DNA from: Elusimicrobiaceae bacterium
GTDB lineage: Bacteria; Elusimicrobiota; Elusimicrobia; Elusimicrobiales; Elusimicrobiaceae
Direction of reading: 5' to 3'
Length of the DNA: 64,000 nt
NCBI GenBank assembly: GCA_016282685.1
Contig: JAEELM010000040.1
Span: 1,267 to 65,266, forward strand
Shown here: piece by piece, positions 1 through 64,000 of the stretch
How positions within the stretch are numbered: position 1 is the stretch's first letter
Layout of the letters: each line of letters begins with the position of its first letter
Translations under genes and position numbers: made by a program
The notes under the pieces: model-generated
What the model was told of the DNA's origin: nothing
What the model saw: only the letters and a program-made list of their open reading frames with translations
Database searches by the model: none

Positions 1-1142
<1,142 letters not shown>

Positions 1143-1161
1143 AATTCTTCTCCTTCTTTAC

Positions 1162-1455
1162 TTACCCCAAAATACCTAAAATTTCGTCTTGATGGATGAT
1201 TAAATAAGTTTCGTCATTCAGTTTTACTTCCGTTCCAGAGTATTTACCATAGAGGACGCGGTCTCCTTTTTTGACTTCCATAGTAGAGCGTTCACCTTTA
1301 TCGGAGAGTTTTCCCGGCCCTACGGCAATTACTTCTCCTTCCATAGGTTTTTCTTTAGCGGTATCTGGAATGATAATTCCCCCCTTCATGGTTTCTCTTT
1401 CAATGGGCTTCACGATTACACGATCGCCCAACGGTTTAATTTTTACATCTGCCAT
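1162..1455 (-). CDS. groES: Co-chaperonin GroES
   Basis: [13 protein letters not shown]...[13 protein letters not shown]...[11 protein letters not shown]; start placed at ATG 1455 behind a GGAG RBS rather than at ORF-track 1506. Confidence 0.97.
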
Positions 1456-1499
1456 AATTCTCGCTCCTTGTAAAAATAATAAATTGCTTGGCTGTGATT

Positions 1500-1526
1500 T
1501 TAGCACTCGCTCAGGCTTAATGCTAA
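1500..1526 (-). promoter_or_regulatory. CIRCE operator (HrcA binding site)
   Basis: Minus strand TTAGCATTA-N9-GAGTGCTAA versus consensus TTAGCACTC-N9-GAGTGCTAA (16/18), directly upstream of groES. Confidence 0.9.
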
Positions 1527-1553
1527 TTTAGCATTTTGATTTAAAATTGTCAA
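1525..1553 (-). promoter_or_regulatory. sigma70-type promoter of groESL
   Basis: TTGACA (1553-1548), 17 nt, TAAATT (1530-1525) with a TG extension. Confidence 0.8.
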
Positions 1554-1573
1554 CCTTTTTATAAGAGTGCTAA
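1547..1573 (-). promoter_or_regulatory. Second, half-degenerate CIRCE overlapping the -35
   Basis: Minus strand TTAGCACTC-N9-GGTTGACAA: perfect left arm, right arm is replaced by the -35 box. Confidence 0.6.
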
Positions 1574-1614
1574 TTAAAAGCCCTATTTTCTTCTAGAAAA
1601 AAGGCTTTTTCATA

Positions 1615-2442
1615 TTATTTTGATAAAGAAAATAATTTCTTTAGACGTTGCTTAAGTGTCAATTTCTGTGGAGGCAGAATTCGGATGAGAACGGTGGATA
1701 TATTGTCTTGTCCATCCCGTTCGTTGGAAAGGCGGACCAATTGTTTGCATAATTTTACCAGGGGTGTAGATTCTCCTTCGCGTAAAATTTTAGCAATTTG
1801 AACATCACTTAATCCTTTGTATAATCCGTCGGAACAGAGTAACAAAGTATCACCTATTTGTACAGGGAATTTCAATAAATCAAATTCAATACTGCGTTTA
1901 ATACCCATAGCTCGTGTCAGAATGTTTTGTACACGTGAGTGGTTGGCTTCTTCTTTGGTTAACAGACCTTGGCGAACATGTTCCATGGCTAAGGAATGGT
2001 CTGTTGTAATTTGTACAAATTTATCATTGCGAAATAAATACAAGCGGGAATCCCCTACATGAACAGTGGTGGCATTTTCCTCATCAAAAATCACACCTGT
2101 TAGTGTAGTTCCCATCATCTTATACATGTCGGATGTTTGGGCCGTAGAATAAATTGCTTCGTTAGCCAAATTAGCAGCTAATAATAATTTGCGGGCCGTA
2201 GGGGTTAATCTAGGTAAAAATGTTTCGGGGACAGAAAGTTGCTTACGATTAATCTTTCGTATCGTTTCAGCTAATACGGAGACGGCGATATTGCTAGCAA
2301 TTTCTCCAGCGCTATGCCCTCCCATACCGTCTGCGACAATGCCTAAACTTAAGTCGGAAGAAATAAGAACATTGTCTTCATTTTTTTCGCGTATTTTTCC
2401 GATATCTGTTACAGCTGCAAATTCGATATCAAAATAGCTCAT
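1615..2442 (-). CDS. PP2C-family Ser/Thr protein phosphatase (Stp1/PrpC-like)
   Basis: TDIGKIREKNED, VADGMGGH, VHVGDSR, LLCSDGL and GQDN motifs; start ATG 2442 overlaps the kinase TGA (ATGA). Confidence 0.93.
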   Translation of the reverse strand: MSYFDIEFAAVTDIGKIREKNEDNVLISSDLSLGIVADGMGGHSAGEIASNIAVSVLAETIRKINRKQLSVPETFLPRLTPTARKLLLAANLANEAIYSTAQTSDMYKMMGTTLTGVIFDEENATTVHVGDSRLYLFRNDKFVQITTDHSLAMEHVRQGLLTKEEANHSRVQNILTRAMGIKRSIEFDLLKFPVQIGDTLLLCSDGLYKGLSDVQIAKILREGESTPLVKLCKQLVRLSNERDGQDNISTVLIRILPPQKLTLKQRLKKLFSLSK

Positions 2443-4784
2443 AAATTCTCTCCCATTACAATGGTTCCTATACAAGAAACTACTGCAAACAGGAACAAGA
2501 CGACTAGTAGCAATGTATATACATCATTGTTAACGGCATTTTCATTGAAATTGTCTATGGGTAAGCCCAACGCGTATAACCACACGTGATAGTTCATTTT
2601 GGCTGCACCACCCTTATAGTAGTCTCTTAAAAATCGCGAGTAGATCGGCAAAATTTCTTCATTAAATGTATCTTCACCGGCTATACGTAGAATTTGGCGT
2701 TCAATATAAACAATAGATTCATCTTGTTTCATGGTACTAACTTCGTTCGATTGATTAATAGCAGAGGAAAAAACTTCTCGTTTAGAATCTATACCTGCTG
2801 TCTTCTCTATTTCTTTATTTTCCTTACTTTCCTTGCTGAGTACAGAATTTTTTACTTGAATTTTTTGGGTCAATGTTTCCAGGGTAACAATTGTGTTTTC
2901 ATGTAACCCCGATATACCATACACCCATAAACAACCCACCCCCATAAACAGCAACATCATGGGCATAAAAGCGCTGTCACGTTGCGTGGGAGAAATTAAG
3001 TAATAGGCAGCCAACAACCCCGCCAATATGGCCAGATACGGTAACATCATAAAAGAATATTCAGAAGAAGGTGCAATAGTCAGGTGCGTAGAGAGATAAG
3101 TCAGCACGAGAACAGCTGCACAAAGAGATACGCCCAATATCCCTTGCCCAATAGAGCGCTTCAAGGTAAAGCACAAGGTAAGTGATCCTAATAAGGCAAT
3201 CAGTAAATAAGCTAAATTATACTCGGGAGAAAAAAGGAATTGCCCCAAGAATTGTGCATGCCAAAATGGGAGGTTCGGTGCAAATAATCCCGCTAGAAAA
3301 GCCGTTACAATAGTGAAAAGTAAGAATATGGTTGAACGACCGTAAGCTTTTGCTGAAGCCAATGTAAAAGATAAAATAACAGCAAGTATCGATAAAGCCA
3401 TCCAAGTAAACTGCCCTGGAGCATAAGGCGTACTCAAGACAGCATTTACTAAATTTTCGACAAAGCTTTCATGAGGAACAACGTGGATAGATGCGGTTTT
3501 GCCCCACATATAAGCAATATATCCCATAGCTACAATGATAACAGCCAAAAGAGAGGGAAGGAGGGATATCTTTAATAGAAAATGAATCGTTTTATCTGCT
3601 ATTTTTTTCGCTTTATATATGTTAGGAGTAATACGAGATTGATAAACATCAATCTTTTTCGCCTGATCTGTACTTTGCATGTTTAAGGGCTTGTTGGCTT
3701 CAACATGGTCTTGTCTTAATTCTTTTTTTGGTTCCGGTGCCATGGCCCCCGGCAAGACAACGGGCAGATCCGATGAGTTAACTACCGCAGGCTTCGAATT
3801 CATTTCTTTTTCCAAAGCACGTTGCTGTTGTAAGACTGTGGTGGTTTGAAACTTTTCTTCTTGTACCAAACGCAACGGTTGTTCTTCTGCTAAGTTTACA
3901 ATGCGCCCGGTGCTGCTTTCTTCCATTTTAAGTTGTTCTTCTGCCCGCATACGTTGAAAAAACAAGTAGGCTTCTTTTGCAGTTTGAAAGCGCGCTTCGG
4001 GGGTTTTAGCCATTAATTTCTGTACGGCACGGGAAAGCCATACGGGTAAATCGTGTCGAATGGCAGCAGGATCGGGGATAGGGTCATTAATGTGCTTTTG
4101 AATGATATCAATGGTATTTTTGCCGCGATATGGGAATTGACCTGTGAGTACATAATACAAGCTGGCGCCAACGGAGTACAAATCTACGCGGGTATCCAAA
4201 TCTCTCCCCAAAGCTTGTTCTGGTGCGATAAAGTAGGCAGTACCAGCTAACTCAGTTGTTTTGGTGGTAGTTTTGTCTTTCTCCATTTTTTTGGCAATGC
4301 CGAAATCTACGATTTTAGCCTGCCCTTCTTTGGTAACCAAAATATTGGAAGGTTTGATATCACGGTGGATAATCCCCTTATTGTGAGCGGCATCCAATCC
4401 TAATAATACTCCTTCAAAGAGTTCTAAAATTTGGCTTAATGGTAAGACTTTTTTCTTTTTAATGATTTGGGAAAGGGTTTCTCCCTCAATAAAGGACATG
4501 ACAATGAAATAATACCCTTGTTCGCGGCCGACGTTGTATACATTTACGATATTGGGATGGTCTATTTCGGCGATGGCTCGAGCTTCAGTGAGAAAAAGTT
4601 CAACGGCTTTTTTGTCATTGGCGAGAGACGGACTTAAGATTTTTACACATACGATACGGTTTAATGCTTTGTGACGCGCTTTATAAACCGCTCCCATTCC
4701 CCCTTCTGCTACCTTCTGCAAAATGACACAACCTGAAATTTCTTTTCCGACTAAAGAAGTGTTATCGCTCATAGTCATTCCCAT
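2439..4784 (-). CDS. Hanks-type Ser/Thr protein kinase with polytopic membrane C-terminus
   Basis: GGMGAVY, VCVK, HRDIKPSN, DFG, APE, DLYSVG motifs, then about 8 hydrophobic segments. Confidence 0.93.
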   Translation of the reverse strand: MGMTMSDNTSLVGKEISGCVILQKVAEGGMGAVYKARHKALNRIVCVKILSPSLANDKKAVELFLTEARAIAEIDHPNIVNVYNVGREQGYYFIVMSFIEGETLSQIIKKKKVLPLSQILELFEGVLLGLDAAHNKGIIHRDIKPSNILVTKEGQAKIVDFGIAKKMEKDKTTTKTTELAGTAYFIAPEQALGRDLDTRVDLYSVGASLYYVLTGQFPYRGKNTIDIIQKHINDPIPDPAAIRHDLPVWLSRAVQKLMAKTPEARFQTAKEAYLFFQRMRAEEQLKMEESSTGRIVNLAEEQPLRLVQEEKFQTTTVLQQQRALEKEMNSKPAVVNSSDLPVVLPGAMAPEPKKELRQDHVEANKPLNMQSTDQAKKIDVYQSRITPNIYKAKKIADKTIHFLLKISLLPSLLAVIIVAMGYIAYMWGKTASIHVVPHESFVENLVNAVLSTPYAPGQFTWMALSILAVILSFTLASAKAYGRSTIFLLFTIVTAFLAGLFAPNLPFWHAQFLGQFLFSPEYNLAYLLIALLGSLTLCFTLKRSIGQGILGVSLCAAVLVLTYLSTHLTIAPSSEYSFMMLPYLAILAGLLAAYYLISPTQRDSAFMPMMLLFMGVGCLWVYGISGLHENTIVTLETLTQKIQVKNSVLSKESKENKEIEKTAGIDSKREVFSSAINQSNEVSTMKQDESIVYIERQILRIAGEDTFNEEILPIYSRFLRDYYKGGAAKMNYHVWLYALGLPIDNFNENAVNNDVYTLLLVVLFLFAVVSCIGTIVMGENL

Positions 4785-4883
4785 TTAATGTAGTAAAAAA
4801 CTTGATTTTCTTGCATTCAAGCTTTACAATATACTAAAGGTATCTTATCATATTTTATGTGATTTCGTACAGGGGAGGTAATT

Positions 4884-5345
4884 ATGCTGGAAAGCAGCTT
4901 TACATTACTAAGGGATATAGGAGAAATCATTTTAAAAGAAGATGAAAGTATTCGGTTTTCCATTGATGCTTACCATGGGTATCGGTATGTGTCTGTGCGT
5001 CGCTATTTAAAAACGAATGCTTTTGCCGGGGCCACGCGGGATGGAATTACAATGACCCCTGAAATTGTGCAGGCATTAGCGCCCAAAATACTGTCATTAC
5101 CTGACAACGAAACGGAACTAAAGGAAGGCATTTTTGGAAAATTTGCCAAACGTGCCGGTATTTGTATCGTATCTTCCATTGCTTCCTTTCATGGCACACG
5201 AGGATTGGATTTACGTCAATGGGAAGAAGATAAAGGGTTTACCAAAAAAGGAATATGGATTCCTTTAGATAAATTGCCAGAGGTAAAAAGATTATTCCAA
5301 CTGACGTTGGATGCATTGAACGAACAGCCGGATATTGACTTCTAA
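4884..5345 (+). CDS. Tandem PC4/YdbC-like putative ssDNA-binding protein
   Basis: Two repeats resembling the PC4 signature: YHGYRYVSVRRY...TRDGITM and FHGTRGLDLRQW...TKKGIWI. Confidence 0.65.
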   Translation: MLESSFTLLRDIGEIILKEDESIRFSIDAYHGYRYVSVRRYLKTNAFAGATRDGITMTPEIVQALAPKILSLPDNETELKEGIFGKFAKRAGICIVSSIASFHGTRGLDLRQWEEDKGFTKKGIWIPLDKLPEVKRLFQLTLDALNEQPDIDF

Positions 5346-5360
5346 TTACGATTCTTATGT

Positions 5361-5392
5361 AAAACTCCCCGGAATTATATCCGGGGAGTTTT
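5361..5392. terminator. Bidirectional intrinsic terminator
   Basis: AAAACTCCCCGGA-attata-TCCGGGGAGTTTT between convergent genes. Confidence 0.85.
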
Positions 5393-5439
5393 ATTTTAAT
5401 TAATCTGTTTCAATTGCATTATATAAGAAACGAAGGGAT

Positions 5440-6975
5440 TTATTTTTTTGTTTCAACTCCCCTTAACATTTGTTTTGCATTCATAAATACTTCTTCTACA
5501 GTAATGTTACGCATGCATTTAAAATGTCCCAATGGACATTTTCTTCCGCCATGTAATGCACAGGGACGGCAAGGTAAGTCTTTTACTTCTACGACGCGGT
5601 GCCCTTCTCCATATGGAAAAAATCCTAATTCGCGAGTAGTTGGCCCGAAAATAGCTAAAGTAGGAACTTTGAAAGCCGTGGCAATGTGCATCGGACCAGA
5701 ATCGTTTGTGATGAATAATTTGAAATGTCCCATTAGGGCCATTAAATCGGCCAAGCTGGTTTTACCACACAAACTAGCAGCATGGCCTTTGGATAATTGG
5801 CAAATTTTTTCACCCAAATCGGTATCTTTTTGTCCGCCGCCTACCAATACGGCTTGTACCCCCAACTCTTCTTGCAGGCGACTGATTAATTCTACGTAGT
5901 ATTCCATTGGCCAACATTTGGTGGGCCAGGCACTGCCAGGGTGAATACCAACCAGCGTTTTCCCCTTTAAGTTAAAATCGGTCATTAGCCGTTCTACGTT
6001 TTCTTCAGCAGATGCACTGTAATCCATTTGTAACTTCTCGGCGGTGAACTGTTCTTTTACAATTCCCTGTAATAGAGATAAATTGCGTTCTGCATCATGA
6101 ATCATCCAATTAAAAGGAACAGTTTTTGTGTAAAAGAATCGGCCTTCGCTGGAAGTAAACCCAATACGTACTTTTACCCCTGAAAGCCAAGCAATGAGTG
6201 CACTTCTAAAGCTGCGATGGGGCACTAATAAAATATCAATGTTAGATTTTTTAATAGCCTGAGCTGTTTTCCATACGCCGGCGATTTTATTCCAACCGCG
6301 TTTATCGTTTAAGATGATTTCCGATACATCTTTCAAAGGACTGAAAATATCTTTGGTTTGCGGGCGGGTAATAACTACAATTTTTGCTTCCGGGAAAAGC
6401 TTTGCCGTTTTATGAATTAGCGGGGTAGTAAGAACGCTATCTCCGATATAGGAAGTTTGGAAAATGCCAATTTTGTTTACTTTCTTTCCCAAATTGGCAT
6501 TTTTATATGCCCAATCCCCTAATTTAGGTTCTTTATAAATTATAGGGATGTCCCAGGCTTTTAGTGCTTCTAAATATTTATCTAACGTGTGGCGTTCTAA
6601 AACAGGTGAAGTCTTGTGGAAACGCACCAATATACGTCGAGCTAAGGCGTTTTTTTCATAACGTACACGATTAGGAATTTTGCTAAAAAAGCCCATTACA
6701 ATAGTTTTGAATGTAGCATGCAAATCTAAGTAATGCGTGTAATGCCCGGCACGGATTTGACGTATGTTTGCCAGGATGCCTTGTTTGGCAACGAGGATCT
6801 CATCAATATCCGGATGTCCGGCCAAAACATGTTTAAAAGCGGGTTTTACCATTAATGTAATGTGTGCCTGAGGCCATTGGGCCTTTATATTTTTATAAAC
6901 AGGAGAAGAAAGTACAATATCTCCCAAAGAAGATAAACGTACTACTAAAATTTTAGGCGTTTGGTTGTTCGTCAT
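5440..6975 (-). CDS. GT9 LPS heptosyltransferase (WaaF-like) with an extra N-terminal GT9 half-domain
   Basis: Two acceptor-domain starts (KILVVRLSSLGDIV and KIGIFQTSYIGDSV) and one C-terminal donor domain (HPGSAWPTKCW, ITNDSGPMHIA). Confidence 0.85.
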   Translation of the reverse strand: MTNNQTPKILVVRLSSLGDIVLSSPVYKNIKAQWPQAHITLMVKPAFKHVLAGHPDIDEILVAKQGILANIRQIRAGHYTHYLDLHATFKTIVMGFFSKIPNRVRYEKNALARRILVRFHKTSPVLERHTLDKYLEALKAWDIPIIYKEPKLGDWAYKNANLGKKVNKIGIFQTSYIGDSVLTTPLIHKTAKLFPEAKIVVITRPQTKDIFSPLKDVSEIILNDKRGWNKIAGVWKTAQAIKKSNIDILLVPHRSFRSALIAWLSGVKVRIGFTSSEGRFFYTKTVPFNWMIHDAERNLSLLQGIVKEQFTAEKLQMDYSASAEENVERLMTDFNLKGKTLVGIHPGSAWPTKCWPMEYYVELISRLQEELGVQAVLVGGGQKDTDLGEKICQLSKGHAASLCGKTSLADLMALMGHFKLFITNDSGPMHIATAFKVPTLAIFGPTTRELGFFPYGEGHRVVEVKDLPCRPCALHGGRKCPLGHFKCMRNITVEEVFMNAKQMLRGVETKK

Positions 6976-8233
6976 GTGTAATCACTTCCATAATATGATT
7001 TGTAGCACCCTTAAAACTAAGTGCTGTAGCCCGTGCTTTAGAAGCCATATTTTCCCGTTGAGGAGCATCGGCCAACAAATTCAACACTTTTGTTTTGAAA
7101 TTGGTTTCATTGACCAAAATGCCCCCGCCCCGTTCTAGCAAAGCTTGGGCCGTTAACGGCGTATTGTAGAAATATTTACCGAATAGAACCGTTTTTGTTA
7201 ACATAGCAGGTTCCAGTAAATTGTGTGCACCTCGCGGAACAATAGATCCGCCCACAAAAGCAAGCGAGGAACAAGCATAAGCTGATTGTAACATGCCCAT
7301 GGTGTCCAAGCAAAGAATATCTACAGATGCAGGGAAATCTTTTTGGCTGGCAAAAGCATAATGCAGTTTGCTTTGGCGAAGCATGTTTTCTATCTCTGCT
7401 TTACGTTCCAGATGACGTGGCGCAAAAATAATTTTAGTTCCTGTTTTTATGATATCAGGGGCCGAACGCAGCAAAACTACTTCCTCTTGTGGATGCGTAC
7501 TGCCCGCTACGAAAACTGGTTTTCCCCCCCAATGGAGGTTCGTAAGCAACTGCTGTATTTCACTGAGCTTGGAAGGGGTATCAGACAGTGAATCATATTT
7601 TACGTTTCCACACATCTTTAAGTGTTCGGGTTGCATGCCTAGACGTTGATAACGTGCGCAGTCTTCCTCTGTTTGTAGTGCAGCAAAATGTAAGTGAGAT
7701 AAAATTCGCTTAAAAAGAGGTTTTATCAGTAAATAAGCGTAAGTAGACTTTTGTGAGATACGCCCGTTTACTAAAGAGGTTGGAATGTTCGCCTGATAGG
7801 CTGCTTCTATCATGTTAGGCCAAAGTTCTCTCTCAACGATAAACAAACGATAGGGATGTGCTTTTCGGATAAAACGGCGACAGAAAGGATAAAAATCAAG
7901 AGGAGCAAGGACGGCTTTGGCAATATTCGGATTTTTTTGGGCAGTTTCTTTACCCGCCTGCGTGGAAGTGGAAACTAAAATATCACGTTGATAAAATGAC
8001 TTTAAGCGGGAAATAAGTTCCTGCATGGCGGTTACTTCCCCTACGCTGGCGCAATGCACCCAAATTGCATTTTGCGGAAGACTTTCCGAAGGTTCGTGAG
8101 CAAAGCGTTCCCTAAGTTCAGCCCGCAGATTTTTAAGGATTCTTCTACGAGGAGAAAATAAAAAACCGCCCACCACTCCCAGCGCTGCAATCGGGAAAGC
8201 CAAATTGGTAAGTACTAATAAAAAGATTCCCAT
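6953..8233 (-). CDS. waaA: 3-deoxy-D-manno-octulosonic acid (Kdo) transferase
   Basis: IWVHCASVGE, VERELWPN, LVNGRIS, GNVKYD, AGSTH, FAPRHLER, GAHNLLEPA motifs. Confidence 0.93.
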   Translation of the reverse strand: MGIFLLVLTNLAFPIAALGVVGGFLFSPRRRILKNLRAELRERFAHEPSESLPQNAIWVHCASVGEVTAMQELISRLKSFYQRDILVSTSTQAGKETAQKNPNIAKAVLAPLDFYPFCRRFIRKAHPYRLFIVERELWPNMIEAAYQANIPTSLVNGRISQKSTYAYLLIKPLFKRILSHLHFAALQTEEDCARYQRLGMQPEHLKMCGNVKYDSLSDTPSKLSEIQQLLTNLHWGGKPVFVAGSTHPQEEVVLLRSAPDIIKTGTKIIFAPRHLERKAEIENMLRQSKLHYAFASQKDFPASVDILCLDTMGMLQSAYACSSLAFVGGSIVPRGAHNLLEPAMLTKTVLFGKYFYNTPLTAQALLERGGGILVNETNFKTKVLNLLADAPQRENMASKARATALSFKGATNHIMEVITHDEQPNA

Positions 8234-8352
8234 ACACTACTATTATAGGATATTTCGTTTCGCTTCGTTCCGGAATTTTATGAAAAGACTTGTTTTTTTA
8301 AGATATTTTAGTTATACTTAAGTTGTGAATATCCTATACTAGCGAGGGCTTT

Positions 8353-8994
8353 ATGAAAAAAAGTATTTTATCTGCAATGTTGTTATTGACCGGCCTGGTT
8401 GTTAGTGCCGCCGAATTAACATTTGTTACAACGATCGGGGCACCAGTGGGTGTATTTTCCGATGTAACATCTTCCGAAAAAGGTTATGTTAATCAACTGA
8501 ATTTTTTGACGATTAAAAATGGTGCGCAAGGTGGCACCATTGCGTTGAAGGGTAAAGAAGGAGAAGATAATATTTATGCCAAATTGGGGCAAATCTATTT
8601 GTCCGGGGCGGAGACGGCAAAGCTCCATTCAGACGATATTACCGCGTGGAATTCTCAAGGAGAGGTGTGGATACGACGTGGTGACATTGATGTGGAAGTT
8701 AAAAATTTGGACACTGACAAAATACGCTTTTGTGAGCCTAAAACGACAGGAGGATCTTCGTGTGTGGCGCAGAACGCTACATTGGGAATAGGAACATTCG
8801 TTGTAGATGATAACTCTACAGTAGGACCGGCTGCTTTTAGCGAAATCAAAAAAAGCAATGATGAAACGTGGTTCCCTAAAGATGAAAACGGGAAGGGCCC
8901 GGATAGCGGCGCAACAGGAACGTGGGAACAGGCAAAAAAATTTGATACCAGTCAGAATGGAAAAATTTGGGTTTTGCAAGCTAAGCAAATTTAG
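8353..8994 (+). CDS. Hypothetical exported protein
   Basis: Signal-peptide-like N-terminus, GAGG RBS, own promoter (TTGTTT 8290-8295, 17 nt, TATACT 8313-8318) and terminator. Confidence 0.8.
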   Translation: MKKSILSAMLLLTGLVVSAAELTFVTTIGAPVGVFSDVTSSEKGYVNQLNFLTIKNGAQGGTIALKGKEGEDNIYAKLGQIYLSGAETAKLHSDDITAWNSQGEVWIRRGDIDVEVKNLDTDKIRFCEPKTTGGSSCVAQNATLGIGTFVVDDNSTVGPAAFSEIKKSNDETWFPKDENGKGPDSGATGTWEQAKKFDTSQNGKIWVLQAKQI

Positions 8995-9004
8995 TTGGCT
9001 TTTT

Positions 9005-9029
9005 AGCCCCTCGAAAGAGGGGCTTTTTT
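9005..9029. terminator. Intrinsic terminator (GAAA loop)
   Basis: AGCCCCTC-gaaa-GAGGGGCT followed by a T run. Confidence 0.85.
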
Positions 9030-9095
9030 ATGGATAAATCTGGGCAAGAACCCGGAGTTTTTTAATTATAATCAAATCAAGATTTTATGGTAAGA

Positions 9096-11219
9096 TTACT
9101 GGTTTGTTTTCTTCTTGAAGAATTTCCCGATATCTTTTAGTGTAGTTGCGGCATCTGTTACTGCATCTTTTACCAAGGTATCTGCCGCTTGAACTGTTTC
9201 TTCAGTTGTGTCAACAACGTCTGTGTCAGTTGCTTTTTCAGTCTTACCATTCAACATATTTTCTAAAACGGATCCGACGGTGCGGGTAATATCCAATTTC
9301 CCCTTTGGGTTTTGGGGCGTTCCCGTGATTTTAATAACCATAGGAACGGTATCGGTTAATAAAGAGGCGTGTGCAAGCATGCGCAATGTGTCTTCCGGGA
9401 AATTTATAGTCCCGGTTGCTTGAATATCTACCAGAGAAGATTTAAAGACTGTATTGTCAATATTCATTACGCCGTTTGTAAAGGTGTAGGAGCCCTCTCC
9501 CATTGTAAAAGGAATCGATTTATCTTTCTCTTCTGAAGGAAAGATGTTTAGCTTTAAAGCCTGGGACACTTTACGTATAACATTTAGTGGTAAAAAGAGA
9601 ATTTTTACGAATTTATTTTCTTTTACAAATACCTCTAAATCCGTGATTGAGCCGGGTTGCAAAGAGAAGGAAAGAGTTCCGTTTGCTTGTTTCATAGAGT
9701 CGGAAAGTTGAGTAAGATTTGCCTGCAAAGTTAAACCTGTATTATGAAAATGCGGAACGGTTACTTCCCCTATTTTGATTTGCCCGTTTAAGTTAAGTAA
9801 TGGGGAATTATTCACTTTTTTCTCAGAAGAGGGAGATGCTGTTTCTTTATTGGAAGACGGAAATTCAGTAAGTACTAATTTGTCCAAATCTAAATTGAGC
9901 GTTAGATTGTTTACACTAGGGGTTGATTGATAAGAAAAATTTCCCACAAAATTACTTTGGTTAAGTAATCCCGTAAGCGCTGCAGAAAAATGCTGCAAGG
10001 AAAAAAGCGAAAAAGAACCGGATACCTGTTCAAAAGTAAACGGAGAATATAACAGGGAAACATTTTGCAATGAAAACAGTCCACTGAAATCGTTTTGCCC
10101 TTTCTTGGATGTCGCTTTGAAAGATCCGTCGATTTTTCCTGTAGGTTGTAGAGAACTCCCCCCCTTCATTTTCATCAATTGGGTTAAATCCGCTTGGAGG
10201 GTGCCACTGAATGAGTAGGGGTTATTGTTGTTTTCTTCCCAGCTGATATGGCCATTTGTAACAAGGCGGTTATCTTGGGCAGAAAGAGTGGCTTCCGATA
10301 CGGTGGCAAGGCTTTTTTCTAAATTTATTTGGGCCAAAATTTTCATGGCAAGTGTAGGAACAGAAAATTCAGGAGATTCCGGCCACAGTTGTTTTAATGT
10401 CTGTGCGGAGAGACCTTGTAGTTTCCCTTCTAAATCAATCTGCGGAGCTGTAAAATTGTTTACATTTCCGGACAGGACCAGGTCGGCATCTTGATAATGA
10501 GCGGTAAAAGAGTCAATTTTGGCAGTAGCATCTTTCCAATTTAAGTCCGATAACGTTATCACCCCTTCTGTTTGTATGGGGATACGAAGTTCTTGAAGAG
10601 ATTTTTGATTTAACTGAATTGTGGAATCAATTTTGATTCGAAAAGGGGTAGTCAAATTAAAGCGGTGTATTTCTAAGTTTAGGTGATCTAATGCACTTTG
10701 GGTGCCTTGGGTTTCATTCTTGTAAGAAATCTTACAATCTGAAACGGAAATTTCGTCAGCAGATAAGGAAAAAGAATTGTGCCCTTCACTGGTGTTTTGA
10801 GGTTGCTGAGGAAACGTTTTGGCCTTTTTGGTAGCGAAAGAAGCAAAATTAAAATTACCGTCTTTTTGTTGTACCAGATTTAATTCTAATCCATCTAACT
10901 GTAATGTGTTTATTTCAATACGCTTTTTTAGAAGAGGCTTTACGGCCACCTTAGCGACTAAGGTACGTGCCTGAATAAAAGTTCCGTTGGCAAAAGAAAT
11001 TTCTTCTGAGAGAGAAAAATCTCGCAGTGTCAGTCCAATCCAATTAAAAGAAACGGAATGAAAAGAAACTTCCCGGTTCCAGTTTTCTTTTGCATATTGA
11101 GCTACCCAGTTCTGGATTTTTTGTGGAGAAACGTAATGTTTTAATGCGACCCATCCCCCCCCTATTAACGAGAGTAAGATAATGGACATTACCAAAAGGA
11201 ATTTGAGCAATTTACGCAT
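9096..11219 (-). CDS. AsmA-family protein
   Basis: N-terminal TM anchor, beta-strand-rich body, AsmA-like C-terminus (GTINF, IKITGTPQNP). Confidence 0.8.
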   Translation of the reverse strand: MRKLLKFLLVMSIILLSLIGGGWVALKHYVSPQKIQNWVAQYAKENWNREVSFHSVSFNWIGLTLRDFSLSEEISFANGTFIQARTLVAKVAVKPLLKKRIEINTLQLDGLELNLVQQKDGNFNFASFATKKAKTFPQQPQNTSEGHNSFSLSADEISVSDCKISYKNETQGTQSALDHLNLEIHRFNLTTPFRIKIDSTIQLNQKSLQELRIPIQTEGVITLSDLNWKDATAKIDSFTAHYQDADLVLSGNVNNFTAPQIDLEGKLQGLSAQTLKQLWPESPEFSVPTLAMKILAQINLEKSLATVSEATLSAQDNRLVTNGHISWEENNNNPYSFSGTLQADLTQLMKMKGGSSLQPTGKIDGSFKATSKKGQNDFSGLFSLQNVSLLYSPFTFEQVSGSFSLFSLQHFSAALTGLLNQSNFVGNFSYQSTPSVNNLTLNLDLDKLVLTEFPSSNKETASPSSEKKVNNSPLLNLNGQIKIGEVTVPHFHNTGLTLQANLTQLSDSMKQANGTLSFSLQPGSITDLEVFVKENKFVKILFLPLNVIRKVSQALKLNIFPSEEKDKSIPFTMGEGSYTFTNGVMNIDNTVFKSSLVDIQATGTINFPEDTLRMLAHASLLTDTVPMVIKITGTPQNPKGKLDITRTVGSVLENMLNGKTEKATDTDVVDTTEETVQAADTLVKDAVTDAATTLKDIGKFFKKKTNQ

Positions 11220-11222
11220 AAA

Positions 11223-11537
11223 TTATTTCTTTTCCTTCGTGTCAAAAGTTTCAACCACTTCGGCCTCAATTACATTTTCTTTGTCTTGTTGGGTTTGGCG
11301 GAAAGCGACCAAATCTTTGTGCAAGAGCGTCAATACAAAAATAATAAAAGCGCCATCATCAGCAATGCCAAGCATAGGGAGTACATCTGGCAAGAAATCA
11401 ATGGGAGCGAGAAAATAGAAAAAACAAACAACGGCCCAAAACAGTGTTTGCCACGGTGTTTTATATTCGCGGCGCAAAATAGCTTTTAACATGGCGAAAA
11501 AGGTAGAAATATCTTTAAAAATAACAAGCGGATTCAT
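11223..11537 (-). CDS. DUF1232/YkvA-family membrane protein
   Basis: YFLAPIDFLPDVLPMLGIADD signature; ATG 11537 fits GGAGG spacing. Confidence 0.88.
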   Translation of the reverse strand: MNPLVIFKDISTFFAMLKAILRREYKTPWQTLFWAVVCFFYFLAPIDFLPDVLPMLGIADDGAFIIFVLTLLHKDLVAFRQTQQDKENVIEAEVVETFDTKEKK

Positions 11538-11713
11538 ACGCAAACCTCCCGGTAATGGTATCTCTTAATATCATATCAATTTTGGTTTCACACGGAAATA
11601 GTTTTACTTAAGAGTGTAGGCCTAGTAAGTCTATTGAATTGAAGATTTGTAAAAATAAAGGCAGTATTCACCTTTACAAAAAGGGGGTGCCTTTATGCCC
11701 CCCCTTGCTATAG

Positions 11714-12898
11714 CTATTTGGATAGTTTTACGGATTGCGGACCATTGTCATCTGATCCTTTATTATCTTTTTCGGTTGAATTGTCTAGTATTTTGCGATC
11801 TTTTTCCAACTGTTGAGATAAATCGTCATCAAACAAGATGGTAGGCATTCTGTCCTCGTCACCGGGAGTCACCTTATGCACTTGATTGGGTTGGTAAACT
11901 TGTTGTAGCTGTTCATGTAATTTGGTGGCTTCATTCCCGGTCACAACGGCTGTACTTTCAATAGTAAGTTCTTGTAATTGCTCGGCATTTAATCGAATCG
12001 TTTCTTCTCCATCAAACTTCACATTTTCGTCATCTGGAGAAGCGTGTGTCGTTGAGGCGCGCTTTTTATGCGCTTTTGCTTGAGGGATTACTCCCCAGGT
12101 CGACTCTAGTTGAGAGTTGGCTTCCGTATTAATAAAAACCAACACGGGATAGATGAGAGAACAAGCATAAAAGAATAAACAGATGAAAACAGCGGCGATT
12201 GCAATCACTACTAATAGAACGATAGGCAACCCCCCTATGTTTAACTGGGGCACATACAGGGGAATGGCTTTGTAAAGTAGTGAAAATAATAGTTGTGGGA
12301 AAAAATTAAAAAGGGACATGAGAACCAGCATTCCCAATACGCGTAAAAATCCTCCGATTCCACGAGTCATTTCCCAGCTTTGGACAAGTGCACTGATAGG
12401 GCCCTTGTCGCGCAAAGCAATAGCTAAGAAAGCATAAAAAGTTCGGATGAACAAAAATAAAAAGAAAAGCAAACCGATACCAAAGAGTATAAAGGAATGC
12501 GCACTTATGATAAAAAACAGAAGTACACCCACAGCGACAGCCTGTATACAGGCTAATATAATAACGAAGATGGTCGGAAGAAAAGAAGAAAATATGGATT
12601 GAAGAAAAGATTCTGGTCTTTCTTCTATGAAGGCTCCATACAAACGTGCAATAAGAACAGGAGCCAGTATACATATGAGAACCAATACCAATAAGAAGAT
12701 TACTAACGCTACTTTAATTCCCGCCATCATTTGCGTGGCACGAGTAAACATTGGTATCGCAATAGCCATACCTATTCCCAGTAATAACGGTACAAACAAT
12801 AAAAGCATTGCTTTTAGAAAAGTGCCAAAAGAACGATTGGCAATACCAAACGTTTGAAGCCACAGTTGAAAGACGGTTTGTTGTTCTCGAATACCCAT
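11714..12898 (-). CDS. Hypothetical polytopic membrane protein with acidic cytoplasmic tail
   Basis: About 6 TM segments, ALVQSWEMTRG-type motif seen in uncharacterised membrane domains, then about 130 aa hydrophilic tail. Confidence 0.7.
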   Translation of the reverse strand: MGIREQQTVFQLWLQTFGIANRSFGTFLKAMLLLFVPLLLGIGMAIAIPMFTRATQMMAGIKVALVIFLLVLVLICILAPVLIARLYGAFIEERPESFLQSIFSSFLPTIFVIILACIQAVAVGVLLFFIISAHSFILFGIGLLFFLFLFIRTFYAFLAIALRDKGPISALVQSWEMTRGIGGFLRVLGMLVLMSLFNFFPQLLFSLLYKAIPLYVPQLNIGGLPIVLLVVIAIAAVFICLFFYACSLIYPVLVFINTEANSQLESTWGVIPQAKAHKKRASTTHASPDDENVKFDGEETIRLNAEQLQELTIESTAVVTGNEATKLHEQLQQVYQPNQVHKVTPGDEDRMPTILFDDDLSQQLEKDRKILDNSTEKDNKGSDDNGPQSVKLSK

Positions 12899-12957
12899 AG
12901 AAATCCCTTTTCTCCTTTTCCTTATTATAGCAAAACAAAATAATTATGCGTAAAAAA

Positions 12958-14130
12958 TCAAACAATTTTGGCTAATGCTTGCCCGGCAGCATAACCACTT
13001 GCCCATGCCCAATGCAGGTTAAATCCTCCTAATCGGCCAGTTACGTCAAGCAATTCCCCTACTGCATAGAGCCCCGGGACTTTTTTACAAGCAAAAGTGT
13101 GGGGATTAATTTCCTTTGTATCAATCCCCCCTGCGGTCACTTCCGCTTTTGTATAACCGGCTGTTGAACAAGGAACAAAGGTGAAGTTTTGCAAGCGACT
13201 TGCGGCAGTTTGCAATTCTTGTTTGGAAGCATTGGCCAAGTCCCGTTCTAACTCACCTAAAAGGGATTTTATGATTTTATAAGATAGAAAATCTTTTAAA
13301 GAACTTGCCAGGGAAAGCGAAGAATTTTTGTATTTATAAAAATGTTGCAGTACATCTATTTGCGGTACAAAATTAATGGTAATTTCTTGTTGTGGCATAC
13401 AAAAAACAGAAGCTTGTAATACAACCGGTCCACTAATGCCCTCATGGGTAAAGAGTAAATCCCCTGTAAAAGTTTGTTTTTTAATATGTATTATGGCATT
13501 TAGAGAATTTCCGGCCAATGTGCAAAAAATTGGTCGAAGTGATTTGGGGGCAGTTAAACCACAAAGAGCCGGACGTTGAGGAATAATTGCTAGGCCAAAT
13601 TGTCGTGCGATTCGGATGCCCAGAGAAGATGCGCCTAAAGAGGGATAAGAAAGACCTCCGCAGGCCAATACTACGTTTCGAGCCCGTATATTTCCCGAAG
13701 ATGTTTGAATTATAAAAAAATCAGGTGTACCTTTTGAGACAGAAAGTACCTGCGTATTTAAAGAAAAACGAGTATTATTTTCTCGCGCACGTTGAACTAA
13801 TAGACGGACAATTTCTTTTGCAGAAGTTTGAGAAAAGAGTTGTCCATCTTGGCGTTCTTCATAAGGAATATGGGCTTTTTCAAGTAGGGAGATAAAGTCT
13901 TGTGGGTGAAAAGAGGCTAGTGCATTTTTACAAAAATGGGGTTGCTGACATAAAAAATCTTTGGCAGATATATGCAAATTAGAAAAATTGCATTTTCCGC
14001 CACCGGAAACATTTATTTTGGCACCGGGTTGTGCGTTATGGTCTAAGATAATTTTGGAGGCATTAAAGCTACCAGCACAGAATAGTCCGCTGGCCCCAGC
14101 CCCAATAATTGCTGTGTGAAAATCTGCCAT
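12958..14130 (-). CDS. HI0933/YhiN-family flavoprotein (NAD(P)/FAD oxidoreductase)
   Basis: IIGAGASG, SGGGKCNFSN, LFTHEGISGP, AEVTAGG, GELLDVTGRLGGFNLHWAWASG. Confidence 0.93.
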   Translation of the reverse strand: MADFHTAIIGAGASGLFCAGSFNASKIILDHNAQPGAKINVSGGGKCNFSNLHISAKDFLCQQPHFCKNALASFHPQDFISLLEKAHIPYEERQDGQLFSQTSAKEIVRLLVQRARENNTRFSLNTQVLSVSKGTPDFFIIQTSSGNIRARNVVLACGGLSYPSLGASSLGIRIARQFGLAIIPQRPALCGLTAPKSLRPIFCTLAGNSLNAIIHIKKQTFTGDLLFTHEGISGPVVLQASVFCMPQQEITINFVPQIDVLQHFYKYKNSSLSLASSLKDFLSYKIIKSLLGELERDLANASKQELQTAASRLQNFTFVPCSTAGYTKAEVTAGGIDTKEINPHTFACKKVPGLYAVGELLDVTGRLGGFNLHWAWASGYAAGQALAKIV

Positions 14131-14150
14131 ACATAAAGGATAGCAAAATA

Positions 14151-14173
14151 TGTTATACTACTAATAATTATTT
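14151..14173 (+). promoter_or_regulatory. Extended -10 plus putative Per box
   Basis: TG-T-TATACT (14151-14159) overlapped by TACTAAT-A-ATTATTT (14159-14173), 10/14 to TTATAATnATTATAA. Confidence 0.5.
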
Positions 14174-14189
14174 GAGAGAAGTTGTCCTT

Positions 14190-14639
14190 ATGAAAATAAA
14201 AAATCGCAAGGGAATGGTGCAGACCCAGTTGAAAAATTTTGGGGACCGTTGTAAAGAAGCAGGCTTGCGCATGACGCGGCAACGGCAAGAGATTTTTCGT
14301 GCAGTAGCTTCCTCTTGCGAGCATCCGTGTGCAGAACAGGTGTTTGCACGGGTGCGTTCCAAGTTACCCAATCTCTCTTTAGATACAGTGTATCGGACTT
14401 TGTCCTCCTTGGAAGAGATGGGTCTTTTGCAACGGGTGGGTTTGTCCTCCAAGGCACGTTTTGACGGTGATGCAAGACCTCATTGCCATTTTGTATGTAC
14501 TCAATGTGGAGAAGTGTATGATGTTTTCCTACGGCCCGGGGAGCAATTGCCGGTTCCGGTTTCTGTACGCGCTATGGGACAAATACGCCAATCCACGGTA
14601 CAGTTTAAGGGAATTTGTAAATCTTGCCAGTCTCGTTGA
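14190..14639 (+). CDS. perR: Fur-family regulator, PerR-like
   Basis: [38 protein letters not shown]; immediately upstream of rubrerythrin. Confidence 0.8.
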
Positions 14640-14665
14640 GGAGGCTGGATTTTATAGGAGAAATT

Positions 14666-15205
14666 ATGGAATTGAAAGGCTCTAAAACGGAACAAAACTT
14701 ACAAACCGCGTTTGCGGGCGAATCGCAGGCGCGCAATAAATACACGTACTATGCTTCTAAAGCAAAAAAAGAAGGGTTTGTGCAAATTGCCAAAATTTTT
14801 GAAGAAACCGCTAACAACGAAAAAGAACACGCAAAACTTTGGTTTAAATATTTGCACAATGAAGGAATCCCCACTACGGCTGAAAATTTGTTAGATGCTG
14901 CCAATGGGGAAAATTACGAATGGACCGATATGTATGCGGGTTTTGCCAAAACGGCAAAGGAAGAAGGCTTTGATAAATTAGCTTATTTGTTTGAAGCTGT
15001 TGGTAAAATTGAAAAAATGCACGAAGAACGCTATCGCAAACTTTTACACAATGTGCAAACGCAAGAAGTATTCAAAAAAGCGGGTATTGTGATGTGGGAA
15101 TGTGCTAATTGCGGTCATGTGTGTGTGGGCGAAAAAGCTCCGGAAGTATGCCCGGTGTGTGCACATCCGCAAGCCTATTTTATGATTCATCCGGAAAATT
15201 ATTAA
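14666..15205 (+). CDS. rbr: Rubrerythrin
   Basis: [35 protein letters not shown] and rubredoxin-like CANCG...CPVC; GGAG RBS before ATG 14666. Confidence 0.95.
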
Positions 15206-15227
15206 AATAGAAACTTGTATCGTTTTG

Positions 15228-15258
15228 AAAAGCAGAAAGGGATCTCCTTTCTGCTTTT
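15228..15258. terminator. Bidirectional terminator
   Basis: AAAAGCAGAAAGG-gatct-CCTTTCTGCTTTT. Confidence 0.85.
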
Positions 15259-15290
15259 TGTTGAATTTATCAAGTTATTAGAAAAACATT

Positions 15291-16667
15291 TTATCGACGG
15301 ATTGATAAAATAGCTCCTAAAGTAGCGGCGCAGGTTCCTAGTAACATAGCTCCTTTGATTCCTCCCATAAAAGCAGTTTGTTGGCTAGCTCCATGGGCTT
15401 GCAATCCATGTTCTATGGCTGCGAATACAGCTACAGAAAACGCAATTCCAAAAATCATCCCCACGTTGCGTGCCAGGGCATTCATGCTGGCGACCACGCC
15501 TAATTTGCCCTTTGGGGCGGCAGAAACAACCGTATTATTATTGGGAACCTGAAAAGTACCGGAGCCGGCCCCCATAATCAGTTGTGCCAATACAATATAG
15601 GAAATACTGGGAGAGATGCCGATAAAAGCGAAGAGAATTGTCCCTATAATGATTAATATGAATCCGGCAGTTGTTAAAATTCGAGCGGGCCATTTGGCAT
15701 TGAGTGTCCCGGCCACGGCTGACGTAATTGCTAATGTAATGGGAAATGGTAGAATAAGCAACCCAATTTTAATAGGATCTAATCCCAAGATATCTGTTAA
15801 ATAGAAAGGAAGTAAAACGGTATTTACAAATAAGGCTAAGTAACCTAGCAAAGCTACTAAACAACCAATGGAAATAACGGGATTTTTGAAAATTTCCAAT
15901 TCTAAAAAGGGTGTTTTGGCCGTTTTTTCTCGACGTAAAAAAAGCAATAAAAATACCAAAGAAATGGCAAATCCGCTTAAAATAAAAGGATTGCTCCATC
16001 CTTTGTCGGAGGCGGTATTAAGTGCGGCCAGGAAAGAGAAACTCATTAATACATAAAGGGTCGCTCCATAATAATCCATTTTTACACGTTTGTGTGCATT
16101 GAAACGCGGAATAAGGTAAATTCCCCTCCATACACCCGCTATGGCAATGGGCACGGACAACCAAAAAATACTTTTCCATCCGAAGGCTTGGATGAGGGCT
16201 CCCCCAATAGCTGGCCCTGCCAAAGAACCGCAGGCAACTACCGCTCCGATAGCCCCAAAAGCTTTTCCGCGTGAAGCACCATGAAAAATTTGCGCAATTA
16301 AAGCCTGGGAAGTAGCCATCATGGCAGAAGAGCCTATCCCCTGTATTCCACGGGCTAAGAGCATGGTGGAAAGCGAATTGGATAAAGCCCCTAAAAGGGC
16401 CCCTACACCAAAAGTAATAAACCCTCCTAAGTACATCCATTTGCGGCTATAAATATCGCTCAGTTTTCCAAAAACAGGCAATAAACAGGTAAGGACCAGC
16501 ATATAGAAACTAACAACAAGTTGTATGCTTTCTAATGAAACCCCAAATTCACTGGACATGGTTGGCAAAGCAATGTTTACAATTCCTGCTGATAACGTAG
16601 ACATAAAGGTTCCGTTGGCAGTAACCGTAAAAATCATCCATTTACGTGACAAGTGAGGTTTTTTCAT
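15291..16667 (-). CDS. DHA2-family (EmrB/QacA-like) MFS efflux transporter
   Basis: TFMSTLSAGIVNIALP, GKLSDIYSRK, RGKAFG, GSLAGPAIGG, WKSIFW; about 13-14 TM segments. Confidence 0.9.
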   Translation of the reverse strand: MKKPHLSRKWMIFTVTANGTFMSTLSAGIVNIALPTMSSEFGVSLESIQLVVSFYMLVLTCLLPVFGKLSDIYSRKWMYLGGFITFGVGALLGALSNSLSTMLLARGIQGIGSSAMMATSQALIAQIFHGASRGKAFGAIGAVVACGSLAGPAIGGALIQAFGWKSIFWLSVPIAIAGVWRGIYLIPRFNAHKRVKMDYYGATLYVLMSFSFLAALNTASDKGWSNPFILSGFAISLVFLLLFLRREKTAKTPFLELEIFKNPVISIGCLVALLGYLALFVNTVLLPFYLTDILGLDPIKIGLLILPFPITLAITSAVAGTLNAKWPARILTTAGFILIIIGTILFAFIGISPSISYIVLAQLIMGAGSGTFQVPNNNTVVSAAPKGKLGVVASMNALARNVGMIFGIAFSVAVFAAIEHGLQAHGASQQTAFMGGIKGAMLLGTCAATLGAILSIRR

Positions 16668-16803
16668 AAAAAATACAGATAAAAGCTCTCGGGGTTGTAT
16701 TTGAAGATTATTTTTAGCTATGATATCTATATAGTATTTTATTTAATTTTGTAGTAGTTGACAAATACAGCTCGTCCCTAAAAATTATTTTGCGGAGAAT
16801 AAA

Positions 16804-17940
16804 ATGATTCTAAAAAAAGATGTTTACCGTGTGGTGGTAGATTTTTTCCGTACGGAATTATCATCTTATCAATCGGAAGCGTTGGCCGTATTCGAAGAAG
16901 GAAAGGAAGAAGAATTTTTTGAACGCTTGCCCCGGGAAGTTCGTAAAAATGCATTTGATAAAGCGGCCTTATTTTTTGGTTATACTTCCAGGGAGTTCTC
17001 TTCTCTTGCTCTAATGGCAGAGTATGCCTATGCAGCTTATTTGAAAAATCGACGAGTTGTATTTACTACGCAGAATCGTACAGGTTCTACGGTAACATGT
17101 ATTCATACAGAAAATATGTTGGAAGAAGAAGGCTCTGCTTTGGTTCCGTTTTTTAAGGGAGTTAAACGGGTTGTCTCTTTAGTACCAGCCAATCAGTGGT
17201 ATGGATTTACTTTTACAATCACGTTGCCGCATATATTAGGAATAGACGTGGCTGTTTTACCGCCTCTCTCTACCCAATCATGGGAAGATTGGCTGCAGGA
17301 GGGCGATTTGGTGGTTGCTTTCCCCCTCTTTTGGAACTACTGGTTACGGGCCGGAAATAAATTTGCTCCAGGCGTAACAGCTCTATCTTCAACTGCTCCT
17401 TGTAAAGATGAAATTATTAATCACCTGTTTGGGGCAGGCCTTGCTCATTTTGCAGAGGTATATGGTTCCAGTAAAACCGGTTCATTGGCCATTCGTACTC
17501 ATGCCGGGGCGCCTTTTACCGTATTGGATTTTTGGGAAGTTTCTCGTCGGACAGATACGCCTAAATTTAAACGAAAATCCCAACCTGAGTGGTTGATGTT
17601 ACCGGATGAATTAGCCTTTTTATCTGATCGGTCTATTCGTGTTTTACGTCGAAAAGAGGACTGTGTCCGTGTGGCAGGAGTGGAAGTATATCCGCAGGAA
17701 ATAGAGCAAATTTTATCGAAACATCCTGCAGTAAAAAACTGTCGGGTGCGGTTGATGCGACCCGACGAAGGAAAACAATTGAAAGCTTTTGTAGTACTTA
17801 AGGAAGGTTATACGCCTGCTCATGAGAGCATTATACGTACTTACTTATCCCAAAAATTGACAGCTTATGAAATGCCTACCACCTTTACTTTTGGAGCGCA
17901 GTTGCCTGCCGCCGCAGTTGGAAAAGAATCGGATTGGTAA
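16804..17940 (+). CDS. Truncated, degenerate AMP-binding (acyl-CoA ligase-like) protein
   Basis: EVYGSSKTG, RKEDCVRVAGVEVYPQEIEQIL..HPAV, LKAFVV, AYEMP, GK motifs; the P-loop reads TTQNRTG instead of TSGSTG. Confidence 0.75.
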   Translation: MILKKDVYRVVVDFFRTELSSYQSEALAVFEEGKEEEFFERLPREVRKNAFDKAALFFGYTSREFSSLALMAEYAYAAYLKNRRVVFTTQNRTGSTVTCIHTENMLEEEGSALVPFFKGVKRVVSLVPANQWYGFTFTITLPHILGIDVAVLPPLSTQSWEDWLQEGDLVVAFPLFWNYWLRAGNKFAPGVTALSSTAPCKDEIINHLFGAGLAHFAEVYGSSKTGSLAIRTHAGAPFTVLDFWEVSRRTDTPKFKRKSQPEWLMLPDELAFLSDRSIRVLRRKEDCVRVAGVEVYPQEIEQILSKHPAVKNCRVRLMRPDEGKQLKAFVVLKEGYTPAHESIIRTYLSQKLTAYEMPTTFTFGAQLPAAAVGKESDW

Positions 17941-17979
17941 AATTTCTGTTTGATAATCTCTATCGTTGTTTGCAAGGGA

Positions 17980-18050
17980 AAGGGTCAAAAAGGCCTAGAT
18001 GGAAAATAGGTCTAAAGGCCCTTGCCCTTTTCAAATGAGAGCGTTAAAAT
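17980..18050 (+). promoter_or_regulatory. Tandem quasi-palindromic boxes plus sigma70 promoter (copy A)
   Basis: AAGGGTC-N5-GGCCTAG (17980-17998), ATAGGTC-N4-GGCCCTT (18006-18023), TTGCCC (18022-18027), 17 nt, TAAAAT (18045-18050). Confidence 0.6.
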
Positions 18051-18101
18051 GAGAGTAGAAAGATAGTAATTCCATTATTACTTCGTGGAGTGTGAATAAA
18101 A

Positions 18102-21100
18102 ATGAAAAAAATTCTAGCATTAGTCCTAAGTTTTTCTCTAATTACCGGTAGTATTACGCCAGCATTTGCTCAACGCCCTTTTCGGGGAATGATACCAGGA
18201 ACGTCTCCTCTGATTGAAAAGGGTTTGCAAACGGCCACACAAGGAGAAATTCTCCGTTTAAACTCTCTAACCCCTCAAATATACAGCACTCTATCACGCC
18301 AAATATTATCAACTGATCTTTATTCATTGCGCACAAAATTAAATTCAAATCTTACCATTTTCTCTTCCCGCCCTAAAGCACTTGCTGCACCTGCAATTTT
18401 TGCTTCAAGAGCCATGGAAACAGCAATGGTTGGGCAATTATTTGACAACGCTTTATTTTTAGGGATAAGAGGAGACCGAAGCGATTTACCTGTTTTGAAT
18501 AGATTCCATGACGCATTTAAAGAGACTCCTTTTGCAGATGCATCAGCCCTACTTCTTGGCCGTAGTATGGTAAATTATGGAGCATATGAAGAATTTAATC
18601 AATTTTTATTGCGGGAAAAGCCAACGGGAAATGTATGGGTAGATTTAAAAAATATTGCAAATCAAAATGGTGGGAATGTAACAGCTCCCGTTGTTGAACA
18701 AGGGCGTTTCGGTGTATCTCCCGATCTATCTACCAAGTTACAAGAGTATTTTGGGAAATTTAATTATTTGGGAAGTTTGAACGCGGATTTTTCTAAAGAA
18801 GGTACCGAAGTATTTTTGTTGCTTGGTAGGAATAAATCTCTTGCTCAAAGTTCCACGCAAGCCGAAAAAGCAGGTGCATCTTCTTCCGGTTCTTCCTTGG
18901 CGGAAGAATCAAGCGGACAAGAAGCTATTGAAGAAGGAAAACCGGTATTCCAACCGATTACATTGCCCGTAACACTAAATAAGCCGGTACTTGAAACTCC
19001 AGAAAACACTTCTTCCTATTCAACTCAAGTTGCCAATATTCCCAGCACACAACAGGGAAAAGCAGGAGACACATCTTCGACTCGTGACCGTTTCTTATCA
19101 TGGTTATCACCATCTTCAGATAGAAACGCTGATAAACAAGCCCGGGCTGTATTAAACAAGCCACAACCGTTAGCCACTCATTTGCGTGATATTGTAATAG
19201 GTAATGCATCCAATGCATTGAAAATTCAGGCTCTTCTAAAACTTTATGAACAAGGTTTTTTCAAAGATTTTTTGGATAAACAACCCGCGAATGTTAAAAA
19301 TAATATCAATAATGCCACCGACGAGCAACGAGGCCGTGCACTACTGCGTTTGTATCAAACTAAATATTTGGAAGAAGTACTTAACCAAATTACGGACGTG
19401 GTGGAACAAGGTTCTATTTTAGATGATTTGGAAAGTATTGTAACGCAAGCCGGATGGCAGGAAGAAGTGGAGCGTTCCTATGCAGCGGAAGACGTATTAC
19501 CGTTGAGGGAAGGTAACTTTAGCGGGGTAGTTCCTTCCGTACCGGAGGCAGATAAAGAAATCATTAAAAATGCCGTTCGTTTCCAGGGTTATGCCAAGAA
19601 GAATGCTTCTGTAGGGAAAGTAACGAAAAAAGGTGTTTATTATGAAAATAATATTCCTTTTTACTACCGTAACTCCAAAGGGGAACTTTCTAGCGAACCG
19701 GTTGGAATTTTAACGCAGGTGCCCGCTTCTCTATACGGAAGGATTTTGTCCTTTATGCATTTGGCTTCTCAACCTGGTTTGGTTATTCCGGAAGGTTTTG
19801 TATTAGCAATAGATGAAAAAGGACAATGGAAAATTGTTGCTCCAAAAGGGAATTTGGCTGCCATAGAAGCCAATCCTCAGTCTCGTAAAGTATTGGAACA
19901 AATGAATAAAGAAGGATCTGCACGGGTTCATTTGGATACTAATTACAGTCCAACCGATTTGTTAGCTATAGCCCATTTATTGGAAGTAAATCCTTCTCTT
20001 AACTTTGAATTATCTTTAAATACCCCCCACTCTCTTACTCAATTCTTAACGGCGCATGCCTTGTTTGTTGGAAATGATGCCGGGAATACGTTAACCGGTC
20101 CGTTTAAGGAGTCGTTGAAAAATGCTGCACAAGGGGTTGTAAATATGGTTACCAACCTTTTGGGTGGTGTGGGATATATGACACCGATTGCCGGCGGATA
20201 TGCTATGCCAACGATGGCACGTTGGGGAAACAAGAAAACGACCGAAGTAATTTATGGGGCAGCGGGTTTGGCATTGGCCGGATCTGTGTTTGGCTTAGGA
20301 ATGTTTGGTACAGTAAACCCTGCTACGTTACCTCTGGCTGCATTAGCAATTCCTACAGTTGCATTGGTTTTAGGGGCAAGTTTGGCCAACTCTTTCATTC
20401 CTACTTTCTTAAATTTCTATAAGGATCCGGCTGCTCGTACTGCTGCCAACTTGGATTTTAGTACCAAAAAACAAATGTCTCGTTTGGCCCTTTCCGGGAT
20501 AGTTTCCTTGGCCGCATTGGGCGGACTTAACTGGACGATTGTGGCTCCGATAGGGTTGGGATTGTTAGGAATTTCATACGCTTTGTTTAGAAATACACCT
20601 ATGTACCGTGAAAAAGGTATTGTTACAAAAGCCAAAGATCCCAACGAAGCTGCGTACATTGAAGCCTATAAAGAATTTAGAAAGAATTTACCGGAAATGC
20701 AGGCTATTAAGAGCCGTGTGAAAATGGTATATGCATCCTATGCGGCCAGTTTGATGATTTTAGGTCAAAGTGCCAACGCTGTCTTGCCAGGTGGTTGGGG
20801 ACAAGGTTTTATAACGGCCTGTATGTTGGCTACATTGGGTGTTCGTATGGCTGCTACCAAGTTGGTCAAGAAAAATATTATGACAGATGACCAATTAACC
20901 GGTTTATCGTTGCCTACGTTGGCTCTTTCCGGTGCCGCACTGGCTTTGTTGCCTTTCTCAGGGCCTCTAGCAGCTCTTACAGGGCTTGCAGGCATCTTAC
21001 ACTACATGGCCACGGCCGTTCCTGGACAATTGGATGCTGCCCGTATGCAAAATATTGTAACGGCTAAGATGCAGGAGTTGAAACAAGGCGTTTTGTCTGA

Positions 21101-22214
21101 TGAAACATTGACAGAAGCAGAAAAAGAAGCAGCTATTAAACAGTTAGAAGCAGAGGAAAAAGTATGGTCTGCTCAGGCTTCTAAAGATTATTCTCTATAT
21201 AATTCCCGTGGTTTGTGGGGTATTTTCGTAGCCGCTGCTGCTGCTTTCTTGTTCGAAGACCTTGGGCCACAGTGGACCCATGATATTTTGGAAACGATTT
21301 CAAGTGTATACGGAGAAAGTTCACATGGATTGGCGCTCGATCGCTTGCTGTTTGGCTATTCCGCTGGGGTGGCTGGATTGTTGGCCTTGAAAAATGTGAA
21401 TTTGACACGAGATGGTATCAACTTCTTCCGCAAGAAAAAACCGATTACAGCCGAAAATATTGCAAATCAGAAAATTACTCCCAAAGAGTTTTCCATTAAC
21501 AAAAATAATGCCACTATGATGTTGGGTAGTTTGACTAGCCCAAAATCAGGCGAAATAAAAGAATTGGAAAATCTGTTGATGGGTGTATACGGTATGTATT
21601 CTGAACAAAAATTAACGGATATTTTGATTCGTTTGCAACGAGTCCATAACCGCTTGGTGGCTATTTCTGAAGTGGCAGGGGCAGAAGTAGCACAACAAGC
21701 CTTCCAACGGGAAGAAAAGATGTTAATTAAATTCAGAAAAATTATGGAGTTGCCGCAAAGTGATTTCTCTGTTATGTTGCACCGCGAATTGGATAAATTC
21801 GAAAAAGCTCTATTTACTCCGGAGAAAAAATTGCGTCAAGATCCGTCTTATGTGGAAGAAAACATATATAAGTTGCCAAAAGCTTATAGTTCCTACGAGT
21901 CTGCCCGTCGTGTGTTGGACGAAATGGATCAAATGGCTTATACGTTATCTTCCGGAACGCCGATTGATTATAAGAAATTCGTAGATTATATGTTGCGTGC
22001 GCGCGAAGATCTGTTGACGTATGAAAAAGCTAACACGGCAGATTCGAAGCGTGTGAACGAATTGCGTCGCAAAATGGATAAGCTATGCGTATGGTTAAAT
22101 GAACAAGATTCTCAAAAAGGATTTTTAACCATTTTGCCTTCAGACAGTCCCAATGTAAGAGAAGGAAAACAAGCGATGCGCGATATGCTAGACGCTCCAG
22201 AGGAAGGGAACTAA
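18102..22214 (+). CDS. 1370-aa hypothetical protein: signal peptide, large soluble region, internal MFS-like 12-TM module, helical C-terminus
   Basis: MKKILALVLSFSLITGSITPAFA signal; 12 hydrophobic segments at about aa 645-1095 with an RWGNKK loop after the second segment. Confidence 0.75.
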   Translation: MKKILALVLSFSLITGSITPAFAQRPFRGMIPGTSPLIEKGLQTATQGEILRLNSLTPQIYSTLSRQILSTDLYSLRTKLNSNLTIFSSRPKALAAPAIFASRAMETAMVGQLFDNALFLGIRGDRSDLPVLNRFHDAFKETPFADASALLLGRSMVNYGAYEEFNQFLLREKPTGNVWVDLKNIANQNGGNVTAPVVEQGRFGVSPDLSTKLQEYFGKFNYLGSLNADFSKEGTEVFLLLGRNKSLAQSSTQAEKAGASSSGSSLAEESSGQEAIEEGKPVFQPITLPVTLNKPVLETPENTSSYSTQVANIPSTQQGKAGDTSSTRDRFLSWLSPSSDRNADKQARAVLNKPQPLATHLRDIVIGNASNALKIQALLKLYEQGFFKDFLDKQPANVKNNINNATDEQRGRALLRLYQTKYLEEVLNQITDVVEQGSILDDLESIVTQAGWQEEVERSYAAEDVLPLREGNFSGVVPSVPEADKEIIKNAVRFQGYAKKNASVGKVTKKGVYYENNIPFYYRNSKGELSSEPVGILTQVPASLYGRILSFMHLASQPGLVIPEGFVLAIDEKGQWKIVAPKGNLAAIEANPQSRKVLEQMNKEGSARVHLDTNYSPTDLLAIAHLLEVNPSLNFELSLNTPHSLTQFLTAHALFVGNDAGNTLTGPFKESLKNAAQGVVNMVTNLLGGVGYMTPIAGGYAMPTMARWGNKKTTEVIYGAAGLALAGSVFGLGMFGTVNPATLPLAALAIPTVALVLGASLANSFIPTFLNFYKDPAARTAANLDFSTKKQMSRLALSGIVSLAALGGLNWTIVAPIGLGLLGISYALFRNTPMYREKGIVTKAKDPNEAAYIEAYKEFRKNLPEMQAIKSRVKMVYASYAASLMILGQSANAVLPGGWGQGFITACMLATLGVRMAATKLVKKNIMTDDQLTGLSLPTLALSGAALALLPFSGPLAALTGLAGILHYMATAVPGQLDAARMQNIVTAKMQELKQGVLSDETLTEAEKEAAIKQLEAEEKVWSAQASKDYSLYNSRGLWGIFVAAAAAFLFEDLGPQWTHDILETISSVYGESSHGLALDRLLFGYSAGVAGLLALKNVNLTRDGINFFRKKKPITAENIANQKITPKEFSINKNNATMMLGSLTSPKSGEIKELENLLMGVYGMYSEQKLTDILIRLQRVHNRLVAISEVAGAEVAQQAFQREEKMLIKFRKIMELPQSDFSVMLHRELDKFEKALFTPEKKLRQDPSYVEENIYKLPKAYSSYESARRVLDEMDQMAYTLSSGTPIDYKKFVDYMLRAREDLLTYEKANTADSKRVNELRRKMDKLCVWLNEQDSQKGFLTILPSDSPNVREGKQAMRDMLDAPEEGN

Positions 22215-22234
22215 AATTCTTAGAATAGTTGAAT

Positions 22235-22267
22235 GGGGAAAGAGGGAAGACCTCTTTCCCCTTTTTT
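22235..22267 (+). terminator. Intrinsic terminator
   Basis: GGGGAAAGAGG-gaaga-CCTCTTTCCCC then TTTTTT. Confidence 0.85.
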
Positions 22268-22440
22268 ATAAAAAGTTACGAGCAAAGTTGTTTTTTTGTT
22301 ATAATAAGGGTAACTGCATTTGATGTGGTTTTTACGTAACGAAAGTGCTTTTTCTTCTTTCTATAATATAGAATTTTTAAAAAACAAAAAATGGAAAGAC
22401 GAAAAAACAATTTTGTTTTTGTTTTATAACAGGAGATATT

Positions 22441-23802
22441 ATGTTGGCTAAAATCTTAAATTGGTTTAAACCTTTGCCGGATGCTCAACCGCTAACGGAT
22501 GAACAAGAAATTAAACGTTTGTATCGTTCATGGCGTATTAAGATGTTTTTCTCCATGTATTTTGGGTATGCTCTTTTTTATTTTACCCGTAAAAACTTGG
22601 ATATTATTAAACCAGTGTTGATTAATAACGGGGTGTTTACCATAGAACAATTAGGCACCATCGGGTTTGTGATTTATTTAACGTACGGAATTGGTAAGTT
22701 TATCAGTGGTACGATTGCCGATAAATGTAATATCCGTGCAGTAATGGCTACCGGATTGTGTTCTTCTGCTATTATCAATATTCTATTTGCATTTTTACCC
22801 CAAATTCAACAAGTTTTGCCGCTATCATTAACATTTATGGCGGCTTTTTTATGGGGTTTAAACGGGGTTGCCCAATCTATGGGATTTCCTCCTGTGGCTA
22901 AAGGGTTAGTACACTGGTTTTCACCATCCGAAAGAGCTACCAAATGGACGTTGTGGTCTTCTTCGCATACCTTCGGGGCGTTCTTTGTAGCGCAACTTAT
23001 TTCCTTGTTATTATACTGGAAATGTGGCTGGCAAATGGCTTTTTTGGTACCGGCCGCTATGGGGATTGTCTATAGTATTTTTATGGTGTATTATATGACG
23101 GATATTCCCAAATCAGTGGGCTTGCCTGCTATTGAGATTTATCGTAACGATGTAATGCCTGTCAAACAAGACAAAAAAGATATGACCCAATGGCAAATTA
23201 TCAAAAGATATGTACTGGCAAACCCTTTCCTGTGGGCGTTGGCTATTTCGTACGTATTTATTTATTATGTGCGTTTCGCCACGTTAGACTGGGCAACCAC
23301 ATTCCTCAATCATCGTGGTTTTACAGAGGCTGCTGCCGCTTCCGCCGCTTCTGCCATGCCGTTTTTGGGGATGCCGGGTGGTATCGTGGCCGGTTATTTA
23401 GCCGACAAGTTTTTCAACGGACGTTGCACACAAATGAACATTATTTACTTGATTATTTTGGCTGCTAGCTGTTGGGGATTTTATAAGTTGGCTGCCCCAT
23501 CCGCTTTTTGGACGACAGCTATCTTGGCGGCCTTTATCGGTTTCTTTGTAGATGGTCCTCAAAACTTGGCTGGTGGTGTACAGGCTTCTCGTGTAACGGT
23601 ACAAAAAGCTGCCGCAGCGGCATGTGGATTTACCGGTATGTTTGGTTACTTTGGAGCTATGCTTTCCAGTAAAGGGGCTGCCTATATTAGCACACACTAT
23701 GGTTGGAAAGGTGTATATGTTTCCTGTATTTACGCGTGTATCATTGCTATGATTTGTATTGCAACAACGTGGAAAAAGGAAGCTGCTGCTCCTGCAAAAT
23801 AA
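22441..23802 (+). CDS. OPA-family MFS transporter (GlpT/UhpT/PgtP-like organophosphate:Pi antiporter)
   Basis: GYALFYFTRKN, YGIGKFISG, QSMGFPP, WSSSHTFG, FVDGPQ motifs. Confidence 0.9.
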   Translation: MLAKILNWFKPLPDAQPLTDEQEIKRLYRSWRIKMFFSMYFGYALFYFTRKNLDIIKPVLINNGVFTIEQLGTIGFVIYLTYGIGKFISGTIADKCNIRAVMATGLCSSAIINILFAFLPQIQQVLPLSLTFMAAFLWGLNGVAQSMGFPPVAKGLVHWFSPSERATKWTLWSSSHTFGAFFVAQLISLLLYWKCGWQMAFLVPAAMGIVYSIFMVYYMTDIPKSVGLPAIEIYRNDVMPVKQDKKDMTQWQIIKRYVLANPFLWALAISYVFIYYVRFATLDWATTFLNHRGFTEAAAASAASAMPFLGMPGGIVAGYLADKFFNGRCTQMNIIYLIILAASCWGFYKLAAPSAFWTTAILAAFIGFFVDGPQNLAGGVQASRVTVQKAAAAACGFTGMFGYFGAMLSSKGAAYISTHYGWKGVYVSCIYACIIAMICIATTWKKEAAAPAK

Positions 23803-23815
23803 AATATATTTCATA

Positions 23816-23848
23816 AGCCCCCCAATATCCTGTTGATATTGGGGGGCT
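23816..23848. terminator. Bidirectional terminator
   Basis: AGCCCCCCAATATC-ctgtt-GATATTGGGGGGCT between convergent genes. Confidence 0.85.
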
Positions 23849-23875
23849 ATTTATTTGTGTTAGAATTGCTTTTCT

Positions 23876-25297
23876 TTATATTTTCAACACATAGAGAAGA
23901 TTCGTGCTGCCTTTTTGTCCAAACGGAATCCCTGCGGTAACAACGACGTTATCGCCGGTTTTGGCTAAGCCGGTCTCACATACTGCTTTTCGTGCTTCTG
24001 TGGAGATATCATCAAAAGTGTGTAAATTTTCAATCACAATGGGTGTTACTCCCCAGGCCAAGGTTAAATGGCGTGCTGTGGTAATGTTAGGGGTTAAAGC
24101 TAAAATGGGAATTTGTGCCGTGCGTTGTTGAGCTGCCCGTAATGTAGTAGAACCAGATTCGGTAAAGGTAACAATTACGTTGGCTGTATCCATATTGGCG
24201 GCTACTGTACTGGCACCGATAGTAATAGCTTTTTCTTTTGTAGTAGAGGCCGAATGCTCAAAAACGGTTAAACCTTTCTGATAACGGGGATCATTTTCTA
24301 CGGTTTGGATAATGCGTTTCATGGTCATTACGGCCTCTATTGGGTATTTTCCTTGAGCAGTTTCAGCTGAAAGCATTACGGCATCTACCCCGTCATATAC
24401 GGCGGTGGCAACATCTGAAGCTTCTGCTCTAGTTGGAGTAGCATTGTGTACCATAGATTCCAACATTTGGGTAGCTACAATAACCGGTTTTCCGGCTCTC
24501 CGTCCGCCAGATACGATTTGCTTTTGCAGGACAGGAACTTTTTCAGGACTTGTTTCTACTCCTAAATCTCCCCTGGCAACCATGACAGCATCCGCCAAAT
24601 CAATAATTTCCCGTAAATGCTCTAATGCAGAGGGTTTTTCTATTTTTGCTACGATCTGAGCATTGGATTTCATTAATTGGCGTAACTCTACGATATCTTC
24701 GGGAGATTGTACGAAAGATAGACCAATAAAATCAGCCCCTAATTGTTCGGCAATTTTTAGATCGGCTTTGTCTTTGGCTGTTAAAGCGGAAATAGGTAAT
24801 TTCACTCCTGGGACATTGACTCCTTTTTTATCCGAGAGTTCCCCCCCCGTCAATATGGTGCACTGCGCTTCTTTGGAAGAACAGGATTCTACCCGTAAAC
24901 GAATAATTCCGTCATTGAGCAATAATTCTAAACCCGGTTTAAGTACATTAAAAATTTCCGGATGTGGTAAACAGACACGGGTTTCATCTCCTGGAGTAGG
25001 AAGTAAATCTAAGGTGAAAAGATTCCCCTCTTTTAAATTTATTTTTTCTTTCTTAAAAGTACCAATTCTCAATTTGGGGCCTTGCAAATCAAATAAAATC
25101 CCCAAAGAGAGATTATATTTTTGTTCCATACTACGGATATTGGTAACTCTTTGCTGATATTCGGCTAAAGAGCCATGGCTACAATTACAACGGAAAATAG
25201 AAACCCCGGCTTTTACCAGTTTTTCAATCGATTTCTTGTCAGAAGTATGGGGGCCGATAGTAGCAATAATTTTGCAAAAATTATGATGTAATTTCAT
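23876..25297 (-). CDS. pyk: Pyruvate kinase
   Basis: KIIATIGP, FRCNCSHG, DLQGPKLR, VAKIE, MVARGDLGVE, ATQMLESM, PTRAEASDV, MLSAETA. Confidence 0.97.
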   Translation of the reverse strand: MKLHHNFCKIIATIGPHTSDKKSIEKLVKAGVSIFRCNCSHGSLAEYQQRVTNIRSMEQKYNLSLGILFDLQGPKLRIGTFKKEKINLKEGNLFTLDLLPTPGDETRVCLPHPEIFNVLKPGLELLLNDGIIRLRVESCSSKEAQCTILTGGELSDKKGVNVPGVKLPISALTAKDKADLKIAEQLGADFIGLSFVQSPEDIVELRQLMKSNAQIVAKIEKPSALEHLREIIDLADAVMVARGDLGVETSPEKVPVLQKQIVSGGRRAGKPVIVATQMLESMVHNATPTRAEASDVATAVYDGVDAVMLSAETAQGKYPIEAVMTMKRIIQTVENDPRYQKGLTVFEHSASTTKEKAITIGASTVAANMDTANVIVTFTESGSTTLRAAQQRTAQIPILALTPNITTARHLTLAWGVTPIVIENLHTFDDISTEARKAVCETGLAKTGDNVVVTAGIPFGQKGSTNLLYVLKI

Positions 25298-25455
25298 AGA
25301 GAATATCCTTAAATTTTCAAATTTGTCTGTATATTCTATTATTTTTCAAAGCCTTCTGTATAGTCGTCTTGAAAAACATTTCCCAAATCCGCTACAATAT
25401 AAGCGAGAAAATTAGGGACGACCTAACTTCTTGTTTTGAATATAAAGGAGTTTTT

Positions 25456-26325
25456 ATGCGAAAAATAATGATAACTATGATGTTGTTGGTTGTAATGCTT
25501 CCTGTATTTGCGCAAGAAGCCAAACAAGGCTGGCAAGTAGAGCTTAAAAAATTAGCATTTGATTTAACTTCAACAGAAGTGAAAAATGCCGAAAAATACC
25601 AAGGATTTGCTGATGCTCGGCTGACGTCAGATTCTCAAACATCCGTACGAGGCAGTTGGGATTCTGTGGCTGACTACTATGCTGAACATTATTTGTGGAA
25701 TAACGAATTAACCATGGACTACGGGCGTACGAAAATCCGTCCGGTAGATGGAGATACCCTTACCAATGAAAATGCTGATAAAATCCTTTTTACGACAGGT
25801 TATACCCAACGGTTGTGGAAAGTAGAAGATACTTTAGGTGGATTTGAAATGGGGCCATTTGCCAATTTGGGGTATGAAACAGAGTTTACCAAAGCCAATG
25901 AAGCCCCCCGTCGCCGTGTTTTGCGCGGTAAAGCTGGTTGGAAACTGTTTGAAGGAAAATATTTGAAGGAGTTGTATGCGGCAATTGTGGGAGAGCGCGA
26001 TTTTACGTATCATCCTTATTCCACCAATTTGGCATGGGAAGCAGGCGTAAAAACGGAAATTCCGGTGCGGGAAGGTGTAATATTTAAAGCCGGAGCACTA
26101 TTTCGTGATTATTTGGATTATTCCGCAACTCCTACTCCCAACACTAATATTGATTGGGAATTTGAAGCAGATGCTCGGTTAGATGTGCAACTCTACAAAA
26201 ACTTGTTTGTAGCACCGTTTGTAAGTTACTACACGGCACAGGCTGATGCATTTGGCGCGCGTGGTGAAAATATATATATTGGGGTATCTTTCTCTTTTAA
26301 TCATGTTTTTCACGCAGCTAAATAG
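25456..26325 (+). CDS. Outer-membrane beta-barrel protein, DUF3078-like
   Basis: Signal peptide, alternating aromatic beta-strands, GGAG RBS before ATG 25456. Confidence 0.6.
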   Translation: MRKIMITMMLLVVMLPVFAQEAKQGWQVELKKLAFDLTSTEVKNAEKYQGFADARLTSDSQTSVRGSWDSVADYYAEHYLWNNELTMDYGRTKIRPVDGDTLTNENADKILFTTGYTQRLWKVEDTLGGFEMGPFANLGYETEFTKANEAPRRRVLRGKAGWKLFEGKYLKELYAAIVGERDFTYHPYSTNLAWEAGVKTEIPVREGVIFKAGALFRDYLDYSATPTPNTNIDWEFEADARLDVQLYKNLFVAPFVSYYTAQADAFGARGENIYIGVSFSFNHVFHAAK

Positions 26326-26346
26326 ATGAGTATTATTTAGATCAAA

Positions 26347-26379
26347 AAAATACCCCAAAACAATGTTTTGGGGTATTTT
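26347..26379. terminator. Bidirectional terminator
   Basis: AAAATACCCCAAAACA-a-TGTTTTGGGGTATTTT. Confidence 0.75.
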
Positions 26380-26382
26380 CAA

Positions 26383-26739
26383 TTATTTGGACCGGCTATA
26401 GTAAGATATTGTCCCATCAAAGGCTGTAAGTACTAACATAGAATCATTTAAAGTGGTGATTGTATAGTAATCAGTCGTCATTACCATAGATCCTGCCGAT
26501 AAATCTTTTCCGGAAAGTACCAAAATATTGTTTTCTGAAATGCGCCAGAGGGTATATTTCTGTTGGTTGGATCGAATAGTAATAACTTTCCCATGTTTTT
26601 TAAATTCAAAACCACGGGTTTCAGTTGGACTGTTGGGGATGGGTTGAAGCCAGGTTCCCAACAGCTGTTTGTTAGGAGAATTGGCGCATCCTCCTACAAA
26701 AAATAATGCGCAAGAGCAAATAAGTAGAAGTTTTTTCAT
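26383..26739 (-). CDS. Lipocalin-like lipoprotein
   Basis: Lipobox-like VGGC, LLGTW first strand, GFEF..G, LNDSMLVL. Confidence 0.7.
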   Translation of the reverse strand: MKKLLLICSCALFFVGGCANSPNKQLLGTWLQPIPNSPTETRGFEFKKHGKVITIRSNQQKYTLWRISENNILVLSGKDLSAGSMVMTTDYYTITTLNDSMLVLTAFDGTISYYSRSK

Positions 26740-26848
26740 AGTGTTACCCTCAATTTAGAGTGGTTGGTCAAGCTCCTACTTCCTCTTACTAACAGTTTAA
26801 TGGAAAATCAAGAAAAATCAAGGGAAATTTTTAGGATGAATGTCAGCA

Positions 26849-26876
26849 AAAAAGCCCCGCCTGAGCGGGGCTTTTT
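26849..26876. terminator. Terminator of gap
   Basis: AAAAAGCCCCGC-ctga-GCGGGGCTTTTT. Confidence 0.88.
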
Positions 26877-26889
26877 GTCAGGTGTAAAC

Positions 26890-28468
<1,579 letters not shown>

Positions 28469-28531
28469 AATTCCCTCCTCTATCTTGGGGATATAGTGTA
28501 GCAAAAAAAAGAAGTTTTGTCAGCGAAAAAA

Positions 28532-29584
28532 TTATGCAAGTAGTGTATGGACTGCCTTGATGAGGGGTTGAGTGTCAAATTGAGAAAAATCTTCTTTCGT
28601 TAAAAATATTTTAGAAGGGATATTTTGTGGTGCCCATGAATATGCTTCTGGTGTATCTTTATAGAGAGCTACAAGTGGTTTTTGTAGTGCTACCGCTGCA
28701 TGAACGTACATAGTATCGGGCGTGATGAGCAGTAGGCTTTGTTTTAGTGCGGATAAATTGTGGTATAGTCCGAACGAAGATGGCAAAATAATAAGATTAG
28801 ACGGTTTGTTTTTTCCGTTGATAAACGCATAAATTTGTGTGGATTTTCCTAGGAGTACAAAATTGTAGCTTGGAAAAGATGTTGCTATGGCGCATACTTG
28901 CTCCCAGGAAAAACTACGGTGTTTGCTGGCCGCAAAAACATTGAGCGCAATAAAGGGCTTGTAGGAAGATAAAAATTGCTCGGTTTCACGGGATTCTTTT
29001 TCGGGAAAGAACAAATCATAATGAGTATTTGTAAGATCTAGTCCTAATGTGCTTAATAATTTTGCATACCATTGTGTCACGTGGAATGCATCAAAATCAA
29101 GTGGAACGGAAACGTTATAAAGTTTTACTCCCTCCCGGTTGAACCCGAAAGCAAATTTAGGATGCAACAGGCGCAAAAGTAAAAGTGTGGCAGCAGAATT
29201 TTTGCGGTCAAAATCTACAAATAAATCAAAATTTTCTTTGGCGAGTTGTTGCCCTAGCTGAAACATTTGCCAAAGCTTGTTTTCGCCTATGTAAATGTGG
29301 CTGACATAAGGGTTGTGCACGAGTAGTTGGGCACTTGTCGGCCCGGCAATGACGGAGATTTTTGCCTGTGGCAATTGTCTTTTAAGTTCCCGAATTACGA
29401 CGGAGGTGACAATCATATCTCCTAGTTTGTTGTCATTGCGCAAAATAAGAATTTTGCGGAGATCTTGTACTTCTTTTTGAGAAAAAACGTGTGGGTTCTT
29501 TTGATCCAATAATGCGAGGGCTATGCGCCGTTTTTGTTCGCGCAGCCACAGATTTTTTTGACGATTCCACTCGTGAAAATTCAT
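28532..29584 (-). CDS. GT9-family LPS glycosyltransferase
   Basis: ILILRNDNKLGDMIV, ITPDTMYVHAA. Confidence 0.85.
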   Translation of the reverse strand: MNFHEWNRQKNLWLREQKRRIALALLDQKNPHVFSQKEVQDLRKILILRNDNKLGDMIVTSVVIRELKRQLPQAKISVIAGPTSAQLLVHNPYVSHIYIGENKLWQMFQLGQQLAKENFDLFVDFDRKNSAATLLLLRLLHPKFAFGFNREGVKLYNVSVPLDFDAFHVTQWYAKLLSTLGLDLTNTHYDLFFPEKESRETEQFLSSYKPFIALNVFAASKHRSFSWEQVCAIATSFPSYNFVLLGKSTQIYAFINGKNKPSNLIILPSSFGLYHNLSALKQSLLLITPDTMYVHAAVALQKPLVALYKDTPEAYSWAPQNIPSKIFLTKEDFSQFDTQPLIKAVHTLLA

Positions 29585-30594
29585 TTTTTTCTTGCTTCCA
29601 ATAAACGTACGGCTTTTTCAAAGGCTTCATCAACGGACCAATTATCTATTACTTTTACCGGCCCGTTAGCAGAGGTATGTGAGCGAACGGCGGTGGAATG
29701 GTTCCCAATAGGAGAGAATAGTTTGAAATTATAATTGTCCCCGGAATAAAACCCTACAAGCGGGGTTTGATAGGCACAAGCAATATGTACGGGTGCACTA
29801 TCGACAGAAAGACACATATCGACCTGTTTGAGAAGGGCTAAAAATGCTTCTAAATCTTGTTTTCCAGTATAAGTAAAAGATCCTTCCAACGGATATTCTT
29901 CCGGCAAAAACGGAAGAATAAAATGACAATGCGTGTGTTGGTGTAATTTGTTAAGCATCTCGCTCAGTAATGTTCTATCCACTTGCCGGTCTGTGCCAAA
30001 AGGACAAACTAAAATGTTAGGCACGTTCGGTTGAAAAAACGCTTTTACACGGGCTAACGCTTCTGGCGAGGGATTCGTTAGAGTATAAGAGGGCGTTTGG
30101 GCATTTATATGCGGCGCAAAAGGAGTAAGAGCTAAACTTTTGCTTAAATGAGTAGCGGCTAAATTGGGAACATAAAAGTTGTAATTACGGACGGTATTTG
30201 CATTGTAATGTTTTTTCGTTTTTTTCTCAAAGCAAATGGTGTACGAAGGAGCTAAGAAAAAATCAAATAAAATGGTTTTTGATGTAAAAGAGGATTGGTA
30301 ATCAATAAATATTTGGTATTTCCCGCAATGGGTAATGGCCGTCAAAAGGTTATTGGGTAGAATTTCGTCAACAAACGGAATGTGCTTCAGAATTGAGCGA
30401 TTGCGTGGAGTGGACAGAATGCCTAATTTACAGTTGGGATACGCCTTTTTTAGCTGCTTAAAAGCAGCTGATAAGACAACGCTGTCACCTAATCCAGATC
30501 CAATTGGACGAATAAGCACGGAACGAATATTTTTCCAATCTATATTTTTGGCACTGGGCGTGTGGGCAAATAATTTAGCAAATAGTTTTTTCAT
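29581..30594 (-). CDS. GT9-family LPS glycosyltransferase
   Basis: GSGLGDSVV, LSVDSAPVHIA. Confidence 0.85.
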   Translation of the reverse strand: MKKLFAKLFAHTPSAKNIDWKNIRSVLIRPIGSGLGDSVVLSAAFKQLKKAYPNCKLGILSTPRNRSILKHIPFVDEILPNNLLTAITHCGKYQIFIDYQSSFTSKTILFDFFLAPSYTICFEKKTKKHYNANTVRNYNFYVPNLAATHLSKSLALTPFAPHINAQTPSYTLTNPSPEALARVKAFFQPNVPNILVCPFGTDRQVDRTLLSEMLNKLHQHTHCHFILPFLPEEYPLEGSFTYTGKQDLEAFLALLKQVDMCLSVDSAPVHIACAYQTPLVGFYSGDNYNFKLFSPIGNHSTAVRSHTSANGPVKVIDNWSVDEAFEKAVRLLEARKK

Positions 30595-31949
30595 AAAGAG
30601 ACGTGTTGCTTTACAAATTCTTTAATAAGGGCGGTTGTTCTTTGCAACTCTTCCTTTCCTAACGCCGGAAAAGTGCCCACCCAAAACGTGTGATTCATAA
30701 TAAAATCTGTTTGCGGTAAAAGCGCGTATTCTTTTTCCGTTAGACGACTCGAATGGAGAATTTGAGAATTTCCAATGCGCAGTGCGATATCGTTATCCAC
30801 AAAGGCGGGTTGGCGCAGTAAATTGCCGGCAAAAAGTTGGCGTGTACCGACCCCCTGTTCTTCCAGAAATTCTACCAGTTGTTGTTTGGTAAAGGGAGCC
30901 CCTTCTTTGACAGAAATTAAAAACCCGAACCATGAAGGTTTTGTATTTGTGGTAATCTTCGGCAAGATGAGATAATCTTGTAAATCGGTTAAGTTCTTTG
31001 TTAAATACGTCGCATTTTGTGCACGTTTTTCTAAAAATCGTGGCAATTTTTTGAGTTGGCTTACACCGAGTGCGGCCTGCCAGTCGGTAATTTTTAAATT
31101 AAATCCTAAGTGAGAATAAGTGTATTTATGGTCATAGCCAAAGGGAAGATTTCCCAACTGCATTTTAAAACGGTTTTTACAAGTATTATCTGTTCCGGGT
31201 TTGCACCAACAATCGCGTCCCCAATCGCGCAAAGATAAGATAATGCGGTGAAGTTGAGGGTCATTCGTTACGATGGCGCCCCCCTCCCCCATGGTAAGGT
31301 GATGGGCCGGATAAAAACTAAAAGTGCCGATATGCCCAATAGTACCGGCTTTTTGGCCCTTCCATTCTGCACCTAATGCGTCGCACGCGTCTTCAATCAG
31401 CCACAAATTATGTTTTTTGCAAATGGCTAATACAGCGTCCATATCAAACATATTGCCCAGAGTATGGGCTACAAAAACGGCTTTTGTTTTTTGGCTTAGG
31501 GCTGCTTCGATTTGCGCCGCGTCGATATTATAGGTGCCAACTTCACAATCTACAAATACCGGAATTAACCCGTATTGAATGATGGGGCTTACGGTCGTAG
31601 GAAAACTGGTGGCAACGGTAATGACTTCGTCCCCTTTTTGAAGCCGCTTTTCCCCCAGTTTCGGTGAGGTCAGCGCTGCCAGCGCGAGTAAGTTGGCTGA
31701 CGAGCCAGAGTTGACCGTGTGCACAAACCGGATACCTAAAAATTGAGCAAACTCGTTTTCAAATTGGTCACTAAACCGGCCAGACGTAAGCCACATGTCC
31801 AAAGAGGCGTCAATCATGGCCATTAAATCTTCCTCATCTAACAATTTACCTGACGGAGGAATATATTTTAATTCTTGCTTTTTGCCATGTACCTGTTTAT
31901 AGTAATTACGGGCGGCTTGTTTAACAGCTTCTCTTAATTCTTTTTCCAT
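30591..31949 (-). CDS. rfbH: CDP-4-keto-6-deoxyglucose 3-dehydratase (E1, DdhC/RfbH)
   Basis: NSGSSANL, EDACDALG, SFYPAHH (His in place of the aminotransferase Lys), GRDCWC..G.DNTC Fe-S motif. Confidence 0.95.
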   Translation of the reverse strand: MEKELREAVKQAARNYYKQVHGKKQELKYIPPSGKLLDEEDLMAMIDASLDMWLTSGRFSDQFENEFAQFLGIRFVHTVNSGSSANLLALAALTSPKLGEKRLQKGDEVITVATSFPTTVSPIIQYGLIPVFVDCEVGTYNIDAAQIEAALSQKTKAVFVAHTLGNMFDMDAVLAICKKHNLWLIEDACDALGAEWKGQKAGTIGHIGTFSFYPAHHLTMGEGGAIVTNDPQLHRIILSLRDWGRDCWCKPGTDNTCKNRFKMQLGNLPFGYDHKYTYSHLGFNLKITDWQAALGVSQLKKLPRFLEKRAQNATYLTKNLTDLQDYLILPKITTNTKPSWFGFLISVKEGAPFTKQQLVEFLEEQGVGTRQLFAGNLLRQPAFVDNDIALRIGNSQILHSSRLTEKEYALLPQTDFIMNHTFWVGTFPALGKEELQRTTALIKEFVKQHVSL

Positions 31950-33007
31950 TTAATACTCGTTGAATAATCATTAATTTGTTGTAAAGAAAAGGCGCGCATG
32001 TCTGTCTTGCCTTCATAAAATTTTTGATACCACTCTATTGTTTTTTTGATAGCATCTTTGACCGTATAGGTGGGCTGCCAACCCAAAGTTTCTTTTGCCT
32101 TAGTGATATCCAGCATTAGTAAATTAGCTTCATGTAAGCTGTCTTTATGGGAAATTCTTACAGTACCTTTTCCGTAGTTTTGAATAACCAAATTTGTTAC
32201 TTCTTCCACCGTGAGGACACTATCCGTGCAAGGCCCTAAATTAAACTCTTCTGCGTATTTTTTACCTTTGGTATAGAGTAAGTACCCCAAAAGTAAATAT
32301 CCGCTTAATGGTTCCAACACGTGTTGCCAAGGGCGTGTAGCCTGCGGACTACGAATGACAATTTCCTGCCCTTTTTCTATACTGCGTACGCAATCGGGAA
32401 TCAGGCGATCTGTGGCCCAATCTCCCCCTCCGATTACATTTCCTGCCCGTGCAGTGGCCAGCGAGAAACTGCCCGGTTCTTGCAGAAAAGAACGACGGTA
32501 AGAAGAAGATAAAATTTCTACACAGCCTTTAGAAGAAGAATACATATCGTATCCCCCCATGGGATCTCCTTCTTTATAACCCTGAGATACTTCTTTGTTT
32601 TCATAACACTTGTCGCTTGTGATATTTACGAATGCTTTTACGCTTTTACAACGGCGGGCTGCCTCCAGTACTTTGAGGGTACCAATTACGTTCGTTTCAT
32701 ACGTCAATACCGGTTCTAAGTAAGAGAGGCGTACGAGCGGTTGGGCAGCTAAATGAAATATAATTTCCGGTTGAAATTCGGTAAAAACTCGGTTAAGATG
32801 AGTAGAATCCAAGATATTCCCCTCATGATGGGAAATTTCTTGTCGTATTTGAATGGCTTGAAACAGAGAAGGAGTTGTGTTGGGTGCAAGTGAGTAGCCG
32901 CATACTTCGGCCCCGAGTGCCTTTAGCCACAAAGTAAGCCATCCACCCTTAAAGCCAGTATGTCCCGTAACAAGAACACGTTTCCCTTTATAGCTATCTC
33001 TCCACAT
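31934..33007 (-). CDS. rfbG: CDP-glucose 4,6-dehydratase
   Basis: VTGHTGFKGGWL, HLAAQPLVRLSY, TSDKCYEN, YSSSK, ARAGNVIGGGDW, RPWQHVLEP; start uncertain (33007, 33019 or 33049). Confidence 0.95.
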   Translation of the reverse strand: MWRDSYKGKRVLVTGHTGFKGGWLTLWLKALGAEVCGYSLAPNTTPSLFQAIQIRQEISHHEGNILDSTHLNRVFTEFQPEIIFHLAAQPLVRLSYLEPVLTYETNVIGTLKVLEAARRCKSVKAFVNITSDKCYENKEVSQGYKEGDPMGGYDMYSSSKGCVEILSSSYRRSFLQEPGSFSLATARAGNVIGGGDWATDRLIPDCVRSIEKGQEIVIRSPQATRPWQHVLEPLSGYLLLGYLLYTKGKKYAEEFNLGPCTDSVLTVEEVTNLVIQNYGKGTVRISHKDSLHEANLLMLDITKAKETLGWQPTYTVKDAIKKTIEWYQKFYEGKTDMRAFSLQQINDYSTSIKWKKN

Positions 33008-33009
33008 AG

Positions 33010-33786
33010 TTAATCCCATTTTTTCCAAGGGGCTTTGCCGGATTGCCAAAGTTGGGTTAATTGGTTTTTATCACGCAATGTGTCCATAGATTGCCAAAAA
33101 CCATCATGTTTGTAAGCGTGGAGCTGCCCATCTTTAGCTAGCGTTTCCAGAGGAGTGCGTTCAAAAGTGACTTGGTCTCCTTCCCCGATATAATTTAAAA
33201 CTTGTGGTTCGCAAACAAAGAAACCTCCATTAATCCAAGCACCATCTCCCTTAGGCTTTTCCATGAAAGCAGAAACGGTATTGTCTTGATCCATGGTCAC
33301 TGCCCCAAAACGTCCAAAGGGTTTTACTACCGTAACTGTAGCTAATTTTCCGGCAGTTTCATGTGATTTTATTAGATCATGAATATTTACATCACTTACC
33401 CCGTCTCCATATGTGAGCAAGAAACGTTCTCCGTTAATATATTCTTTGGCTTTTTTAATACGGGAACCGGTCATAGTGTCTTGCCCGGTGTAGAGCATGG
33501 TTATTTTCCAAGGTTCTTGTCGCATTTTATGAATAGATACGGTGTTAGTGGCTAAATCAACCGTTAGATCTGAATATTCTTGGTAATAATTTACAAAATA
33601 ATTCTTAATCAGGTGAGATTTATACCCTGTTAAAATAATAAAATCATTAAAACCATAATACGAGTAAGATTTCATGATATGCCATAAAATCGGGCGATTG
33701 CCAATTTCTACCATCGGCTTAGGTTTTAAAACAGTTTCCTCACTTAAACGAGATCCTAATCCTCCGGCTAAAATTAATACTTTCAT
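33010..33786 (-). CDS. rfbF: Glucose-1-phosphate cytidylyltransferase
   Basis: LAGGLGSRLSEET..KPKPMVEIG, TYGDGV, WINGGFFV, GFWQSMDTLRDK. Confidence 0.96.
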   Translation of the reverse strand: MKVLILAGGLGSRLSEETVLKPKPMVEIGNRPILWHIMKSYSYYGFNDFIILTGYKSHLIKNYFVNYYQEYSDLTVDLATNTVSIHKMRQEPWKITMLYTGQDTMTGSRIKKAKEYINGERFLLTYGDGVSDVNIHDLIKSHETAGKLATVTVVKPFGRFGAVTMDQDNTVSAFMEKPKGDGAWINGGFFVCEPQVLNYIGEGDQVTFERTPLETLAKDGQLHAYKHDGFWQSMDTLRDKNQLTQLWQSGKAPWKKWD

Positions 33787-33828
33787 ATTTGTAAATTCCC
33801 CCTCCATTATGGTTATTTTAATAAAGAA

Positions 33829-34770
33829 TTAAAAATTAATGCGTTCTTTTTCAATTACGGCCGGACGCTTTAATACTTGTGTAAAGATGGCCCCGATATA
33901 TTCTCCTAAAATACCTAAAAAGAATAATTGTACCGAAGAAAAAAACAAAACTCCTAATAACAAAGGGGCAGTTCCCATAGGGAAACGATTCCAATAGATA
34001 AGTTTTAATATCAAGTAGATGATACCTAGAATAAAACTAATCAAACTAAGAATAAAACCTCCAAATGCGGCCAGACGCAAAGGTACTTTAGTATGATTGG
34101 TAAATCCTATCATGGCGTTATCGTAAAGCGTGTAGAAGTTATTTTTGGTAAATCCACGCGTGCGTGAAGGTTGTGTAAACGGAACAAGAGCTTTAGGATA
34201 TCCCAACTCACATACGAGCCCGCGGATGTAGGGATAAGGATCGTTCAATCGGCGGATTTCTTCGATTACTTCTCTGTCAAATAGACCAAACCCAGTGCAG
34301 TTATTGGTCAGCTCGGCGCCCGAATCGTTTAACCAGCCTAAGAGTGTATAATACAATTTGCGTGCAATAGCAAAGAACCACTCCTCTTGAGTTTTTGTTT
34401 TTTGAGCCAAAACCACTTTGAAACCTTCTTCCCATTTTTTCAGAAAGTCTCCAATGAGTTCCGGTGGGTCTTGAAGATCGGATGCCATGTAAATAACAGC
34501 ATCTCCCGTTCCTTGCAACATTCCATGATAGGGAGAACGAATATGTCCGAAATTCCGTGTGTTGATAATTACTTTAAAATTTTTATCTTCTTTAGCAATC
34601 TGGCGCAATTCTTCTTGAGTATTATCGGTAGAACCATTATCCAAAACGATTTGTTCATAGTCATATTTTTCTGCGTGTTTGGCCATTTCTGCTTTGACAC
34701 GGGTATAAAGCTCACGAATATTCCCTTCTTCGTTATAGGCACTGGAAATGACAGATATTCTTTTCTTCAT
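33829..34770 (-). CDS. GT2 polyprenol-phosphate glycosyltransferase (GtrB/ArnC-like)
   Basis: YNEEGN, DNGSTD, RNFG, DLQDPPE, GFGL.DR, two C-terminal TMs, LGILGEYIG..F..V..RP. Confidence 0.9.
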   Translation of the reverse strand: MKKRISVISSAYNEEGNIRELYTRVKAEMAKHAEKYDYEQIVLDNGSTDNTQEELRQIAKEDKNFKVIINTRNFGHIRSPYHGMLQGTGDAVIYMASDLQDPPELIGDFLKKWEEGFKVVLAQKTKTQEEWFFAIARKLYYTLLGWLNDSGAELTNNCTGFGLFDREVIEEIRRLNDPYPYIRGLVCELGYPKALVPFTQPSRTRGFTKNNFYTLYDNAMIGFTNHTKVPLRLAAFGGFILSLISFILGIIYLILKLIYWNRFPMGTAPLLLGVLFFSSVQLFFLGILGEYIGAIFTQVLKRPAVIEKERINF

Positions 34771-36569
34771 TTAGACCTCTTTTCTTCGTTGGAGTGAAAT
34801 TTGGTTTTTTTAAATTCATTACGATCTAAAAATGGAAACATATCTTCCAAATCAGGACTGACCAGGGTCCCGTTTGATAATTTGCGTGCGGAAAGTTTTG
34901 GAGAAAACGTGTAATCGGAGGTGCAATCTAATTCACACACAAAAGGCCCTTTTGTGGATAATACTTTTTTTATTCCTTTTTCTACGTCTTTATTTTTTGC
35001 GATACGCATTGCAGACAACCCAAAAGCTTTGGCTACCTGTACAAAATCTGGAACTTCTACGCCACTACTTGCGTTGCAGCCAGTTAAACGGCCGTTGAAA
35101 AAATTGCGTTGCGTTTGGATAATGGAAATATATTCACCGTTTTTAATAATAAAAATTTTGATGGGTAATTGAAGAGTTTTAAGCGTTTGTAACTCTTGAA
35201 TATTCATCATAATACTACCGTCTCCTTCCAGACAAACGGTTTCTTTTTTACCATTGGCCAGGCAGGCTCCCATTGCGGCAGGAAGGCCATAACCCATGGA
35301 GGCATTACCGGAGTTAGAAAAAGTACGTTGTCCTTTTTTATGAGGAAAAGCTTGTAAGAAAGCAACACAAGAGGTTCCGTTAGAAGTTACCAACGTAGTT
35401 GAGGAGGGTAATATTTCCCCTAGTTTTTGCATAAAGAAATAGGGATGAACTTTATCGTTGGCACGTACGCTAAATTCCCGTAAGGGAGGAAATTGCCGTC
35501 GTAAATGTTGGCAATGTGCCAGCCAGCCTTTAGCGCCTAAAGGGTTGGGTAGCAAACGGACAAGCTTTGGAAGTATATCTTTTAAATCTCCACAAATGGC
35601 CAAATCCGGACAGATTGTTGGTTTTTTCAGTTCAGCAGGGTCAATATCTATCACAATCTTCTTGGCATTTTTAGCGTAGTTTTCCCAGTTGTAGCTGATT
35701 TGGCGAATATTGTTACGAGTACCCAAAAATAAAATTACATCGGCATTTTGCAACGTAAAGTTGCCTGCCCGTTGGCCTACTGTTCCGATATGTCCGGCAA
35801 AACAAGGATTTGTGTCTTCGATTAAATCGATTCCGTTAAAGGTAGTAACAACCGGTATTTTGGTCTGAATAAGCAATTTTTCCAATTCCTTTTGCATATT
35901 ACTTAAACGCACGCCATGACCTGCCACAATGAGCGGTTTTTTAGCGTTTTGTAACCATTTAGCGGCCTTTTTAAGGGAAGAAGATAAATTGGTTTTTTTT
36001 GTTTTTTTAGGTATAAATTTTCTGAGTTTTTTAGGATCTATCAAAGCGGCTTGAATGTTAATTGGAATATCTATCCATACCGGGCCGGGGCGCCCGTTGG
36101 TGGCTTGATAAATGGCTTCCTCTAAAACCTTATCAATCTCATTAGGATCTGTTATCATTTTGGCATATTTGGTAAGTGGCGTTACTACGCTGACAATGGG
36201 GGCTTCCTGATCTCCCAATTGCCTTAGTGGCAGTTGTGGGCAACTGGCCAAAGTGGTGGAAGTTTTTACCTGTCCGGAGATAAACAATACAGGCGCGCTG
36301 TCTGTCCATGCTCCAAACACACCGTTGAGGCAATTGAGGCCACCGGGTCCCGTGGTTACGCAAGCGACTGCCAGTTGGTTATTCCGGCGGGCATATCCTT
36401 CGGCCGCTAGAGAAAGAGCCTGTTCATTGTGTGGAAAGATTTTAGCAATCTTTTTACTTCTCCCAAAACTATCGTTCAGATGCATAGCACCGCCACCTGT
36501 TACCATAAATACATGGCGTATACCGTGATCTTCCAATTTTTTTACCACATAGTCCGATAGTTTTATCAT
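34767..36569 (-). CDS. ThDP-dependent acetolactate-synthase-like enzyme (YerE-like)
   Basis: HVFMVTGGGAMHL, HNEQ (catalytic Glu), TTGPG, SGQV, SMGYGLPAA, GDGSIMMNIQEL...N ThDP motif; sits in a sugar-nucleotide cluster. Confidence 0.88.
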   Translation of the reverse strand: MIKLSDYVVKKLEDHGIRHVFMVTGGGAMHLNDSFGRSKKIAKIFPHNEQALSLAAEGYARRNNQLAVACVTTGPGGLNCLNGVFGAWTDSAPVLFISGQVKTSTTLASCPQLPLRQLGDQEAPIVSVVTPLTKYAKMITDPNEIDKVLEEAIYQATNGRPGPVWIDIPINIQAALIDPKKLRKFIPKKTKKTNLSSSLKKAAKWLQNAKKPLIVAGHGVRLSNMQKELEKLLIQTKIPVVTTFNGIDLIEDTNPCFAGHIGTVGQRAGNFTLQNADVILFLGTRNNIRQISYNWENYAKNAKKIVIDIDPAELKKPTICPDLAICGDLKDILPKLVRLLPNPLGAKGWLAHCQHLRRQFPPLREFSVRANDKVHPYFFMQKLGEILPSSTTLVTSNGTSCVAFLQAFPHKKGQRTFSNSGNASMGYGLPAAMGACLANGKKETVCLEGDGSIMMNIQELQTLKTLQLPIKIFIIKNGEYISIIQTQRNFFNGRLTGCNASSGVEVPDFVQVAKAFGLSAMRIAKNKDVEKGIKKVLSTKGPFVCELDCTSDYTFSPKLSARKLSNGTLVSPDLEDMFPFLDRNEFKKTKFHSNEEKRSK

Positions 36570-36570
36570 C

Positions 36571-37653
36571 TTATAATCCGCGTTCTTCAATAAGCCTTTT
36601 TAGCGCCTTATTATGAGCGTAAGGGCAGTCTATTTGTGAAATTTTAATTGGATCGTCTTTTTTAATATCTTCTAAAAGTACTTCTCCCCGCATTAATTCA
36701 CGGCAGGAAATCTGCCCTTTTTGTAAGGGAATGGCTAAATAAACATCTTCGTCGGTTAATTTATGCCCCTTTGGTAAATCCCAACGAGCGTAAACGCCCC
36801 TTACCAGTGCGTCTAAATACGTAATTTCTTTGCGTGGAGCGATATTTTTAGAGGTTGCACTATGCCCACAAAGGATGACGGCCTTTTGATAAGCTTTGAT
36901 CCAGCGGTCTATATCTTCGGGTAGGGAGCAATAGTCGGATATAGGGATATCGTCAGCCTGAATATCAATATGACGCTCAAAAGTACGTGCGCCTTTCGCA
37001 TAGGCGATTAGCATAGAACTTTCCAAATCGTCATTTAACTCATGCGTAGAAAAACCAATGATATGATCTGGGTAACGATTCTTTAAAAAGTCAATTTGAT
37101 TGAGTTCCAATTCTGATTTTTCAGAAGGATAAATACTGACACAATGGTTGATAGCCAATGGAATATTACGGTGTTCAAAGAAAGTAACCAAATCATCAAT
37201 GTCTTTGAGCGAACTTCCTCCTGTCGATACAATAACCGGCTTACGGGTAGTAGCGATCTTTTCAATAAGAATCCAATCGTTTAAATCTGAACTGGCAATT
37301 TTGATGATATCAATGCCCAATTTTACGCAATTGTCTACGGATACTTCATCAAAGGGAGTGGCCATGGGGATGCAATTATTTTGGCGGATAGCATCCACAA
37401 GAATTTGGTAATCTTTGATGTCCATTTGAGTGGCAACGGTTTTTTTAATGTAACGAATATCTTGACGATTTTTAAAATCTTTATGAATAAATGTGGGAAC
37501 ATTGCGGAATTGCAATTTGATAGCAGCACGTACATTATTGAAACGAACAATTTTGGCAAAATCTTCGATAATACGGATGCCGCGTTCCCGTTTACCCCAG
37601 TGATTGTTGGCTAGTTCTAAAACAAATAAATCTTCGAATATTTTGTTTTTCAT
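36571..37653 (-). CDS. NeuB/SpsE-family PEP-dependent synthase with C-terminal SAF/AFP-like domain
   Basis: ELANNHWG, IKLQ, TPFD, KIAS, STG, HCVSIYP, GFSTH, ERH; RGVYARWDLPKG. Confidence 0.85.
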   Translation of the reverse strand: MKNKIFEDLFVLELANNHWGKRERGIRIIEDFAKIVRFNNVRAAIKLQFRNVPTFIHKDFKNRQDIRYIKKTVATQMDIKDYQILVDAIRQNNCIPMATPFDEVSVDNCVKLGIDIIKIASSDLNDWILIEKIATTRKPVIVSTGGSSLKDIDDLVTFFEHRNIPLAINHCVSIYPSEKSELELNQIDFLKNRYPDHIIGFSTHELNDDLESSMLIAYAKGARTFERHIDIQADDIPISDYCSLPEDIDRWIKAYQKAVILCGHSATSKNIAPRKEITYLDALVRGVYARWDLPKGHKLTDEDVYLAIPLQKGQISCRELMRGEVLLEDIKKDDPIKISQIDCPYAHNKALKRLIEERGL

Positions 37654-37670
37654 GTATTTTCCTCTGTGGT

Positions 37671-38558
37671 TTATTTATCTGTTAAGAGTAATTGTCTATC
37701 CAGTAAGTTCTGATGCATTCTATAATAATTAAAAAGCTTTTCTATAGCAGTTTCAAGAGGGGTAAACGAAAGTTGGGGCATTTCTTCTCTTAAACGAGCA
37801 TTGCTGCCGGAATAATTAAGGCCATACCCTTGTTTGGCTACTTGGATAGGATTGTTCTTCCTCCCGATCTTTTGCACTTGTTTTGCCACATCTAACAGCT
37901 CGGTTTCGGTGTCAGGAGTGATGTTATAGGTTTTGTGTTTCGTTTTATTTTCAATAAAAAACTCTAAAATGGGCATTAAATCTTCGACATATAAATAACT
38001 AAAACGACGGTTTTGACGTAGCGTAATCGGTAACCCAAAGAGTGTTTTGCAAATTGCGTTAGAAATAAAACGGATTTCCCAATCTTCTTGAGGACCAAAA
38101 ATACCAAAAATATTAAGATCCACTACGTCGGGCAGATGCTTGATTCGTTGATGAATAACGTACTTGCAAAAACTATGGTCATCTTGCCCCATATGGCTAC
38201 CGATTTGGTCTTCAGTTACCAAACGATTGTCCGCAGCTATATCATAAACGGCACCACTGCCAAAATTAATCAATTTTCCAAATTTATCTTTATGACGAAC
38301 CAAATTTTCGAACATGCGTACGTTGGTATAAAACAAATTTGTAGGGTCTTTCGCGTTGCGATGGCCGGGTTTTGTGGCAGCATGAAGAACCACATCAAAT
38401 TGATGTGTTTGGAAGTAACTATCTACTTGTGTGGTATCGGCAAGGTTTAACTCAAAACTTCTAGGGGCAACCAAATCATATTTTTGGGCCAAAAAACTTT
38501 TTAAGATATTTTTGCCAATAAAACCGTTACCACCGGTAAGTAAAATGGTTTTCTTCAT
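37671..38558 (-). CDS. Extended SDR NAD-dependent epimerase/reductase
   Basis: LTGGNGFIG, GSGAVY, IFGIFGP; the catalytic YxxxK reads HSFCK. Confidence 0.88.
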   Translation of the reverse strand: MKKTILLTGGNGFIGKNILKSFLAQKYDLVAPRSFELNLADTTQVDSYFQTHQFDVVLHAATKPGHRNAKDPTNLFYTNVRMFENLVRHKDKFGKLINFGSGAVYDIAADNRLVTEDQIGSHMGQDDHSFCKYVIHQRIKHLPDVVDLNIFGIFGPQEDWEIRFISNAICKTLFGLPITLRQNRRFSYLYVEDLMPILEFFIENKTKHKTYNITPDTETELLDVAKQVQKIGRKNNPIQVAKQGYGLNYSGSNARLREEMPQLSFTPLETAIEKLFNYYRMHQNLLDRQLLLTDK

Positions 38559-38587
38559 ATATTTTGTATTGTAGCAAATAATAATAG

Positions 38588-38612
38588 AAAAAACCCCGCC
38601 GAAGCGGGGTTT
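38588..38612 (-). terminator. Terminator of RND operon (UUCG tetraloop)
   Basis: Minus strand AAACCCCGC-TTCG-GCGGGG-TTTTTT. Confidence 0.9.
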
Positions 38613-38615
38613 AAA

Positions 38616-41600
38616 TTAACGGATGCGGACTTCATCCTCTCTTTGTTCTTCCGCACTATTGGGCGAAGGATGTTTGCGCTGCCATGTGTCTACATAATTT
38701 TGAACAAACATGTAGAACAAGGGAATAAGTACCAATCCTGCCAGGGTGCCGATAAGCATACCCCAGAAAACAGGTGTACCAATAGCACGGCGGCTGGCAG
38801 CACCTGCACCGGTGGCAATTACCATGGGGACCATCCCCAAAATGAAGGTAAACGCTGTCATGAGTACGGGACGGAAACGTTGCGTAAGACCGTCCATAGC
38901 TGCACTATAGACACTAGTTCCCTTCTCTTGTTCTTCTTTCGCAAATTCCACAATCAAGATAGCGTTTTTAGCAGCCAATCCGACGAGAAGAACGAGCCCT
39001 AATTGGGCATAAATACTCATGGATAAGTTGGTAATTAATAAACCGAACAATCCTCCGAATACGGCCGCTACAACAGACATTAATACCGGCACGGGAATTG
39101 TCCAGCTTTCGTACTGTGCGACCAAGAATAGATACGCGAACAAAATGGCTAGAAAGATTAACGTATTGATTTGTCCTTTATTTTGCTTTTCCTGATAACT
39201 CATTCCCGTCCACTCATAAGCGTATCCGGGCGGCAAGTTCTTCATAATCTTTTCCGTTACTTCCATAGCTTCCCCAGTACTGGAGTCCCCATTGGGGGTA
39301 GCCATAATGGTGGCCGCCGGATATTGGTTGTAACGCGTAATTTGGCGCGGAGAAAGGATATATTTTAAGTCTACCAATGCCATTAAAGGAACCAATTCTC
39401 CCGTTGCGCTGGTTACGTACATCTTGTTGATGTTTTCCGGTGTCATGCGGTATTTACTGTCGGACTGCATAATTACTTTGTTGACCTGTGTGCCGAAGTT
39501 TACATCTCCAACATAAGAAGATCCTAAGTAATTTTCCAAAATGGCGAAAATACTGGAGACCGGTACTTTCATGGCTTCTGCTTTGGTTCGGTTAACATCT
39601 AAGAAGATGTTAGGGGTATTTGCCTGAAAGGTAGAATAGGCCATAGCCATAGAGGGATCATTCATCATTTGAAAACCAAAACCAGCGGAAGTATCAGCTA
39701 ATTTTGTATAGTCAAAGTCATTGAGCGTTTGTAAACGTAAGTCCAGTCCACCCGAAGTTCCTAATCCAGGAATAGAAGGCATTTCTACAGCACGGATAGT
39801 AGCGTCGTCTATAGCAGCAAATTTTTTAGAAAATAGCTGTGCAATATAAGATTGCTTGAGTGTTCTCTTTTTACGTTTATCCCAGGGTTGTAACGAAACA
39901 AACCCTACGGCTACGTTTTCCCCGGAACCGGACATTAAACTAAAACCGATAACGGAGGTAAAATGTTTTACCCCTGGAGTGTCTAATATTTCCGGAGTAA
40001 TTTTATTGAGTACTGCTTGTGTACGTGCAAAGGAAGCTCCTTCGGGCAAAGCAATATTCAACATTACAATTCCCTGGTCTTCCACCGGAATGAAGGAAGT
40101 GTGTATGGTTTTTAAAAGGAATATATCCAAAAACACAAATCCCACGAAAAGGGATACAATAATAGCCTTGCGTGCTAGTCTTCGTACGATATTACGATAA
40201 CCTTTCCCTCCACGTAAAACGGCTAAGTTAAACCAACGCAATGCGAAAATCTTTGTTTCCGGAATGGGTTTTAACAACGTAGCACAAATTGCCGGAGAAA
40301 GAGAGAGTGCATTTAATGTAGAGAAACAAACAGCCACGGAGATGGTAACAGCAAATTGTTTATAAATTTCCCCGGTAATTCCTCCCATAAAAGTAATGGG
40401 TACGAAAATAGCCAGCAGCACAAGAGTTGTAGCAATAAGTGCACTGGAAAGTTCTCCCATGGCTTGCTCAGCTGCATGTTTAGCTTGTTGCCTTTCACGG
40501 TTCATTAACACGATTACACGCTCTACTACGCAGATAGCATCATCCACCACAAGACCGATAGCCAGTACGAGAGCAAAGAGTGTGAACAAATTAATGGAAT
40601 ACCCTAAAGCCAACATGACAGCAAATGTACCTAACAGAGATACGGGAATGGTAGCCGCAGGTACAAGTGTAGCGCGCCAGTTTTGCAAGAAAACATAACA
40701 CACGATTACGACCAAAATGAAGGTAATGAATAAGGTGAAAAGAACTTCCTCAACAGATGCGGTAATAAATTCAGTCGTATCAAAAGCAAAATCATATGTA
40801 AGACCAGCCGGAAAGAATTGCTCCATACGTTTCATTTCCGCTTTGATCCCTTTCATGGTTTCCAAAGCATTTGCCCCGGAAGAAAGGTTAATCATCAAAG
40901 GAACTGTAGGGTGACCGTCAAAAGAACCGGCGAAACTGTAGCTTTCTTGCCCTTCTTCTACGCGGGCAATTTCAGAAAGCCGCACTTCGCCACCTTTACT
41001 ATCGGTACGAACGATAATTGTTTGGAATTCCTCGGCACTGTTTAAGCGTCCTTGGGTTTGGAGCGGATAAACGGTTAAGATGGCGCCATCGCTGGGGCGC
41101 GCCCCGATTTTGCCCAAAGAAGGTTGATAGTTTTGCGTTGCGATGGCACTTTTAACGTCCGCTACGGAAATATCCAAAGCAGCCATTTTATCCGAGTCTA
41201 GCCATACACGCATGCTTTTTGCAGCTCCGAATACGCGGGCTTCCCCCACCCCGTTTACACGACTTAAGTTTTTCTGTAAATTGTTGTTGAGGTAATCGCT
41301 GATTTCAATGGTATTCATCTTGCCGGTGGGATCACTAAATGCGAGCAAGCCTAAAATGCTAGATGAACGGCGAAAAACACTAATTCCTTGTTGTGTGACG
41401 GCAGCCGGTAACAAAGGAGACGCTTGCGAAACGCGGTTTTGTACTTTGACCTGGGCAATATCCGGGTCGACCCCCGTTTTGAAAGTGATGGTAAGCATAT
41501 AAGAGCCGTCCGCAGAGTCAGAAGACATGTAGAGCATGTCTTCTACCCCATTGACGTTGGCTTCGAGAGGAATGCCGATTGTTTTGGCAATAACGTCTGC

Positions 41601-41762
41601 ACTGGCGCCCGGATAGACTGCCCGGACAATAATTTCCGGCGGGGTAATTTCTGGGTATAAGGCAACAGGGAGAGTCTTAAGAGCAATGATACCCGCTAAA
41701 CATAAAATAAGTGAAATAACCACGGCAAAGCGTGGTCTGTTAATGAAGAATTTAGAAAACAT
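38616..41762 (-). CDS. HAE1-family RND efflux permease
   Basis: FFINRPRFA, YPGASA, AIGLVVDDAI, KNAILIVE, RFRPVLMT proton-relay motifs. Confidence 0.96.
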   Translation of the reverse strand: MFSKFFINRPRFAVVISLILCLAGIIALKTLPVALYPEITPPEIIVRAVYPGASADVIAKTIGIPLEANVNGVEDMLYMSSDSADGSYMLTITFKTGVDPDIAQVKVQNRVSQASPLLPAAVTQQGISVFRRSSSILGLLAFSDPTGKMNTIEISDYLNNNLQKNLSRVNGVGEARVFGAAKSMRVWLDSDKMAALDISVADVKSAIATQNYQPSLGKIGARPSDGAILTVYPLQTQGRLNSAEEFQTIIVRTDSKGGEVRLSEIARVEEGQESYSFAGSFDGHPTVPLMINLSSGANALETMKGIKAEMKRMEQFFPAGLTYDFAFDTTEFITASVEEVLFTLFITFILVVIVCYVFLQNWRATLVPAATIPVSLLGTFAVMLALGYSINLFTLFALVLAIGLVVDDAICVVERVIVLMNRERQQAKHAAEQAMGELSSALIATTLVLLAIFVPITFMGGITGEIYKQFAVTISVAVCFSTLNALSLSPAICATLLKPIPETKIFALRWFNLAVLRGGKGYRNIVRRLARKAIIVSLFVGFVFLDIFLLKTIHTSFIPVEDQGIVMLNIALPEGASFARTQAVLNKITPEILDTPGVKHFTSVIGFSLMSGSGENVAVGFVSLQPWDKRKKRTLKQSYIAQLFSKKFAAIDDATIRAVEMPSIPGLGTSGGLDLRLQTLNDFDYTKLADTSAGFGFQMMNDPSMAMAYSTFQANTPNIFLDVNRTKAEAMKVPVSSIFAILENYLGSSYVGDVNFGTQVNKVIMQSDSKYRMTPENINKMYVTSATGELVPLMALVDLKYILSPRQITRYNQYPAATIMATPNGDSSTGEAMEVTEKIMKNLPPGYAYEWTGMSYQEKQNKGQINTLIFLAILFAYLFLVAQYESWTIPVPVLMSVVAAVFGGLFGLLITNLSMSIYAQLGLVLLVGLAAKNAILIVEFAKEEQEKGTSVYSAAMDGLTQRFRPVLMTAFTFILGMVPMVIATGAGAASRRAIGTPVFWGMLIGTLAGLVLIPLFYMFVQNYVDTWQRKHPSPNSAEEQREDEVRIR

Positions 41763-42949
41763 TATTTATTCTCCTGCAGAGAGGTTTCCTTTTGATCGGT
41801 TGTCGGAGTTTTGCGATCCGGGGCATTGATTTCACTTACATTGACCTTCATGCCATTTTGTAAGCGCTGTTGTCCAGAGGTAACCACGCGATCTCCTTCT
41901 TCTAAACCGGATACAACAATGTATTTTCCATCCACCATATCTCCGGTAGTGATATATTTTTGTACGATGGTGTCATTCGGAGTGACGGTCATTACATATT
42001 GTCCCGTAGCATCTTGAGAAACAGCTGTTTGCGGAACAAAGAGGACAGGATGCAATTTGTCCAAACTGACGGTAACATTCACATAATTTCCCGGTACTAG
42101 ACGGTTGTCTGGGTTGTTTGTTTTGGCATATACCGCCATGGTAGCTGTTTGGGCATTAATTTCGTTATCAGAAAACACAGTGGCGGAAGGCATGTTAATG
42201 GTGTCTCCGTTGGGGAGCGCAATTTGTAAATCCGGATGTTGAACGGTTACTTCATCCATACCAGATAAACGTTCTTTATCTGTAATAGAGAACACAACGC
42301 GGATGGGATCCATTTGAACCACGCGTGCCAATTTACTGGCGCCGGCAGTGGCTAAATTCCCTTTAGTGATAAGTGCTTTACCTATATAGCCAGTAATCGG
42401 GGAGCGCACTTCGGTATAATCTAAGTCTAATTTTGCTAAATCCAGAGTTGCCTGGGCAGATTTAACATTGGCTTTAGCATTGGCTAAATTGCTTTCTGCC
42501 AATTCCATATCGGCCTTTGATAACATTTCATCTTGGTATAATTCTTGTTCACGGTGGTAATCGTTTTCGACCTGAGTTAAATTAGCCTTGGCTTTATCTA
42601 CGGCAGCTTGAGCGGAAGATACGGCCGCTTTATAGCGTTTTTGGTCGATAACAAACAGAACTTGCCCCTCTTTTACCAGGGAACCATCTTTAAACATAAC
42701 TTTGTCTACGTATCCGGACACCTGCGGTACAACATCAGCAGCGTTGATGGCCTCTACGCGGGCAATAAACTTTTTACCCTGTAGCATGGGTTGCTTTTTA
42801 AGGGTTTGCACGAGAACGGTGGCCGTTCCACCCATACCCGGCCCGGCGTTTTTACCTCCCAGTTTCCCACTTATAAGAAACCCAACGGCAATTCCTATCA
42901 AGAGAAGAATTGCAAATTTTGAATAATGTATTATTTGTTTTTTTGTCAT
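41762..42949 (-). CDS. RND periplasmic adaptor (membrane fusion protein)
   Basis: PQVSGY..V.F..G..VK.GQ.LF.ID, helical hairpin, VRSPITG, GLEEGDRVV. Confidence 0.94.
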   Translation of the reverse strand: MTKKQIIHYSKFAILLLIGIAVGFLISGKLGGKNAGPGMGGTATVLVQTLKKQPMLQGKKFIARVEAINAADVVPQVSGYVDKVMFKDGSLVKEGQVLFVIDQKRYKAAVSSAQAAVDKAKANLTQVENDYHREQELYQDEMLSKADMELAESNLANAKANVKSAQATLDLAKLDLDYTEVRSPITGYIGKALITKGNLATAGASKLARVVQMDPIRVVFSITDKERLSGMDEVTVQHPDLQIALPNGDTINMPSATVFSDNEINAQTATMAVYAKTNNPDNRLVPGNYVNVTVSLDKLHPVLFVPQTAVSQDATGQYVMTVTPNDTIVQKYITTGDMVDGKYIVVSGLEEGDRVVTSGQQRLQNGMKVNVSEINAPDRKTPTTDQKETSLQENK

Positions 42950-42951
42950 AA

Positions 42952-44286
42952 TTATTTCCCAATACTTCTATATAAGATGGCTTTACTCAATAGTAAATCG
43001 TAAAATGCCGTAATTTTATTTTGGCGGGCATCAGCCAATTGAGCTACGGCAGTAAGAAGGTTTAGTGTATCGCTTTTTCCAACTTTGTAGTAACGAAAAG
43101 CGACCCGTTCGTTTTCTTCGGCGCTCTCTAAAACAGTTTTGCTAATATCATAAGAACGTACAGCTGTTTTATAATTTTGATAATTGGTCCAAACATCATT
43201 TTGAATTTGTAGACGAACGTTTTGGGTATTGGCCAAAGCTTGCTGATAAGCGTAATAAGCACTTTGCGTTGCGTACATGTTTGCAAATCCGGTAAATAAC
43301 GGCATAGAAACACTAATACCGGCGGCAGTCTCCGTTTGATATGGATAAGAATGTTTCCAATTATCTCCGTATGTTGCGGAAGCATTTAGATGAACGGCTG
43401 GCAGATTTTGAATGCGTGTGTTGTGAAGGGCCGATTTGGCTGCTTGGGCTGTGCTTTCTTGCGCACGCATTTCCGGACGGTTCTCCAGGGCTTGATTCAT
43501 GAGTTGTTCCACATCATCTGTTTCAATTTGAGTGGTGTCTTCATTAAAAGTAGGAGTTTCGATATTCAAAGGGGTATTAGGAGGCAAATTAAGAAGTACA
43601 GCCAAGTTTCCCAGTGTTTGACTTTGTAAATTTTCAGCCAATACTACCGATAGAAGGGCTTGCTCATATTTTGTTTTAGTTTGCAATTTGTCACTTAAAG
43701 AAACCATTCCCAATTTATAACGTTTTTGGGCTTCGTTGTAAGATTGTTTATAAGTATCCAGACTGGCATTGGCACTAATAAGAGACTCTTTTGCGGCCAG
43801 TGCTTTTAGGTAAGCTGTTTGTACGGCAAGCATCAAATCTTGCAATTTTGCATCATAGGCAAAACGTACCGCGTTGGCTTGCGCACGAGAGGCTTTAACA
43901 CGAGAAGTTCTTCCCCCCCAATCAAAAAGTAACCAAGAAGCGGCAGCGGTAGCCGAATAGGGTTCGTTTTGAGTATAGTGCGGCTGGGTCTGCGCACGTT
44001 GACCGGTAATGTTTCCTTGCCCAGACACTACCACGGAAGGTAGATACTCAGAGCGAGAGGTCCCTACGCTGGCCTCAGCTGCCTTTACCCCCATATATTG
44101 TGCACTCAACGAAGGATTCGTACAAAGACTGATTTGTACTAAATCTAACAAAGAAAGTTCCTGGGTTGTAATATCCTTGTCTATACATCCTTCCGGTGGT
44201 TTTACTGTGTAAGCCATCATGGGATCCAAGGCCCATCCTTGTAACGTCATAGCAACTATGACAGAAAATAAAAAATATTTTTTCAT
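42952..44286 (-). CDS. TolC-family outer membrane efflux protein
   Basis: Signal peptide, two OEP repeats (NPSL, SWLLFDWG, RPE, SMPLFTG), operon position. Confidence 0.92.
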   Translation of the reverse strand: MKKYFLFSVIVAMTLQGWALDPMMAYTVKPPEGCIDKDITTQELSLLDLVQISLCTNPSLSAQYMGVKAAEASVGTSRSEYLPSVVVSGQGNITGQRAQTQPHYTQNEPYSATAAASWLLFDWGGRTSRVKASRAQANAVRFAYDAKLQDLMLAVQTAYLKALAAKESLISANASLDTYKQSYNEAQKRYKLGMVSLSDKLQTKTKYEQALLSVVLAENLQSQTLGNLAVLLNLPPNTPLNIETPTFNEDTTQIETDDVEQLMNQALENRPEMRAQESTAQAAKSALHNTRIQNLPAVHLNASATYGDNWKHSYPYQTETAAGISVSMPLFTGFANMYATQSAYYAYQQALANTQNVRLQIQNDVWTNYQNYKTAVRSYDISKTVLESAEENERVAFRYYKVGKSDTLNLLTAVAQLADARQNKITAFYDLLLSKAILYRSIGK

Positions 44287-44288
44287 AT

Positions 44289-44936
44289 TTATTTCAATTC
44301 CTTATTATATGATTTCAAAATTGCTTCAATTGAGTGCCAAACGGCCTTTTTTAATTTTTCCGGAGGAGTAGTTTGGGTAATATCTTCTTTAAGTGCTTGT
44401 AAAATCATAAAACGATCACATTCTGATAAATTAACTTGTAAAAACATTAAATGTGCCAAAAGAATCATTTCATCCGAATCTTTTTTTAATCCAGTTAATC
44501 GTGACAATGTATGCTTTACCAAATTGTTCAAAGGTTCTGCGTATGATTTTAAAGACATTAACATTTCGGAAGAGTCTTCTAATTCCGCAAATGTAAAGAT
44601 GCGTTCCAAAGGCACATTGACGCGATTGAATTTCATTTCCAGCACTTTGTCAATAATACGGTGCAGAGCCTCCCATGTTTCTTCCATGGATAATTTATCG
44701 ATATCTTGGGGCGTGGGAAGGGGCTTGTCCCCCCCAAAAATATAACTTCGGTTTTTAGAAAGTAAATATTTAAGCGTTTCTAAATATAGGTTATGTTTAT
44801 TTCCGAAGTGATAAGAAATAGAAGATACATTTTCTCCCGCTTCTGTTACGATTTCTCGAATAGAGGTGGAGGTGTACCCATTTTGGGCAAACAAGCGAGC
44901 TGCCGTGCGAAGTAGTTTAACGCGTGTATCTTGCAT
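44289..44936 (-). CDS. TetR-family regulator (CerR/CecR-like) heading the RND operon
   Basis: LLRTAARLFAQNGY..TSIREI..EAG....ISYHFGNK..LY. Confidence 0.92.
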   Translation of the reverse strand: MQDTRVKLLRTAARLFAQNGYTSTSIREIVTEAGENVSSISYHFGNKHNLYLETLKYLLSKNRSYIFGGDKPLPTPQDIDKLSMEETWEALHRIIDKVLEMKFNRVNVPLERIFTFAELEDSSEMLMSLKSYAEPLNNLVKHTLSRLTGLKKDSDEMILLAHLMFLQVNLSECDRFMILQALKEDITQTTPPEKLKKAVWHSIEAILKSYNKELK

Positions 44937-44955
44937 AAATTTATCTTCCCTGAAA

Positions 44956-44998
44956 ATTATACAAAATAATTTGTTTATATTCAAACAGTTGTTTGAAT
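44956..44998 (-). promoter_or_regulatory. Promoter and probable TetR operator
   Basis: TTGAAT (44984-44979), 17 nt, TATAAT (44961-44956); palindrome ATTCAAACA-gt-TGTTTGAAT (44979-44998) covers the -35. Confidence 0.75.
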
Positions 44999-45051
44999 TT
45001 TTTAATTAGTTTTCTACTGTCACAAAGGGAGTTCTATTTGGATGGAAAAGG

Positions 45052-45924
45052 CTATTTACGCTGTAACAACTTTTTTAGATAATCATAGTAGTTGTTCGAA
45101 GGAACGTTTTGAAGTTGAGTTGCTAATTGCTTTTTGGTAATGAATTTTTTAGCCAGTGCAATTTCTTCTAAACAGGCAATTTCTATTCCTTGGTTAATTT
45201 GCATAGTATAGACGAAATTAGAGGCTTCCAATACGCTTTCATGAGTGCCGGTATCTAACCAAGCGAAACCACGATCTAGGCAAAAAACATGTAAAAGATT
45301 TCGTTCTAAATAAAGGCGGTTTAAGTCTGTTATTTCTAATTCTCCGCGGCTGGAAGGCTGGAGGGTTTGGGCCAGTTGAACAACTTGGTTATCGTAAAAA
45401 TATAACCCGGTAACAGCAAAATTACTGCGCGGATTTTTTGGTTTTTCTTCCAATGAAATGGCTGTTCCCTTTTTATCAAATTCAACAATTCCAAATCGTG
45501 TGGGATCATTAACTTCGTAGGCAAAAACAGTCGCTCCGGTAAAAGGTTGTTGGGTGGCCTGGGAAAGGAGTGCCTCAAAACCACTTCCGTAAAAAAGATT
45601 ATCCCCTAGAATGAGAGCACAGGCGTCTTTCCCTATAAATTCTTTTCCTAAAATAAAAGCATCCGCAATGCCACGTTTAACCTGTTGAGAAATGTAAGAA
45701 AGTTGTATCCCCCATTGGTGTCCGTCTCCTAGGACACGTTTAAAATTTTCGTTATCATTTGGAGTGGTAATAATGAGAATTTCCCGAATGCCCGCTTGCA
45801 TCAGTACAGACAGCGGGTAATAAATCATGGGTTTATTATAAACGGGCAACAAAATTTTAGAGATGGGCAGAGAGGCTGGATATAAGCGTGTACCGGCCCC
45901 ACCGGCTAAAATAATTCCTTTCAT
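45052..45924 (-). CDS. rfbA: Glucose-1-phosphate thymidylyltransferase
   Basis: GIILAGGAGTRLYP, KPMIYYPL, LILGDN, SLEEKP, RGELEITD, WLDTGT. Confidence 0.96.
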   Translation of the reverse strand: MKGIILAGGAGTRLYPASLPISKILLPVYNKPMIYYPLSVLMQAGIREILIITTPNDNENFKRVLGDGHQWGIQLSYISQQVKRGIADAFILGKEFIGKDACALILGDNLFYGSGFEALLSQATQQPFTGATVFAYEVNDPTRFGIVEFDKKGTAISLEEKPKNPRSNFAVTGLYFYDNQVVQLAQTLQPSSRGELEITDLNRLYLERNLLHVFCLDRGFAWLDTGTHESVLEASNFVYTMQINQGIEIACLEEIALAKKFITKKQLATQLQNVPSNNYYDYLKKLLQRK

Positions 45925-46373
45925 AGTTTATCTCCATATTGTTGTTTTATTTTTTTTACGGCTGCCGTTACAGTTTCGCATAATATTTCGGCTTGCTTTA
46001 TGAAAGAACGCCCCTCCAGAGAAATAGGATCAATGAGGTCTTTTTCTTTATCGTAAGCAAAGTCGTATAGCAGATATAACTTATCGGTATATTGAGCATA
46101 GCGATCCAGCAACCGCTCCAAATGTATTTTTTCCATGCAAAAGATTAAATCTGCATTTTTTAAATCATCAGCAGATAACTGGGTGGAATGATGTTGAACG
46201 TTTTCAATTCCTTTAGAAGATAAAAAGGAAGATACTTTTGACGGAACATTATAGGCCGCATTTGCATAAAGCCCTCGTGAAAATACTTGGACAGTGGGAA
46301 GAAGTTGTTGGCATAACCTTTCCGCCATAAAACTCCGACAAATATTTGCATGACAAATAAATAGTATTTTCAC
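45921..46373 (-). CDS. Low-molecular-weight protein tyrosine phosphatase (Wzb-like)
   Basis: CHANICRS CX5R loop, DP acid loop; GTG start. Confidence 0.88.
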   Translation of the reverse strand: MKILFICHANICRSFMAERLCQQLLPTVQVFSRGLYANAAYNVPSKVSSFLSSKGIENVQHHSTQLSADDLKNADLIFCMEKIHLERLLDRYAQYTDKLYLLYDFAYDKEKDLIDPISLEGRSFIKQAEILCETVTAAVKKIKQQYGDKL

Positions 46374-46408
46374 ATTAAATACTATAGCAAATTTTATAAA
46401 ATATCTTT

Positions 46409-48046
46409 ATGAATTTATTTTTCAGGATGAGTGTTGTCTTATTATTAGGTTTTGTTGTCTTTGCATTTGCAGGTACAGACCCGTGGGCTTTTTCTGTTTT
46501 GCAGTATGGTATGTTTGCGTTAGCCCTGGGATACGTTTTTACGACAAAGACATTGTACATCACTCGTCCGCTCAAAATTATTTCAAGCTTATTGTTATTT
46601 TTGATAGGGTTGGCACTTATACAAAGTTTGTTCCCACGCACTTTGTTAGATAGCGTTGCTTTCTTCCCTTTCACCGTGCTACGGTTACATACATTGGAAG
46701 TGGCTTCTTTGTTATTAACGTACTTGATATGGACGTGGTTGATTGTTCAGTTATTTCCTTCTTTTACAAAAAGCAATCACTTAATCTTGTGTACGGTATT
46801 TATTGGAGTAGCTGTTGTCCTGTGTGCGTGTGCTCTTCCCAAAAGTGATTATATGTTTCGTCTTGTGGGGATTCGCTCCGGCTTTGGTCCGTTTTTAAAT
46901 CGTAACCACGCCGGAATATTTCTAGCCATGAGTTCTGTTGGGGTATTGTCTTTCTTGTTCGCATCTTATATTCAAAACAGAAAGCAGCTATTTGCCCCGC
47001 AAAAACAATCTTTTTATATGAGGCATTTATGTTTGCTCCTCATTTTCGTGGGGCTCTGTTCGGGAACTGTTTTTACGCGTTCCCGGGGAGGAATGCTATC
47101 ATTAGCCGTTGGAATTTTTACATATTCTTTTTTATGCTTTTGGGTGGTCCCTCCTAAGTTAAAAAAACGTTTAAAGGGGTGGTTTTTTACATTGTTGGCA
47201 CTGGTGTTAGTATCGGGGTGGGTGGCCACCCATGTGCCGGAAATCAATGCTTTTGCCCAACGTGCTACCAACACATCAGAAATGACACGGAAGATGTTTT
47301 ATCGTTCTTCTTTCCGTGCTTTGAAAGAATCTCCCTATTTTGGCTGGGGGTTGGGTACAACCCCGTTAGTAATACATAATTATTTTGAATGGCCCATTAA
47401 AAAGTATGTAAATCATTTACATTGTGATTGGCTGGAAATTTTATTGGAAATTGGATGTTTGGGAGCGGGAGTAGTATTACTGTTTATGGGTTGGCTGGCT
47501 TTATTTATGTTACGTAACCTAAAAAAATTGGAGACGAAAAAACAGCTGGTTTACAGTGGCTTAATAAGTGTAATGACGGTTATGTGCGTGGGAAGTTTGT
47601 TCGATTTTGATTTTTTTATTCCGGCTAATGCCTGTTTATTCTTTTTAACATTGGGAATTGCGTGTAATCCTTCTTTCAATAAAAAAACGGTGCAAATAAT
47701 ATCATTAAATTGGATAAAACGGATTTTGTTGGTAGGGATATGTGTGGCTGCGGTATGGATTCCTACAAGCAAAACGATTGCTTGGCGGTTGATGTGGCTT
47801 GGTAAGGGAATGAAACATGATACAAAAATTTTTGCTTACGAAGAAGCAGTAAGTTATTATCCTAGTCCTCGATATGCTGTTTACCTGGGAATTGCCTATT
47901 ACAATGCCGGAATCCATAGTCACAATACGGAATTACGGTATGCTTATTGGCGTCAGGCAAAAAGGGTAGCAGAAACTTATCTTAAAAAATACCCTAAAGA
48001 CAAAGAACTTTCCCAACTTTACATGCGTGTGTATAACTTGGATTAA
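46409..48046 (+). CDS. O-antigen ligase/polymerase-like (Wzy_C) membrane protein
   Basis: About 12 TMs, GPFLNRNH, TRSRGG, FGWGLG, HLHCDWLE. Confidence 0.85.
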   Translation: MNLFFRMSVVLLLGFVVFAFAGTDPWAFSVLQYGMFALALGYVFTTKTLYITRPLKIISSLLLFLIGLALIQSLFPRTLLDSVAFFPFTVLRLHTLEVASLLLTYLIWTWLIVQLFPSFTKSNHLILCTVFIGVAVVLCACALPKSDYMFRLVGIRSGFGPFLNRNHAGIFLAMSSVGVLSFLFASYIQNRKQLFAPQKQSFYMRHLCLLLIFVGLCSGTVFTRSRGGMLSLAVGIFTYSFLCFWVVPPKLKKRLKGWFFTLLALVLVSGWVATHVPEINAFAQRATNTSEMTRKMFYRSSFRALKESPYFGWGLGTTPLVIHNYFEWPIKKYVNHLHCDWLEILLEIGCLGAGVVLLFMGWLALFMLRNLKKLETKKQLVYSGLISVMTVMCVGSLFDFDFFIPANACLFFLTLGIACNPSFNKKTVQIISLNWIKRILLVGICVAAVWIPTSKTIAWRLMWLGKGMKHDTKIFAYEEAVSYYPSPRYAVYLGIAYYNAGIHSHNTELRYAYWRQAKRVAETYLKKYPKDKELSQLYMRVYNLD

Positions 48047-48120
48047 AAGCTTTCTTTTCTCAATTGAAATGCGGAGTGCTGGTTTGGAAAGCCCTTCTAT
48101 TTTTAGTATAATTAGAACAT

Positions 48121-48771
48121 ATGAAAAATCGTTATTTTATACTATTTTTTCTTGGCCTTGTCTTAGGATTAAGTGCCTGTTCTTCTCATTCTATTGCGGA
48201 AAATAATTCTCTTCAAAAACAATTGGATCAACAAGAGGTCCTTTCCGGAATAGAAAAAGTTCGATCCTCATCTTCGTACACGTTACAACCTGGTGATTTG
48301 GTAGAAATTCAAGTATTCAAAGAAGAGGATATGACACGTACGCTCCGTTTAAGTGGAAATGGGAACGTTACGTTTCCGTTAGTGGGTAATGTAAATTTGG
48401 CCGGGAATACGTTAGAAGAGGCAGAGGCGAAATTGGCAAAAAAACTAACTGCTTATTTGCGTAATCCGCAAGTATCTATGTTGGTAAAGGAATATGGTAA
48501 TAAAACGGTGTATGTTCTGGGCCAAGTCAAGAATCCGTCCTCCATTGAAATACCGCCGGAGAAAGCACTTACCGTATTGGAAGCAATTAGTTCTGTGGGC
48601 GGGTTTACCGATATTGCCAATACCTCCAAGGTGCGTGTGCTTCGCATGGAAGACGGGAAACAGAAATCCATGGATGTAGATGTTGCTCAAATTACCAAAC
48701 AGGGAAATAAATCACTGGATATTGCCCTTATGCCCGGAGATGTTGTGTTTGTGCCGCAGAGTATGTTTTAG
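48121..48771 (+). CDS. wza: Polysaccharide export lipoprotein (Wza/EpsE-like)
   Basis: Lipobox LSAC, YTLQPGD, G.VTFPLVG, VYVLGQV, SLBB domain, LMPGDVVFVP. Confidence 0.88.
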   Translation: MKNRYFILFFLGLVLGLSACSSHSIAENNSLQKQLDQQEVLSGIEKVRSSSSYTLQPGDLVEIQVFKEEDMTRTLRLSGNGNVTFPLVGNVNLAGNTLEEAEAKLAKKLTAYLRNPQVSMLVKEYGNKTVYVLGQVKNPSSIEIPPEKALTVLEAISSVGGFTDIANTSKVRVLRMEDGKQKSMDVDVAQITKQGNKSLDIALMPGDVVFVPQSMF

Positions 48772-48780
48772 GAATGATTT

Positions 48781-50496
48781 ATGGAAAATATAGAAAAAGA
48801 AGAAATGAATTTGTCGGAAATAATACAAATTGTATTTAAACGCCTTTGGTGGATCGTTGCGGCGATGTTATTGGGATTAATAGCGGCTATTTTGGTAAAT
48901 GTTTTAATGCGTCCTGTATACGAAGCTGTTACGCTAATGATGATTAACAACGAAAATGCCGGGAAATTAGATACAGATTCATATAGGTCATTTGCTGCCG
49001 AGGAAGATTATTACCGCACACAATATCAGTTGTTGGAAAGTCGTTCTTTGTTGGAAAAAGTCTACAATCAATTGGATTTAAACCAATACGAAGAATTTGC
49101 TAATCCCAGAGGAATTAGTAAACTCAAAAATGCCTTAAAAATAGACCCCGTTACGCGTAGCCGTTTGGTGCAAGTGAAAGCTTTCGCTTATGATCCGCAA
49201 TTAGCAGCAGATATTTCCAACGCAGTTAGTCGTACGTTTGTGGCCGAAAACGTAGAAAATCGCATTTCTATGGGACAAGATGTTATTCGTGCCCTGGAAA
49301 GCACGGAAAAGAGCAAGGCCGAGCAAGAGCTACTCAATTCCATGCCGCAAGTGGTAAATAGTGATTTTATTAAATCGCTTAAGCAACAAGCGGCTAATTT
49401 AGAGACGCTTAAAGCGCAGTTATCTGCTAAATATACCGATCAGCACCCTGAAGTTATTTCCGTCAATCGCCAATTGGCAACTATTCGAGAAGAAATCAAT
49501 ACGGAAACCCGACGATTGGTTCAAAGTATCAAAATTGAGCTTTCTGGACAATTTTCGGGCAATAATATTCGAATTGTTGATCCTGCAATTGTTCCTACGA
49601 TTCCCGTTCGTCCGCGTAAATTGATTAACCTGCTTGTCGGTCTATTGAGTGGGGCTTTATTGGGAGTGCTAGTTGCATTCGGAGTTGAATTTGTAGACCA
49701 AAGTGTAAAAAATTCTGAAGAAATGGATACGAAGTTAGGGCTTCCTTTCTTGGGATTTGTTCCATATGAAAAGAATAAAAAGAAAGAATCCGAATATGGC
49801 ACCATGCTTAAAGAAGGCAATTTCTTGAAGGCGGAAAATGTGCGTAACATTCGTACCATGTTGGGATTTTCTATGGCGGACAACCCCAATAATCCTTTTT
49901 TAATTACCAGTTCATTGCAAAGTGAAGGGAAAAGTTATTTGTCTTCTAATTTGCTAGTGGCACTGGCACAATCTGGCAAGAAAGTGTTGCTGATTGATGG
50001 TGATTTGCGCCGTGGTCGTGTTCACAAAGTATTCAAATTGTCTCTGGATAAGGGATTAAGTAACATTTGGGATAAAGACCCCAAAAAATCAGATTATGCT
50101 TCAAATGTCCAGCCAATAGCCGACGTAAAGAATCTTTTTGTAATGACATCAGGTGTGAGGCCGCCTAACCCCGCAGAATTGTTAGGTACCCCCAAATTGG
50201 CTGATTTTGTTGCTTGGGCTAAAAAGAATTATGACCAAGTAGTGGTGGATTGCCCCGCTATTTTACCGGTTTCTGATACCATGTTGTGGGGTCGATATAT
50301 TCCACAGGCAATTTTTGTGATTAGATATGGTAAAACCAATGTTAAATTGGCTAAAATCGCATTGGATAAGCTCCAGAAAGCCGGCGTGAAGGTTCTTGGA
50401 GGTGTAATTGGGGCCTATCAGCCACAAGGCTTATCTTATGGGAAATATGGCTATTATAAGAGCTATCACTATTACTCTGACGAAGAAGAAAAATAG
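48781..50496 (+). CDS. wzc: Wzc-like chain-length regulator / BY-kinase
   Basis: Wzz-like N-terminus, Walker A EGKS, LIDGDLRR, VVDCP, C-terminal Tyr cluster YGKYGYYKSYHYY. Confidence 0.93.
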   Translation: MENIEKEEMNLSEIIQIVFKRLWWIVAAMLLGLIAAILVNVLMRPVYEAVTLMMINNENAGKLDTDSYRSFAAEEDYYRTQYQLLESRSLLEKVYNQLDLNQYEEFANPRGISKLKNALKIDPVTRSRLVQVKAFAYDPQLAADISNAVSRTFVAENVENRISMGQDVIRALESTEKSKAEQELLNSMPQVVNSDFIKSLKQQAANLETLKAQLSAKYTDQHPEVISVNRQLATIREEINTETRRLVQSIKIELSGQFSGNNIRIVDPAIVPTIPVRPRKLINLLVGLLSGALLGVLVAFGVEFVDQSVKNSEEMDTKLGLPFLGFVPYEKNKKKESEYGTMLKEGNFLKAENVRNIRTMLGFSMADNPNNPFLITSSLQSEGKSYLSSNLLVALAQSGKKVLLIDGDLRRGRVHKVFKLSLDKGLSNIWDKDPKKSDYASNVQPIADVKNLFVMTSGVRPPNPAELLGTPKLADFVAWAKKNYDQVVVDCPAILPVSDTMLWGRYIPQAIFVIRYGKTNVKLAKIALDKLQKAGVKVLGGVIGAYQPQGLSYGKYGYYKSYHYYSDEEEK

Positions 50497-50516
50497 TTTA
50501 AATTTTTCCCCTATTT

Positions 50517-50545
50517 TTCCCCGGCACCTAGCCGGGGAATTTTTT
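50517..50545 (+). terminator. Terminator after wzc
   Basis: TTCCCCGGC-accta-GCCGGGGAA then a T run. Confidence 0.8.
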
Positions 50546-50557
50546 GCTCATGTTTAT

Positions 50558-50626
50558 CTAGGCCTTTTTCCCCCTTTCCAGATGGGTCCAATGACCCTTG
50601 TAAGTTGGTATAGATATTTTTAAAAT
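50558..50626 (+). promoter_or_regulatory. Tandem quasi-palindromic boxes plus sigma70 promoter (copy B)
   Basis: CTAGGCC-N5-CCCCCTT (50558-50576), ATGGGTC-N4-GACCCTT (50582-50599), TTGTAA (50598-50603), 17 nt, TAAAAT (50621-50626). Confidence 0.6.
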
Positions 50627-50644
50627 GATGATAAAGGAGTATAA

Positions 50645-51295
50645 ATGAGAAAAATAACATTTTTTATATTGTGCGTTTTTCTGCCATTGTTGGGGCAGGC
50701 ACAAACCTCCAAGCAAGCTCTTCTAAAGCTTTTTATGCCCAAAAGAAGTTTCTTATCGGGGGTCACCACTACAGGAGATGCTACTCGAGATGCTATTGCC
50801 CTAGCTGCACTGCGCGCAGACTCAGAAGCCCAGATACAGGCCAATAAACAAATTGTACAGATAGCACAAAGAGCTCTTTCAGAAGGGCGTCCCACGAATT
50901 TTACCTCTTTGTTAGCGTATGAAATATTGCAAAAGAAATCTTTGTTACTTTTTAACGCCACCTCCGCGAATGTGAAGACGAAAAGGCTTGACGTTATGGT
51001 AGTTTCAAGTATTGGAGAGATGAAAAGAGAATTGGTAGAAGTGAGCAAAATGGCTCCTTCTTTAACTTTTGAACAATTTATAGTGATGGCGGAGTCCGCC
51101 AAAAGTCGTTTACAAGAGATAGACCTCTTGCAGATGGCGCTCGATACGTATTCTAAGGAACATCCAGATGGCGTGCATGACTTTTTCTTTGCTGGGCAAG
51201 ATGCTCTGGCGTGGTTGAAGTATTACTACAGTGCACTTATCGGGAAGGAAAGTGAAATTCCTGCTGACAAGGGCCAAAAATCCTATGAAAAATAG
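50645..51295 (+). CDS. Hypothetical exported protein
   Basis: Signal peptide MRKITFFILCVFLPLLGQA, AAGGAG RBS, helical body. Confidence 0.75.
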   Translation: MRKITFFILCVFLPLLGQAQTSKQALLKLFMPKRSFLSGVTTTGDATRDAIALAALRADSEAQIQANKQIVQIAQRALSEGRPTNFTSLLAYEILQKKSLLLFNATSANVKTKRLDVMVVSSIGEMKRELVEVSKMAPSLTFEQFIVMAESAKSRLQEIDLLQMALDTYSKEHPDGVHDFFFAGQDALAWLKYYYSALIGKESEIPADKGQKSYEK

Positions 51296-51327
51296 GGGCG
51301 AAGAAATTGCATTAGGATTGATAAACA

Positions 51328-51358
51328 AAAAACCTCCGCTTTGAAAGCGGAGGTTTTT
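51328..51358. terminator. Bidirectional terminator
   Basis: AAAAACCTCCGCTTT-g-AAAGCGGAGGTTTTT. Confidence 0.85.
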
Positions 51359-51375
51359 GATAAGTAATTTATCAA

Positions 51376-52497
51376 TTAGAACAAAGCACGGACGAATACA
51401 CCAGCTTTATTGTTTTCGTATTGGGCCAAGTTCACGTTGGAGTGACGGGCACGGAATTGATACCATACGCCAGCAGACAACCAATCTTTGAATTGATAAT
51501 CTACACCGGGGCGGACCAAGAACACGTCATCCGTGCGTTTGGTGCCGTCTACGTATGTATCGTAGTGCATTTGGTCCCAAAGGAACGTCACATGAGCGGT
51601 CAATTTGTCGGTAAGTTTTTGGTCGCCATACAAAGACAAAGTAGTATCTTTGAAATAGCGATTGTCACCGTAGTAGGTTTCCTCTAAGCCACGTTTACCC
51701 GTTAAACGAAGGGTATTAACAGTGCTGGGTTTCCATTCCAAAGAGAGGAAATAACCGACCATGTTTCTTTCATCTTCATTATTTACTTTTTCGTCATATT
51801 TGCGCATATCGTAGTTTACTTTGGCAATACCGGTTACTTTCGGTGCAACTTGCCCTTTGACACCTAAACCGACGAGGTGGCTAGACGAATCGTTGAGTTT
51901 GTAATCTTTGTAGGCAATGTCAGAGTACATATATTCCACAAAGAAGCTGGTTTTGGCAGAAAGATTGTAGTACAATTGGGCCCCTAAATTAACGCGATTG
52001 CGGTTTAAGGCTTCCCATTCGTCTTCAAAATAGTGATTGTAAATATCTTCTGCTAAGAAACCCACACCAAACATTTTTTCCGTGGAAGTAATGTAAGAGA
52101 AATACCCATGGTTATTCAAACGTTTGGCACGTTCTGTTTCTGCATTGTTGGCAGGATCAGAGGTGTAGAGAATGCGATCCCCTAATTTGAACTGTTTATT
52201 AGAAAGTTCTACCCCGCCTAAAGCATCCCAATAATTATTGGTGCTGGCATCTTTGGTATAAGCGTTATATCCCACTAAAGCATTCGCATTGAATTTCAAG
52301 GCAGAATTGGGAATATTGGTTTTGTAATCGGCACCTACGCGAGTTGTGCTGATAACAGAATCTTTTTTCCCATAGTGAGTTAAATAGATGTTATCATCAT
52401 AGCTTACATCTTCAGATACCATGAATGTAAGTGGCTTTTGAGCCATAACTGGAAAAGCTACAAAAGCAGCAAGTGCAATAATTGCTAATTTTTTCAT
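51376..52497 (-). CDS. EPS-associated outer-membrane beta-barrel (EpsL/BBP2-like)
   Basis: Signal peptide, YDDNIY N-terminal motif, amphipathic strands, C-terminal Phe (RALF), EPS-locus context. Confidence 0.75.
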   Translation of the reverse strand: MKKLAIIALAAFVAFPVMAQKPLTFMVSEDVSYDDNIYLTHYGKKDSVISTTRVGADYKTNIPNSALKFNANALVGYNAYTKDASTNNYWDALGGVELSNKQFKLGDRILYTSDPANNAETERAKRLNNHGYFSYITSTEKMFGVGFLAEDIYNHYFEDEWEALNRNRVNLGAQLYYNLSAKTSFFVEYMYSDIAYKDYKLNDSSSHLVGLGVKGQVAPKVTGIAKVNYDMRKYDEKVNNEDERNMVGYFLSLEWKPSTVNTLRLTGKRGLEETYYGDNRYFKDTTLSLYGDQKLTDKLTAHVTFLWDQMHYDTYVDGTKRTDDVFLVRPGVDYQFKDWLSAGVWYQFRARHSNVNLAQYENNKAGVFVRALF

Positions 52498-52520
52498 TTC
52501 TTGCTTTCTCCCTAAATTTT

Positions 52521-53174
52521 TTAGTTACCAGTTGGAGCAGAAGGACTTACTTCTGCTTCGGCTGCCAAATCATTTTGCGCTTGTTGAGCAGCTAAATCAG
52601 GCGTATTCAAGGCAGCTTCTGCGGCTACAAAAGCAGGAGTGTCTTCTTCCACGGTGTTTGTTCCTTGGTTGGACACTTTTGTAGACGTAGTAACCGGTTT
52701 GTACGGAGCAACGACCGGTGCTTCGCTGCGAGCTATTTTTTCACGCGCAATGGCGTCTACTTTTACAGAAGAACCATTTGCAACGGTGGATGTTTTCCCA
52801 CCGGTTGTGATATAAGCTGGACCGCCTTTTTTAACAGTTACTAATTGCGTTTTGGGATCAACAACTAAACTAATGGCGCCGTTAGCGCTGATGATACTTC
52901 CGCCAATTTGAACCCTGTTTAAGTTGGTGCCGGAAACAATAAGACGTCCGTTATTTTCAGGACTGATTTGGACGTTTTGATTTTGCGGTACCGTAATGAC
53001 AACTTCGTCGTAATTTACGACGGTTCTTGCTTTTTCGCTGATAGAAAGCACACTGCCCGCTTTATACTTGACAGGTTGCTGTCCATCTCGGATGACTGTG
53101 ATGGCCGCATTTAAGGCCCCCGCTAAGCACAGGGTGCTCAGTAAACACAGAAACTTCTTAATCATGTGGTACAT
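52521..53174 (-). CDS. Hypothetical exported beta-rich protein with low-complexity tail
   Basis: Signal peptide, beta-strand-like core, T/A/E-rich tail ending VSPSAPTGN; GGAGG RBS. Confidence 0.7.
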   Translation of the reverse strand: MYHMIKKFLCLLSTLCLAGALNAAITVIRDGQQPVKYKAGSVLSISEKARTVVNYDEVVITVPQNQNVQISPENNGRLIVSGTNLNRVQIGGSIISANGAISLVVDPKTQLVTVKKGGPAYITTGGKTSTVANGSSVKVDAIAREKIARSEAPVVAPYKPVTTSTKVSNQGTNTVEEDTPAFVAAEAALNTPDLAAQQAQNDLAAEAEVSPSAPTGN

Positions 53175-53254
53175 CCTCCTATTTTATTTTACCTCTAGAT
53201 TATACTATTTTAAATGTAAAAGATGCAATCTTTCAAAATCAACATTGGATTAGT

Positions 53255-53812
53255 TTATTTACGTCGTGCACTTAGACGGAATAGAAGCCAGCCTAGAAAA
53301 GTCCCCAGTGTATTGTTAAGAACATCATCTGTTTCGCAACTACCTATGTGGAAAATAGCTTGTATTAGTTCTATACAAATCGAAAAAGTCAGGGCATAAA
53401 GCAAAATTTTCCAAAGCGGCGTTTTTTTAAACAGGTAACCCGCAAAAAAACCAAACGGTAAAAATAAGGTGATATTTAATAAACAATCTTCTATAGGAGA
53501 ATTTTTTGTAACTTGGAAAATATTTTTACTGCTTCTCAGTACAGAATAGCAATCTGTTTTAGAAAACTCTCCTTTCCCCGTTAAACAAGAGAATGCTATT
53601 TTGTAAGTAATAAATGGTTGAAGGCGGAAACGAACCATTTCCTTGACATTTCGACAAAACAAAGTAAAGTAAAGTACGCTGCCGGCGTAGAGCGAAGCTA
53701 AACTCCACAAGTAAACAAGGCGGCTTTTTTCTTTTTTAAACAAACGAAGGCTTAGCGGGACTAACAACAATCCGCCTATAACAACCAGTGTTAATAAAGA
53801 TACCTGTTTCAT
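53255..53812 (-). CDS. VanZ-family membrane protein
   Basis: LNITLFLPFGF, SICIELIQ, DDVLNNTLG..G. Confidence 0.9.
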   Translation of the reverse strand: MKQVSLLTLVVIGGLLLVPLSLRLFKKEKSRLVYLWSLASLYAGSVLYFTLFCRNVKEMVRFRLQPFITYKIAFSCLTGKGEFSKTDCYSVLRSSKNIFQVTKNSPIEDCLLNITLFLPFGFFAGYLFKKTPLWKILLYALTFSICIELIQAIFHIGSCETDDVLNNTLGTFLGWLLFRLSARRK

Positions 53813-53943
53813 ACGAATAAAAGTTATTATAAATGCTTTTTCTTCTCGTTTGTATTATACCAATTTCTTAGCCTTTCAAAGACATATTTAACCCCATATC
53901 GCTAAATGGGGAAAGAAATAAAATAAGCTATAATATAAAGAGT

Positions 53944-54894
53944 ATGACGAATTTACGAACTTCTAAACGATGGCTGGTAACGGGTGGAGCGGGTTTTATT
54001 GGCTCTCACTTAGTAAAAGAATTGGTAAAACAGGGACAACAAGTTGTTGTGTTAGATGATCTTTCCAGTGGGAATTTGGAGAATTTGGCACCTGTGGCCA
54101 GCCAAATATCCTTTATTCAGGGTTCTATTTGTACGCCGAAAGATGTTTTGAATGCATGTGGAGGAGTGGATTATGTGTTGCATCATGCAGCTTTAATTTC
54201 AGTAGCTCAATCCATGCAAGAACCGGAACAAACAGCTCACATTAATGTCAAAGGAACCTTCAATGTGCTGGAAGCAGCCAGGGCACAACATGTGAAAAGA
54301 GTCGTTTTTGCTTCTTCTAGCGCTGTATATGGTAACAGTCTAGATTTACCCTACAAGGAAAACACGTTGCCGGATTGTCAGTCTCCTTATGCTTGGAGTA
54401 AACAAGCAGGGGCAGAATTATGCCAGCTTTATACCCACGCATACGGAGTGGAAACGGTCGTTTTGCGCTATTTTAATGTGTTTGGTGTGGGACAAAACCC
54501 TCATTCTGCTTATGCGGCAGTAATCGCTAAATTTATGCAACTGGCAGCTGAAAATCAACCTTTGCGGATTGATTGGGATGGTAAACAAAGTAGGGATTTT
54601 GTCCATGTGTTAGACGTTGTACAGGCCAATTTGTTGGCGGCTTTAAAAGGTACGGCCGGAGAAATTTATAATGTGGCTTCTGGCCGTACATATACGCTTT
54701 TAGAACTGGCAGATACGATAGAGAAAATTTCTGGCCGAAAATTGGAGCGGGTCTTTTGTCCCAAACGGGCCGGGGATGTGCGATGTTCGTCCGCCGATAT
54801 TTCTAAAATTTCCGCTATAGGGTTTGTTCCAAAGGTTTCTTTGGAAGAGGGTTTGCGGGATATGTGGTTAAAAAAACAGGAAGATAAAAAATGA
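53944..54894 (+). CDS. UDP-glucose/UDP-GlcNAc 4-epimerase-like SDR (WbpP-like)
   Basis: VTGGAGFIGSH, HHAA..SV..S, ASSSAVYG, YAWSK, RYFNVFG, SRDFVHV. Confidence 0.92.
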   Translation: MTNLRTSKRWLVTGGAGFIGSHLVKELVKQGQQVVVLDDLSSGNLENLAPVASQISFIQGSICTPKDVLNACGGVDYVLHHAALISVAQSMQEPEQTAHINVKGTFNVLEAARAQHVKRVVFASSSAVYGNSLDLPYKENTLPDCQSPYAWSKQAGAELCQLYTHAYGVETVVLRYFNVFGVGQNPHSAYAAVIAKFMQLAAENQPLRIDWDGKQSRDFVHVLDVVQANLLAALKGTAGEIYNVASGRTYTLLELADTIEKISGRKLERVFCPKRAGDVRCSSADISKISAIGFVPKVSLEEGLRDMWLKKQEDKK

Positions 54895-56213
54895 AATTCT
54901 TATTTTTATTGTTGGATTTTTGTGCTTTTTCCGTAATCATGTGGAGTGTATTCGTATTACGTGGATATGTTAACAGCAGTGTGTTTGAAAGGAATGTTCC
55001 GCTTTTTGCGGTTATTTTTTTGTTTGTTACTTTTGTGTTGTGGTTGTTTTCGTTCTACGATATCAAGCAATTACGTAAACGAATGGTTTCCTACAAAATG
55101 CTTTCAGTTGCATGGTTGATATGTTTGCTAGGTTGTTCAACTATGATTTACTTCGTTTCTTCCGTGTTTTCTATCCCTACACCTAAACGTTTATTGCTGA
55201 TTATTTTAACAGTTTATTACGTCTATATTTGTTTAATGCGTCGAAATTATTTTAAATTGGATTTTGCTAAAAAAAATGTATTAATTTTCGGCCAAAGTGA
55301 AACGATTTCTGCTTTAGTTAAAGAAATGAAGTCTTCTCGCGGATTTCGCATACGAGGAGTGGAGCCTGTTCCTGCGGAAAATAAACATTATTCGTTGAAC
55401 AATTTGGACATAGTGGTTACCGGCAGTCGGTTGTTTAAAGAATATCCGCAAGCATGGGAAATTATTTCTAGACAATTTATTTCGAAAGGGATTGTAGTAG
55501 ATACGGATTTTAATGTCTATGAAAGAATGTTTCGTCGAGTATCGCGTGAAAGTATTGCAGACTCTATTTGGTTATTGCGTGGTATTGGTAACCGCCATGA
55601 ACATACAATGTACGACGATATTAAACGGGCATTTGATGTGATAGCCTCCATTTTCTTGCTCCCTATTTTAATTCCGTTAGGACTATTTATTTGGGTGGCG
55701 GTTCGGATAATTGATGGGTATCCACCGCTTTTTATTCAAAAACGAGTCGGGCAGTTAGAAAAGCCTATCTATATTTATAAATTCCGAACGATTGTTCCTG
55801 GAGGGACGGAAGAAAATATTACAAAATGCGGAAGATTTTTAAGACGTTTCCGCTTGGATGAAATTCCGCAAGTGATAAATGTTTTAAAAGGAGATATTTC
55901 GTTCGTTGGACCTAGACCCATTTGGGAAAATGAATATGATTTTTTAAACAAATATGTTCCTAATCATAATATTCGGACAATTGTAAAACCGGGTATTACG
56001 GGATGGGCGCAATTGAATTTTAAAGCTCCCCCCACCTATTTTAATTTTAGGAATGAAGCCCCCGAAGAATTAGATCCGCATGCTTTTGATGCTGCTTTTA
56101 CGCGTCTTTCTTACGATGTATGGTACATTAAAAACCGATCCATTATGTTAGACATTGAAATTATGTTACGAACAGGTTTGCGAATGTTCATTAAGGATAC
56201 TTATGTTGCGTAA
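54891..56213 (+). CDS. Polyprenyl-phosphate initiating sugar transferase (WcaJ/WbaP-like)
   Basis: N-terminal TMs, IKRAFD, YKFRT, RFRLDEIPQ..NVLKGD.SFVGPRP, KPGITGWAQ, DVWYIKN. Confidence 0.93.
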   Translation: MKFLFLLLDFCAFSVIMWSVFVLRGYVNSSVFERNVPLFAVIFLFVTFVLWLFSFYDIKQLRKRMVSYKMLSVAWLICLLGCSTMIYFVSSVFSIPTPKRLLLIILTVYYVYICLMRRNYFKLDFAKKNVLIFGQSETISALVKEMKSSRGFRIRGVEPVPAENKHYSLNNLDIVVTGSRLFKEYPQAWEIISRQFISKGIVVDTDFNVYERMFRRVSRESIADSIWLLRGIGNRHEHTMYDDIKRAFDVIASIFLLPILIPLGLFIWVAVRIIDGYPPLFIQKRVGQLEKPIYIYKFRTIVPGGTEENITKCGRFLRRFRLDEIPQVINVLKGDISFVGPRPIWENEYDFLNKYVPNHNIRTIVKPGITGWAQLNFKAPPTYFNFRNEAPEELDPHAFDAAFTRLSYDVWYIKNRSIMLDIEIMLRTGLRMFIKDTYVA

Positions 56214-57222
56214 ATTAATTATAGGGTTTCTACTAATAATTACCTCCCCTCTTATGGGATTGGAATTCCCGCTTTGTGTGTACGGAATATCGGATCTAAA
56301 ATGGGTGCCTGAAGTAAAAAAAGCCGGATTTACATGTTTCCAGAGCTATCAAAAAGATCCGGATACATTATCTGCTTTGGCCAAACAGGCCTCTAAATAT
56401 GGGTTAAAAACAGTTTTTTTACCTGATCAAGTTATCGGCTCCGCCAAAGAAAATGAAGCCAAAAGCTGGCCTATGTTGGCATGGTATCTGGTAGATGAAC
56501 CTGATGTGCATAAATGGAGTCGAGAACGTGTGCGACAAGCCCATCAGCGTTCTAAAACAGCTTTCCCGAATCAACTCACTACATTGGTAATTGGACAAGG
56601 GCGTACGCTTATTCCTTATTACGATTTACCGGATGTAATGATGGTGGACTGGTATCCAGTTCCCCATTTAGCGTTGACATCATTTGGTGACAATGTGCGC
56701 TATACGTTAGAAGGAATGGAAAAACATAATAGTCCATACCCTCGGAAATTATGGGGAGTAGTGCAAATCTTTGATTGGAAAGATTATAAACAGCACCGGC
56801 CGGATAATGACAGAATCGGTCGTTTCCCTACGGAAGAAGAAATTCGTTTTATGAGTTATGATGGCATTTTAAACGGAGCCACGGGATTGTTCTATTTTAT
56901 TTTTACTGCGCAAAACAAGCCTATGTTTTCTTTTCAACCAGATAATTGGAAGCGGGTGACACGGGTAATTAAAGAATTGGAGGAGTTATTGCCCATTTTA
57001 GAAAATGGAATAATAGTGGAAAATCCATTAGCTATTTCTCGTCCACTTGTTATGCAATCGCGTGCCTATAAGGGATATATTTATATGATTTTGCTGAATT
57101 CTTCAGATCAGCCGCAACAGATTCCGCCCGCTTTGCTGGAAAAATATTACCAAAAAATGTTTGAAAAAAAGAAAGAAAAAACAATTCCCCCCTACGGGGT
57201 ATGGGTGCTGAAATATTCGTAA
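56203..57222 (+). CDS. Exported TIM-barrel, glycoside-hydrolase-like hypothetical protein
   Basis: Signal peptide from ATG 56203, WYLVDEP, DWYP, WGVVQIF, Y.....GATG..YF pattern. Confidence 0.6.
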   Translation: MLRKLIIGFLLIITSPLMGLEFPLCVYGISDLKWVPEVKKAGFTCFQSYQKDPDTLSALAKQASKYGLKTVFLPDQVIGSAKENEAKSWPMLAWYLVDEPDVHKWSRERVRQAHQRSKTAFPNQLTTLVIGQGRTLIPYYDLPDVMMVDWYPVPHLALTSFGDNVRYTLEGMEKHNSPYPRKLWGVVQIFDWKDYKQHRPDNDRIGRFPTEEEIRFMSYDGILNGATGLFYFIFTAQNKPMFSFQPDNWKRVTRVIKELEELLPILENGIIVENPLAISRPLVMQSRAYKGYIYMILLNSSDQPQQIPPALLEKYYQKMFEKKKEKTIPPYGVWVLKYS

Positions 57223-57285
57223 GACAAGGGTATTTGATTTTTGTTATAATATCCTTAGTTAGGAGTAGTAATCAAATCGATTCCT

Positions 57286-57376
57286 GGAGAGGTGGCTGAG
57301 AGGCCGAAAGCGGCGGTTTGCTAAACCGTTATACGGGTTAATTCCCGTATCGAGGGTTCGAATCCCTCCCTCTCCG
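57286..57376 (+). tRNA. tRNA-Ser(GCT), long variable arm, CCA not encoded
   Basis: GGAGAGG acceptor stem pairing with CCTCTCC, anticodon stem-loop GCGGT-TT-GCT-AA-ACCGT (GCT at 57320-57322), variable arm, GGTTCGAATCC T-loop, G discriminator. Confidence 0.97.
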
Positions 57377-57384
57377 AAAAATAT

Positions 57385-57409
57385 ACCCCCGTAAGGGGGT
57401 TATTTTTTT
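57385..57409. terminator. Terminator after the tRNA and ppa
   Basis: ACCCCC-gtaa-GGGGGT with flanking T/A runs. Confidence 0.8.
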
Positions 57410-57411
57410 GG

Positions 57412-57972
57412 TTAAAAATTACTGAATTTTACAAATTTGTTTTCATAGGCCACAAAGGCCTCTTGTAAAATTTTGACAGCCGTCTCTTTGTCAAAGATTT
57501 TTTCTACTACAACTGTTTTATTTTCTAATTTTTTGTAATCTTCAAAGAAGCTCATAATTTCAGACACCAAATGTTCGGGAAGTTCTGAAATGTTTTGATA
57601 GTGGCTGACATTAGGATCTCCTTGGGCGACAGCTACGATTTTATCATCCGCTTCGCCATTGTCCAACATGCGCATAACACCGATAATTCTTGCTGGGACA
57701 ATGCACAAGGGAACAACTTCTACTTGTGACAAAATAAGGATATCCAAAGGGTCTTTATCTGCTCCGTACGTGCGAGGAATAAATCCATAATTGGCCGGAT
57801 AATAAACGGAAGAATAAAGCACACGATCCATTTTAAGGAGTCCACTCTCTTTATCCAATTCATATTTAGCGCGGGTGCCTTTTGGAATTTCAATAATGCC
57901 GTTTACAATATCGGGCAGAGTCTCTTTGTTGCCAGGCGACACATGATGCCATGGGTTGAAATTGGTAAACAT
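57412..57972 (-). CDS. ppa: Family I inorganic pyrophosphatase
   Basis: PWHH, IEIPKG..AKYE, DR, YP.NYGFIP, DKDPLD, D.GEADDK. Confidence 0.96.
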
Positions 57973-58016
57973 AATATCCTCTCTTGATAATTTATAGTAC
58001 GATTATAGCAATTTAG

Positions 58017-58466
58017 CTAAGTGAGATTCAGGAGTAACCCTTGGCAGCCCTTCAACACATCTTGCCAAGTTTGTTCGAAATCCCCAGTATACCAGGGGTC
58101 TGCGACTTCATGTACATTTCCTGTATATTCCATTAATAAATGCATCTTATGCTCATTATCGGGGCCGCAAATGCGTTCTATATTACGCAGGTTGGCATAA
58201 TCCATTCCAATAAGAAGATCATAATAGCGGTAATCAGCACGTGTTAGTTGACGGGCTGTTTTACCCGCGCAAGAAATTCCGTGTTCGGCTAATTTTTGAC
58301 GGGCTGGAGGATAAACAGGATTGCCGGTTTCTTCTGTGCTGGTAGCGGCAGAAGCAATTTCAAAATCCTCTTTGCGATTGGCTTTTTTGACAAGATCTTT
58401 TAGAACAAATTCTGCCATAGGACTTCTGCAAATATTACCATGACAGATAAATAAAATTTTATGCAT
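58017..58466 (-). CDS. Low-molecular-weight protein tyrosine phosphatase
   Basis: CHGNICRSPMAE, VADPWY. Confidence 0.93.
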   Translation of the reverse strand: MHKILFICHGNICRSPMAEFVLKDLVKKANRKEDFEIASAATSTEETGNPVYPPARQKLAEHGISCAGKTARQLTRADYRYYDLLIGMDYANLRNIERICGPDNEHKMHLLMEYTGNVHEVADPWYTGDFEQTWQDVLKGCQGLLLNLT

Positions 58467-58471
58467 AATTC

Positions 58472-58494
58472 AAAAATCCCCGCCGTAGCGGGGG
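58472..58494 (-). terminator. Terminator-like hairpin (UACG loop)
   Basis: Minus strand CCCCGC-TACG-GCGGGG-ATTTTT. Confidence 0.75.
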
Positions 58495-58497
58495 TGT

Positions 58498-59460
58498 TTA
58501 AAAACTTTTTTTAAGTCCTTCCTTTAAGGGCGTGAACTGCTGTCCTGTTAGGGTTTGCCACTTTTTGCCCGAGCAAATCCAATGACCGGGGATGGTGGCT
58601 TCAGTTACTTTGTCGTAATTTAACGCCGGTAAAGTGCCTGTGATTTTGGCACATCCCTCATAAATTTTTGCAGCGGCATTCATCATCCATTTTGGAGCAT
58701 TGGGCATAAAGGGCTTCCGCACATTCATAGCTTGGGCCATTTCTGTGATAAAATAATCCCAAGAGTAAATTTTTTCTTCCGTTATGAAGTACGTTTCATT
58801 CCCCGTGTCCTTACGGGCAAAAGCTTGGTAGAGAGCTTCCACTAAATCGGATACATGTACAAAACTGAAATAACCGTTCCCTGAAGTATTTACCATAAGA
58901 CCGCGTTTGACCCAAAGAGCAATTTTAGAAACGCCCGAATCATTTTTTCCGTATACAATGGGAGGTCGAATAATGGTCCATTTTACACCCGAACGAATAG
59001 TGTTTTTGAGCAGTTGTTCGGCGGCTTGTTTAGTAATGCCGTAATCAGATACAGGGGTCGGTTTCATGGATTCAGTTCGGGGATGATCTTTGTCCGGCGA
59101 ATACCCGCTGGCTGCCAAACTGGACACTTGAATATAAGTTGTAATAGTAGGAGTTTGGTTAATTGCTTCAATAACGTGTTGGGTGGCATCCACATTGGCA
59201 CGTTTGAAGTCTTCATAATTAAATCCAAAAATTGCTGCGGCTAAATGAAAAACCCCCACACACCCCTCCATAGCTTTTTTTAAGGAGGCAGTATCTTGAT
59301 AATTTGCCTGTATCAATGTTACGGCGGGATTGGCAGGCTGTGTTTTTGGGGCATGGCGCGTTACAATGCGCACATGATACCCTTCTTGTAGTAATTTGTC
59401 GGTTAGTACACGACCAATGAAACCGTTTCCGCCAGTAATAAGAAGTGTGGGTTTATTCAT
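58498..59460 (-). CDS. NAD-dependent epimerase/dehydratase family SDR
   Basis: ITGGNGFIG, HLAA, VSSLAA, YGITK, RPPIVYG; start ATG 59460 (the ORF-track extension overlaps the upstream gene). Confidence 0.9.
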   Translation of the reverse strand: MNKPTLLITGGNGFIGRVLTDKLLQEGYHVRIVTRHAPKTQPANPAVTLIQANYQDTASLKKAMEGCVGVFHLAAAIFGFNYEDFKRANVDATQHVIEAINQTPTITTYIQVSSLAASGYSPDKDHPRTESMKPTPVSDYGITKQAAEQLLKNTIRSGVKWTIIRPPIVYGKNDSGVSKIALWVKRGLMVNTSGNGYFSFVHVSDLVEALYQAFARKDTGNETYFITEEKIYSWDYFITEMAQAMNVRKPFMPNAPKWMMNAAAKIYEGCAKITGTLPALNYDKVTEATIPGHWICSGKKWQTLTGQQFTPLKEGLKKSF

Positions 59461-59461
59461 A

Positions 59462-59935
59462 TTATTTTCCCGAAGTATTCGTATCCTTTTGTTTTTCCTC
59501 GTCGGCAGGTTGTTTTGCTGCTTCTTTTTGTTTGATATCTTGTTGGTTAGCAAAATTTTGCTCACTGCGGGCGTTACGTTTGTTAAAATCAAAATTGAAT
59601 GTTAAACGTTTCATTCCCATTTCGATATCCTCACGCGTCGGGAAAACCCCTGCTTCTAAACGCTCGATAGGATGAGTTCCTTCTTCTAAAGGCATATAGT
59701 ACAAGATTGCGTAGGTTGTCCCCGTTAACAGAACTAACGTGAACAACGTGTTTACGATGGAAAATCGATCCAATCCGGTTATTGCCAGTATAGTAGAAAC
59801 GACCATAAGTACACCTATCGCTACGGCCAACACAATTGCTACGAACATCCAAACAGTAAACGTATACTGTGGAAAGAAGACTAATCCCAATAACACAAAT
59901 AACACAACTAATACGAAACGTTGAAAACCACCCAT
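59462..59935 (-). CDS. Hypothetical membrane protein (3 TMs, charged tail)
   Basis: Hydrophobic N-terminal 80 aa; tightly packed in the operon. Confidence 0.7.
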   Translation of the reverse strand: MGGFQRFVLVVLFVLLGLVFFPQYTFTVWMFVAIVLAVAIGVLMVVSTILAITGLDRFSIVNTLFTLVLLTGTTYAILYYMPLEEGTHPIERLEAGVFPTREDIEMGMKRLTFNFDFNKRNARSEQNFANQQDIKQKEAAKQPADEEKQKDTNTSGK

Positions 59936-59936
59936 T

Positions 59937-60632
59937 TTATTTCTCCTGTTTGAACTCCACCGTAACGGTTAGTTCATCTTTTTCATAATACATTGGCAGG
60001 GGTGAAAAAGGCCCTGCGTTAATTACAGCAGACGTAGCTGCAAAATCATAAGAATCATCCCCAGAGGAAGACTCTACTTTTAAATTTTTTATCTTACCAT
60101 CACGGGCAATGGAAAACGTAACGGTTGACGCCAAGGTGTTTCCGGCCGGGCGTCTCTTTTCCCATTCAATCCATAACGAATTTCGTACTTGGGTAATGTA
60201 CCAAGGATATGGGAAATTGGCAAAATCCGTTTGAATATTTCCCCCTTCAAATTCTCCCTCTGCCGCAGCGGAATTTTTGGAAGAAGCTTCTTCCTCTAAG
60301 ATGCTGGGGGCACTTAAAGGAGCCTCTTTTTGAGTGTTATTTTTGGGAGTGGGTTTAGTTGAAATTTCCGCTTTAGAGGAATAAGCTTTTTTAGAAGACT
60401 GTTGGGGTTGTTGAGGTGCTGGAGTTTCAGTTGGGGCTTGAACAGCCGCTTTGGGGGCTTGTATGGAGCCTTTTGTCGGTTCTTGCCCGGTAACGGCTTG
60501 CACTTTCCCGGTACCGATAAAATCAATGGTATAGGTAGCCTTCATCTTTTGAGAAGAAGGAGCTAAAAGTAAAATTAGAAGGAGTGCCCCCATAACGTGT
60601 AATCCGCTGGAAGCAATAAAATATCTATTCAT
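59937..60632 (-). CDS. TonB/TolA-family energy transducer
   Basis: TM with S..LH, Pro/Gln/Lys linker, C-terminal Y...VR..L...W, FSIARDG.I, SSG...D.AA..AV..A.PF.PLP. Confidence 0.88.
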   Translation of the reverse strand: MNRYFIASSGLHVMGALLLILLLAPSSQKMKATYTIDFIGTGKVQAVTGQEPTKGSIQAPKAAVQAPTETPAPQQPQQSSKKAYSSKAEISTKPTPKNNTQKEAPLSAPSILEEEASSKNSAAAEGEFEGGNIQTDFANFPYPWYITQVRNSLWIEWEKRRPAGNTLASTVTFSIARDGKIKNLKVESSSGDDSYDFAATSAVINAGPFSPLPMYYEKDELTVTVEFKQEK

Positions 60633-61036
60633 TAGTTTTTCGACAATACGCCAATTCCTAATTTGGCGGCACCTAATTTTTTAGCTATATCAAATACATC
60701 TACCACTTGTTGAATTGGAACCTCTTTGTCTGCTTCAACTAAAATGGTCTTTTTGTTGGCTTTGCCTAAGCGTAAAATTAATTCACGTTCTAACGTCTTG
60801 ACCGTAACTGTTTTATTGAGTACGCGTATTGAACCATTTTTTTGTATCTCAATACGAACGACATCATCATCCGCTTGGGTGTTAATGGCATCTGATTTCG
60901 GCAAATCTACGTTCATTTGCATTTGAACCAGCATGGGACTCATGACCATAAAAATAATCAACAAAATCAACGTGATGTCGATAAACGGCACCATATTGAT
61001 ATCGGCCATAACGCGGTGTTTATTGCGACGGTTCAT
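60632..61036 (-). CDS. ExbD/TolR-family protein
   Basis: DINMVPFIDITLILLIIFMV, VDLPK, ADK.V....VV.V.D. Confidence 0.92.
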   Translation of the reverse strand: MNRRNKHRVMADINMVPFIDITLILLIIFMVMSPMLVQMQMNVDLPKSDAINTQADDDVVRIEIQKNGSIRVLNKTVTVKTLERELILRLGKANKKTILVEADKEVPIQQVVDVFDIAKKLGAAKLGIGVLSKN

Positions 61037-61038
61037 AC

Positions 61039-61692
61039 TTATTTTTCCACTGCCGAATGTGCGGCGTAAATAAAATCTTGAGCGGTTTTCTCTAATTCTT
61101 GGGCAAAATAATTGGTTTTGGACAAGAAATAGTTGTACGCAATAACTGCTGGAATAGCCACAAATAACCCAGCAGCTGTATTAATTAGAGCTTCTGCAAT
61201 GCCGGCTGCTACGATAGAAGCTCCCGCACCGTTGGCGGCTGCATTAGAAGCTAAATCCTTAAATGCGTGCATGACCCCAATTACTGTGCCGAACAACCCT
61301 ATGAAAGGGGTAATGCTTCCTAAAGTTCCCAAAACAGTTAAACGACGTTGCAATGACGCAATTTCAAAGTCAATAACACTTTCTGCCACCCGTTCTTGTT
61401 CACTGGCAGGCCGAGAAGCCGTTTTTATTAATCGGGTCAGCAAAATGGCGGCGGGTGTATTTTTAACTTGTTCTTTTTTACAAGCATCATTAATCTTATT
61501 ATAGTTGTAAGAGCGAATGGGATGTTTGCAATAGTCCATTAATTTCCTGGAATAAGAAATAACAGAGCGCAGACGGAAAAAACGTTCCAAAATAATGGAA
61601 ATGGAATAAATAGAAAGTAAAATCAATAAGATTAGTACCGGTCCTCCGGCAGCAATCAACTCCTTAATGTTGGTCATATTTGAAAAGTCCAT
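61039..61692 (-). CDS. ExbB/TolQ/MotA-family proton channel
   Basis: LGTLGSITPFIGLFGTV.G, GIAEALINTAAGL.VAIPA...YN. Confidence 0.93.
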   Translation of the reverse strand: MDFSNMTNIKELIAAGGPVLILLILLSIYSISIILERFFRLRSVISYSRKLMDYCKHPIRSYNYNKINDACKKEQVKNTPAAILLTRLIKTASRPASEQERVAESVIDFEIASLQRRLTVLGTLGSITPFIGLFGTVIGVMHAFKDLASNAAANGAGASIVAAGIAEALINTAAGLFVAIPAVIAYNYFLSKTNYFAQELEKTAQDFIYAAHSAVEK

Positions 61693-61717
61693 ATTTTTTT
61701 ATCTCCTCGGGTAATCC

Positions 61718-62194
61718 CTATTTATAAAAAATGATAAAAATTTGTAACAAAATGTTAACCATGAGTCCTGCGCAAACGTCGTCAAATACCACGCCAAAGG
61801 CATTTTCTATTTTGTCAAAGGTTTTTACCCATAAGGGCTTAATTGTATCAAATGTACGAAACAATACGAAACCAGCTAATAAATATCCCCAAGAACGTGG
61901 TAAAAAAGCCATTGCCGTAAGGTAACCGGCCATTTCGTCAATTACGATCTTTGGATTGTCATGCCCTTTGTACCCTTTAAATTGTACCTTTTGACATACA
62001 AAAACGGCAAGAGCCCAAAACGCAAGCAGGGTGATGAGATAAAGCATATAGTCTTTTGGGAAAAAAAGCACCAATAAAACACCCCACAACGTTCCCAGAA
62101 AACCGGCTCCTGTATTTTTTTTAAATCGAAACACCAGCGGAGGTAGATAGCTGATAAACCCCCCTGTTGCCAGTGTTTTATAAATTAATTGCAT
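61718..62194 (-). CDS. pgpA: Phosphatidylglycerophosphatase A
   Basis: GFLGT, HDNPKIVIDE..G, LFRTFD..KP, GVVFDD..AG. Confidence 0.9.
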   Translation of the reverse strand: MQLIYKTLATGGFISYLPPLVFRFKKNTGAGFLGTLWGVLLVLFFPKDYMLYLITLLAFWALAVFVCQKVQFKGYKGHDNPKIVIDEMAGYLTAMAFLPRSWGYLLAGFVLFRTFDTIKPLWVKTFDKIENAFGVVFDDVCAGLMVNILLQIFIIFYK

Positions 62195-62802
62195 GGCAAA
62201 CTCCAAGACTTTTTAAGCATATCCCAATTATTACGCAAATAAGCAATAGCACTTAGCCAAGTAATGACAGCGGCAATAGCCGTTAGTGTATAGGGAATTT
62301 TACTCAACGTAATGAAAATAATGCGAAAAATATTTTGGGCATTTCCATGTAACAAATGGGACAAATGATATACATCCAGCACAAAAAAGATAGTACCAAT
62401 AGCTACCATTTGGATAACCGTTTTAAATTTCCCCCACCGTTCGGCAGCCATTACTTTCCCTTCTAATGCGGCAATAGCTCTTAGAGTGGAAACCATCAAC
62501 TCGCGTAATAAGATAAAAAATACAGCCCAAATTGGGACATCTAACTCTTTGATTCCTACAAAAGCAAAGAAGGCTGCCATAACTAAAATTTTGTCCACAA
62601 ACGGATCAACAATCGCACCGAAGGGCGTAATTGTATGGGTATTTCGCGCAATTTTCCCATCTACCCAATCTGTACTAGCGGCCAAAATAAAGATAGCAGT
62701 TGCCACGAAACGAGACCAAGAAAAGGGCATTAAAATGAAAACAAACATTACAATAGATAAAGCTGCACGGATAAGGGTAATTTTATTAGCAAGCGTCATC
62801 AT
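62185..62802 (-). CDS. pgsA: CDP-diacylglycerol--glycerol-3-phosphate 3-phosphatidyltransferase
   Basis: ANKITL.R, TDWVDG.IAR, G..VDP..DK, RE..V..LR, GKFKT..QM. Confidence 0.95.
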   Translation of the reverse strand: MMTLANKITLIRAALSIVMFVFILMPFSWSRFVATAIFILAASTDWVDGKIARNTHTITPFGAIVDPFVDKILVMAAFFAFVGIKELDVPIWAVFFILLRELMVSTLRAIAALEGKVMAAERWGKFKTVIQMVAIGTIFFVLDVYHLSHLLHGNAQNIFRIIFITLSKIPYTLTAIAAVITWLSAIAYLRNNWDMLKKSWSLPCN

Positions 62803-63566
62803 TGAAAAAGTCCTCCGAAAATAGATATATCAATGGGGGTGTTTTTGTCTGTATGTGATAAATTAGACTGGGTTACCATTAAATCCGATACAATTTTAAT
62901 AGAAGTTGGAAAATAATCCTTTGGAGAAAGAGTGAGGTAAAGCATATAAGGTTCTCCTTCTTTAGGAGTAAGCACTAATACAGGACTGCCATTATCTTGT
63001 TGTAGGGCTACATTGTGCCGATCCAATAAGGCAGTATAATTACCGAAGTCAAATAAAGCTTGATTGGGTTGGCCTTGCTGCCATTCCTTCCAGGAAAGGT
63101 TGGTCACTTGCCTTCCCGATTCATCAAAAATCATAATTTCTTGTTTGTTGGTAAGAGCTGATTGTTCCAAGGCTCCTGACGCATCCAAAGTGTCTAAACG
63201 TAAGAGTTCCCGTTCTTTGTCGTATTTTAAAGTGCCTTGTGAGCGGCTGACTTGAACACCATCATAAGAGGAAGTTTGTTGAAAATCGGTCGTTAAAAAA
63301 GTAAGTTTTTTATCCCAGTTCTTTAATGCAGTTACTACTTCCCCCGGGTATAAGGAGGCGGTTTTAGCGGGCTGTGTCTTTGCCGTAGCCACCGGTGGCT
63401 CATTAAGCGGTTGGGTTGTTTTTTCAAGTACCGGGGCATCCTCCACAACTACGACCACTTCTTCGGAAGGTTGCGGATTGCTTTCGGAAGACGTATCTTT
63501 TCCGCAAGCTACTAAAAAAATTAGTGCAGAGCAGAAGTAAAAGGATTTATTTGTAAATAGTTTCAT
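62799..63566 (-). CDS. LolA-like lipoprotein carrier, itself with a lipobox
   Basis: LVAC lipobox, F.Q...G.L..., follows ftsK as lolA usually does. Confidence 0.65.
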   Translation of the reverse strand: MKLFTNKSFYFCSALIFLVACGKDTSSESNPQPSEEVVVVVEDAPVLEKTTQPLNEPPVATAKTQPAKTASLYPGEVVTALKNWDKKLTFLTTDFQQTSSYDGVQVSRSQGTLKYDKERELLRLDTLDASGALEQSALTNKQEIMIFDESGRQVTNLSWKEWQQGQPNQALFDFGNYTALLDRHNVALQQDNGSPVLVLTPKEGEPYMLYLTLSPKDYFPTSIKIVSDLMVTQSNLSHTDKNTPIDISIFGGLFQ

Positions 63567-64000
63567 ATTCGGGTTCCTTATAGTTTTTGTCGTAGGGTAA
63601 GCTTTGCAATTCTTCTATTGCACTGTCAATTAAATCATAATGGATTTCCCAACGGTTGGATCCTTCCGGCTTGGTAATATAACCTCTCATTTCCAATACA
63701 CTGAGAATGTTGGTAGCTCGGGCAGAAGAACCAAAATGAGCTTTGAGTAAATCTTGCGATACTCGGCGACGTTCTTTGATTAATTGCAAAGCTTGCAAAA
63801 TCTCTTCCGGTTTAGTTCCCAAACCATCTTGCGGGCGCATGCCCTGCTGTTGTTCTTGTACGATTTGGACTGGGTAATCGGGCCCCCCCTGTGCACGTAA
63901 GAAATCTGCCACGGCTTTAATTTCTTCAGGCGATACATACGCCCCTTGAATACGGAGCGGAGTTTGAGTGGACGAATCTAAAAGCAACATATCTCCACGA
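63547..64000 (-). CDS. ftsK: DNA translocase FtsK, C-terminal part (5' end outside the window)
   Basis: RGDML...RIQGAYVS..EI..V and a gamma winged-helix-like tail (S..LL....S.RA..I...LE.RG.I....GS..WE). Confidence 0.92.
   Translation of the reverse strand, partial: RGDMLLLDSSTQTPLRIQGAYVSPEEIKAVADFLRAQGGPDYPVQIVQEQQQGMRPQDGLGTKPEEILQALQLIKERRRVSQDLLKAHFGSSARATNILSVLEMRGYITKPEGSNRWEIHYDLIDSAIEELQSLPYDKNYKEPEYETIYK

Follow-up and report, generated by a model that had tools for sequence, protein, structure and literature searches.

Do two unrelated genes for exported proteins in the DNA of an uncultured Elusimicrobiaceae bacterium from the rumen or gut carry one and the same operator and promoter, how far does such a module extend beyond them, and what kind of protein would read it? 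The question arises in a stretch of 64,000 nucleotides (hereafter the window), in which promoters of one design, here called A and B, precede a gene for a 1370-aa protein and a gene for a 216-aa protein. Little work has been done on the Elusimicrobia, a phylum from which few members are in culture; we know of nothing that has been established about gene regulation in this phylum, and a search of the literature returned no description of such a motif in Elusimicrobia.

Gene A (18102..22214, + strand) encodes the 1370-aa protein, in which a signal peptide is followed by a membrane region of several helices in the centre and by a helical C-terminus, and gene B (50645..51295, + strand) encodes a 216-aa orphan with a signal peptide. 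The larger protein gave no match in Pfam, NCBIfam or PDB, and the AlphaFold2 model of its residues 334-1370 was poor (pLDDT 54); the smaller one matched no Pfam or NCBIfam family and had one relative only, near-identical, among 5.8 billion proteins. BLASTP detected no similarity between the two proteins, in agreement with an earlier sequence-only reading of this DNA that had treated the two genes as unrelated.

At promoter A the proximal box consists of T18007 followed by AGGTCTAAAGGCCC (18008-18021, + strand; AGGTC-TAAA-GGCCC) and abuts the -35 element TTGCCC (18022-18027, +), from which a 17-nt spacer leads to the -10 element TAAAAT (18045-18050, +) and a predicted start at approximately 18057. 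Promoter B has T50583 and GGGTCCAATGACCC (50584-50597, +; GGGTC-CAAT-GACCC), the -35 element TTGTAA (50598-50603, +), a 17-nt spacer, the -10 element TAAAAT (50621-50626, +), a predicted start at approximately 50633 and the ribosome-binding site of gene B, AGGAG (50635-50639, +); the intrinsic terminator of an upstream Wzz/tyrosine-kinase gene (50517..50546, +) divides it from that operon. Assuming a start 7 nt after the -10 element (18057 and 50633), both proximal boxes are centred at -42.5, and with a symmetrised PWM that was trained on orthologue sites only they scored 19.8 (A) and 18.6 (B). The proximal 18-mers ATAGGTCTAAAGGCCCTT (A) and ATGGGTCCAATGACCCTT (B) share 14 of their 18 letters, and box and -10 element are equally far apart at the two loci; both counts of the sequence-only reading are thereby reproduced.

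Further upstream, the two loci share a 24-nt element, whose copy A (17977..18000, +) is identical at 22 of 24 positions to the inverted copy B (50556..50579, -), and a match of this kind was reproduced in 0 of 100 shuffles. Copy A holds distal box A, GGGTC-AAAAA-GGCCT (17982-17996, +; N5 spacer, score 18.7, centre at approximately -68 and 25.5 nt from that of proximal box A), and copy B holds distal box B, T-AGGCC-TTTTT-CCCCC (50559-50574; centre 23.5 nt upstream of that of proximal box B); the former is a good N5 palindrome, the latter is good in its promoter-distal half only. A shared distal box had been proposed before, and the sharing stands; its orientation had been missed, the element being inverted between the loci. 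Approximately ten genes in the window encode proteins with signal peptides, including porin, OEP, LolA-like, Poly_export, lipocalin and DUF3078 proteins, and the box is carried by only two of these genes, the two orphans.

A non-regulatory origin of the likeness would be a chance resemblance, a duplicated or mobile promoter cassette, or the short terminator hairpin of an upstream gene. Within the window alone (64 kb) the short proximal patterns are indeed not significant post hoc, as 20-46% of shuffles scored equally; moreover, the extent of the inverted 24-nt identity is more than a palindromic site needs, and GGGCC-N4-GGCCC-TTTT hairpins occur as false positives (L020 7811). The DNA outside the window argues the other way. 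Orthologue loci were collected from seven protein-database and nine genome-collection homologues of the 1370-aa protein, and box and promoter are kept in all 13 orthologues of the gene (36-95% protein identity) for which the upstream DNA reaches far enough. The flanking intergenic DNA of these 13 promoters has diverged, and RGGNC-N4-GNCCC, TTG and the -10 element are still in register; since the sequence between the conserved elements is unconserved, the module is not a mobile cassette. An architecture scan, defined as a PWM box with TTG at an offset of 0-1 and TAnnnT after 16-18 nt, gave 15 matches in 314 kb of non-redundant Elusimicrobiaceae DNA compared with 0.0 in 30 Markov-2 simulations. 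Four of these matches lie outside the training set, i.e. those of the 216-aa gene in the window, an operon in L019, its orthologue in L021 and a 459-aa gene in L016, and a 370-aa gene in L014 has a box and TATAAT at the same distance and no TTG, for which reason it was missed by the scan. The L019 operon (171-aa and 327-aa genes) and its L021 orthologue have tandem boxes 24-25 nt apart, located just past a terminator. All these non-training sites precede genes for signal-peptide proteins that are mutually unrelated. As to a terminator, locus B already has its own strong one upstream. Combining the scan counts, the conservation among orthologues and the targets that are unrelated by BLASTP, we conclude that the shared module is confirmed as real and lies well beyond chance, and that a non-regulatory origin is largely refuted and very improbable.

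The MAGs that harbour relatives of the 1370-aa protein are mostly titled Elusimicrobiaceae, Elusimicrobium, Avelusimicrobium or Elusimicrobiales, the exceptions being one Muribaculaceae and one "uncultured bacterium". The former, L016 (CAVKWQ010000001.1), has an orthologue of the 1370-aa gene with the same promoter module and a second module, and its bin is probably mislabelled. The second module precedes the gene for the 459-aa exported protein (22330-23709, - strand), for which a borderline Trypsin_2 match was obtained (27.4 bits; cut-off 27.6); apart from this match, Pfam, NCBIfam and PDB sequence searches with the target proteins were empty as to function. Relatives of the 459-aa protein (449-460 aa) are present in L026, L068, L074, L083, L098 and L105, and in this family the ATG is positioned 6 nt after the -10 element, suggesting a leaderless mRNA. 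The second gene of the L019/L021 operon (7322-8305, - strand, and 7107-8102, - strand, respectively) encodes an exported protein of 327/331 aa with a YRG...FSTS...E-x-E-like pattern that recalls R-S-E ADP-ribosyltransferases, and it had no Pfam or PDB sequence match. Finally, in the distant orthologues, L012 (approximately 9830-9890) and likewise L016, L017, L018 and L020, TTGTGATACAATAAAAGAGGAAAC...GTTTCAA is found approximately 100 nt upstream of the box; it resembles an extended -10 promoter with a short inverted repeat behind it, gave no Rfam match, and may mark an additional promoter or a small transcript.

To see how far the module extends, metagenome contigs were scanned with the pattern RGGHCYWWWGRCCCTTGT-N19-TANNNT, which fixes the box-TTGT-N19-TAnnnT geometry, and at least 119 matching stretches were found; judged by their names, many of the contigs come from gut-type metagenome assemblies. 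Among the matches listed, 95 stretches have an ORF start within 130 nt of the -10 element, and by a crude rule 86 of these 95 ORFs (91%) begin with a signal-peptide-like N-terminus, compared with 34% for long ORFs of these loci and 37% (21/57) for the genes of the window. The 95 proteins, again among the matches listed, fall into 58 BLAST clusters, of which 49 are signal-peptide-like. The check proposed in the sequence-only reading, whether the motif is enriched near -42 of orphan genes for exported proteins, thus comes out strongly positive across metagenomes (86/95 versus 34-37%). Its claim that the module marks lineage-specific exported proteins agrees with this signal-peptide enrichment; its regulon of two loci was too small, given a promoter class of at least 49 protein families. 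The density of sites, approximately two per 64 kb in the window, and two in 29 kb and two in 60 kb in two metagenome contigs, suggests tens of sites per genome.

The same data bear on the promoter character of the hexamers. In the non-redundant set among the matches listed, the unfixed -10 positions are near the consensus TAnAAT, with A at -9 in 53/66 and A at -8 in 46/66, and among the 95 stretches of the matches listed the ATG is located exactly 6 nt after the -10 element in 25, which corresponds to a leaderless mRNA layout and is an independent pointer to the start site. The features of a sigma-70-type promoter are therefore all found, i.e. TTGnnn, a 16-18 nt spacer, TAnnnT, consensus-like bases at unfixed positions and a predicted start 6-8 nt downstream, and the -10 and start positions predicted earlier are backed by the near-consensus bases and the 25 ATGs.

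Three side observations concern the metagenome matches. Approximately one third of the box-controlled proteins (e.g. L040, L057, L070, L077, L086 and L104) have a basic K/V/A/G-rich stretch (AQ..VK..K..) directly past the signal-peptide cleavage site, which might serve these proteins in common for sorting or anchoring. In L066, L075, L102, L123, L127 and L133, one of which is from a TARA ocean scaffold, the matches are near-identical (...gaatatgacagt GGGTCTTTAGGCCC TTGTGA...) and no ORF follows; this is probably an unrelated conserved sequence that fits the pattern by accident. In L131 a match with no distal box is located 45 nt upstream of the gene for HtpG (Hsp90), and here GACCCTTG could rather represent the -35 element of a sigma-32-type promoter in another organism.

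As the metagenome pattern itself fixed the spacing from box to -10, the strict geometry of the module rests on 18 promoters that were found by PWM alone. In these, the offset between box and -35 (TTG) is 0-1 nt in 16-17 of the 18, and the best distal box, with an N4 or N5 spacer, is positioned 24-26 nt upstream in 16 of the 18. The full site can be written approximately as T-A/G-G-G-N-C-N4-G-N-C-C-T/C-A, where the TTG of the -35 element takes the place of the right flank in the proximal copy. Among the matches listed, T precedes the box in 63 of 66 non-redundant cases, and in the same 66 the right half-site G-N-C-C of the distal box is seen at -64 to -61. Boxes scoring at least 10 in 65 non-redundant promoters among the matches listed are centred at -42.5, at approximately -66.5 (23 promoters) and at approximately -90.5 (four promoters), such that the boxes repeat with a 24-bp period, and the DNA between them is A/T-rich; in the same 65 promoters no box was detected between -42.5 and +80. 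Three boxes in a row with a 24-25-nt period precede a single promoter in L028 (9290-9351) and in L055 (2464-2526), and in L013 (8346-8383) the distal box is an exact inverted copy of the proximal one (GGGGCCATAGGTCCT ... AGGACCTATGGCCCC; 15-nt arms, 9-nt spacer). Two high-scoring box-like palindromes of the window, GGGTCTTTTGTCCC (54749-54762) and AGGCCATTGGGCCT (6871-6884), are located within or at the ends of coding regions with neither TTG nor -10, and are probably chance matches or short hairpins.

Within the box, GG, C and the A/T core are invariant, and position 4 of the half-site varies (A, C or T) with no covariation and is mismatched in L011 and L012. Because base-pairing at position 4 is not kept and both half-sites are, the palindrome is of the protein type and not an RNA stem. 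An RNA hairpin or terminator was rejected on these grounds and on others, i.e. a stem of 5 bp, a TTG instead of a T-run next to it and boxes upstream of the start; an Rfam search of the window and four orthologue loci returned one tRNA only and nothing at the boxes. The Rex box is TTGTGA-N6-TCACAA and CtsR binds heptad repeats; both were rejected because a partner half-site is missing here.

What, then, would read the box? The explanation we favour, and hold to be somewhat better than an even bet, is a dimeric transcription factor that acts on tandem sites by class II activation of a set of exported-protein genes. One dimer of a protein recognising the palindrome T-R-G-G-N-C-N4-G-N-C-C-Y-A would occupy the proximal box from -49 to -36 (centre -42.5), against the TTG of the -35 element, and a second and sometimes a third dimer would bind the weaker boxes 24-25.5 bp further upstream (approximately -66.5 and -90.5) across the A/T-rich spacer. 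The proximal dimer would contact region 4 of sigma and/or the alpha subunit, as DosR, LuxR-type activators, FNR and lambda cI do, and the upstream dimers may add cooperative binding. The module would in this way join an operator, at a fixed distance, to a promoter of the housekeeping type, and it would head a large and fast-evolving set of exported-protein genes of gut and rumen Elusimicrobiaceae, including the 1370-aa and 216-aa genes. Binding by a protein and its role as an activator are both inferred; activation is favoured by the 0-1 nt offset between box and -35, by the strictly upstream array with its 24-bp period and by the core promoter being free of boxes. Counting against this explanation, the 24-25.5 bp spacing corresponds to a non-integer number of helical turns. 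The activator-controlled operator-promoter of the sequence-only reading accordingly stands as a shared operator and promoter module, its activator role being a deduction from geometry.

The same operator could instead be bound by a repressor, whose tandem dimers, spanning -97 to -36, would block access to the UP-element region and to sigma region 4 of otherwise strong promoters and so keep the accessory secretome silent until a signal releases the protein; we consider this a serious rival, though clearly less probable than activation. With TTG, a 17-nt spacer and TAnAAT the core promoters are close to consensus, and many are leaderless with a strong -10 element; they are perhaps not in need of an activator, which suits a repressor. 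On the other side, none of the 65 promoters among the matches listed has a box over the -10 element, the spacer or the start, and the position of the box relative to the -35 element is fixed within 1 nt, whereas repressor operators usually tolerate varied positions.

Expression data bear on both possibilities. The DNA of the window is present in bovine and sheep gut metagenome runs, and in two sheep-gut metatranscriptomes contigs of a strain that is 92-95% identical span the 1370-aa gene, the most 5' of them starting at 18077, i.e. between the predicted start (18057) and the ATG (18102); neither box A nor the acyl-CoA ligase-like gene upstream of it is covered by an RNA contig of these two metatranscriptomes. 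The 216-aa gene has no RNA contig in them, nor in the other RNA runs searched, and a neighbouring porin-like gene is well represented in RNA where the 216-aa gene has no contig. Transcription of the 1370-aa gene in vivo argues against a repressor, and the lack of an RNA contig for the 216-aa gene next to well-represented neighbours argues for one. The RNA contigs are consistent with the assignment of promoter A and leave co-expression of A and B unsupported; that one gene is represented and the other is not speaks weakly against strict co-regulation, contig-level data being a weak measure. Within these RNA and DNA runs, the contigs that span 16700-22400 are approximately 90-97% identical to the window and those over 48000-52600 mostly 99-100%, and by this comparison the large exported 1370-aa protein appears to diverge faster between strains.

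It has also to be considered that no separate factor is involved, and that the box is an extended upstream element which is read by an alternative sigma factor or by the C-terminal domains of alpha and sets apart a special class of promoters. A sigma-32 promoter has the -35 element CCCTTGAA, N13-17 and CCCCAT, and sigma-54 promoters have GG-N10-GC at -24/-12. The box is always fused to the -35 element, CCCTTG resembles the sigma-32 -35 element, and one match (in L131) precedes htpG. The -10 element is however of the housekeeping type, TAnAAT, and neither CCCCAT nor the ECF-type CGTC; the box is a two-fold symmetric 14-16-mer whose far half at -49 to -45 lies beyond the reach of sigma region 4; and full boxes recur 24 and 48 bp upstream with no TTG. 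We therefore regard an element read by RNA polymerase itself as improbable. As specific candidates, sigma-54 was rejected because the spacing from GG to GC does not fit, and sigma-32 because of the TAnAAT -10 element.

Returning to the tandem-site activator, the module can be compared with well-studied class II systems. The FNR box, TTGAT-N4-ATCAA, is centred at -41.5 at class II promoters, and the CRP/FNR family is common in anaerobes. Common to FNR/CRP and the present module are a 14-bp palindrome of the 5-N4-5 type that abuts or overlaps the -35 element, additional upstream sites and an anaerobic host; in contrast, the half-site is unrelated to TTGAT or TGTGA, the centre is at -42.5 (relative to the predicted start) and not -41.5, and no CRP/FNR helix-turn-helix was detected in the fetched DNA with approximate seeds. 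In LuxR/TraR systems a dimeric activator that contacts RNA polymerase binds a palindromic lux box of 18-20 bp at -42.5, usually a single one. The present palindrome has the same centre, and differs in that its sequence is unrelated to the lux box and that it forms part of an array with a 24-bp period; no signal synthase or LuxR homologue was seen here.

The closest likeness is to DosR (DevR) of Mycobacterium tuberculosis, a response regulator of the NarL family with a GerE-type helix-turn-helix. The DosR half-site is G4G5G6A7C8T9 and tandem boxes are the architectural hallmark of this regulator; at tgs1 the primary box is centred at -42.5 and the secondary box at -63.5 (PMC3177182). DosR contacts sigma region 4 and the C-terminal domain of alpha (PMC13486717). 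The likeness of the present box to a DosR box, pointed out in the sequence-only reading, is real, as the core GGGNC-TTAA-GNCCC agrees with GGGAC-TWWA-GTCCC at 12 of 14 positions. Both systems have GGG-N-C half-sites around a 4-bp A/T core, tandem boxes of which the secondary ones are weaker, and a proximal box at -42.5 that adjoins or overlaps the -35 element (here from -49 to -36, relative to the predicted start). The tandem arrangement thus bears out the earlier comparison and the spacing does not, being 24-25.5 bp here and 21 bp, in phase with the helix, in DosR. Other differences are that position 4 is not A-specific here, that the flanks are T-R-GGNC compared with TT-S-GGGAC in DosR, that a TTG -35 element is retained, that the targets encode exported proteins and are not hypoxia genes, that the phylum is a different one and that the approximately 1 Mb of fetched DNA yielded no regulator of the GerE type. 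By analogy, the module may work like a DosR-type promoter, which does not imply that its regulator belongs to the DosR family.

A gene for the regulator was sought by phmmer against all ORFs in the approximately 1 Mb of fetched DNA, using approximate seeds for GerE, NarL, RcsB, FixJ, DosR, CRP, FNR, CheY, OmpR, LexA, XRE, MarR, TetR and sigma region 4. Matches were obtained only in one unrelated contig with 63% GC, apart from a weak TetR match, and with these approximate seeds no GerE-, CRP/FNR-, OmpR-, XRE- or MarR-type gene was found near any site in the approximately 1 Mb; nor did the comparison of neighbour genes across loci show a recurrent one that resembles a regulator. A NarL/LuxR-type regulator, as suggested in the sequence-only reading, accordingly has the likeness of the box to that of DosR in its favour and no matching gene in the approximately 1 Mb. 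The classical regulators encoded in the window are Fur (14109-14639) and TetR (44289-44984) only, whose known sites are unrelated to the box. Besides these two, the window's only signalling or nucleic-acid-binding candidates are encoded at 1615-5345, i.e. a 781-aa Ser/Thr protein kinase next to a PP2C phosphatase, and a protein of 153 aa whose ssDNA-binding domain is PC4/YdbC-like.

The module looks like the binding site of one regulator for much of the accessory secretome. Since one DNA signature stands before at least 49 otherwise unannotatable families of exported proteins, it would allow the accessory secretome of gut and rumen Elusimicrobia to be predicted from sequence alone, including candidate surface proteins and candidate proteins for host and community interaction. 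For a phylum that has received little study, this would be a way into the accessory secretome through sequence. Moreover, the module is a defined bait for identifying the regulator, and a clean natural case for class II-type activation, for an array with a 24-bp period and for leaderless promoters. If the regulator is DosR-like, a recognition code of the GGGAC type would be used far outside Actinobacteria. More tentatively, and with slightly less than even expectation, we suggest that in gut and rumen Elusimicrobiaceae most lineage-specific, fast-evolving exported proteins are under one master regulator through this rigid, often leaderless plug-in module. If so, the regulator would be either a DosR-like protein of the GerE type in a phylum remote from Actinobacteria or a member of a new DNA-binding family with convergent recognition of GGG-N-C, its targets would include the 1370-aa membrane protein, a trypsin-like protease and dozens of orphan families, and the whole accessory secretome would switch on together upon a gut or host signal.

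Follow-up and report, generated by a model that had tools for sequence, protein, structure and literature searches.

A giant Elusimicrobiaceae protein carries a diverged MFS-fold module between large conserved soluble domains

In UhpC of E. coli and in Snf3 and Rgt2 of yeast, MFS folds pass a ligand-dependent conformation on through cytoplasmic parts of the protein, the C-terminal tails of Snf3/Rgt2 being 200-340 aa long. ABC importers of the GlnPQ/OpuA type combine within one chain a signal sequence, fused substrate-binding domains and a membrane domain that starts outside. A soluble domain may also be inserted into an MFS carrier, as in AmpG1 of Acinetobacter, where an Ig-like periplasmic domain lies in the outer loop between TM11 and TM12 (PMC13507758). 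Here we describe a protein family, hitherto undescribed, in which a diverged MFS fold is set between large conserved soluble domains, and whose starting member is encoded in a 64-kb stretch of DNA of a gut Elusimicrobium, family Elusimicrobiaceae (64,000 nucleotides, referred to below as the window).

A sequence-only reading of the window had drawn attention to a giant ORF at 18102-22214 with a signal-like N-terminus, and this was borne out, the ORF starting at an ATG and encoding 1370 aa that begin with the n/h/c layout of a Sec signal (Table 1). Transcripts of the gene are present in sheep-gut metatranscriptomes, and one metatranscriptome contig begins at 18077, downstream of the TTGCCC-17-TAAAAT match. 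As sigma-70-like matches around the gene were no more numerous than in shuffled sequence, this match, an ordinary one and the only promoter-like sequence noticed there, is suggestive by position only. The giant gene diverges faster than its neighbours (36-62% identity versus 70-98%). In related genomes an aryl-polyene-like cluster ends with the counterpart of the upstream AMP-binding gene. The downstream gene had been taken for a canonical MFS gene, as its PF07690 and NF008661 matches confirmed. Its link to the giant gene is one of synteny only, since a terminator lies between the two and the UhpC-like gene is missing at two related loci.

Table 1. Features of the giant gene, its product and its neighbours (positions in the window)
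Feature	Position	Strand	Remarks
Upstream neighbour, 378-aa AMP-binding / 4-coumarate-CoA-ligase-like gene	16804..17940	+	context; functional link not shown
Promoter match, sigma-70-like, TTGCCC-17-TAAAAT, ~50 nt 5' of ATG	18022..18050	+	
Ribosome-binding site GGAG, 11 nt before ATG	18087..18090	+	sequence read directly
CDS, 1370-aa protein, ATG start, stop included	18102..22214	+	single intact ORF
aa 1-23, family-specific signal-like segment: xK, 20 uncharged residues, end P-[SA]-x-A↓Q	18102..18170	+	
aa 24-244, basic stretch and 'N-domain' head, fast-evolving	18171..18833	+	variable in alignment
aa 245-344, low-complexity linker, S/T/Q/E/P-rich	18834..19133	+	sequence and alignment
aa 345-470, conserved helical domain helN, core start	19134..19511	+	pLDDT 75-90; HMM
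aa 471-640, conserved beta-rich domain, directly before helix 1	19512..20021	+	strands in first model
aa 645-830, MFS N-bundle, helices 1-6	20034..20591	+	
aa 831-870, basic central loop	20592..20711	+	8 K/R (family mean 13)
aa 871-1097, MFS C-bundle, helices 7-12	20712..21392	+	R872, Y877, Y880, R915, R1081
aa 976-1036, helical insert, helices 10/11	21027..21209	+	two long helices, pLDDT >90
aa 1100-1370, two conserved helical tail domains (1100-1240, 1241-1370)	21399..22211	+	pLDDT ~80; HMM
Intrinsic-terminator-like hairpin, 11-bp stem (7 GC pairs), then T-run	22235..22271	+	
Downstream neighbour, canonical UhpC/GlpT-family MFS	22441..23802	+	PF07690 E=4e-36; NF008661 E=3e-93; context

Neither Pfam nor NCBIfam yielded a family for the 1370-aa protein at E≤1, a PDB profile search with its sequence found nothing, and hhalign comparisons with UhpC, a 458-aa MFS protein and the relative P0015 all returned probabilities below 1%. 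By Kyte-Doolittle hydropathy its hydrophobic helices are grouped at aa 716-1095, and none of the 19-residue windows with a mean above 1.3 falls within aa 23-715. An AlphaFold2 model of aa 626-1110 (pLDDT 84.6, pTM 0.83) was compared with the PDB using Foldseek, giving 201 matches at E≤1e-3, the best 50 of which were all MFS transporters matched over nearly their full length with TM-scores of 0.50-0.63 and a probability of 1.00; an earlier, poor structure model had already given mainly MFS matches. Going by this model, aa 645-1097 is a genuine 12-helix MFS-fold domain that has diverged beyond sequence detection. These limits agree with the 6+6 helices that the sequence-only reading had placed at nucleotides 20040-21395 (aa 647-1098), and the MFS-like elements it had named could all be located, namely the loops ARWGNKKT (aa 706-713) and KKNIMTDD (aa 923-930), the long central loop (40 aa, 831-870) and the helical insert between TM10 and TM11 (61 aa, 976-1036).

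At the positions of motif A the module has basic loops as expected and an invariant Gly709 (in M-A-R-W-G-N-K-K-T), the canonical Asp-Arg pair being absent; helix 8 is followed by K-K-N-x-x-T-D-D-Q-L-T-G. Across 52 modules R872, Y877, Y880 and R915 never vary and conservation of R1081 is 92%, while the insert carries conserved R981, N984, E1019, Y1030 and N1034. Conserved positions account for 17% of the short loops on the cytoplasmic side versus 5% of the outer loops.

The distribution of charge over the loops bears on the orientation of the module. Family means for K+R are 2.0, 3.3, 13.3, 2.0 and 10.0 in loops 2-3, 4-5, 6-7, 8-9 and 10-11, with 4.6 in the flank after TM12, and 0.5, 0.1, 0.5, 0.0 and 0.8 in loops 3-4, 5-6, 7-8, 9-10 and 11-12. 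Loop 6-7, of 40 aa in the window protein, averages 68 aa in the family. Loop 1-2, with a nearly invariant Lys and a mean of 1.9 K/R, is unusual for an outer loop. The inverted topology that had been put forward as one way out of the conflict between an exported N-domain and cytoplasmic MFS termini was thus not upheld, the per-loop counts fitting the normal MFS orientation, in which the central loop, the TM10-11 insert and the 273-aa tail would face the cytoplasm. The conflict itself, however, is real.

The module belongs to a core of about 1030 aa, made up of a helical domain, a beta-rich domain, the MFS module and two tail domains, which is common to about 50 cluster representatives. Every one of these is giant (1200-3400 aa), and all those with a taxonomic label come from Elusimicrobiaceae of the gut or rumen. 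Nearly all members are matched by HMMs of helN, the beta domain and the two tail domains, always in positions flanking the module; the helN model picks up almost every member with more than about 35% module identity, and the beta-rich domain, with its motif NIPFYYRNSKGxLSSxPVG, is detectable down to the most distant ones. The earlier description of some 620 aa of soluble sequence before the module and a tail of about 275 aa stands, the tail measuring 273 aa and being mostly helical. With a basic flank after TM12, this tail (aa 1100-1370) is probably cytoplasmic. Some relatives also carry enzyme domains at the C-terminus, a HAD hydrolase or a trypsin-like peptidase.

The N-terminus of the window protein, MKKILALVLSFSLITGSITPAFA↓Q, divides into MKK, ILALVLSFSLI and TGSITPAFA↓Q as a Sec signal with a predicted cleavage site would. 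Across the family the n-region Lys is invariant, the uncharged segment is exactly 20 residues long in 43 of 45 members and bears a one-sided Ser stripe, and the end of the segment, with Pro at -4 and small residues at -3/-1, reads P-[SA]-x-A↓Q in 43/45. Within 224 kb (the window and related loci) the motif is confined to the N-termini of the giant genes; the distant members P0033, P0034 and P0051 have apparent generic signal peptides in place of the family segment. What follows the segment differs between subfamilies. Over the next 30 residues the mean net charge is +4.4 in the small subfamily, to which the window protein belongs, versus +1.05 in the large type (p ~1e-5), and the first 18 residues in the small subfamily already carry +2.9. 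The window protein itself has a net charge of +2 over 30 residues, equal to that of its n-region, with Arg at +2 and +5. In E. coli a basic early mature region hampers export, and the window's subfamily departs from the neutral or acidic region that this rule calls for.

Heads homologous to the one that follows this segment are found in small and intermediate members and in P0015/16, and the N-domain also occurs alone in proteins of about 370 aa (L002) with ordinary signal peptides, which suggests that it works outside the cytoplasm. No further hydrophobic helix occurs within aa 24-640 of the window protein. In 16 large members and in the syntenic ortholog P0020 (L003), on the other hand, a stop-transfer helix lies between head and core, with a net charge of 0 to +2 upstream and +4 to +7 downstream. 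The large subfamily is headed by the same N-terminal consensus, which, judged from these sequences, must there act as a true export signal, and this gives the large orthologs a predicted topology that is self-consistent, namely signal, ectodomain, TM, cytoplasmic core and MFS. An extra TM had also been suggested as a solution to the topological conflict; the suggestion holds for the larger orthologs, whereas the subfamily of the window protein lacks this helix.

Two proteins from another Elusimicrobiaceae genome (P0015 and P0016; L010) occupy the same slot between an AMP-ligase gene and a UhpC-like gene. They share the N-terminal motif, have a head with 46.5% identity to that of P0007 over about 370 aa, and show the same layout of head, some 300 aa, 12-helix domain and helical tail. 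Unlike that of the window protein, their membrane domain is recognised by Pfam as MFS_1 (E=7e-13), which points independently to an MFS at this locus position. No similarity to the window protein was detectable in their middle and tail parts, so the core has either been swapped or diverged beyond recognition.

We favour, at a probability of about one half, an inner-membrane carrier or transceptor in canonical orientation with a cytoplasmic soluble core and, in the window's subfamily, an N-terminal anchor. The protein would be integral to the cytoplasmic membrane, with the MFS domain at the centre of the ~1030-aa core, the soluble domains of the core probably on the cytoplasmic face, and the N-terminal part serving as a swappable, fast-evolving head. 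In the larger orthologs the head would be an exported ectodomain tethered to the core by a single stop-transfer helix. In the window's subfamily the N-terminal hydrophobic segment and the basic stretch most likely form a membrane anchor (helix 0, N-out/C-in), and a segment retained in this way would not drive export of the 620 aa. We propose an alternating-access carrier or transceptor that would take a small, probably anionic ligand in the MFS cavity with Arg915, Arg1081, Tyr877 and Tyr880, and whose large conserved cytoplasmic domains may sense or set the conformation of the cavity, in the manner of UhpC and Snf3/Rgt2. For transport by alternating access the invariant Arg and Tyr residues within the membrane give indirect support. 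The giant protein contains no recognisable signalling domain, and no gene next to its own could be recognised as a partner kinase or regulator.

An odd architecture and the lack of any family-model match are the sole basis for blaming the ORF on faulty assembly or annotation, or for seeing in it a decaying pseudogene in which unrelated genes are fused. This is effectively refuted, as more than 60 homologs, taken from independent assemblies, show the same uninterrupted architecture, conservation of the core is strong (mean column identity 56-66%), and a promoter-like site and a terminator of its own frame the gene. The domain junctions, moreover, are free of frameshifts and indels in contigs from independent gut metagenomes and metatranscriptomes, whose sole indel is one in-frame 3-nt deletion in a variable region; the frame, which the sequence-only reading had named as a point of possible failure, is thus intact in independent DNA and RNA. 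A reading that we regard as possible, though rather doubtful, retains the carrier and moves its head to the other side of the membrane. Here the signal peptide would be cleaved, aa 24-640 (the head, possibly with helN and the beta-rich domain) would be periplasmic, and the MFS-derived carrier would be N-out with 11 crossings, one of the first two helices crossing from out to in, the other being interfacial or re-entrant, and the C-tail remaining cytoplasmic. The high conservation of the SPase-I-like site, the ordinary signal peptides of the stand-alone N-domain proteins and the lack of another hydrophobic helix in aa 24-640 all speak for it. So do helices 1 and 2, the least hydrophobic of the module (mean KD 0.80 and 0.62; dG(19) ~7), the modelling of helix 1 as helices of 13 and 16 residues with a break at a conserved G-x-D-x-G, and the conserved Lys in loop 1-2. 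However, the AlphaFold2 model matches complete 12-helix MFS structures, in which a canonical helix 1 has to start from the cytoplasm, and the stop-transfer helix puts helN and the beta-rich domain of the large orthologs in the cytoplasm, topology being rarely inverted within a family. The strongly basic early 'mature' region of the window's subfamily also argues against a cleaved and exported head.

We consider it very improbable that the protein passes through Sec in its entirety and inserts from outside into the cell's own membrane, the outer membrane or that of a host, protist or competitor, with its soluble domains on the entry side. Were it so, the protein would be a secreted MFS-fold channel or carrier delivered to another membrane, its swappable heads serving in targeting and some relatives bringing enzymatic cargo at the C-terminus. 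Besides the signal-like N-terminus, the faster evolution of the gene and the HAD hydrolase and trypsin-like peptidase of those relatives, this would accommodate the placement of all long or charged segments on one side, with trans loops that are short and nearly free of K/R. It would also be in line with the reduced hydrophobicity of the helices, the summed Hessa dG(19) being at least 2.36 kcal/mol for all 12, compared with two housekeeping MFS proteins of the same genome that include helices at -2.95 to 0.7 kcal/mol; the mean dG(19) is 4.85 for the module versus 3.13 and 2.04 (Mann-Whitney p=0.009, on a crude scale and three proteins). Marginal helices are, however, normal for MFS proteins, UhpC having two with dG near 6.9. 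The short 'trans' loops are acidic (2.7 D/E in loop 11-12), which suits the periplasm and not a negative-inside cytosol, and the classical stop-transfer helix of the large orthologs implies ordinary integration into the inner membrane. No secretion signal was found, nor were secretion-system genes seen in the 64-kb window, about one third of which is annotated. The proposal of a secreted pore or effector is left with one weak indication, the reduced helix hydrophobicity, and with these arguments against it.

Of the described systems, the GlnPQ/OpuA-type importers have the one-chain order (signal-like segment, extracytoplasmic part, membrane domain) that a periplasmic head would assume; their membrane domains begin outside, whereas the MFS fold begins inside, and the head of the window protein has no similarity to substrate-binding proteins. 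AmpG1 (PMC13507758) is alike in combining an MFS core with a sizeable non-membrane domain that adds function. Its insertion, however, creates no topological conflict and leaves it recognisable as AmpG, whereas the extra ~900 aa of the window protein are N- and C-terminal and lie behind a signal-like segment. With Snf3/Rgt2, whose tails are of similar size to that of the window protein (273 aa), the analogy is purely functional, the tails of these proteins and of UhpC being without sequence or domain similarity to that of the window protein. A further likeness is to the MFS carriers themselves (Pfam clan CL0015), among them NupG (7dla), sialin (8u3f/9ayb), GLUT3 (4zw9), SLC15A4, EfpA (8ufd) and ferroportin. 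With these the module shares 12 helices arranged as 6+6, a central loop that is long and basic, short basic loops after helices 2 and 8 and conserved P...R motifs after helices 4 and 10. The structural likeness extends over essentially the whole domain. In contrast to these carriers, the module has a 61-aa insert between helices 10 and 11, lacks the canonical motif A (GxLaDrxGrkxxl) and comes with a signal-like N-terminus. It never stands alone at 400-500 aa; instead it is found only inside proteins of 1200-3400 aa, flanked by conserved soluble sequence of about 300 aa before it and about 270 aa after it.

The possibility, raised in the sequence-only reading, that the giant open reading frame is a fusion artefact was ruled out by intact homologs, by domain junctions in metagenomes and by metatranscriptome tiling. 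The same uninterrupted layout was found in 15 full-length homologs sharing 37-95% identity with the protein of the window, and again in about 50 cluster representatives retrieved by a phmmer search. The domain junctions were free of indels in contigs from independent gut metagenomes, and sheep-gut metatranscriptome contigs of 92-99% identity tiled the gene from position 18077 to 22192. One such metatranscriptome contig carried an in-frame 3-nt deletion at window position 18414, the sole indel there. This is in keeping with a variable head (the N-terminal part of these proteins that precedes the conserved core) whose evolution is relaxed or diversifying.

With a promoter-like site of its own and a terminator-like hairpin behind it, the giant gene is, on its sequence, most simply taken to be monocistronic and to stand apart from the UhpC/GlpT-family MFS gene downstream. 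A functional tie between the two was considered and rejected as unsupported, since the terminator lies between them and the UhpC-like gene is missing from two related loci, L007 and L009. In both of these loci the pyruvate kinase gene directly follows the giant gene.

Features of the giant gene, its neighbourhood and its relatives (nucleotide positions refer to the window or to the related locus named; aa, residues of the protein)
Feature	Location	Strand	Basis or remark
Single open reading frame, 1370 aa, ATG start	window 18102..22214	+	sequence
GGAG	11 nt upstream of the giant-gene ATG	+	sequence
Sigma-70-like site, TTGCCC-17-TAAAAT	window 18022-18050	+	motif match
GC-rich 11-bp hairpin with T-run	window 22235-22271	+	terminator-like
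UhpC/GlpT-family MFS gene	window 22441..23802	+	PF07690 E=4e-36; NF008661 E=3e-93
AMP-ligase gene	window 16804-17940		51% identity to the cluster's AMP-ligase
Aryl-polyene-like cluster	L010:193-9695; L004:2-6529; L005:1-7119; L006:2-7204; L008:7-7188		
Core, helical domain	aa 345-470		
Core, beta-rich domain	aa 471-640		
Core, MFS-like module	aa 645-1097		
Core, tail domains	aa 1100-1240; aa 1241-1370		
HAD-family hydrolase, C-terminal to core	P0047 aa 2531-2713		E=1e-28
Trypsin-like peptidase, C-terminal to core	P0055 aa 3100-3229		E=3e-6
Predicted stop-transfer helix, large type	P0027 aa 533-569; P0047 aa 578-611; P0020 aa 482-500; 14 others		

A hydropathy scan picked out the N-terminal segment MKKILALVLSFSLITGSITPAFA; no stretch between it and aa 715 exceeded the threshold, and a cluster of helices then extended to aa 1095. 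Nucleotides 20040-21395, where a 12-helix MFS-like module had been proposed, correspond to aa 647-1098, and every loop sequence quoted for it was found there. The protein matched no Pfam or NCBIfam family at E<=1, alignment A2, run as a profile against PDB sequences, returned chance matches only (E of 1 or more), and hhalign gave no match of the module profile to UhpC, to a 458-aa MFS protein or to the related giant protein P0015. An internal repeat was likewise undetected when the N-terminal half of the module was compared with its C-terminal half by hhalign, nulls of this kind being usual for MFS proteins and uninformative.

A first AlphaFold2 model, covering aa 340-1370 with 15 close homologs, had a pLDDT of 25-35 across the N-terminal half of the module and was unusable there; its best PDB matches were already mainly MFS. 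It was replaced by a model of the module alone, built with alignment A3 of 13 diverse modules, distant relatives from an exhaustive phmmer search, which reached a pLDDT of 84.6 and a pTM of 0.83. Foldseek comparison of this model with the PDB gave 201 matches at E<=1e-3, and the best 50 of them were all MFS transporters, including NupG, sialin, GLUT3, SLC15A4, EfpA, ferroportin, SV2A, XylE and FucP, with a probability of 1.00, TM-scores of 0.50-0.63 and near-full-length alignments. An MFS fold, the lack of which the sequence-only reading had named as fatal to its proposal, is thus predicted by AlphaFold2 and Foldseek. Alignment A3 also displayed pseudo-symmetric motifs at the positions where MFS proteins have theirs, namely a basic loop with an invariant Gly after helix 2 and K-x-x-x-x-T-D-D-Q-L-T-G after helix 8, together with Y-K-D-P-x-x-R-T after helix 4 and A-V-P-G-Q-L-D-x-x-R-x-Q-N after helix 10. 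By its predicted structure the module is an MFS member at the level of the fold, and judged by profile searches it is outside every described MFS family.

In the phmmer search the module turned up exclusively within giant proteins, 1200-3374 aa long, and in no case as an ordinary carrier. Searches with HMMs for the regions on either side of it showed that a core of about 1030 aa is conserved, of which the beta-rich domain and a tail domain are kept even by the most distant members. Between the N-terminus and this core lies the head, ranging from about 320 aa in the window protein, whose subfamily we call the small type as against a large type with longer heads, to about 1500 aa. Nearly all members share their first 23-24 residues, which consist of x-K and exactly 20 uncharged residues ending in P-[SA]-x-A|Q, with a stripe of Ser at i, i+4, i+11 and i+15; in 224 kb, comprising the window and ten related loci, this motif occurred only at the N-termini of giant genes. 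The giant gene is syntenic yet faster-evolving, with identities of 36-62% as against 70-98% for its neighbours. Seven large relatives searched against Pfam and NCBIfam yielded only the HAD and Trypsin_2 domains, both C-terminal to the core. Loci with a taxonomic label were from Elusimicrobiaceae, Elusimicrobium, Avelusimicrobium or Elusimicrobiales of gut or rumen, with one Muribaculaceae exception. The contig concerned (L004, CAVKWQ010000001.1), labelled 'Muribaculaceae bacterium', is syntenic over 20 kb with Elusimicrobiaceae loci, has neighbouring genes 70-90% identical to those of the window, and was probably mis-binned.

Heads and cores were found in differing combinations. The 1287-aa proteins P0015/P0016 match the P0007 clade of giant proteins in the N-terminal motif and over the first ~370 aa (46.5% identity), and P0015 (L010:10001-13864) lies in the giant-gene slot, with the 378-aa AMP-ligase gene ahead of it and the UhpC-like gene and pyruvate kinase behind it. 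Their membrane domain is recognised by Pfam MFS_1 (aa 685-1077, E=7e-13), and beyond the head no similarity to the window family was detected by hhalign or HMMs. At this locus the succession of head, about 300 aa, MFS domain, tail comes in two versions, one of them with an MFS domain detectable by sequence. P0020 (1983 aa), from the syntenic locus L003, has the core of the window protein but a different, much longer head. With one head on differing cores and one core under differing heads, the family is a mosaic. In another related locus, two proteins of about 370 aa that stand alone (L002:5682-6794 and L002:6930-8036) each combine an ordinary Sec-type signal peptide with a Lys-rich stretch and a head-homologous domain, which marks the head as an independent module; they occupy the place held by pyruvate kinase in other loci.

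Directly upstream of the giant gene, and co-directional with it, five related genomes (the P0007 clade and L010) carry an aryl-polyene-like lipid/polyketide cluster, which we treat as synteny. It encodes a LolA-like protein, a 757-aa protein with no Pfam match, an ApeI-like dehydratase, a 4HBT thioesterase, a GT2 glycosyltransferase, a lipid-A-type acyltransferase, an ACP, two ketosynthases and the 378-aa AMP-ligase, of which the window keeps the AMP-ligase alone; further upstream, the window has LPS-core, AsmA and other genes. Elsewhere in the window, a PP2C phosphatase gene (1615-2475, minus strand) overlaps the end of the gene for a 781-aa Ser/Thr protein kinase (2439-4784, minus strand), and adjoining this pair is a plus-strand gene (4884-5345) whose 153-aa product has a PC4/p15-like domain.

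Across 52 modules, the mean number of K+R was 2.0, 3.3, 13.3, 2.0 and 10.0 in loops 2-3, 4-5, 6-7, 8-9 and 10-11 and 4.6 in the flank after TM12, and 0.5, 0.1, 0.5, 0.0 and 0.8 in loops 3-4, 5-6, 7-8, 9-10 and 11-12. From helix 3 onward the orientation predicted from these charges is the canonical one of MFS proteins, with a cytoplasmic tail, and no support was gained for an inverted topology, one of the explanations offered earlier for a signal-like N-terminus. Helix 1 of an MFS begins on the cytoplasmic side. The signal-like start of the window protein, with no further hydrophobic helix in aa 24-640 by hydropathy scan or dG filter, therefore poses a paradox at the N-terminus.

An extra transmembrane helix, also suggested earlier, would resolve this paradox for the large orthologs but not for the window's subfamily, which has no such helix. 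In 16 large members and P0020 we found one conserved hydrophobic helix, preceded by Y-(Q/E)-N-W-(Q/K), containing about 22 hydrophobic residues with one conserved Asp and followed by a flank with 4-7 K/R (e.g. RVLKLARAG), the net charge being 0 to +2 upstream and +4 to +7 downstream. As predicted from these features, it is a classical stop-transfer helix. The large type would then run from a signal (in to out) through an ectodomain and the helix (out to in) to the cytoplasmic helical and beta-rich domains and the MFS module, a topology that would be self-consistent and would place the soluble domains of the core in the cytoplasm. A parity count of extra hydrophobic stretches at KD above 1.4 was inconsistent across the family and became informative with a stricter dG filter and inspection of flanks. 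An HMM of the window's N-domain gave no matches to the parts of the large heads before or after the helix, because the heads are non-homologous.

The net charge of the 30 residues after the N-terminal segment is +4.4 for the small type, whereas the large type has +1.05 (p about 1e-5, non-redundant sets). Under the positive-inside rule such a basic flank would be held in the cytoplasm, which favours an N-out/C-in anchor, the segment staying in the membrane as helix 0. This reading is ahead, though not by much, of one in which the segment is a cleaved signal and aa 24-640 are periplasmic. Four observations speak against the anchor: the SPase-I-like site is conserved very strongly, the n-region Lys never varies, the flank of the window protein itself has just +2, and the head domain occurs in stand-alone proteins bearing ordinary signal peptides.

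Export of the whole protein as a secreted pore, a further suggestion of the sequence-only reading, has one piece of positive evidence, in that the module helices are rich in Ala, Gly and Leu and have a lower hydrophobicity than the helices of two ordinary MFS proteins of the same genome (mean summed dG(19) 4.85 versus 3.13 and 2.04, p=0.009); no helix of the module had a summed dG(19) below 2.36, and P0015 showed a like trend. However, marginal helices are common among MFS proteins, the short loops that insertion would carry through the membrane are acidic, the large orthologs possess an ordinary stop-transfer helix, and no secretion machinery was seen in the annotated part of the 64-kb window.

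R872, Y877, Y880 and R915 never vary across the 52 modules, R1081 is 92% conserved, and several Gly and Pro at helix ends are conserved as well; conserved positions make up 17% of the cytoplasmic-side loops versus 5% of the outer loops. To judge by the two arginines conserved within the membrane, the ligand may be anionic. The large conserved domains would lie on the cytoplasmic face, where the loops are most conserved, and may be coupled to the conformational state of the carrier, and on this ground we propose that the window protein is a putative carrier or transceptor.

No family of secondary carriers is larger than the MFS, whose members nearly always stand alone, with 12 or 14 helices and cytoplasmic ends. 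The giant-protein family is new and the observation is solid: the lineage that carries it uses an MFS fold unrecognisable by sequence solely as the membrane centre of 1200-3400-aa proteins, which have a conserved soluble set, a stereotyped N-terminal signal and interchangeable heads, many with a predicted exported ectodomain that a thirteenth helix joins to the core. Its importance is potential. Should the carrier be read or controlled by its soluble domains, the family would represent a bacterial MFS 'transceptor' of hitherto undescribed scale, and should the N-terminal 620 aa be exported with no helix leading back, their topology would be unprecedented among MFS proteins. For a gut phylum that has received little study, the family offers a target that is defined, single-copy and syntenic; it is also a concrete case of fold-level homology missed by current family libraries. 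In the literature we found no description of the family, nor a counterpart of the whole-protein architecture. Its nearest precedents are MFS-type sensors with long tails and MFS proteins with one added domain. AmpG1 of Acinetobacter (PMC13507758), an example of the latter, is a loose precedent only.

What the first reader, a model, noticed from the sequence alone, without database searches (positions are those of the whole stretch)
30591..38558. Probable branched-chain 3,6-dideoxysugar pathway with an added NeuB-like step
RfbF, RfbG and RfbH make CDP-4-keto-3,6-dideoxyglucose. In Yersinia pseudotuberculosis the ThDP enzyme YerE adds a pyruvate-derived C2 branch and an SDR reduces it to yersiniose; both gene types are here. 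A PEP-dependent NeuB-like synthase (atypical GFSTH in place of G.SDH) and a GtrB-like polyprenol-P transferase are also present. Together they suggest an extended higher-carbon branched sugar attached through a lipid carrier, which would be a novel surface glycan for this lineage.
Basis: partly seen in the sequence, partly recalled or inferred. Interest (0 to 1): 0.62.

Follow-up and report, generated by a model that had tools for sequence, protein, structure and literature searches.

The report
Branched dideoxy-sugar operon, NeuB-like donor synthase
A rumen Elusimicrobiaceae bacterium carries a compact operon that most likely builds a cytidine-activated 3,6-dideoxy sugar with a long carbon side branch. 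A sialic-acid-synthase-like enzyme sits exactly where sister species carry the pyruvate aldolase that known pathways of this kind use to make the branch precursor.

Summary
The genes are real and correctly identified. The operon reads SDR, NeuB-like synthase, YerE-like ThDP enzyme, GtrB-type GT2, RfbF, RfbG, RfbH, two GT9 genes and cdd. It lies on the minus strand between two strong terminators (38612-27983).

The ThDP enzyme is not acetolactate synthase. It groups with JanthE, a characterised YerE-like carboligase, and away from true AHAS, and the genome has no ilvC or ilvN.

The NeuB-like gene lies next to a YerE-like gene in 73 of 80 loci from at least 12 phyla. In sister species of this genus, an HpcH/HpaI aldolase occupies the same slot between the SDR and ThDP orthologs. 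Aldolase- and NeuB-linked ThDP enzymes interleave on the tree. One MAG holds both alleles, with ThDP genes 97% identical.

So the NeuB-like enzyme most likely makes, from PEP and an aldehyde, the 4-hydroxy-2-oxo acid that the ThDP enzyme grafts onto CDP-4-keto-3,6-dideoxyglucose. This follows the published scheme for erwiniose and caryophyllose. The GT2 probably loads the sugar onto a polyprenyl phosphate.

This is a new variant of a known pathway. It is widespread (at least 487 species) and had already been flagged in other windows of this scan. No biochemistry supports it yet.

The parts
38591..38612 (-). Intrinsic terminator of the upstream TetR-TolC-MFP-RND efflux operon. It marks the 5' boundary of the sugar operon.
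   Evidence: Stem of 9 bp with 6 G-C pairs, followed by a T run. The sequence was read directly.
38568..38576 (-). Promoter-like extended -10 element (TGcTACAAT). The SDR ATG at 38558 starts 10 nt after its last base, so the mRNA is probably leaderless or nearly so.
   Evidence: Read directly from the sequence. This is a consensus match only; no transcript data were obtained.
37671..38558 (-). Extended SDR, 295 aa. It is the putative YerF-like reductase of the branch ketone. The YxxxK motif reads HSFCK here.
   Evidence: Pfam Epimerase, 80 bits. The closest PDB matches are weak, 44 bits at best. His replaces the catalytic Tyr in this subclade, while other members of the same family keep Tyr. 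Orthologs lie directly upstream of the donor-synthase slot in sister species.
36571..37653 (-). NeuB-like PEP-dependent synthase of the 3g8r type, 360 aa. Its proposed role is to make the 4-hydroxy-2-oxo (3-deoxy-2-ulosonic) acid donor.
   Evidence: - PF03102 at 126 bits plus a SAF domain.
- It scores far below the NeuB and PseI equivalog cut-offs: 111 against 400 and 108 against 340.
- Best PDB match is 3g8r at 224 bits, against 85 bits for NeuB.
- The His204 and His228 metal ligands are kept, as are K46, K118, Y175 and E226; the position of NeuB Arg314 is Ile.
- Relatives are 67-96% identical across at least 12 phyla.
34767..36590 (-). YerE-like ThDP carboligase. The likely true start is the ATG at 36569, one base after the NeuB-like stop codon, which gives 600 aa.
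   Evidence: - Three TPP domains.
- All AHAS equivalog models score below cut-off, for example TIGR00118 at 365 against 538.
- Best PDB match is JanthE (8rph) at 373 bits, against 263 for the best AHAS.
- On the tree it sits in a clade with JanthE (SH-aLRT 100), apart from true AHAS of the same genomes.
- The start codon context was read.
33829..34770 (-). Polyprenyl-phosphate glycosyltransferase of the GtrB/ArnC/PgfS type (GT2), 313 aa.
   Evidence: PF00535. NCBIfam PgfS at 182 bits and ArnC at 124 bits, both below cut-off. Full-length match to GtrB (5ekp) at 170 bits, then ArnC. Two C-terminal transmembrane segments. A homolog is present in 32 of 53 fully flanked loci.
33010..33807 (-). RfbF/DdhA, glucose-1-phosphate cytidylyltransferase.
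   Evidence: TIGR02623 at 388 bits, over the cut-off of 300.
31934..33049 (-). RfbG/DdhB, CDP-glucose 4,6-dehydratase.
   Evidence: TIGR02622 at 478 bits, over the cut-off of 278.
30591..31949 (-). RfbH/DdhC (E1), CDP-6-deoxy-L-threo-D-glycero-4-hexulose 3-dehydrase.
   Evidence: NF011936 at 681 bits, over the cut-off of 423. It carries C189-X57-C247-X-C249-X7-C257 and FYPAHH, with His at the usual Lys position. That these are the E1 hallmarks rests on my own knowledge.
29581..30594 (-). GT9-like glycosyltransferase a, 337 aa. A lineage-specific addition.
   Evidence: PF01075 at 45 bits. The gene is absent from the collinear locus of a related species, L007, and from the other 79 loci.
28532..29584 (-). 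GT9-like glycosyltransferase b, 350 aa. A lineage-specific addition.
   Evidence: PF01075 at 41 bits. Absent from L007. A homolog 38% identical ends the aldolase-type cluster of sister species G062 (L123).
28016..28504 (-). Cytidine deaminase, the last gene before the terminator.
   Evidence: TIGR01354 at 139 bits, over the cut-off of 114. In L007 it follows RfbH directly.
27983..28001 (-). Intrinsic terminator marking the 3' boundary of the unit.
   Evidence: Stem of 7 bp with 6 G-C pairs, followed by a T run.

Best explanation
The operon most likely makes a CDP-activated, acyl-branched 3,6-dideoxyhexose with a side chain longer than C2, and passes it to a lipid carrier.

Proposed steps:
1. 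RfbF, RfbG and RfbH convert glucose-1-phosphate and CTP to CDP-4-keto-3,6-dideoxyglucose. The family assignments are shown. The electron donor for E1 is unknown, because no E3 gene exists in the genome.
2. The NeuB-like enzyme condenses PEP with an aldehyde, either an aldose or an aldose phosphate whose identity is unknown. The product is a 4-hydroxy-2-oxo (3-deoxy-2-ulosonic) acid. This step is inferred.
3. The YerE-like ThDP enzyme decarboxylates that acid and adds the acyl anion equivalent to C4 of the keto sugar. Family membership is shown; the substrates are inferred.
4. The SDR reduces the branch ketone, as YerF does. This step is inferred.
5. The GtrB-type GT2 transfers the sugar from CDP to a polyprenyl phosphate for attachment outside the cytoplasm. 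The enzyme type is shown; the substrate and acceptor are inferred.

The two GT9 genes are a recent add-on of unknown role.

My step-wise odds are:
- about 0.8 that the product is an acyl-branched 3,6-dideoxy sugar made through a YerE-like enzyme;
- about 0.65 that the NeuB-like enzyme supplies the donor acid;
- about 0.55 that the sugar travels by the lipid-carrier route.
For: **The ThDP enzyme is YerE-like, not AHAS**
- JanthE scores 373 bits against 263 for the best AHAS.
- On the tree it forms a clade with JanthE at support 100. True AHAS from the same genomes forms a separate clade at support 97.
- The genome has no ilvC, no ilvN and no second ThDP paralog.

**The NeuB-like and ThDP genes are coupled**
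- They are neighbours in 73 of 80 loci from at least 12 phyla, and in 51 of 53 loci that have at least 6 kb on both sides.
- In this window the NeuB-like stop codon and the ThDP ATG are one base apart.

**The pair is tied to the CDP-dideoxy pathway**
- RfbH lies within the flank in 40 of 80 loci.
- Of 23 genomes whose locus lacked RfbH in the flank, 21 carry it elsewhere above the curated cut-off. None of 14 control genomes does.
- In 201 Elusimicrobiota genomes, ThDP and RfbH co-occur 70 times (Fisher p = 8e-28).

**The seven most conserved neighbour families are exactly this operon's seven genes**.

**The donor-synthase slot is interchangeable**
- In sister species of the same genus, an HpcH/HpaI aldolase lies between the SDR ortholog (67-75% identical) and the ThDP ortholog (54-74% identical), where this window holds the NeuB-like gene.
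- All 21 NeuB-like genomes and all 33 aldolase genomes carry the ThDP enzyme. Only 2 genomes carry both (odds ratio 0.085, p = 2e-4).
- On the ThDP tree the two kinds interleave, with at least 4 switches forced by well-supported branches.
- In MAG G209, two allelic contigs carry ThDP genes 97.3% identical in DNA. One sits beside the aldolase and the other beside the NeuB-like gene.

**Published biochemistry fits the aldolase role**
- An HpcH/'aldolase-citrate lyase' family aldolase (MMAR_2331) is the partner of the YerE-like MMAR_2332 for caryophyllose.
- The YerE-like enzyme ErwE, whose own partner is a BphI-like pyruvate aldolase (ErwI), accepts 4-hydroxy-2-oxo acids, including one prepared with the HpcH-type aldolase HpaI, and rejects pyruvate (PMC9306805).

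**The NeuB-like enzyme looks catalytically intact, with a different sugar pocket**.

**Accessory genes suit a free aldose or aldose-phosphate substrate**
- A HAD phosphatase occurs in 17 loci and an FGGY kinase in 14.
- A second NeuB-like type is fused to a cupin resembling D-lyxose isomerase, and it too sits with ThDP, GT2 and RfbFGH.
Against: - There are no biochemical data for any member of this NeuB-like clade or for this ThDP subclade. The aldehyde substrate is unknown.
- The aldolase/NeuB swap shows equivalence of role. It does not by itself show that the acceptor of the C3 unit is a free aldehyde rather than the keto sugar.
- No E3 reductase is present for E1.
- The SDR has His in place of the catalytic Tyr, so its reductase role is uncertain.
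- No GT-C partner for the GT2 lies in the operon. The conserved polytopic neighbour seen in other phyla gave no significant fold match.
- One genome, G110, has the aldolase and the NeuB-like gene in the same cluster.
- Transcription was not shown.
- Krug et al. 2024 surveyed clusters containing YerE-like enzymes, but I could not read it.
Confidence: 0.6

Rival explanations
1. Reverse order, resembling shewanellose. The NeuB-like enzyme (or the aldolase in sister species) adds the C3 unit of PEP or pyruvate directly to the C4 ketone of the CDP-sugar. The ThDP enzyme then merely decarboxylates the resulting 2-oxo-acid branch, and the SDR reduces the aldehyde to a 2-hydroxyethyl branch.
For: - The aldolase/NeuB swap is equally compatible with this order.
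- 4-C-(carboxy-oxo-propyl) sugars such as shewanellose exist (my own knowledge).
- The minimal operon encodes no enzyme that makes a special aldehyde.
Against: - No NeuB-family or HpcH-family enzyme is known to use a nucleotide-sugar ketone as acceptor (my own knowledge).
- The ThDP enzyme belongs with carboligases that take ketone acceptors, such as JanthE (PMC12188165).
- ErwE was shown to use free 4-hydroxy-2-oxo acids as donors (PMC9306805).
- The HAD phosphatase, the FGGY kinase and the fused sugar-isomerase-like cupin would have no role if the acceptor were a CDP-sugar.
Confidence: 0.12
2. The ThDP enzyme adds a pyruvate-derived acetyl branch as YerE does, giving a yersiniose-type sugar. 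The NeuB-like enzyme is an additional, later chain-extending step.
For: - YerE uses pyruvate (PMC9306805).
- JanthE and MyGE accept pyruvate among other donors (PMC12247030, PMC9306805).
Against: - An acetyl branch is a ketone and offers no aldehyde for a NeuB-type condensation.
- The NeuB-like gene replaces an aldolase that acts before the ThDP step in the published scheme (PMC9306805).
- ErwE, an enzyme with an aldolase partner, rejects pyruvate (PMC9306805).
Confidence: 0.1
3. Two unrelated pathways share one operon. The NeuB-like enzyme makes a free ulosonic acid (resembling Kdn, Kdo or sialic acid) that becomes a glycan residue in its own right.
For: The protein belongs to the NeuB family by Pfam. 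The surrounding window is rich in envelope-glycan genes such as WaaA, Wzy_C, Wza and Wzc.
Against: - No CMP-ulosonate synthetase (NeuA/KdsB type) is among the conserved neighbour families.
- The gene lies next to the ThDP gene in 73 of 80 loci.
- It is mutually exclusive with the aldolase.
- It scores far below the NeuB and PseI equivalog cut-offs.
Confidence: 0.05
4. The ThDP enzyme is an anabolic or catabolic acetolactate synthase.
For: The highest NCBIfam hits are AHAS models.
Against: - All those hits are below cut-off.
- On the tree the enzyme is separated from true AHAS of genomes that also carry this module.
- The genome has no ilvC and no ilvN.
- The C-terminal tail is shared with JanthE only.
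Confidence: 0.01

Closest known systems
Acyl-branched sugar clusters of the 'unifying scheme': erwiniose (ErwE/ErwF/ErwI/ErwJ, Pectobacterium atrosepticum), caryophyllose (MMAR_2331 aldolase with MMAR_2332, Mycobacterium marinum) and gastriose (MyGE/MygI/MygF) (PMC9306805)
   Same: - Genes for CDP-4-keto-3,6-dideoxyglucose.
- A YerE-like ThDP enzyme.
- An NAD(P)H reductase.
- A dedicated enzyme that makes a 4-hydroxy-2-oxo acid.
- Sister species of this genus carry the same Pfam family of aldolase (HpcH/HpaI, the 'aldolase/citrate lyase' family) as MMAR_2331, in the same slot.
   Different: - In this window a PEP-dependent NeuB-family synthase takes the place of the pyruvate aldolase.
- The conserved transferase is a polyprenyl-phosphate GT2, not an ordinary Leloir glycosyltransferase.
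- The product and its branch length are unknown.
YerE/YerF, yersiniose A pathway of Yersinia pseudotuberculosis
   Same: The same acceptor sugar pathway (RfbF, RfbG, RfbH) and the same enzyme family for the branching step.
   Different: YerE uses pyruvate and has no donor-synthase partner. This operon encodes a dedicated donor synthase, so a C2 branch is unlikely.
JanthE (Janthinobacterium sp. HH01; PDB 8rph, 8rpi, 8rpj)
   Same: It is the closest solved structure: 373 bits, aligned over residues 8-600 including the C-terminal tail. It is a ThDP carboligase with ketone acceptors and a broad range of 2-oxo-acid donors (PMC12188165).
   Different: It is only 33-39% identical to the NeuB-linked enzymes and falls outside their subclade. 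JanthE has a CDG ThDP motif where this enzyme has GDGS. JanthE's physiological substrates are unknown.
NeuB / PseI / LegI nonulosonic acid synthases, and the orphan structure 3g8r (Chromobacterium violaceum 'SpsE')
   Same: The fold family, the two metal-binding His residues and the PEP-binding Lys/Ser/Tyr/Glu residues are conserved.
   Different: - It scores 111 and 108 bits against cut-offs of 400 and 340 for the NeuB and PseI equivalogs.
- The positions of NeuB Arg314, Asn184 and Asp214 are changed.
- The conserved set of neighbour genes includes no CMP-transferase and no amino-sugar genes.
GtrB (Synechocystis sll0501), ArnC and PgfS polyprenyl-phosphate glycosyltransferases
   Same: Full-length similarity, and the architecture of a GT2 domain followed by two C-terminal membrane helices.
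   Different: The donor here would be a CDP-sugar rather than a UDP-sugar. No GtrA or GtrC/ArnT-type partner lies in the operon.

Membership tests
YerE-like ThDP carboligases (decarboxylase superfamily) | Three TPP_enzyme domains, the catalytic Glu and a GDG...NN ThDP motif | tested here: met
   Pfam N, M and C domains are present. The sequence has HNEQ and LEGDGSIMMN.
YerE-like ThDP carboligases (decarboxylase superfamily) | Groups with a characterised member rather than with AHAS | tested here: met
   It forms a clade with JanthE (SH-aLRT 100, branch length 1.21). True AHAS of the same genomes forms a separate clade (support 97). YerE, ErwE and MMAR_2332 themselves could not be included.
YerE-like ThDP carboligases (decarboxylase superfamily) | Genomic association with genes for a 4-keto-deoxy nucleotide sugar | tested here: met
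   RfbFGH are in the same operon. In the phylum sample, 70 of 77 ThDP genomes carry RfbH (p = 8e-28).
YerE-like ThDP carboligases (decarboxylase superfamily) | Catalyses addition of a 2-oxo-acid donor to a ketone acceptor | not testable with these tools
   This needs an enzyme assay.
Biosynthetic acetolactate synthase (IlvB/IlvI/IlvG) | Score above the curated equivalog cut-off | tested here: not met
   TIGR00118 scores 365 against a cut-off of 538, and all other AHAS models are also below cut-off. True AHAS of other genomes that carry this module scores 677-851.
Biosynthetic acetolactate synthase (IlvB/IlvI/IlvG) | Partner genes ilvN and ilvC in the genome | tested here: not met
   No match to TIGR00119 or TIGR00465 in the 91%-complete genome, while 13 to 14 of 14 control genomes match.
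NeuB family (PF03102), PEP-dependent aldose condensing enzymes | NeuB domain plus SAF/AFP-like domain, above the Pfam cut-offs | tested here: met
   126 bits against 22, and 26 bits against 21.
NeuB family (PF03102), PEP-dependent aldose condensing enzymes | Metal-binding His pair and PEP-binding or catalytic residues | tested here: met
   H204, H228, E13, K46, K118, S121, Y175, S202 and E226 align with NmNeuB H215, H236, E25, K53, K129, S132, Y186, S213 and E234. The residue roles rest on my own knowledge.
N-acetylneuraminate / pseudaminate synthase (equivalogs) | Score above the equivalog cut-off, and the Arg that binds the N-acetyl group | tested here: not met
   TIGR03569 scores 111 against 400 and TIGR03586 scores 108 against 340. 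The position of NmNeuB Arg314 is Ile308.
E1 dehydrase RfbH/DdhC/AscC | Equivalog score, the Cys motif for a [2Fe-2S] cluster, and His in place of the PLP-binding Lys | tested here: met
   NF011936 scores 681 against 423. The protein has C-X57-C-X-C-X7-C and FYPAHH. The meaning of these motifs rests on my own knowledge.
E1 dehydrase RfbH/DdhC/AscC | Dedicated E3 reductase (AscD/DdhD) as partner | tested here: not met
   No FAD_binding_6 domain anywhere in the genome. No E3-like family appears among the conserved neighbours in the 80 loci.
Polyprenyl-phosphate glycosyltransferases (GtrB/ArnC/DPMS type) | GT2 catalytic domain followed by two C-terminal membrane helices, with full-length similarity to GtrB | tested here: met
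Polyprenyl-phosphate glycosyltransferases (GtrB/ArnC/DPMS type) | A cognate GT-C transferase that uses the lipid-linked sugar | tested here: inconclusive
   - None lies in the operon.
- A 517-aa membrane protein with a YEYDEIF motif and a sub-threshold PMT_2 match sits beside a GT2 paralog on contig C33.
- In other phyla, 17 of 37 GT2 genes have a neighbour with at least 8 transmembrane segments. The model of that family (pLDDT 62) gave no significant fold match.
Acyl-branched sugar gene clusters of Steitz et al. 2022 | A pyruvate aldolase that supplies the 4-hydroxy-2-oxo acid | tested here: not met
   The genome has no HpcH aldolase of this type (G000 has 0 matches). The NeuB-like gene occupies the slot that holds the aldolase in sister species.

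The most novel reading that the evidence does not exclude
The 3g8r-type NeuB clade is 67-96% identical across at least a dozen phyla and occurs in at least 487 species. On this reading it is not a sialic-acid-type synthase. It is a PEP-driven, irreversible counterpart of the HpcH pyruvate aldolases, and it makes the same class of 4-hydroxy-2-oxo acid for YerE-like carboligases. The two enzyme types are exchanged as cassettes within single species, as seen in G209. This would give a polymorphic surface sugar of 11 or more carbons. In most carriers the sugar would be delivered through a polyprenyl-phosphate carrier and attached outside the cytoplasm.
Probability: 0.45. Interest if true: 0.75.

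Novelty: new variant of a known kind. Interest (0 to 1): 0.6.

Why it matters
Long-branched 3,6-dideoxy sugars such as erwiniose, caryophyllose and gastriose are rare, immunologically relevant parts of bacterial envelopes. Their biosynthetic logic was worked out only in 2022.

If the present reading holds:
- A large and very conserved branch of the sialic-acid-synthase family gets a new job. That branch includes an orphan crystal structure, 3g8r.
- A second, thermodynamically driven route to the branch donor is added to the scheme.
- Branched higher-carbon sugars are predicted in hundreds of uncultured lineages, including gut Elusimicrobia and Melainabacteria, Accumulibacter and Acidobacteriota. 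About 38% of sampled Elusimicrobiota would have them.

The within-genus swap of aldolase and NeuB-like cassettes gives a clean natural experiment, and it provides matched enzyme pairs for testing. The enzymes may also interest biocatalysis, because they form tertiary alcohols from functionalised keto acids.

Tried and rejected
- **RNA evidence.** Two run searches and one read-laying gave only spurious 30-base matches in rumen metatranscriptomes, so transcription of the operon is not shown.
- **Fold of the conserved 506-aa polytopic protein next to GT2 in other phyla.** AlphaFold gave pLDDT 62. The best PDB match was the archaeal oligosaccharyltransferase 3wak at E = 0.03 and TM 0.17, which is not significant. 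Its GT-C status therefore stays open.
- **Plasmid collection.** No NeuB-like relative was found.
- **Literature.** No paper in the library holds both 'YerE-like' and 'NeuB'. Krug et al. 2024 and Lanza et al. 2024 are not held. The supplement of PMC9306805 is not held, so YerE, ErwE and MMAR_2332 sequences could not be put on the tree.
- **The review of nonulosonic-acid synthase evolution (PMC8208679).** A term search found no mention of unknown or uncharacterised clades or of SpsE.
- **AHAS reading.** Rejected.
- **JanthE as an ortholog of the NeuB-linked enzymes.** Rejected, because identity is only 33-39% and it falls outside their subclade.
- **GT9 genes as part of the conserved module.** Rejected, because they are absent from the collinear locus L007 and from 79 of 80 loci.

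Full report
**1. What is there**

The finding's coordinates cover seven co-directional, tightly packed genes on the minus strand. Curated models name three of them above their cut-offs:
- RfbF, glucose-1-phosphate cytidylyltransferase: 388 bits against 300.
- RfbG, CDP-glucose 4,6-dehydratase: 478 against 278.
- RfbH, the E1 dehydrase: 681 against 423.

RfbH carries C189-X57-C247-X-C249-X7-C257 and a His at the usual Lys position. From my own knowledge these are the marks of the iron-sulfur, PMP-dependent E1.

The other four genes are as follows.
- An extended SDR of 295 aa.
- A NeuB-family protein of 360 aa with a SAF domain.
- A three-domain ThDP enzyme.
- A GT2 that matches GtrB of Synechocystis over its full length (170 bits). 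It ends in two membrane helices.

Two strong intrinsic terminators bracket the unit, at 38612-38591 after the upstream RND efflux gene and at 28001-27983. The transcription unit therefore also includes two GT9 genes and cdd.

An extended -10 element (TGcTACAAT, 38576-38568) lies 10 nt before the SDR start codon, so the mRNA may be leaderless. I found no usable RNA data.

The organism is a rumen Elusimicrobiaceae bacterium. This rests on the titles of near-identical loci and on earlier notes. The genome is 1.42 Mb and 91% complete.

**2. The ThDP enzyme is YerE-like, not acetolactate synthase**

- All AHAS models score below their cut-offs.
- The best solved relative is JanthE (8rph), published as a YerE-like carboligase (PMC12188165). 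It scores 373 bits over residues 8-600, including a C-terminal tail. The best AHAS scores 263 bits and its alignment stops near residue 566.
- I fetched true AHAS genes (677-851 bits on TIGR00118) from other genomes that carry this module. On that tree the window's enzyme sits in a clade with JanthE (SH-aLRT 100), apart from the AHAS clade (support 97).
- The genome has no ilvC, no ilvN and no second ThDP paralog.

YerE itself could not be included on the tree.

**3. The NeuB-like enzyme is bound to the ThDP enzyme**

Its relatives are unusually conserved, at 67-96% identity in at least 487 species genomes from at least 12 phyla. I compared this operon's nine glycan-pathway proteins (all but cdd) with the 80 fetched loci.
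- A ThDP gene lies beside the NeuB-like gene in 73 of 80 loci, and in 51 of 53 loci that have at least 6 kb on both sides.
- Among those 53 loci, RfbF is present in 35, RfbH in 33, the GtrB-type GT2 in 32, RfbG in 28 and the SDR in 25.
- The GT9 genes are present in none.

Clustering all neighbouring ORFs showed that the seven most conserved families are exactly this operon's seven genes. The window therefore holds the minimal core of a widespread cassette.

I then checked 23 genomes whose locus lacked RfbH in the flank. In 21 of them RfbH lies elsewhere above the curated cut-off, against 0 of 14 control genomes.

Accessory genes in other loci include:
- HAD phosphatases (17 loci);
- FkbM-type and other methyltransferases;
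- a trio of FGGY kinase, AroB-like enzyme and short-chain dehydrogenase (14 loci).

**4. The key result: a swap with an aldolase**

I sampled 201 Elusimicrobiota genomes.

| Feature | Genomes |
|---|---|
| RfbH | 89 |
| YerE-like ThDP enzyme | 77 |
| Both RfbH and ThDP | 70 (Fisher p = 8e-28) |
| NeuB-like, this window's type | 15 |
| NeuB-like, fused to a sugar-isomerase-like cupin | 6 |
| HpcH/HpaI aldolase | 33 |

- Every NeuB-like genome and every aldolase genome carries the ThDP enzyme.
- Only two genomes carry both a NeuB-like gene and the aldolase (odds ratio 0.085, p = 2e-4).

In sister species of the same genus the gene order is RfbF-RfbG-RfbH-SDR-X-ThDP. X is the HpcH aldolase where this window has the NeuB-like gene.

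Four forms of the slot exist:
- NeuB-like alone (this window and L007);
- aldolase alone (L123);
- dehydrogenase, AroB-like, kinase and NeuB-like (L150 and L149);
- aldolase, dehydrogenase and AroB-like (L151 and L148).

On a careful tree of the genus's ThDP enzymes, the NeuB-linked and aldolase-linked proteins interleave.
- Well-supported branches force at least four switches.
- No bootstrap tree showed a single origin.
- G177 (NeuB-like) is sister to G157 (aldolase), with support 98/96.

In MAG G209, two contigs share their ends at 94-96% identity and share ThDP genes at 97.3% DNA identity. They differ in the cassette between these shared parts. The exchange is therefore polymorphic within one species-level population.

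**5. Mechanism**

The published scheme for long-branched sugars has three steps. A pyruvate aldolase makes a 4-hydroxy-2-oxo acid. A YerE-like enzyme decarboxylates that acid and adds it to CDP-4-keto-3,6-dideoxyglucose. A reductase then reduces the branch ketone. ErwE accepts such acids and rejects pyruvate. The caryophyllose aldolase MMAR_2331 belongs to the aldolase/citrate-lyase family (PMC9306805), which is the same Pfam family I found in the sister species.

A NeuB-type enzyme condenses PEP with an aldehyde and gives the same class of product, a 3-deoxy-2-ulosonic acid. This protein keeps the metal ligands and the PEP-binding residues of NeuB. It changes residues that hold the sugar in NeuB, including the Arg that binds the N-acetyl group (residue roles from my own knowledge).

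I therefore read the NeuB-like enzyme as the donor synthase. The HAD phosphatases, the kinase and the fused isomerase-like cupin all fit a free aldose or aldose-phosphate substrate. The actual aldehyde, and so the branch length, cannot be told from sequence.

The reverse order remains possible but is less likely. In that order the C3 unit is added to the keto sugar first and the ThDP enzyme acts only as a decarboxylase.

**6. After the sugar is made**

The conserved transferase of the cassette is a GtrB/ArnC-type enzyme. The sugar is therefore probably moved to a polyprenyl phosphate and attached on the outer side of the membrane.

No GT-C partner lies in this operon.
- A candidate sits beside a GT2 paralog on another contig.
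- In other phyla a conserved polytopic protein follows the GT2. Its predicted fold gave no significant match.

The two GT9 genes are absent from the collinear locus of a related species. A homolog of GT9b ends the aldolase-type cluster of another species. The genome has no gmhA, so the GT9 donor may not be ADP-heptose.

**7. Known or new**

The pathway type is known. Use of a NeuB-family enzyme as the donor synthase is not in any paper I could search, but I could not read Krug et al. 2024.

Earlier agents of this scan reached the same reading in at least 40 other genomes. I read those notes after forming my own reading (note), and they are not independent evidence.

What this window adds:
- the minimal seven-gene form of the cassette;
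- its frequency in Elusimicrobiota;
- the within-genus and within-species aldolase/NeuB exchange, which is the strongest comparative argument so far for the proposed role.

Noticed in passing
window 38175-38177 (SDR residue 128): The SDR's YxxxK motif reads HSFCK. His replaces the catalytic Tyr in the Elusimicrobia and Clostridium-type subclade. Melainabacteria-type members of the same family keep Tyr, and one member has Thr.
   Followed up: partly
whole genome G000; window 5440-6975, 28532-30594; contig C15 16964-17749: The genome carries at least four GT9 (heptosyltransferase-like) genes, but it has no gmhA above noise. ADP-heptose may therefore not be made, and these GT9 enzymes may use other donors. 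The genome is only 91% complete.
   Followed up: partly
G000 contig C33 54457-56757 (L089:637-2190): A second GtrB-like GT2, 31% identical to the operon's, lies beside a 517-aa membrane protein. That protein has a YEYDEIF motif after its first helix and a sub-threshold PMT_2 match, so it is a candidate GT-C transferase.
   Followed up: partly
L148 and L149 (G209 contigs C19 and C21): One MAG holds two allelic versions of the same locus. The contig ends and the ThDP gene are 94-97% identical. One version has an aldolase cassette and the other a NeuB-like cassette. This is probably two strains binned together.
   Followed up: yes
Elusimicrobiota sample: Of 89 RfbH-positive genomes, 70 (79%) also carry a YerE-like ThDP enzyme. 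In this phylum the 3,6-dideoxy pathway seems mostly to feed branched sugars. A further 25 ThDP genomes have neither the NeuB-like gene nor this aldolase.
   Followed up: partly
G110 contig C5 17882-28282: One cluster carries both the HpcH aldolase and the NeuB-like gene, next to a single ThDP gene. It is an exception to their mutual exclusion.
   Followed up: no
L120 9863-11392; also L121 and L122: A second NeuB-like type, about 40% identical and 509 aa long, is fused to a C-terminal cupin resembling D-lyxose/mannose isomerases. It too sits with ThDP, the GtrB-type GT2, RfbFGH and a C-methyltransferase-like gene.
   Followed up: partly
window 28016-28504: Cytidine deaminase is the last gene of the CDP-sugar unit, and in L007 it follows RfbH directly. 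This may be a link to salvage of the released cytidine nucleotide, or it may be mere neighbourhood.
   Followed up: no
window 38556-38576: The promoter-like TGcTACAAT lies so close to the ATG that the first gene would be leaderless. This matches a pattern noted elsewhere in this genome.
   Followed up: partly
L084:12239-13792 and relatives (alignment A2): A conserved polytopic membrane protein of about 500 aa, with no Pfam match and no significant fold match, follows the GtrB-type GT2 in Rhodocyclaceae and other loci.
   Followed up: partly
PMC4275268 (Burkholderia pseudomallei BPSS0419-0428): A published gene list shows rfbF, rfbG and rfbH followed by a GT2 and two tandem 'heptosyltransferases'. 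The arrangement resembles the tail of this operon.
   Followed up: no
window 5440-8233 and 45052-56213: The window is rich in envelope-glycan genes: WaaA, a 511-aa GT9, AsmA, RmlA, Wzb, a Wzy_C/O-antigen-ligase-like protein, Wza, Wzc, an epimerase and an initiating sugar transferase.
   Followed up: partly
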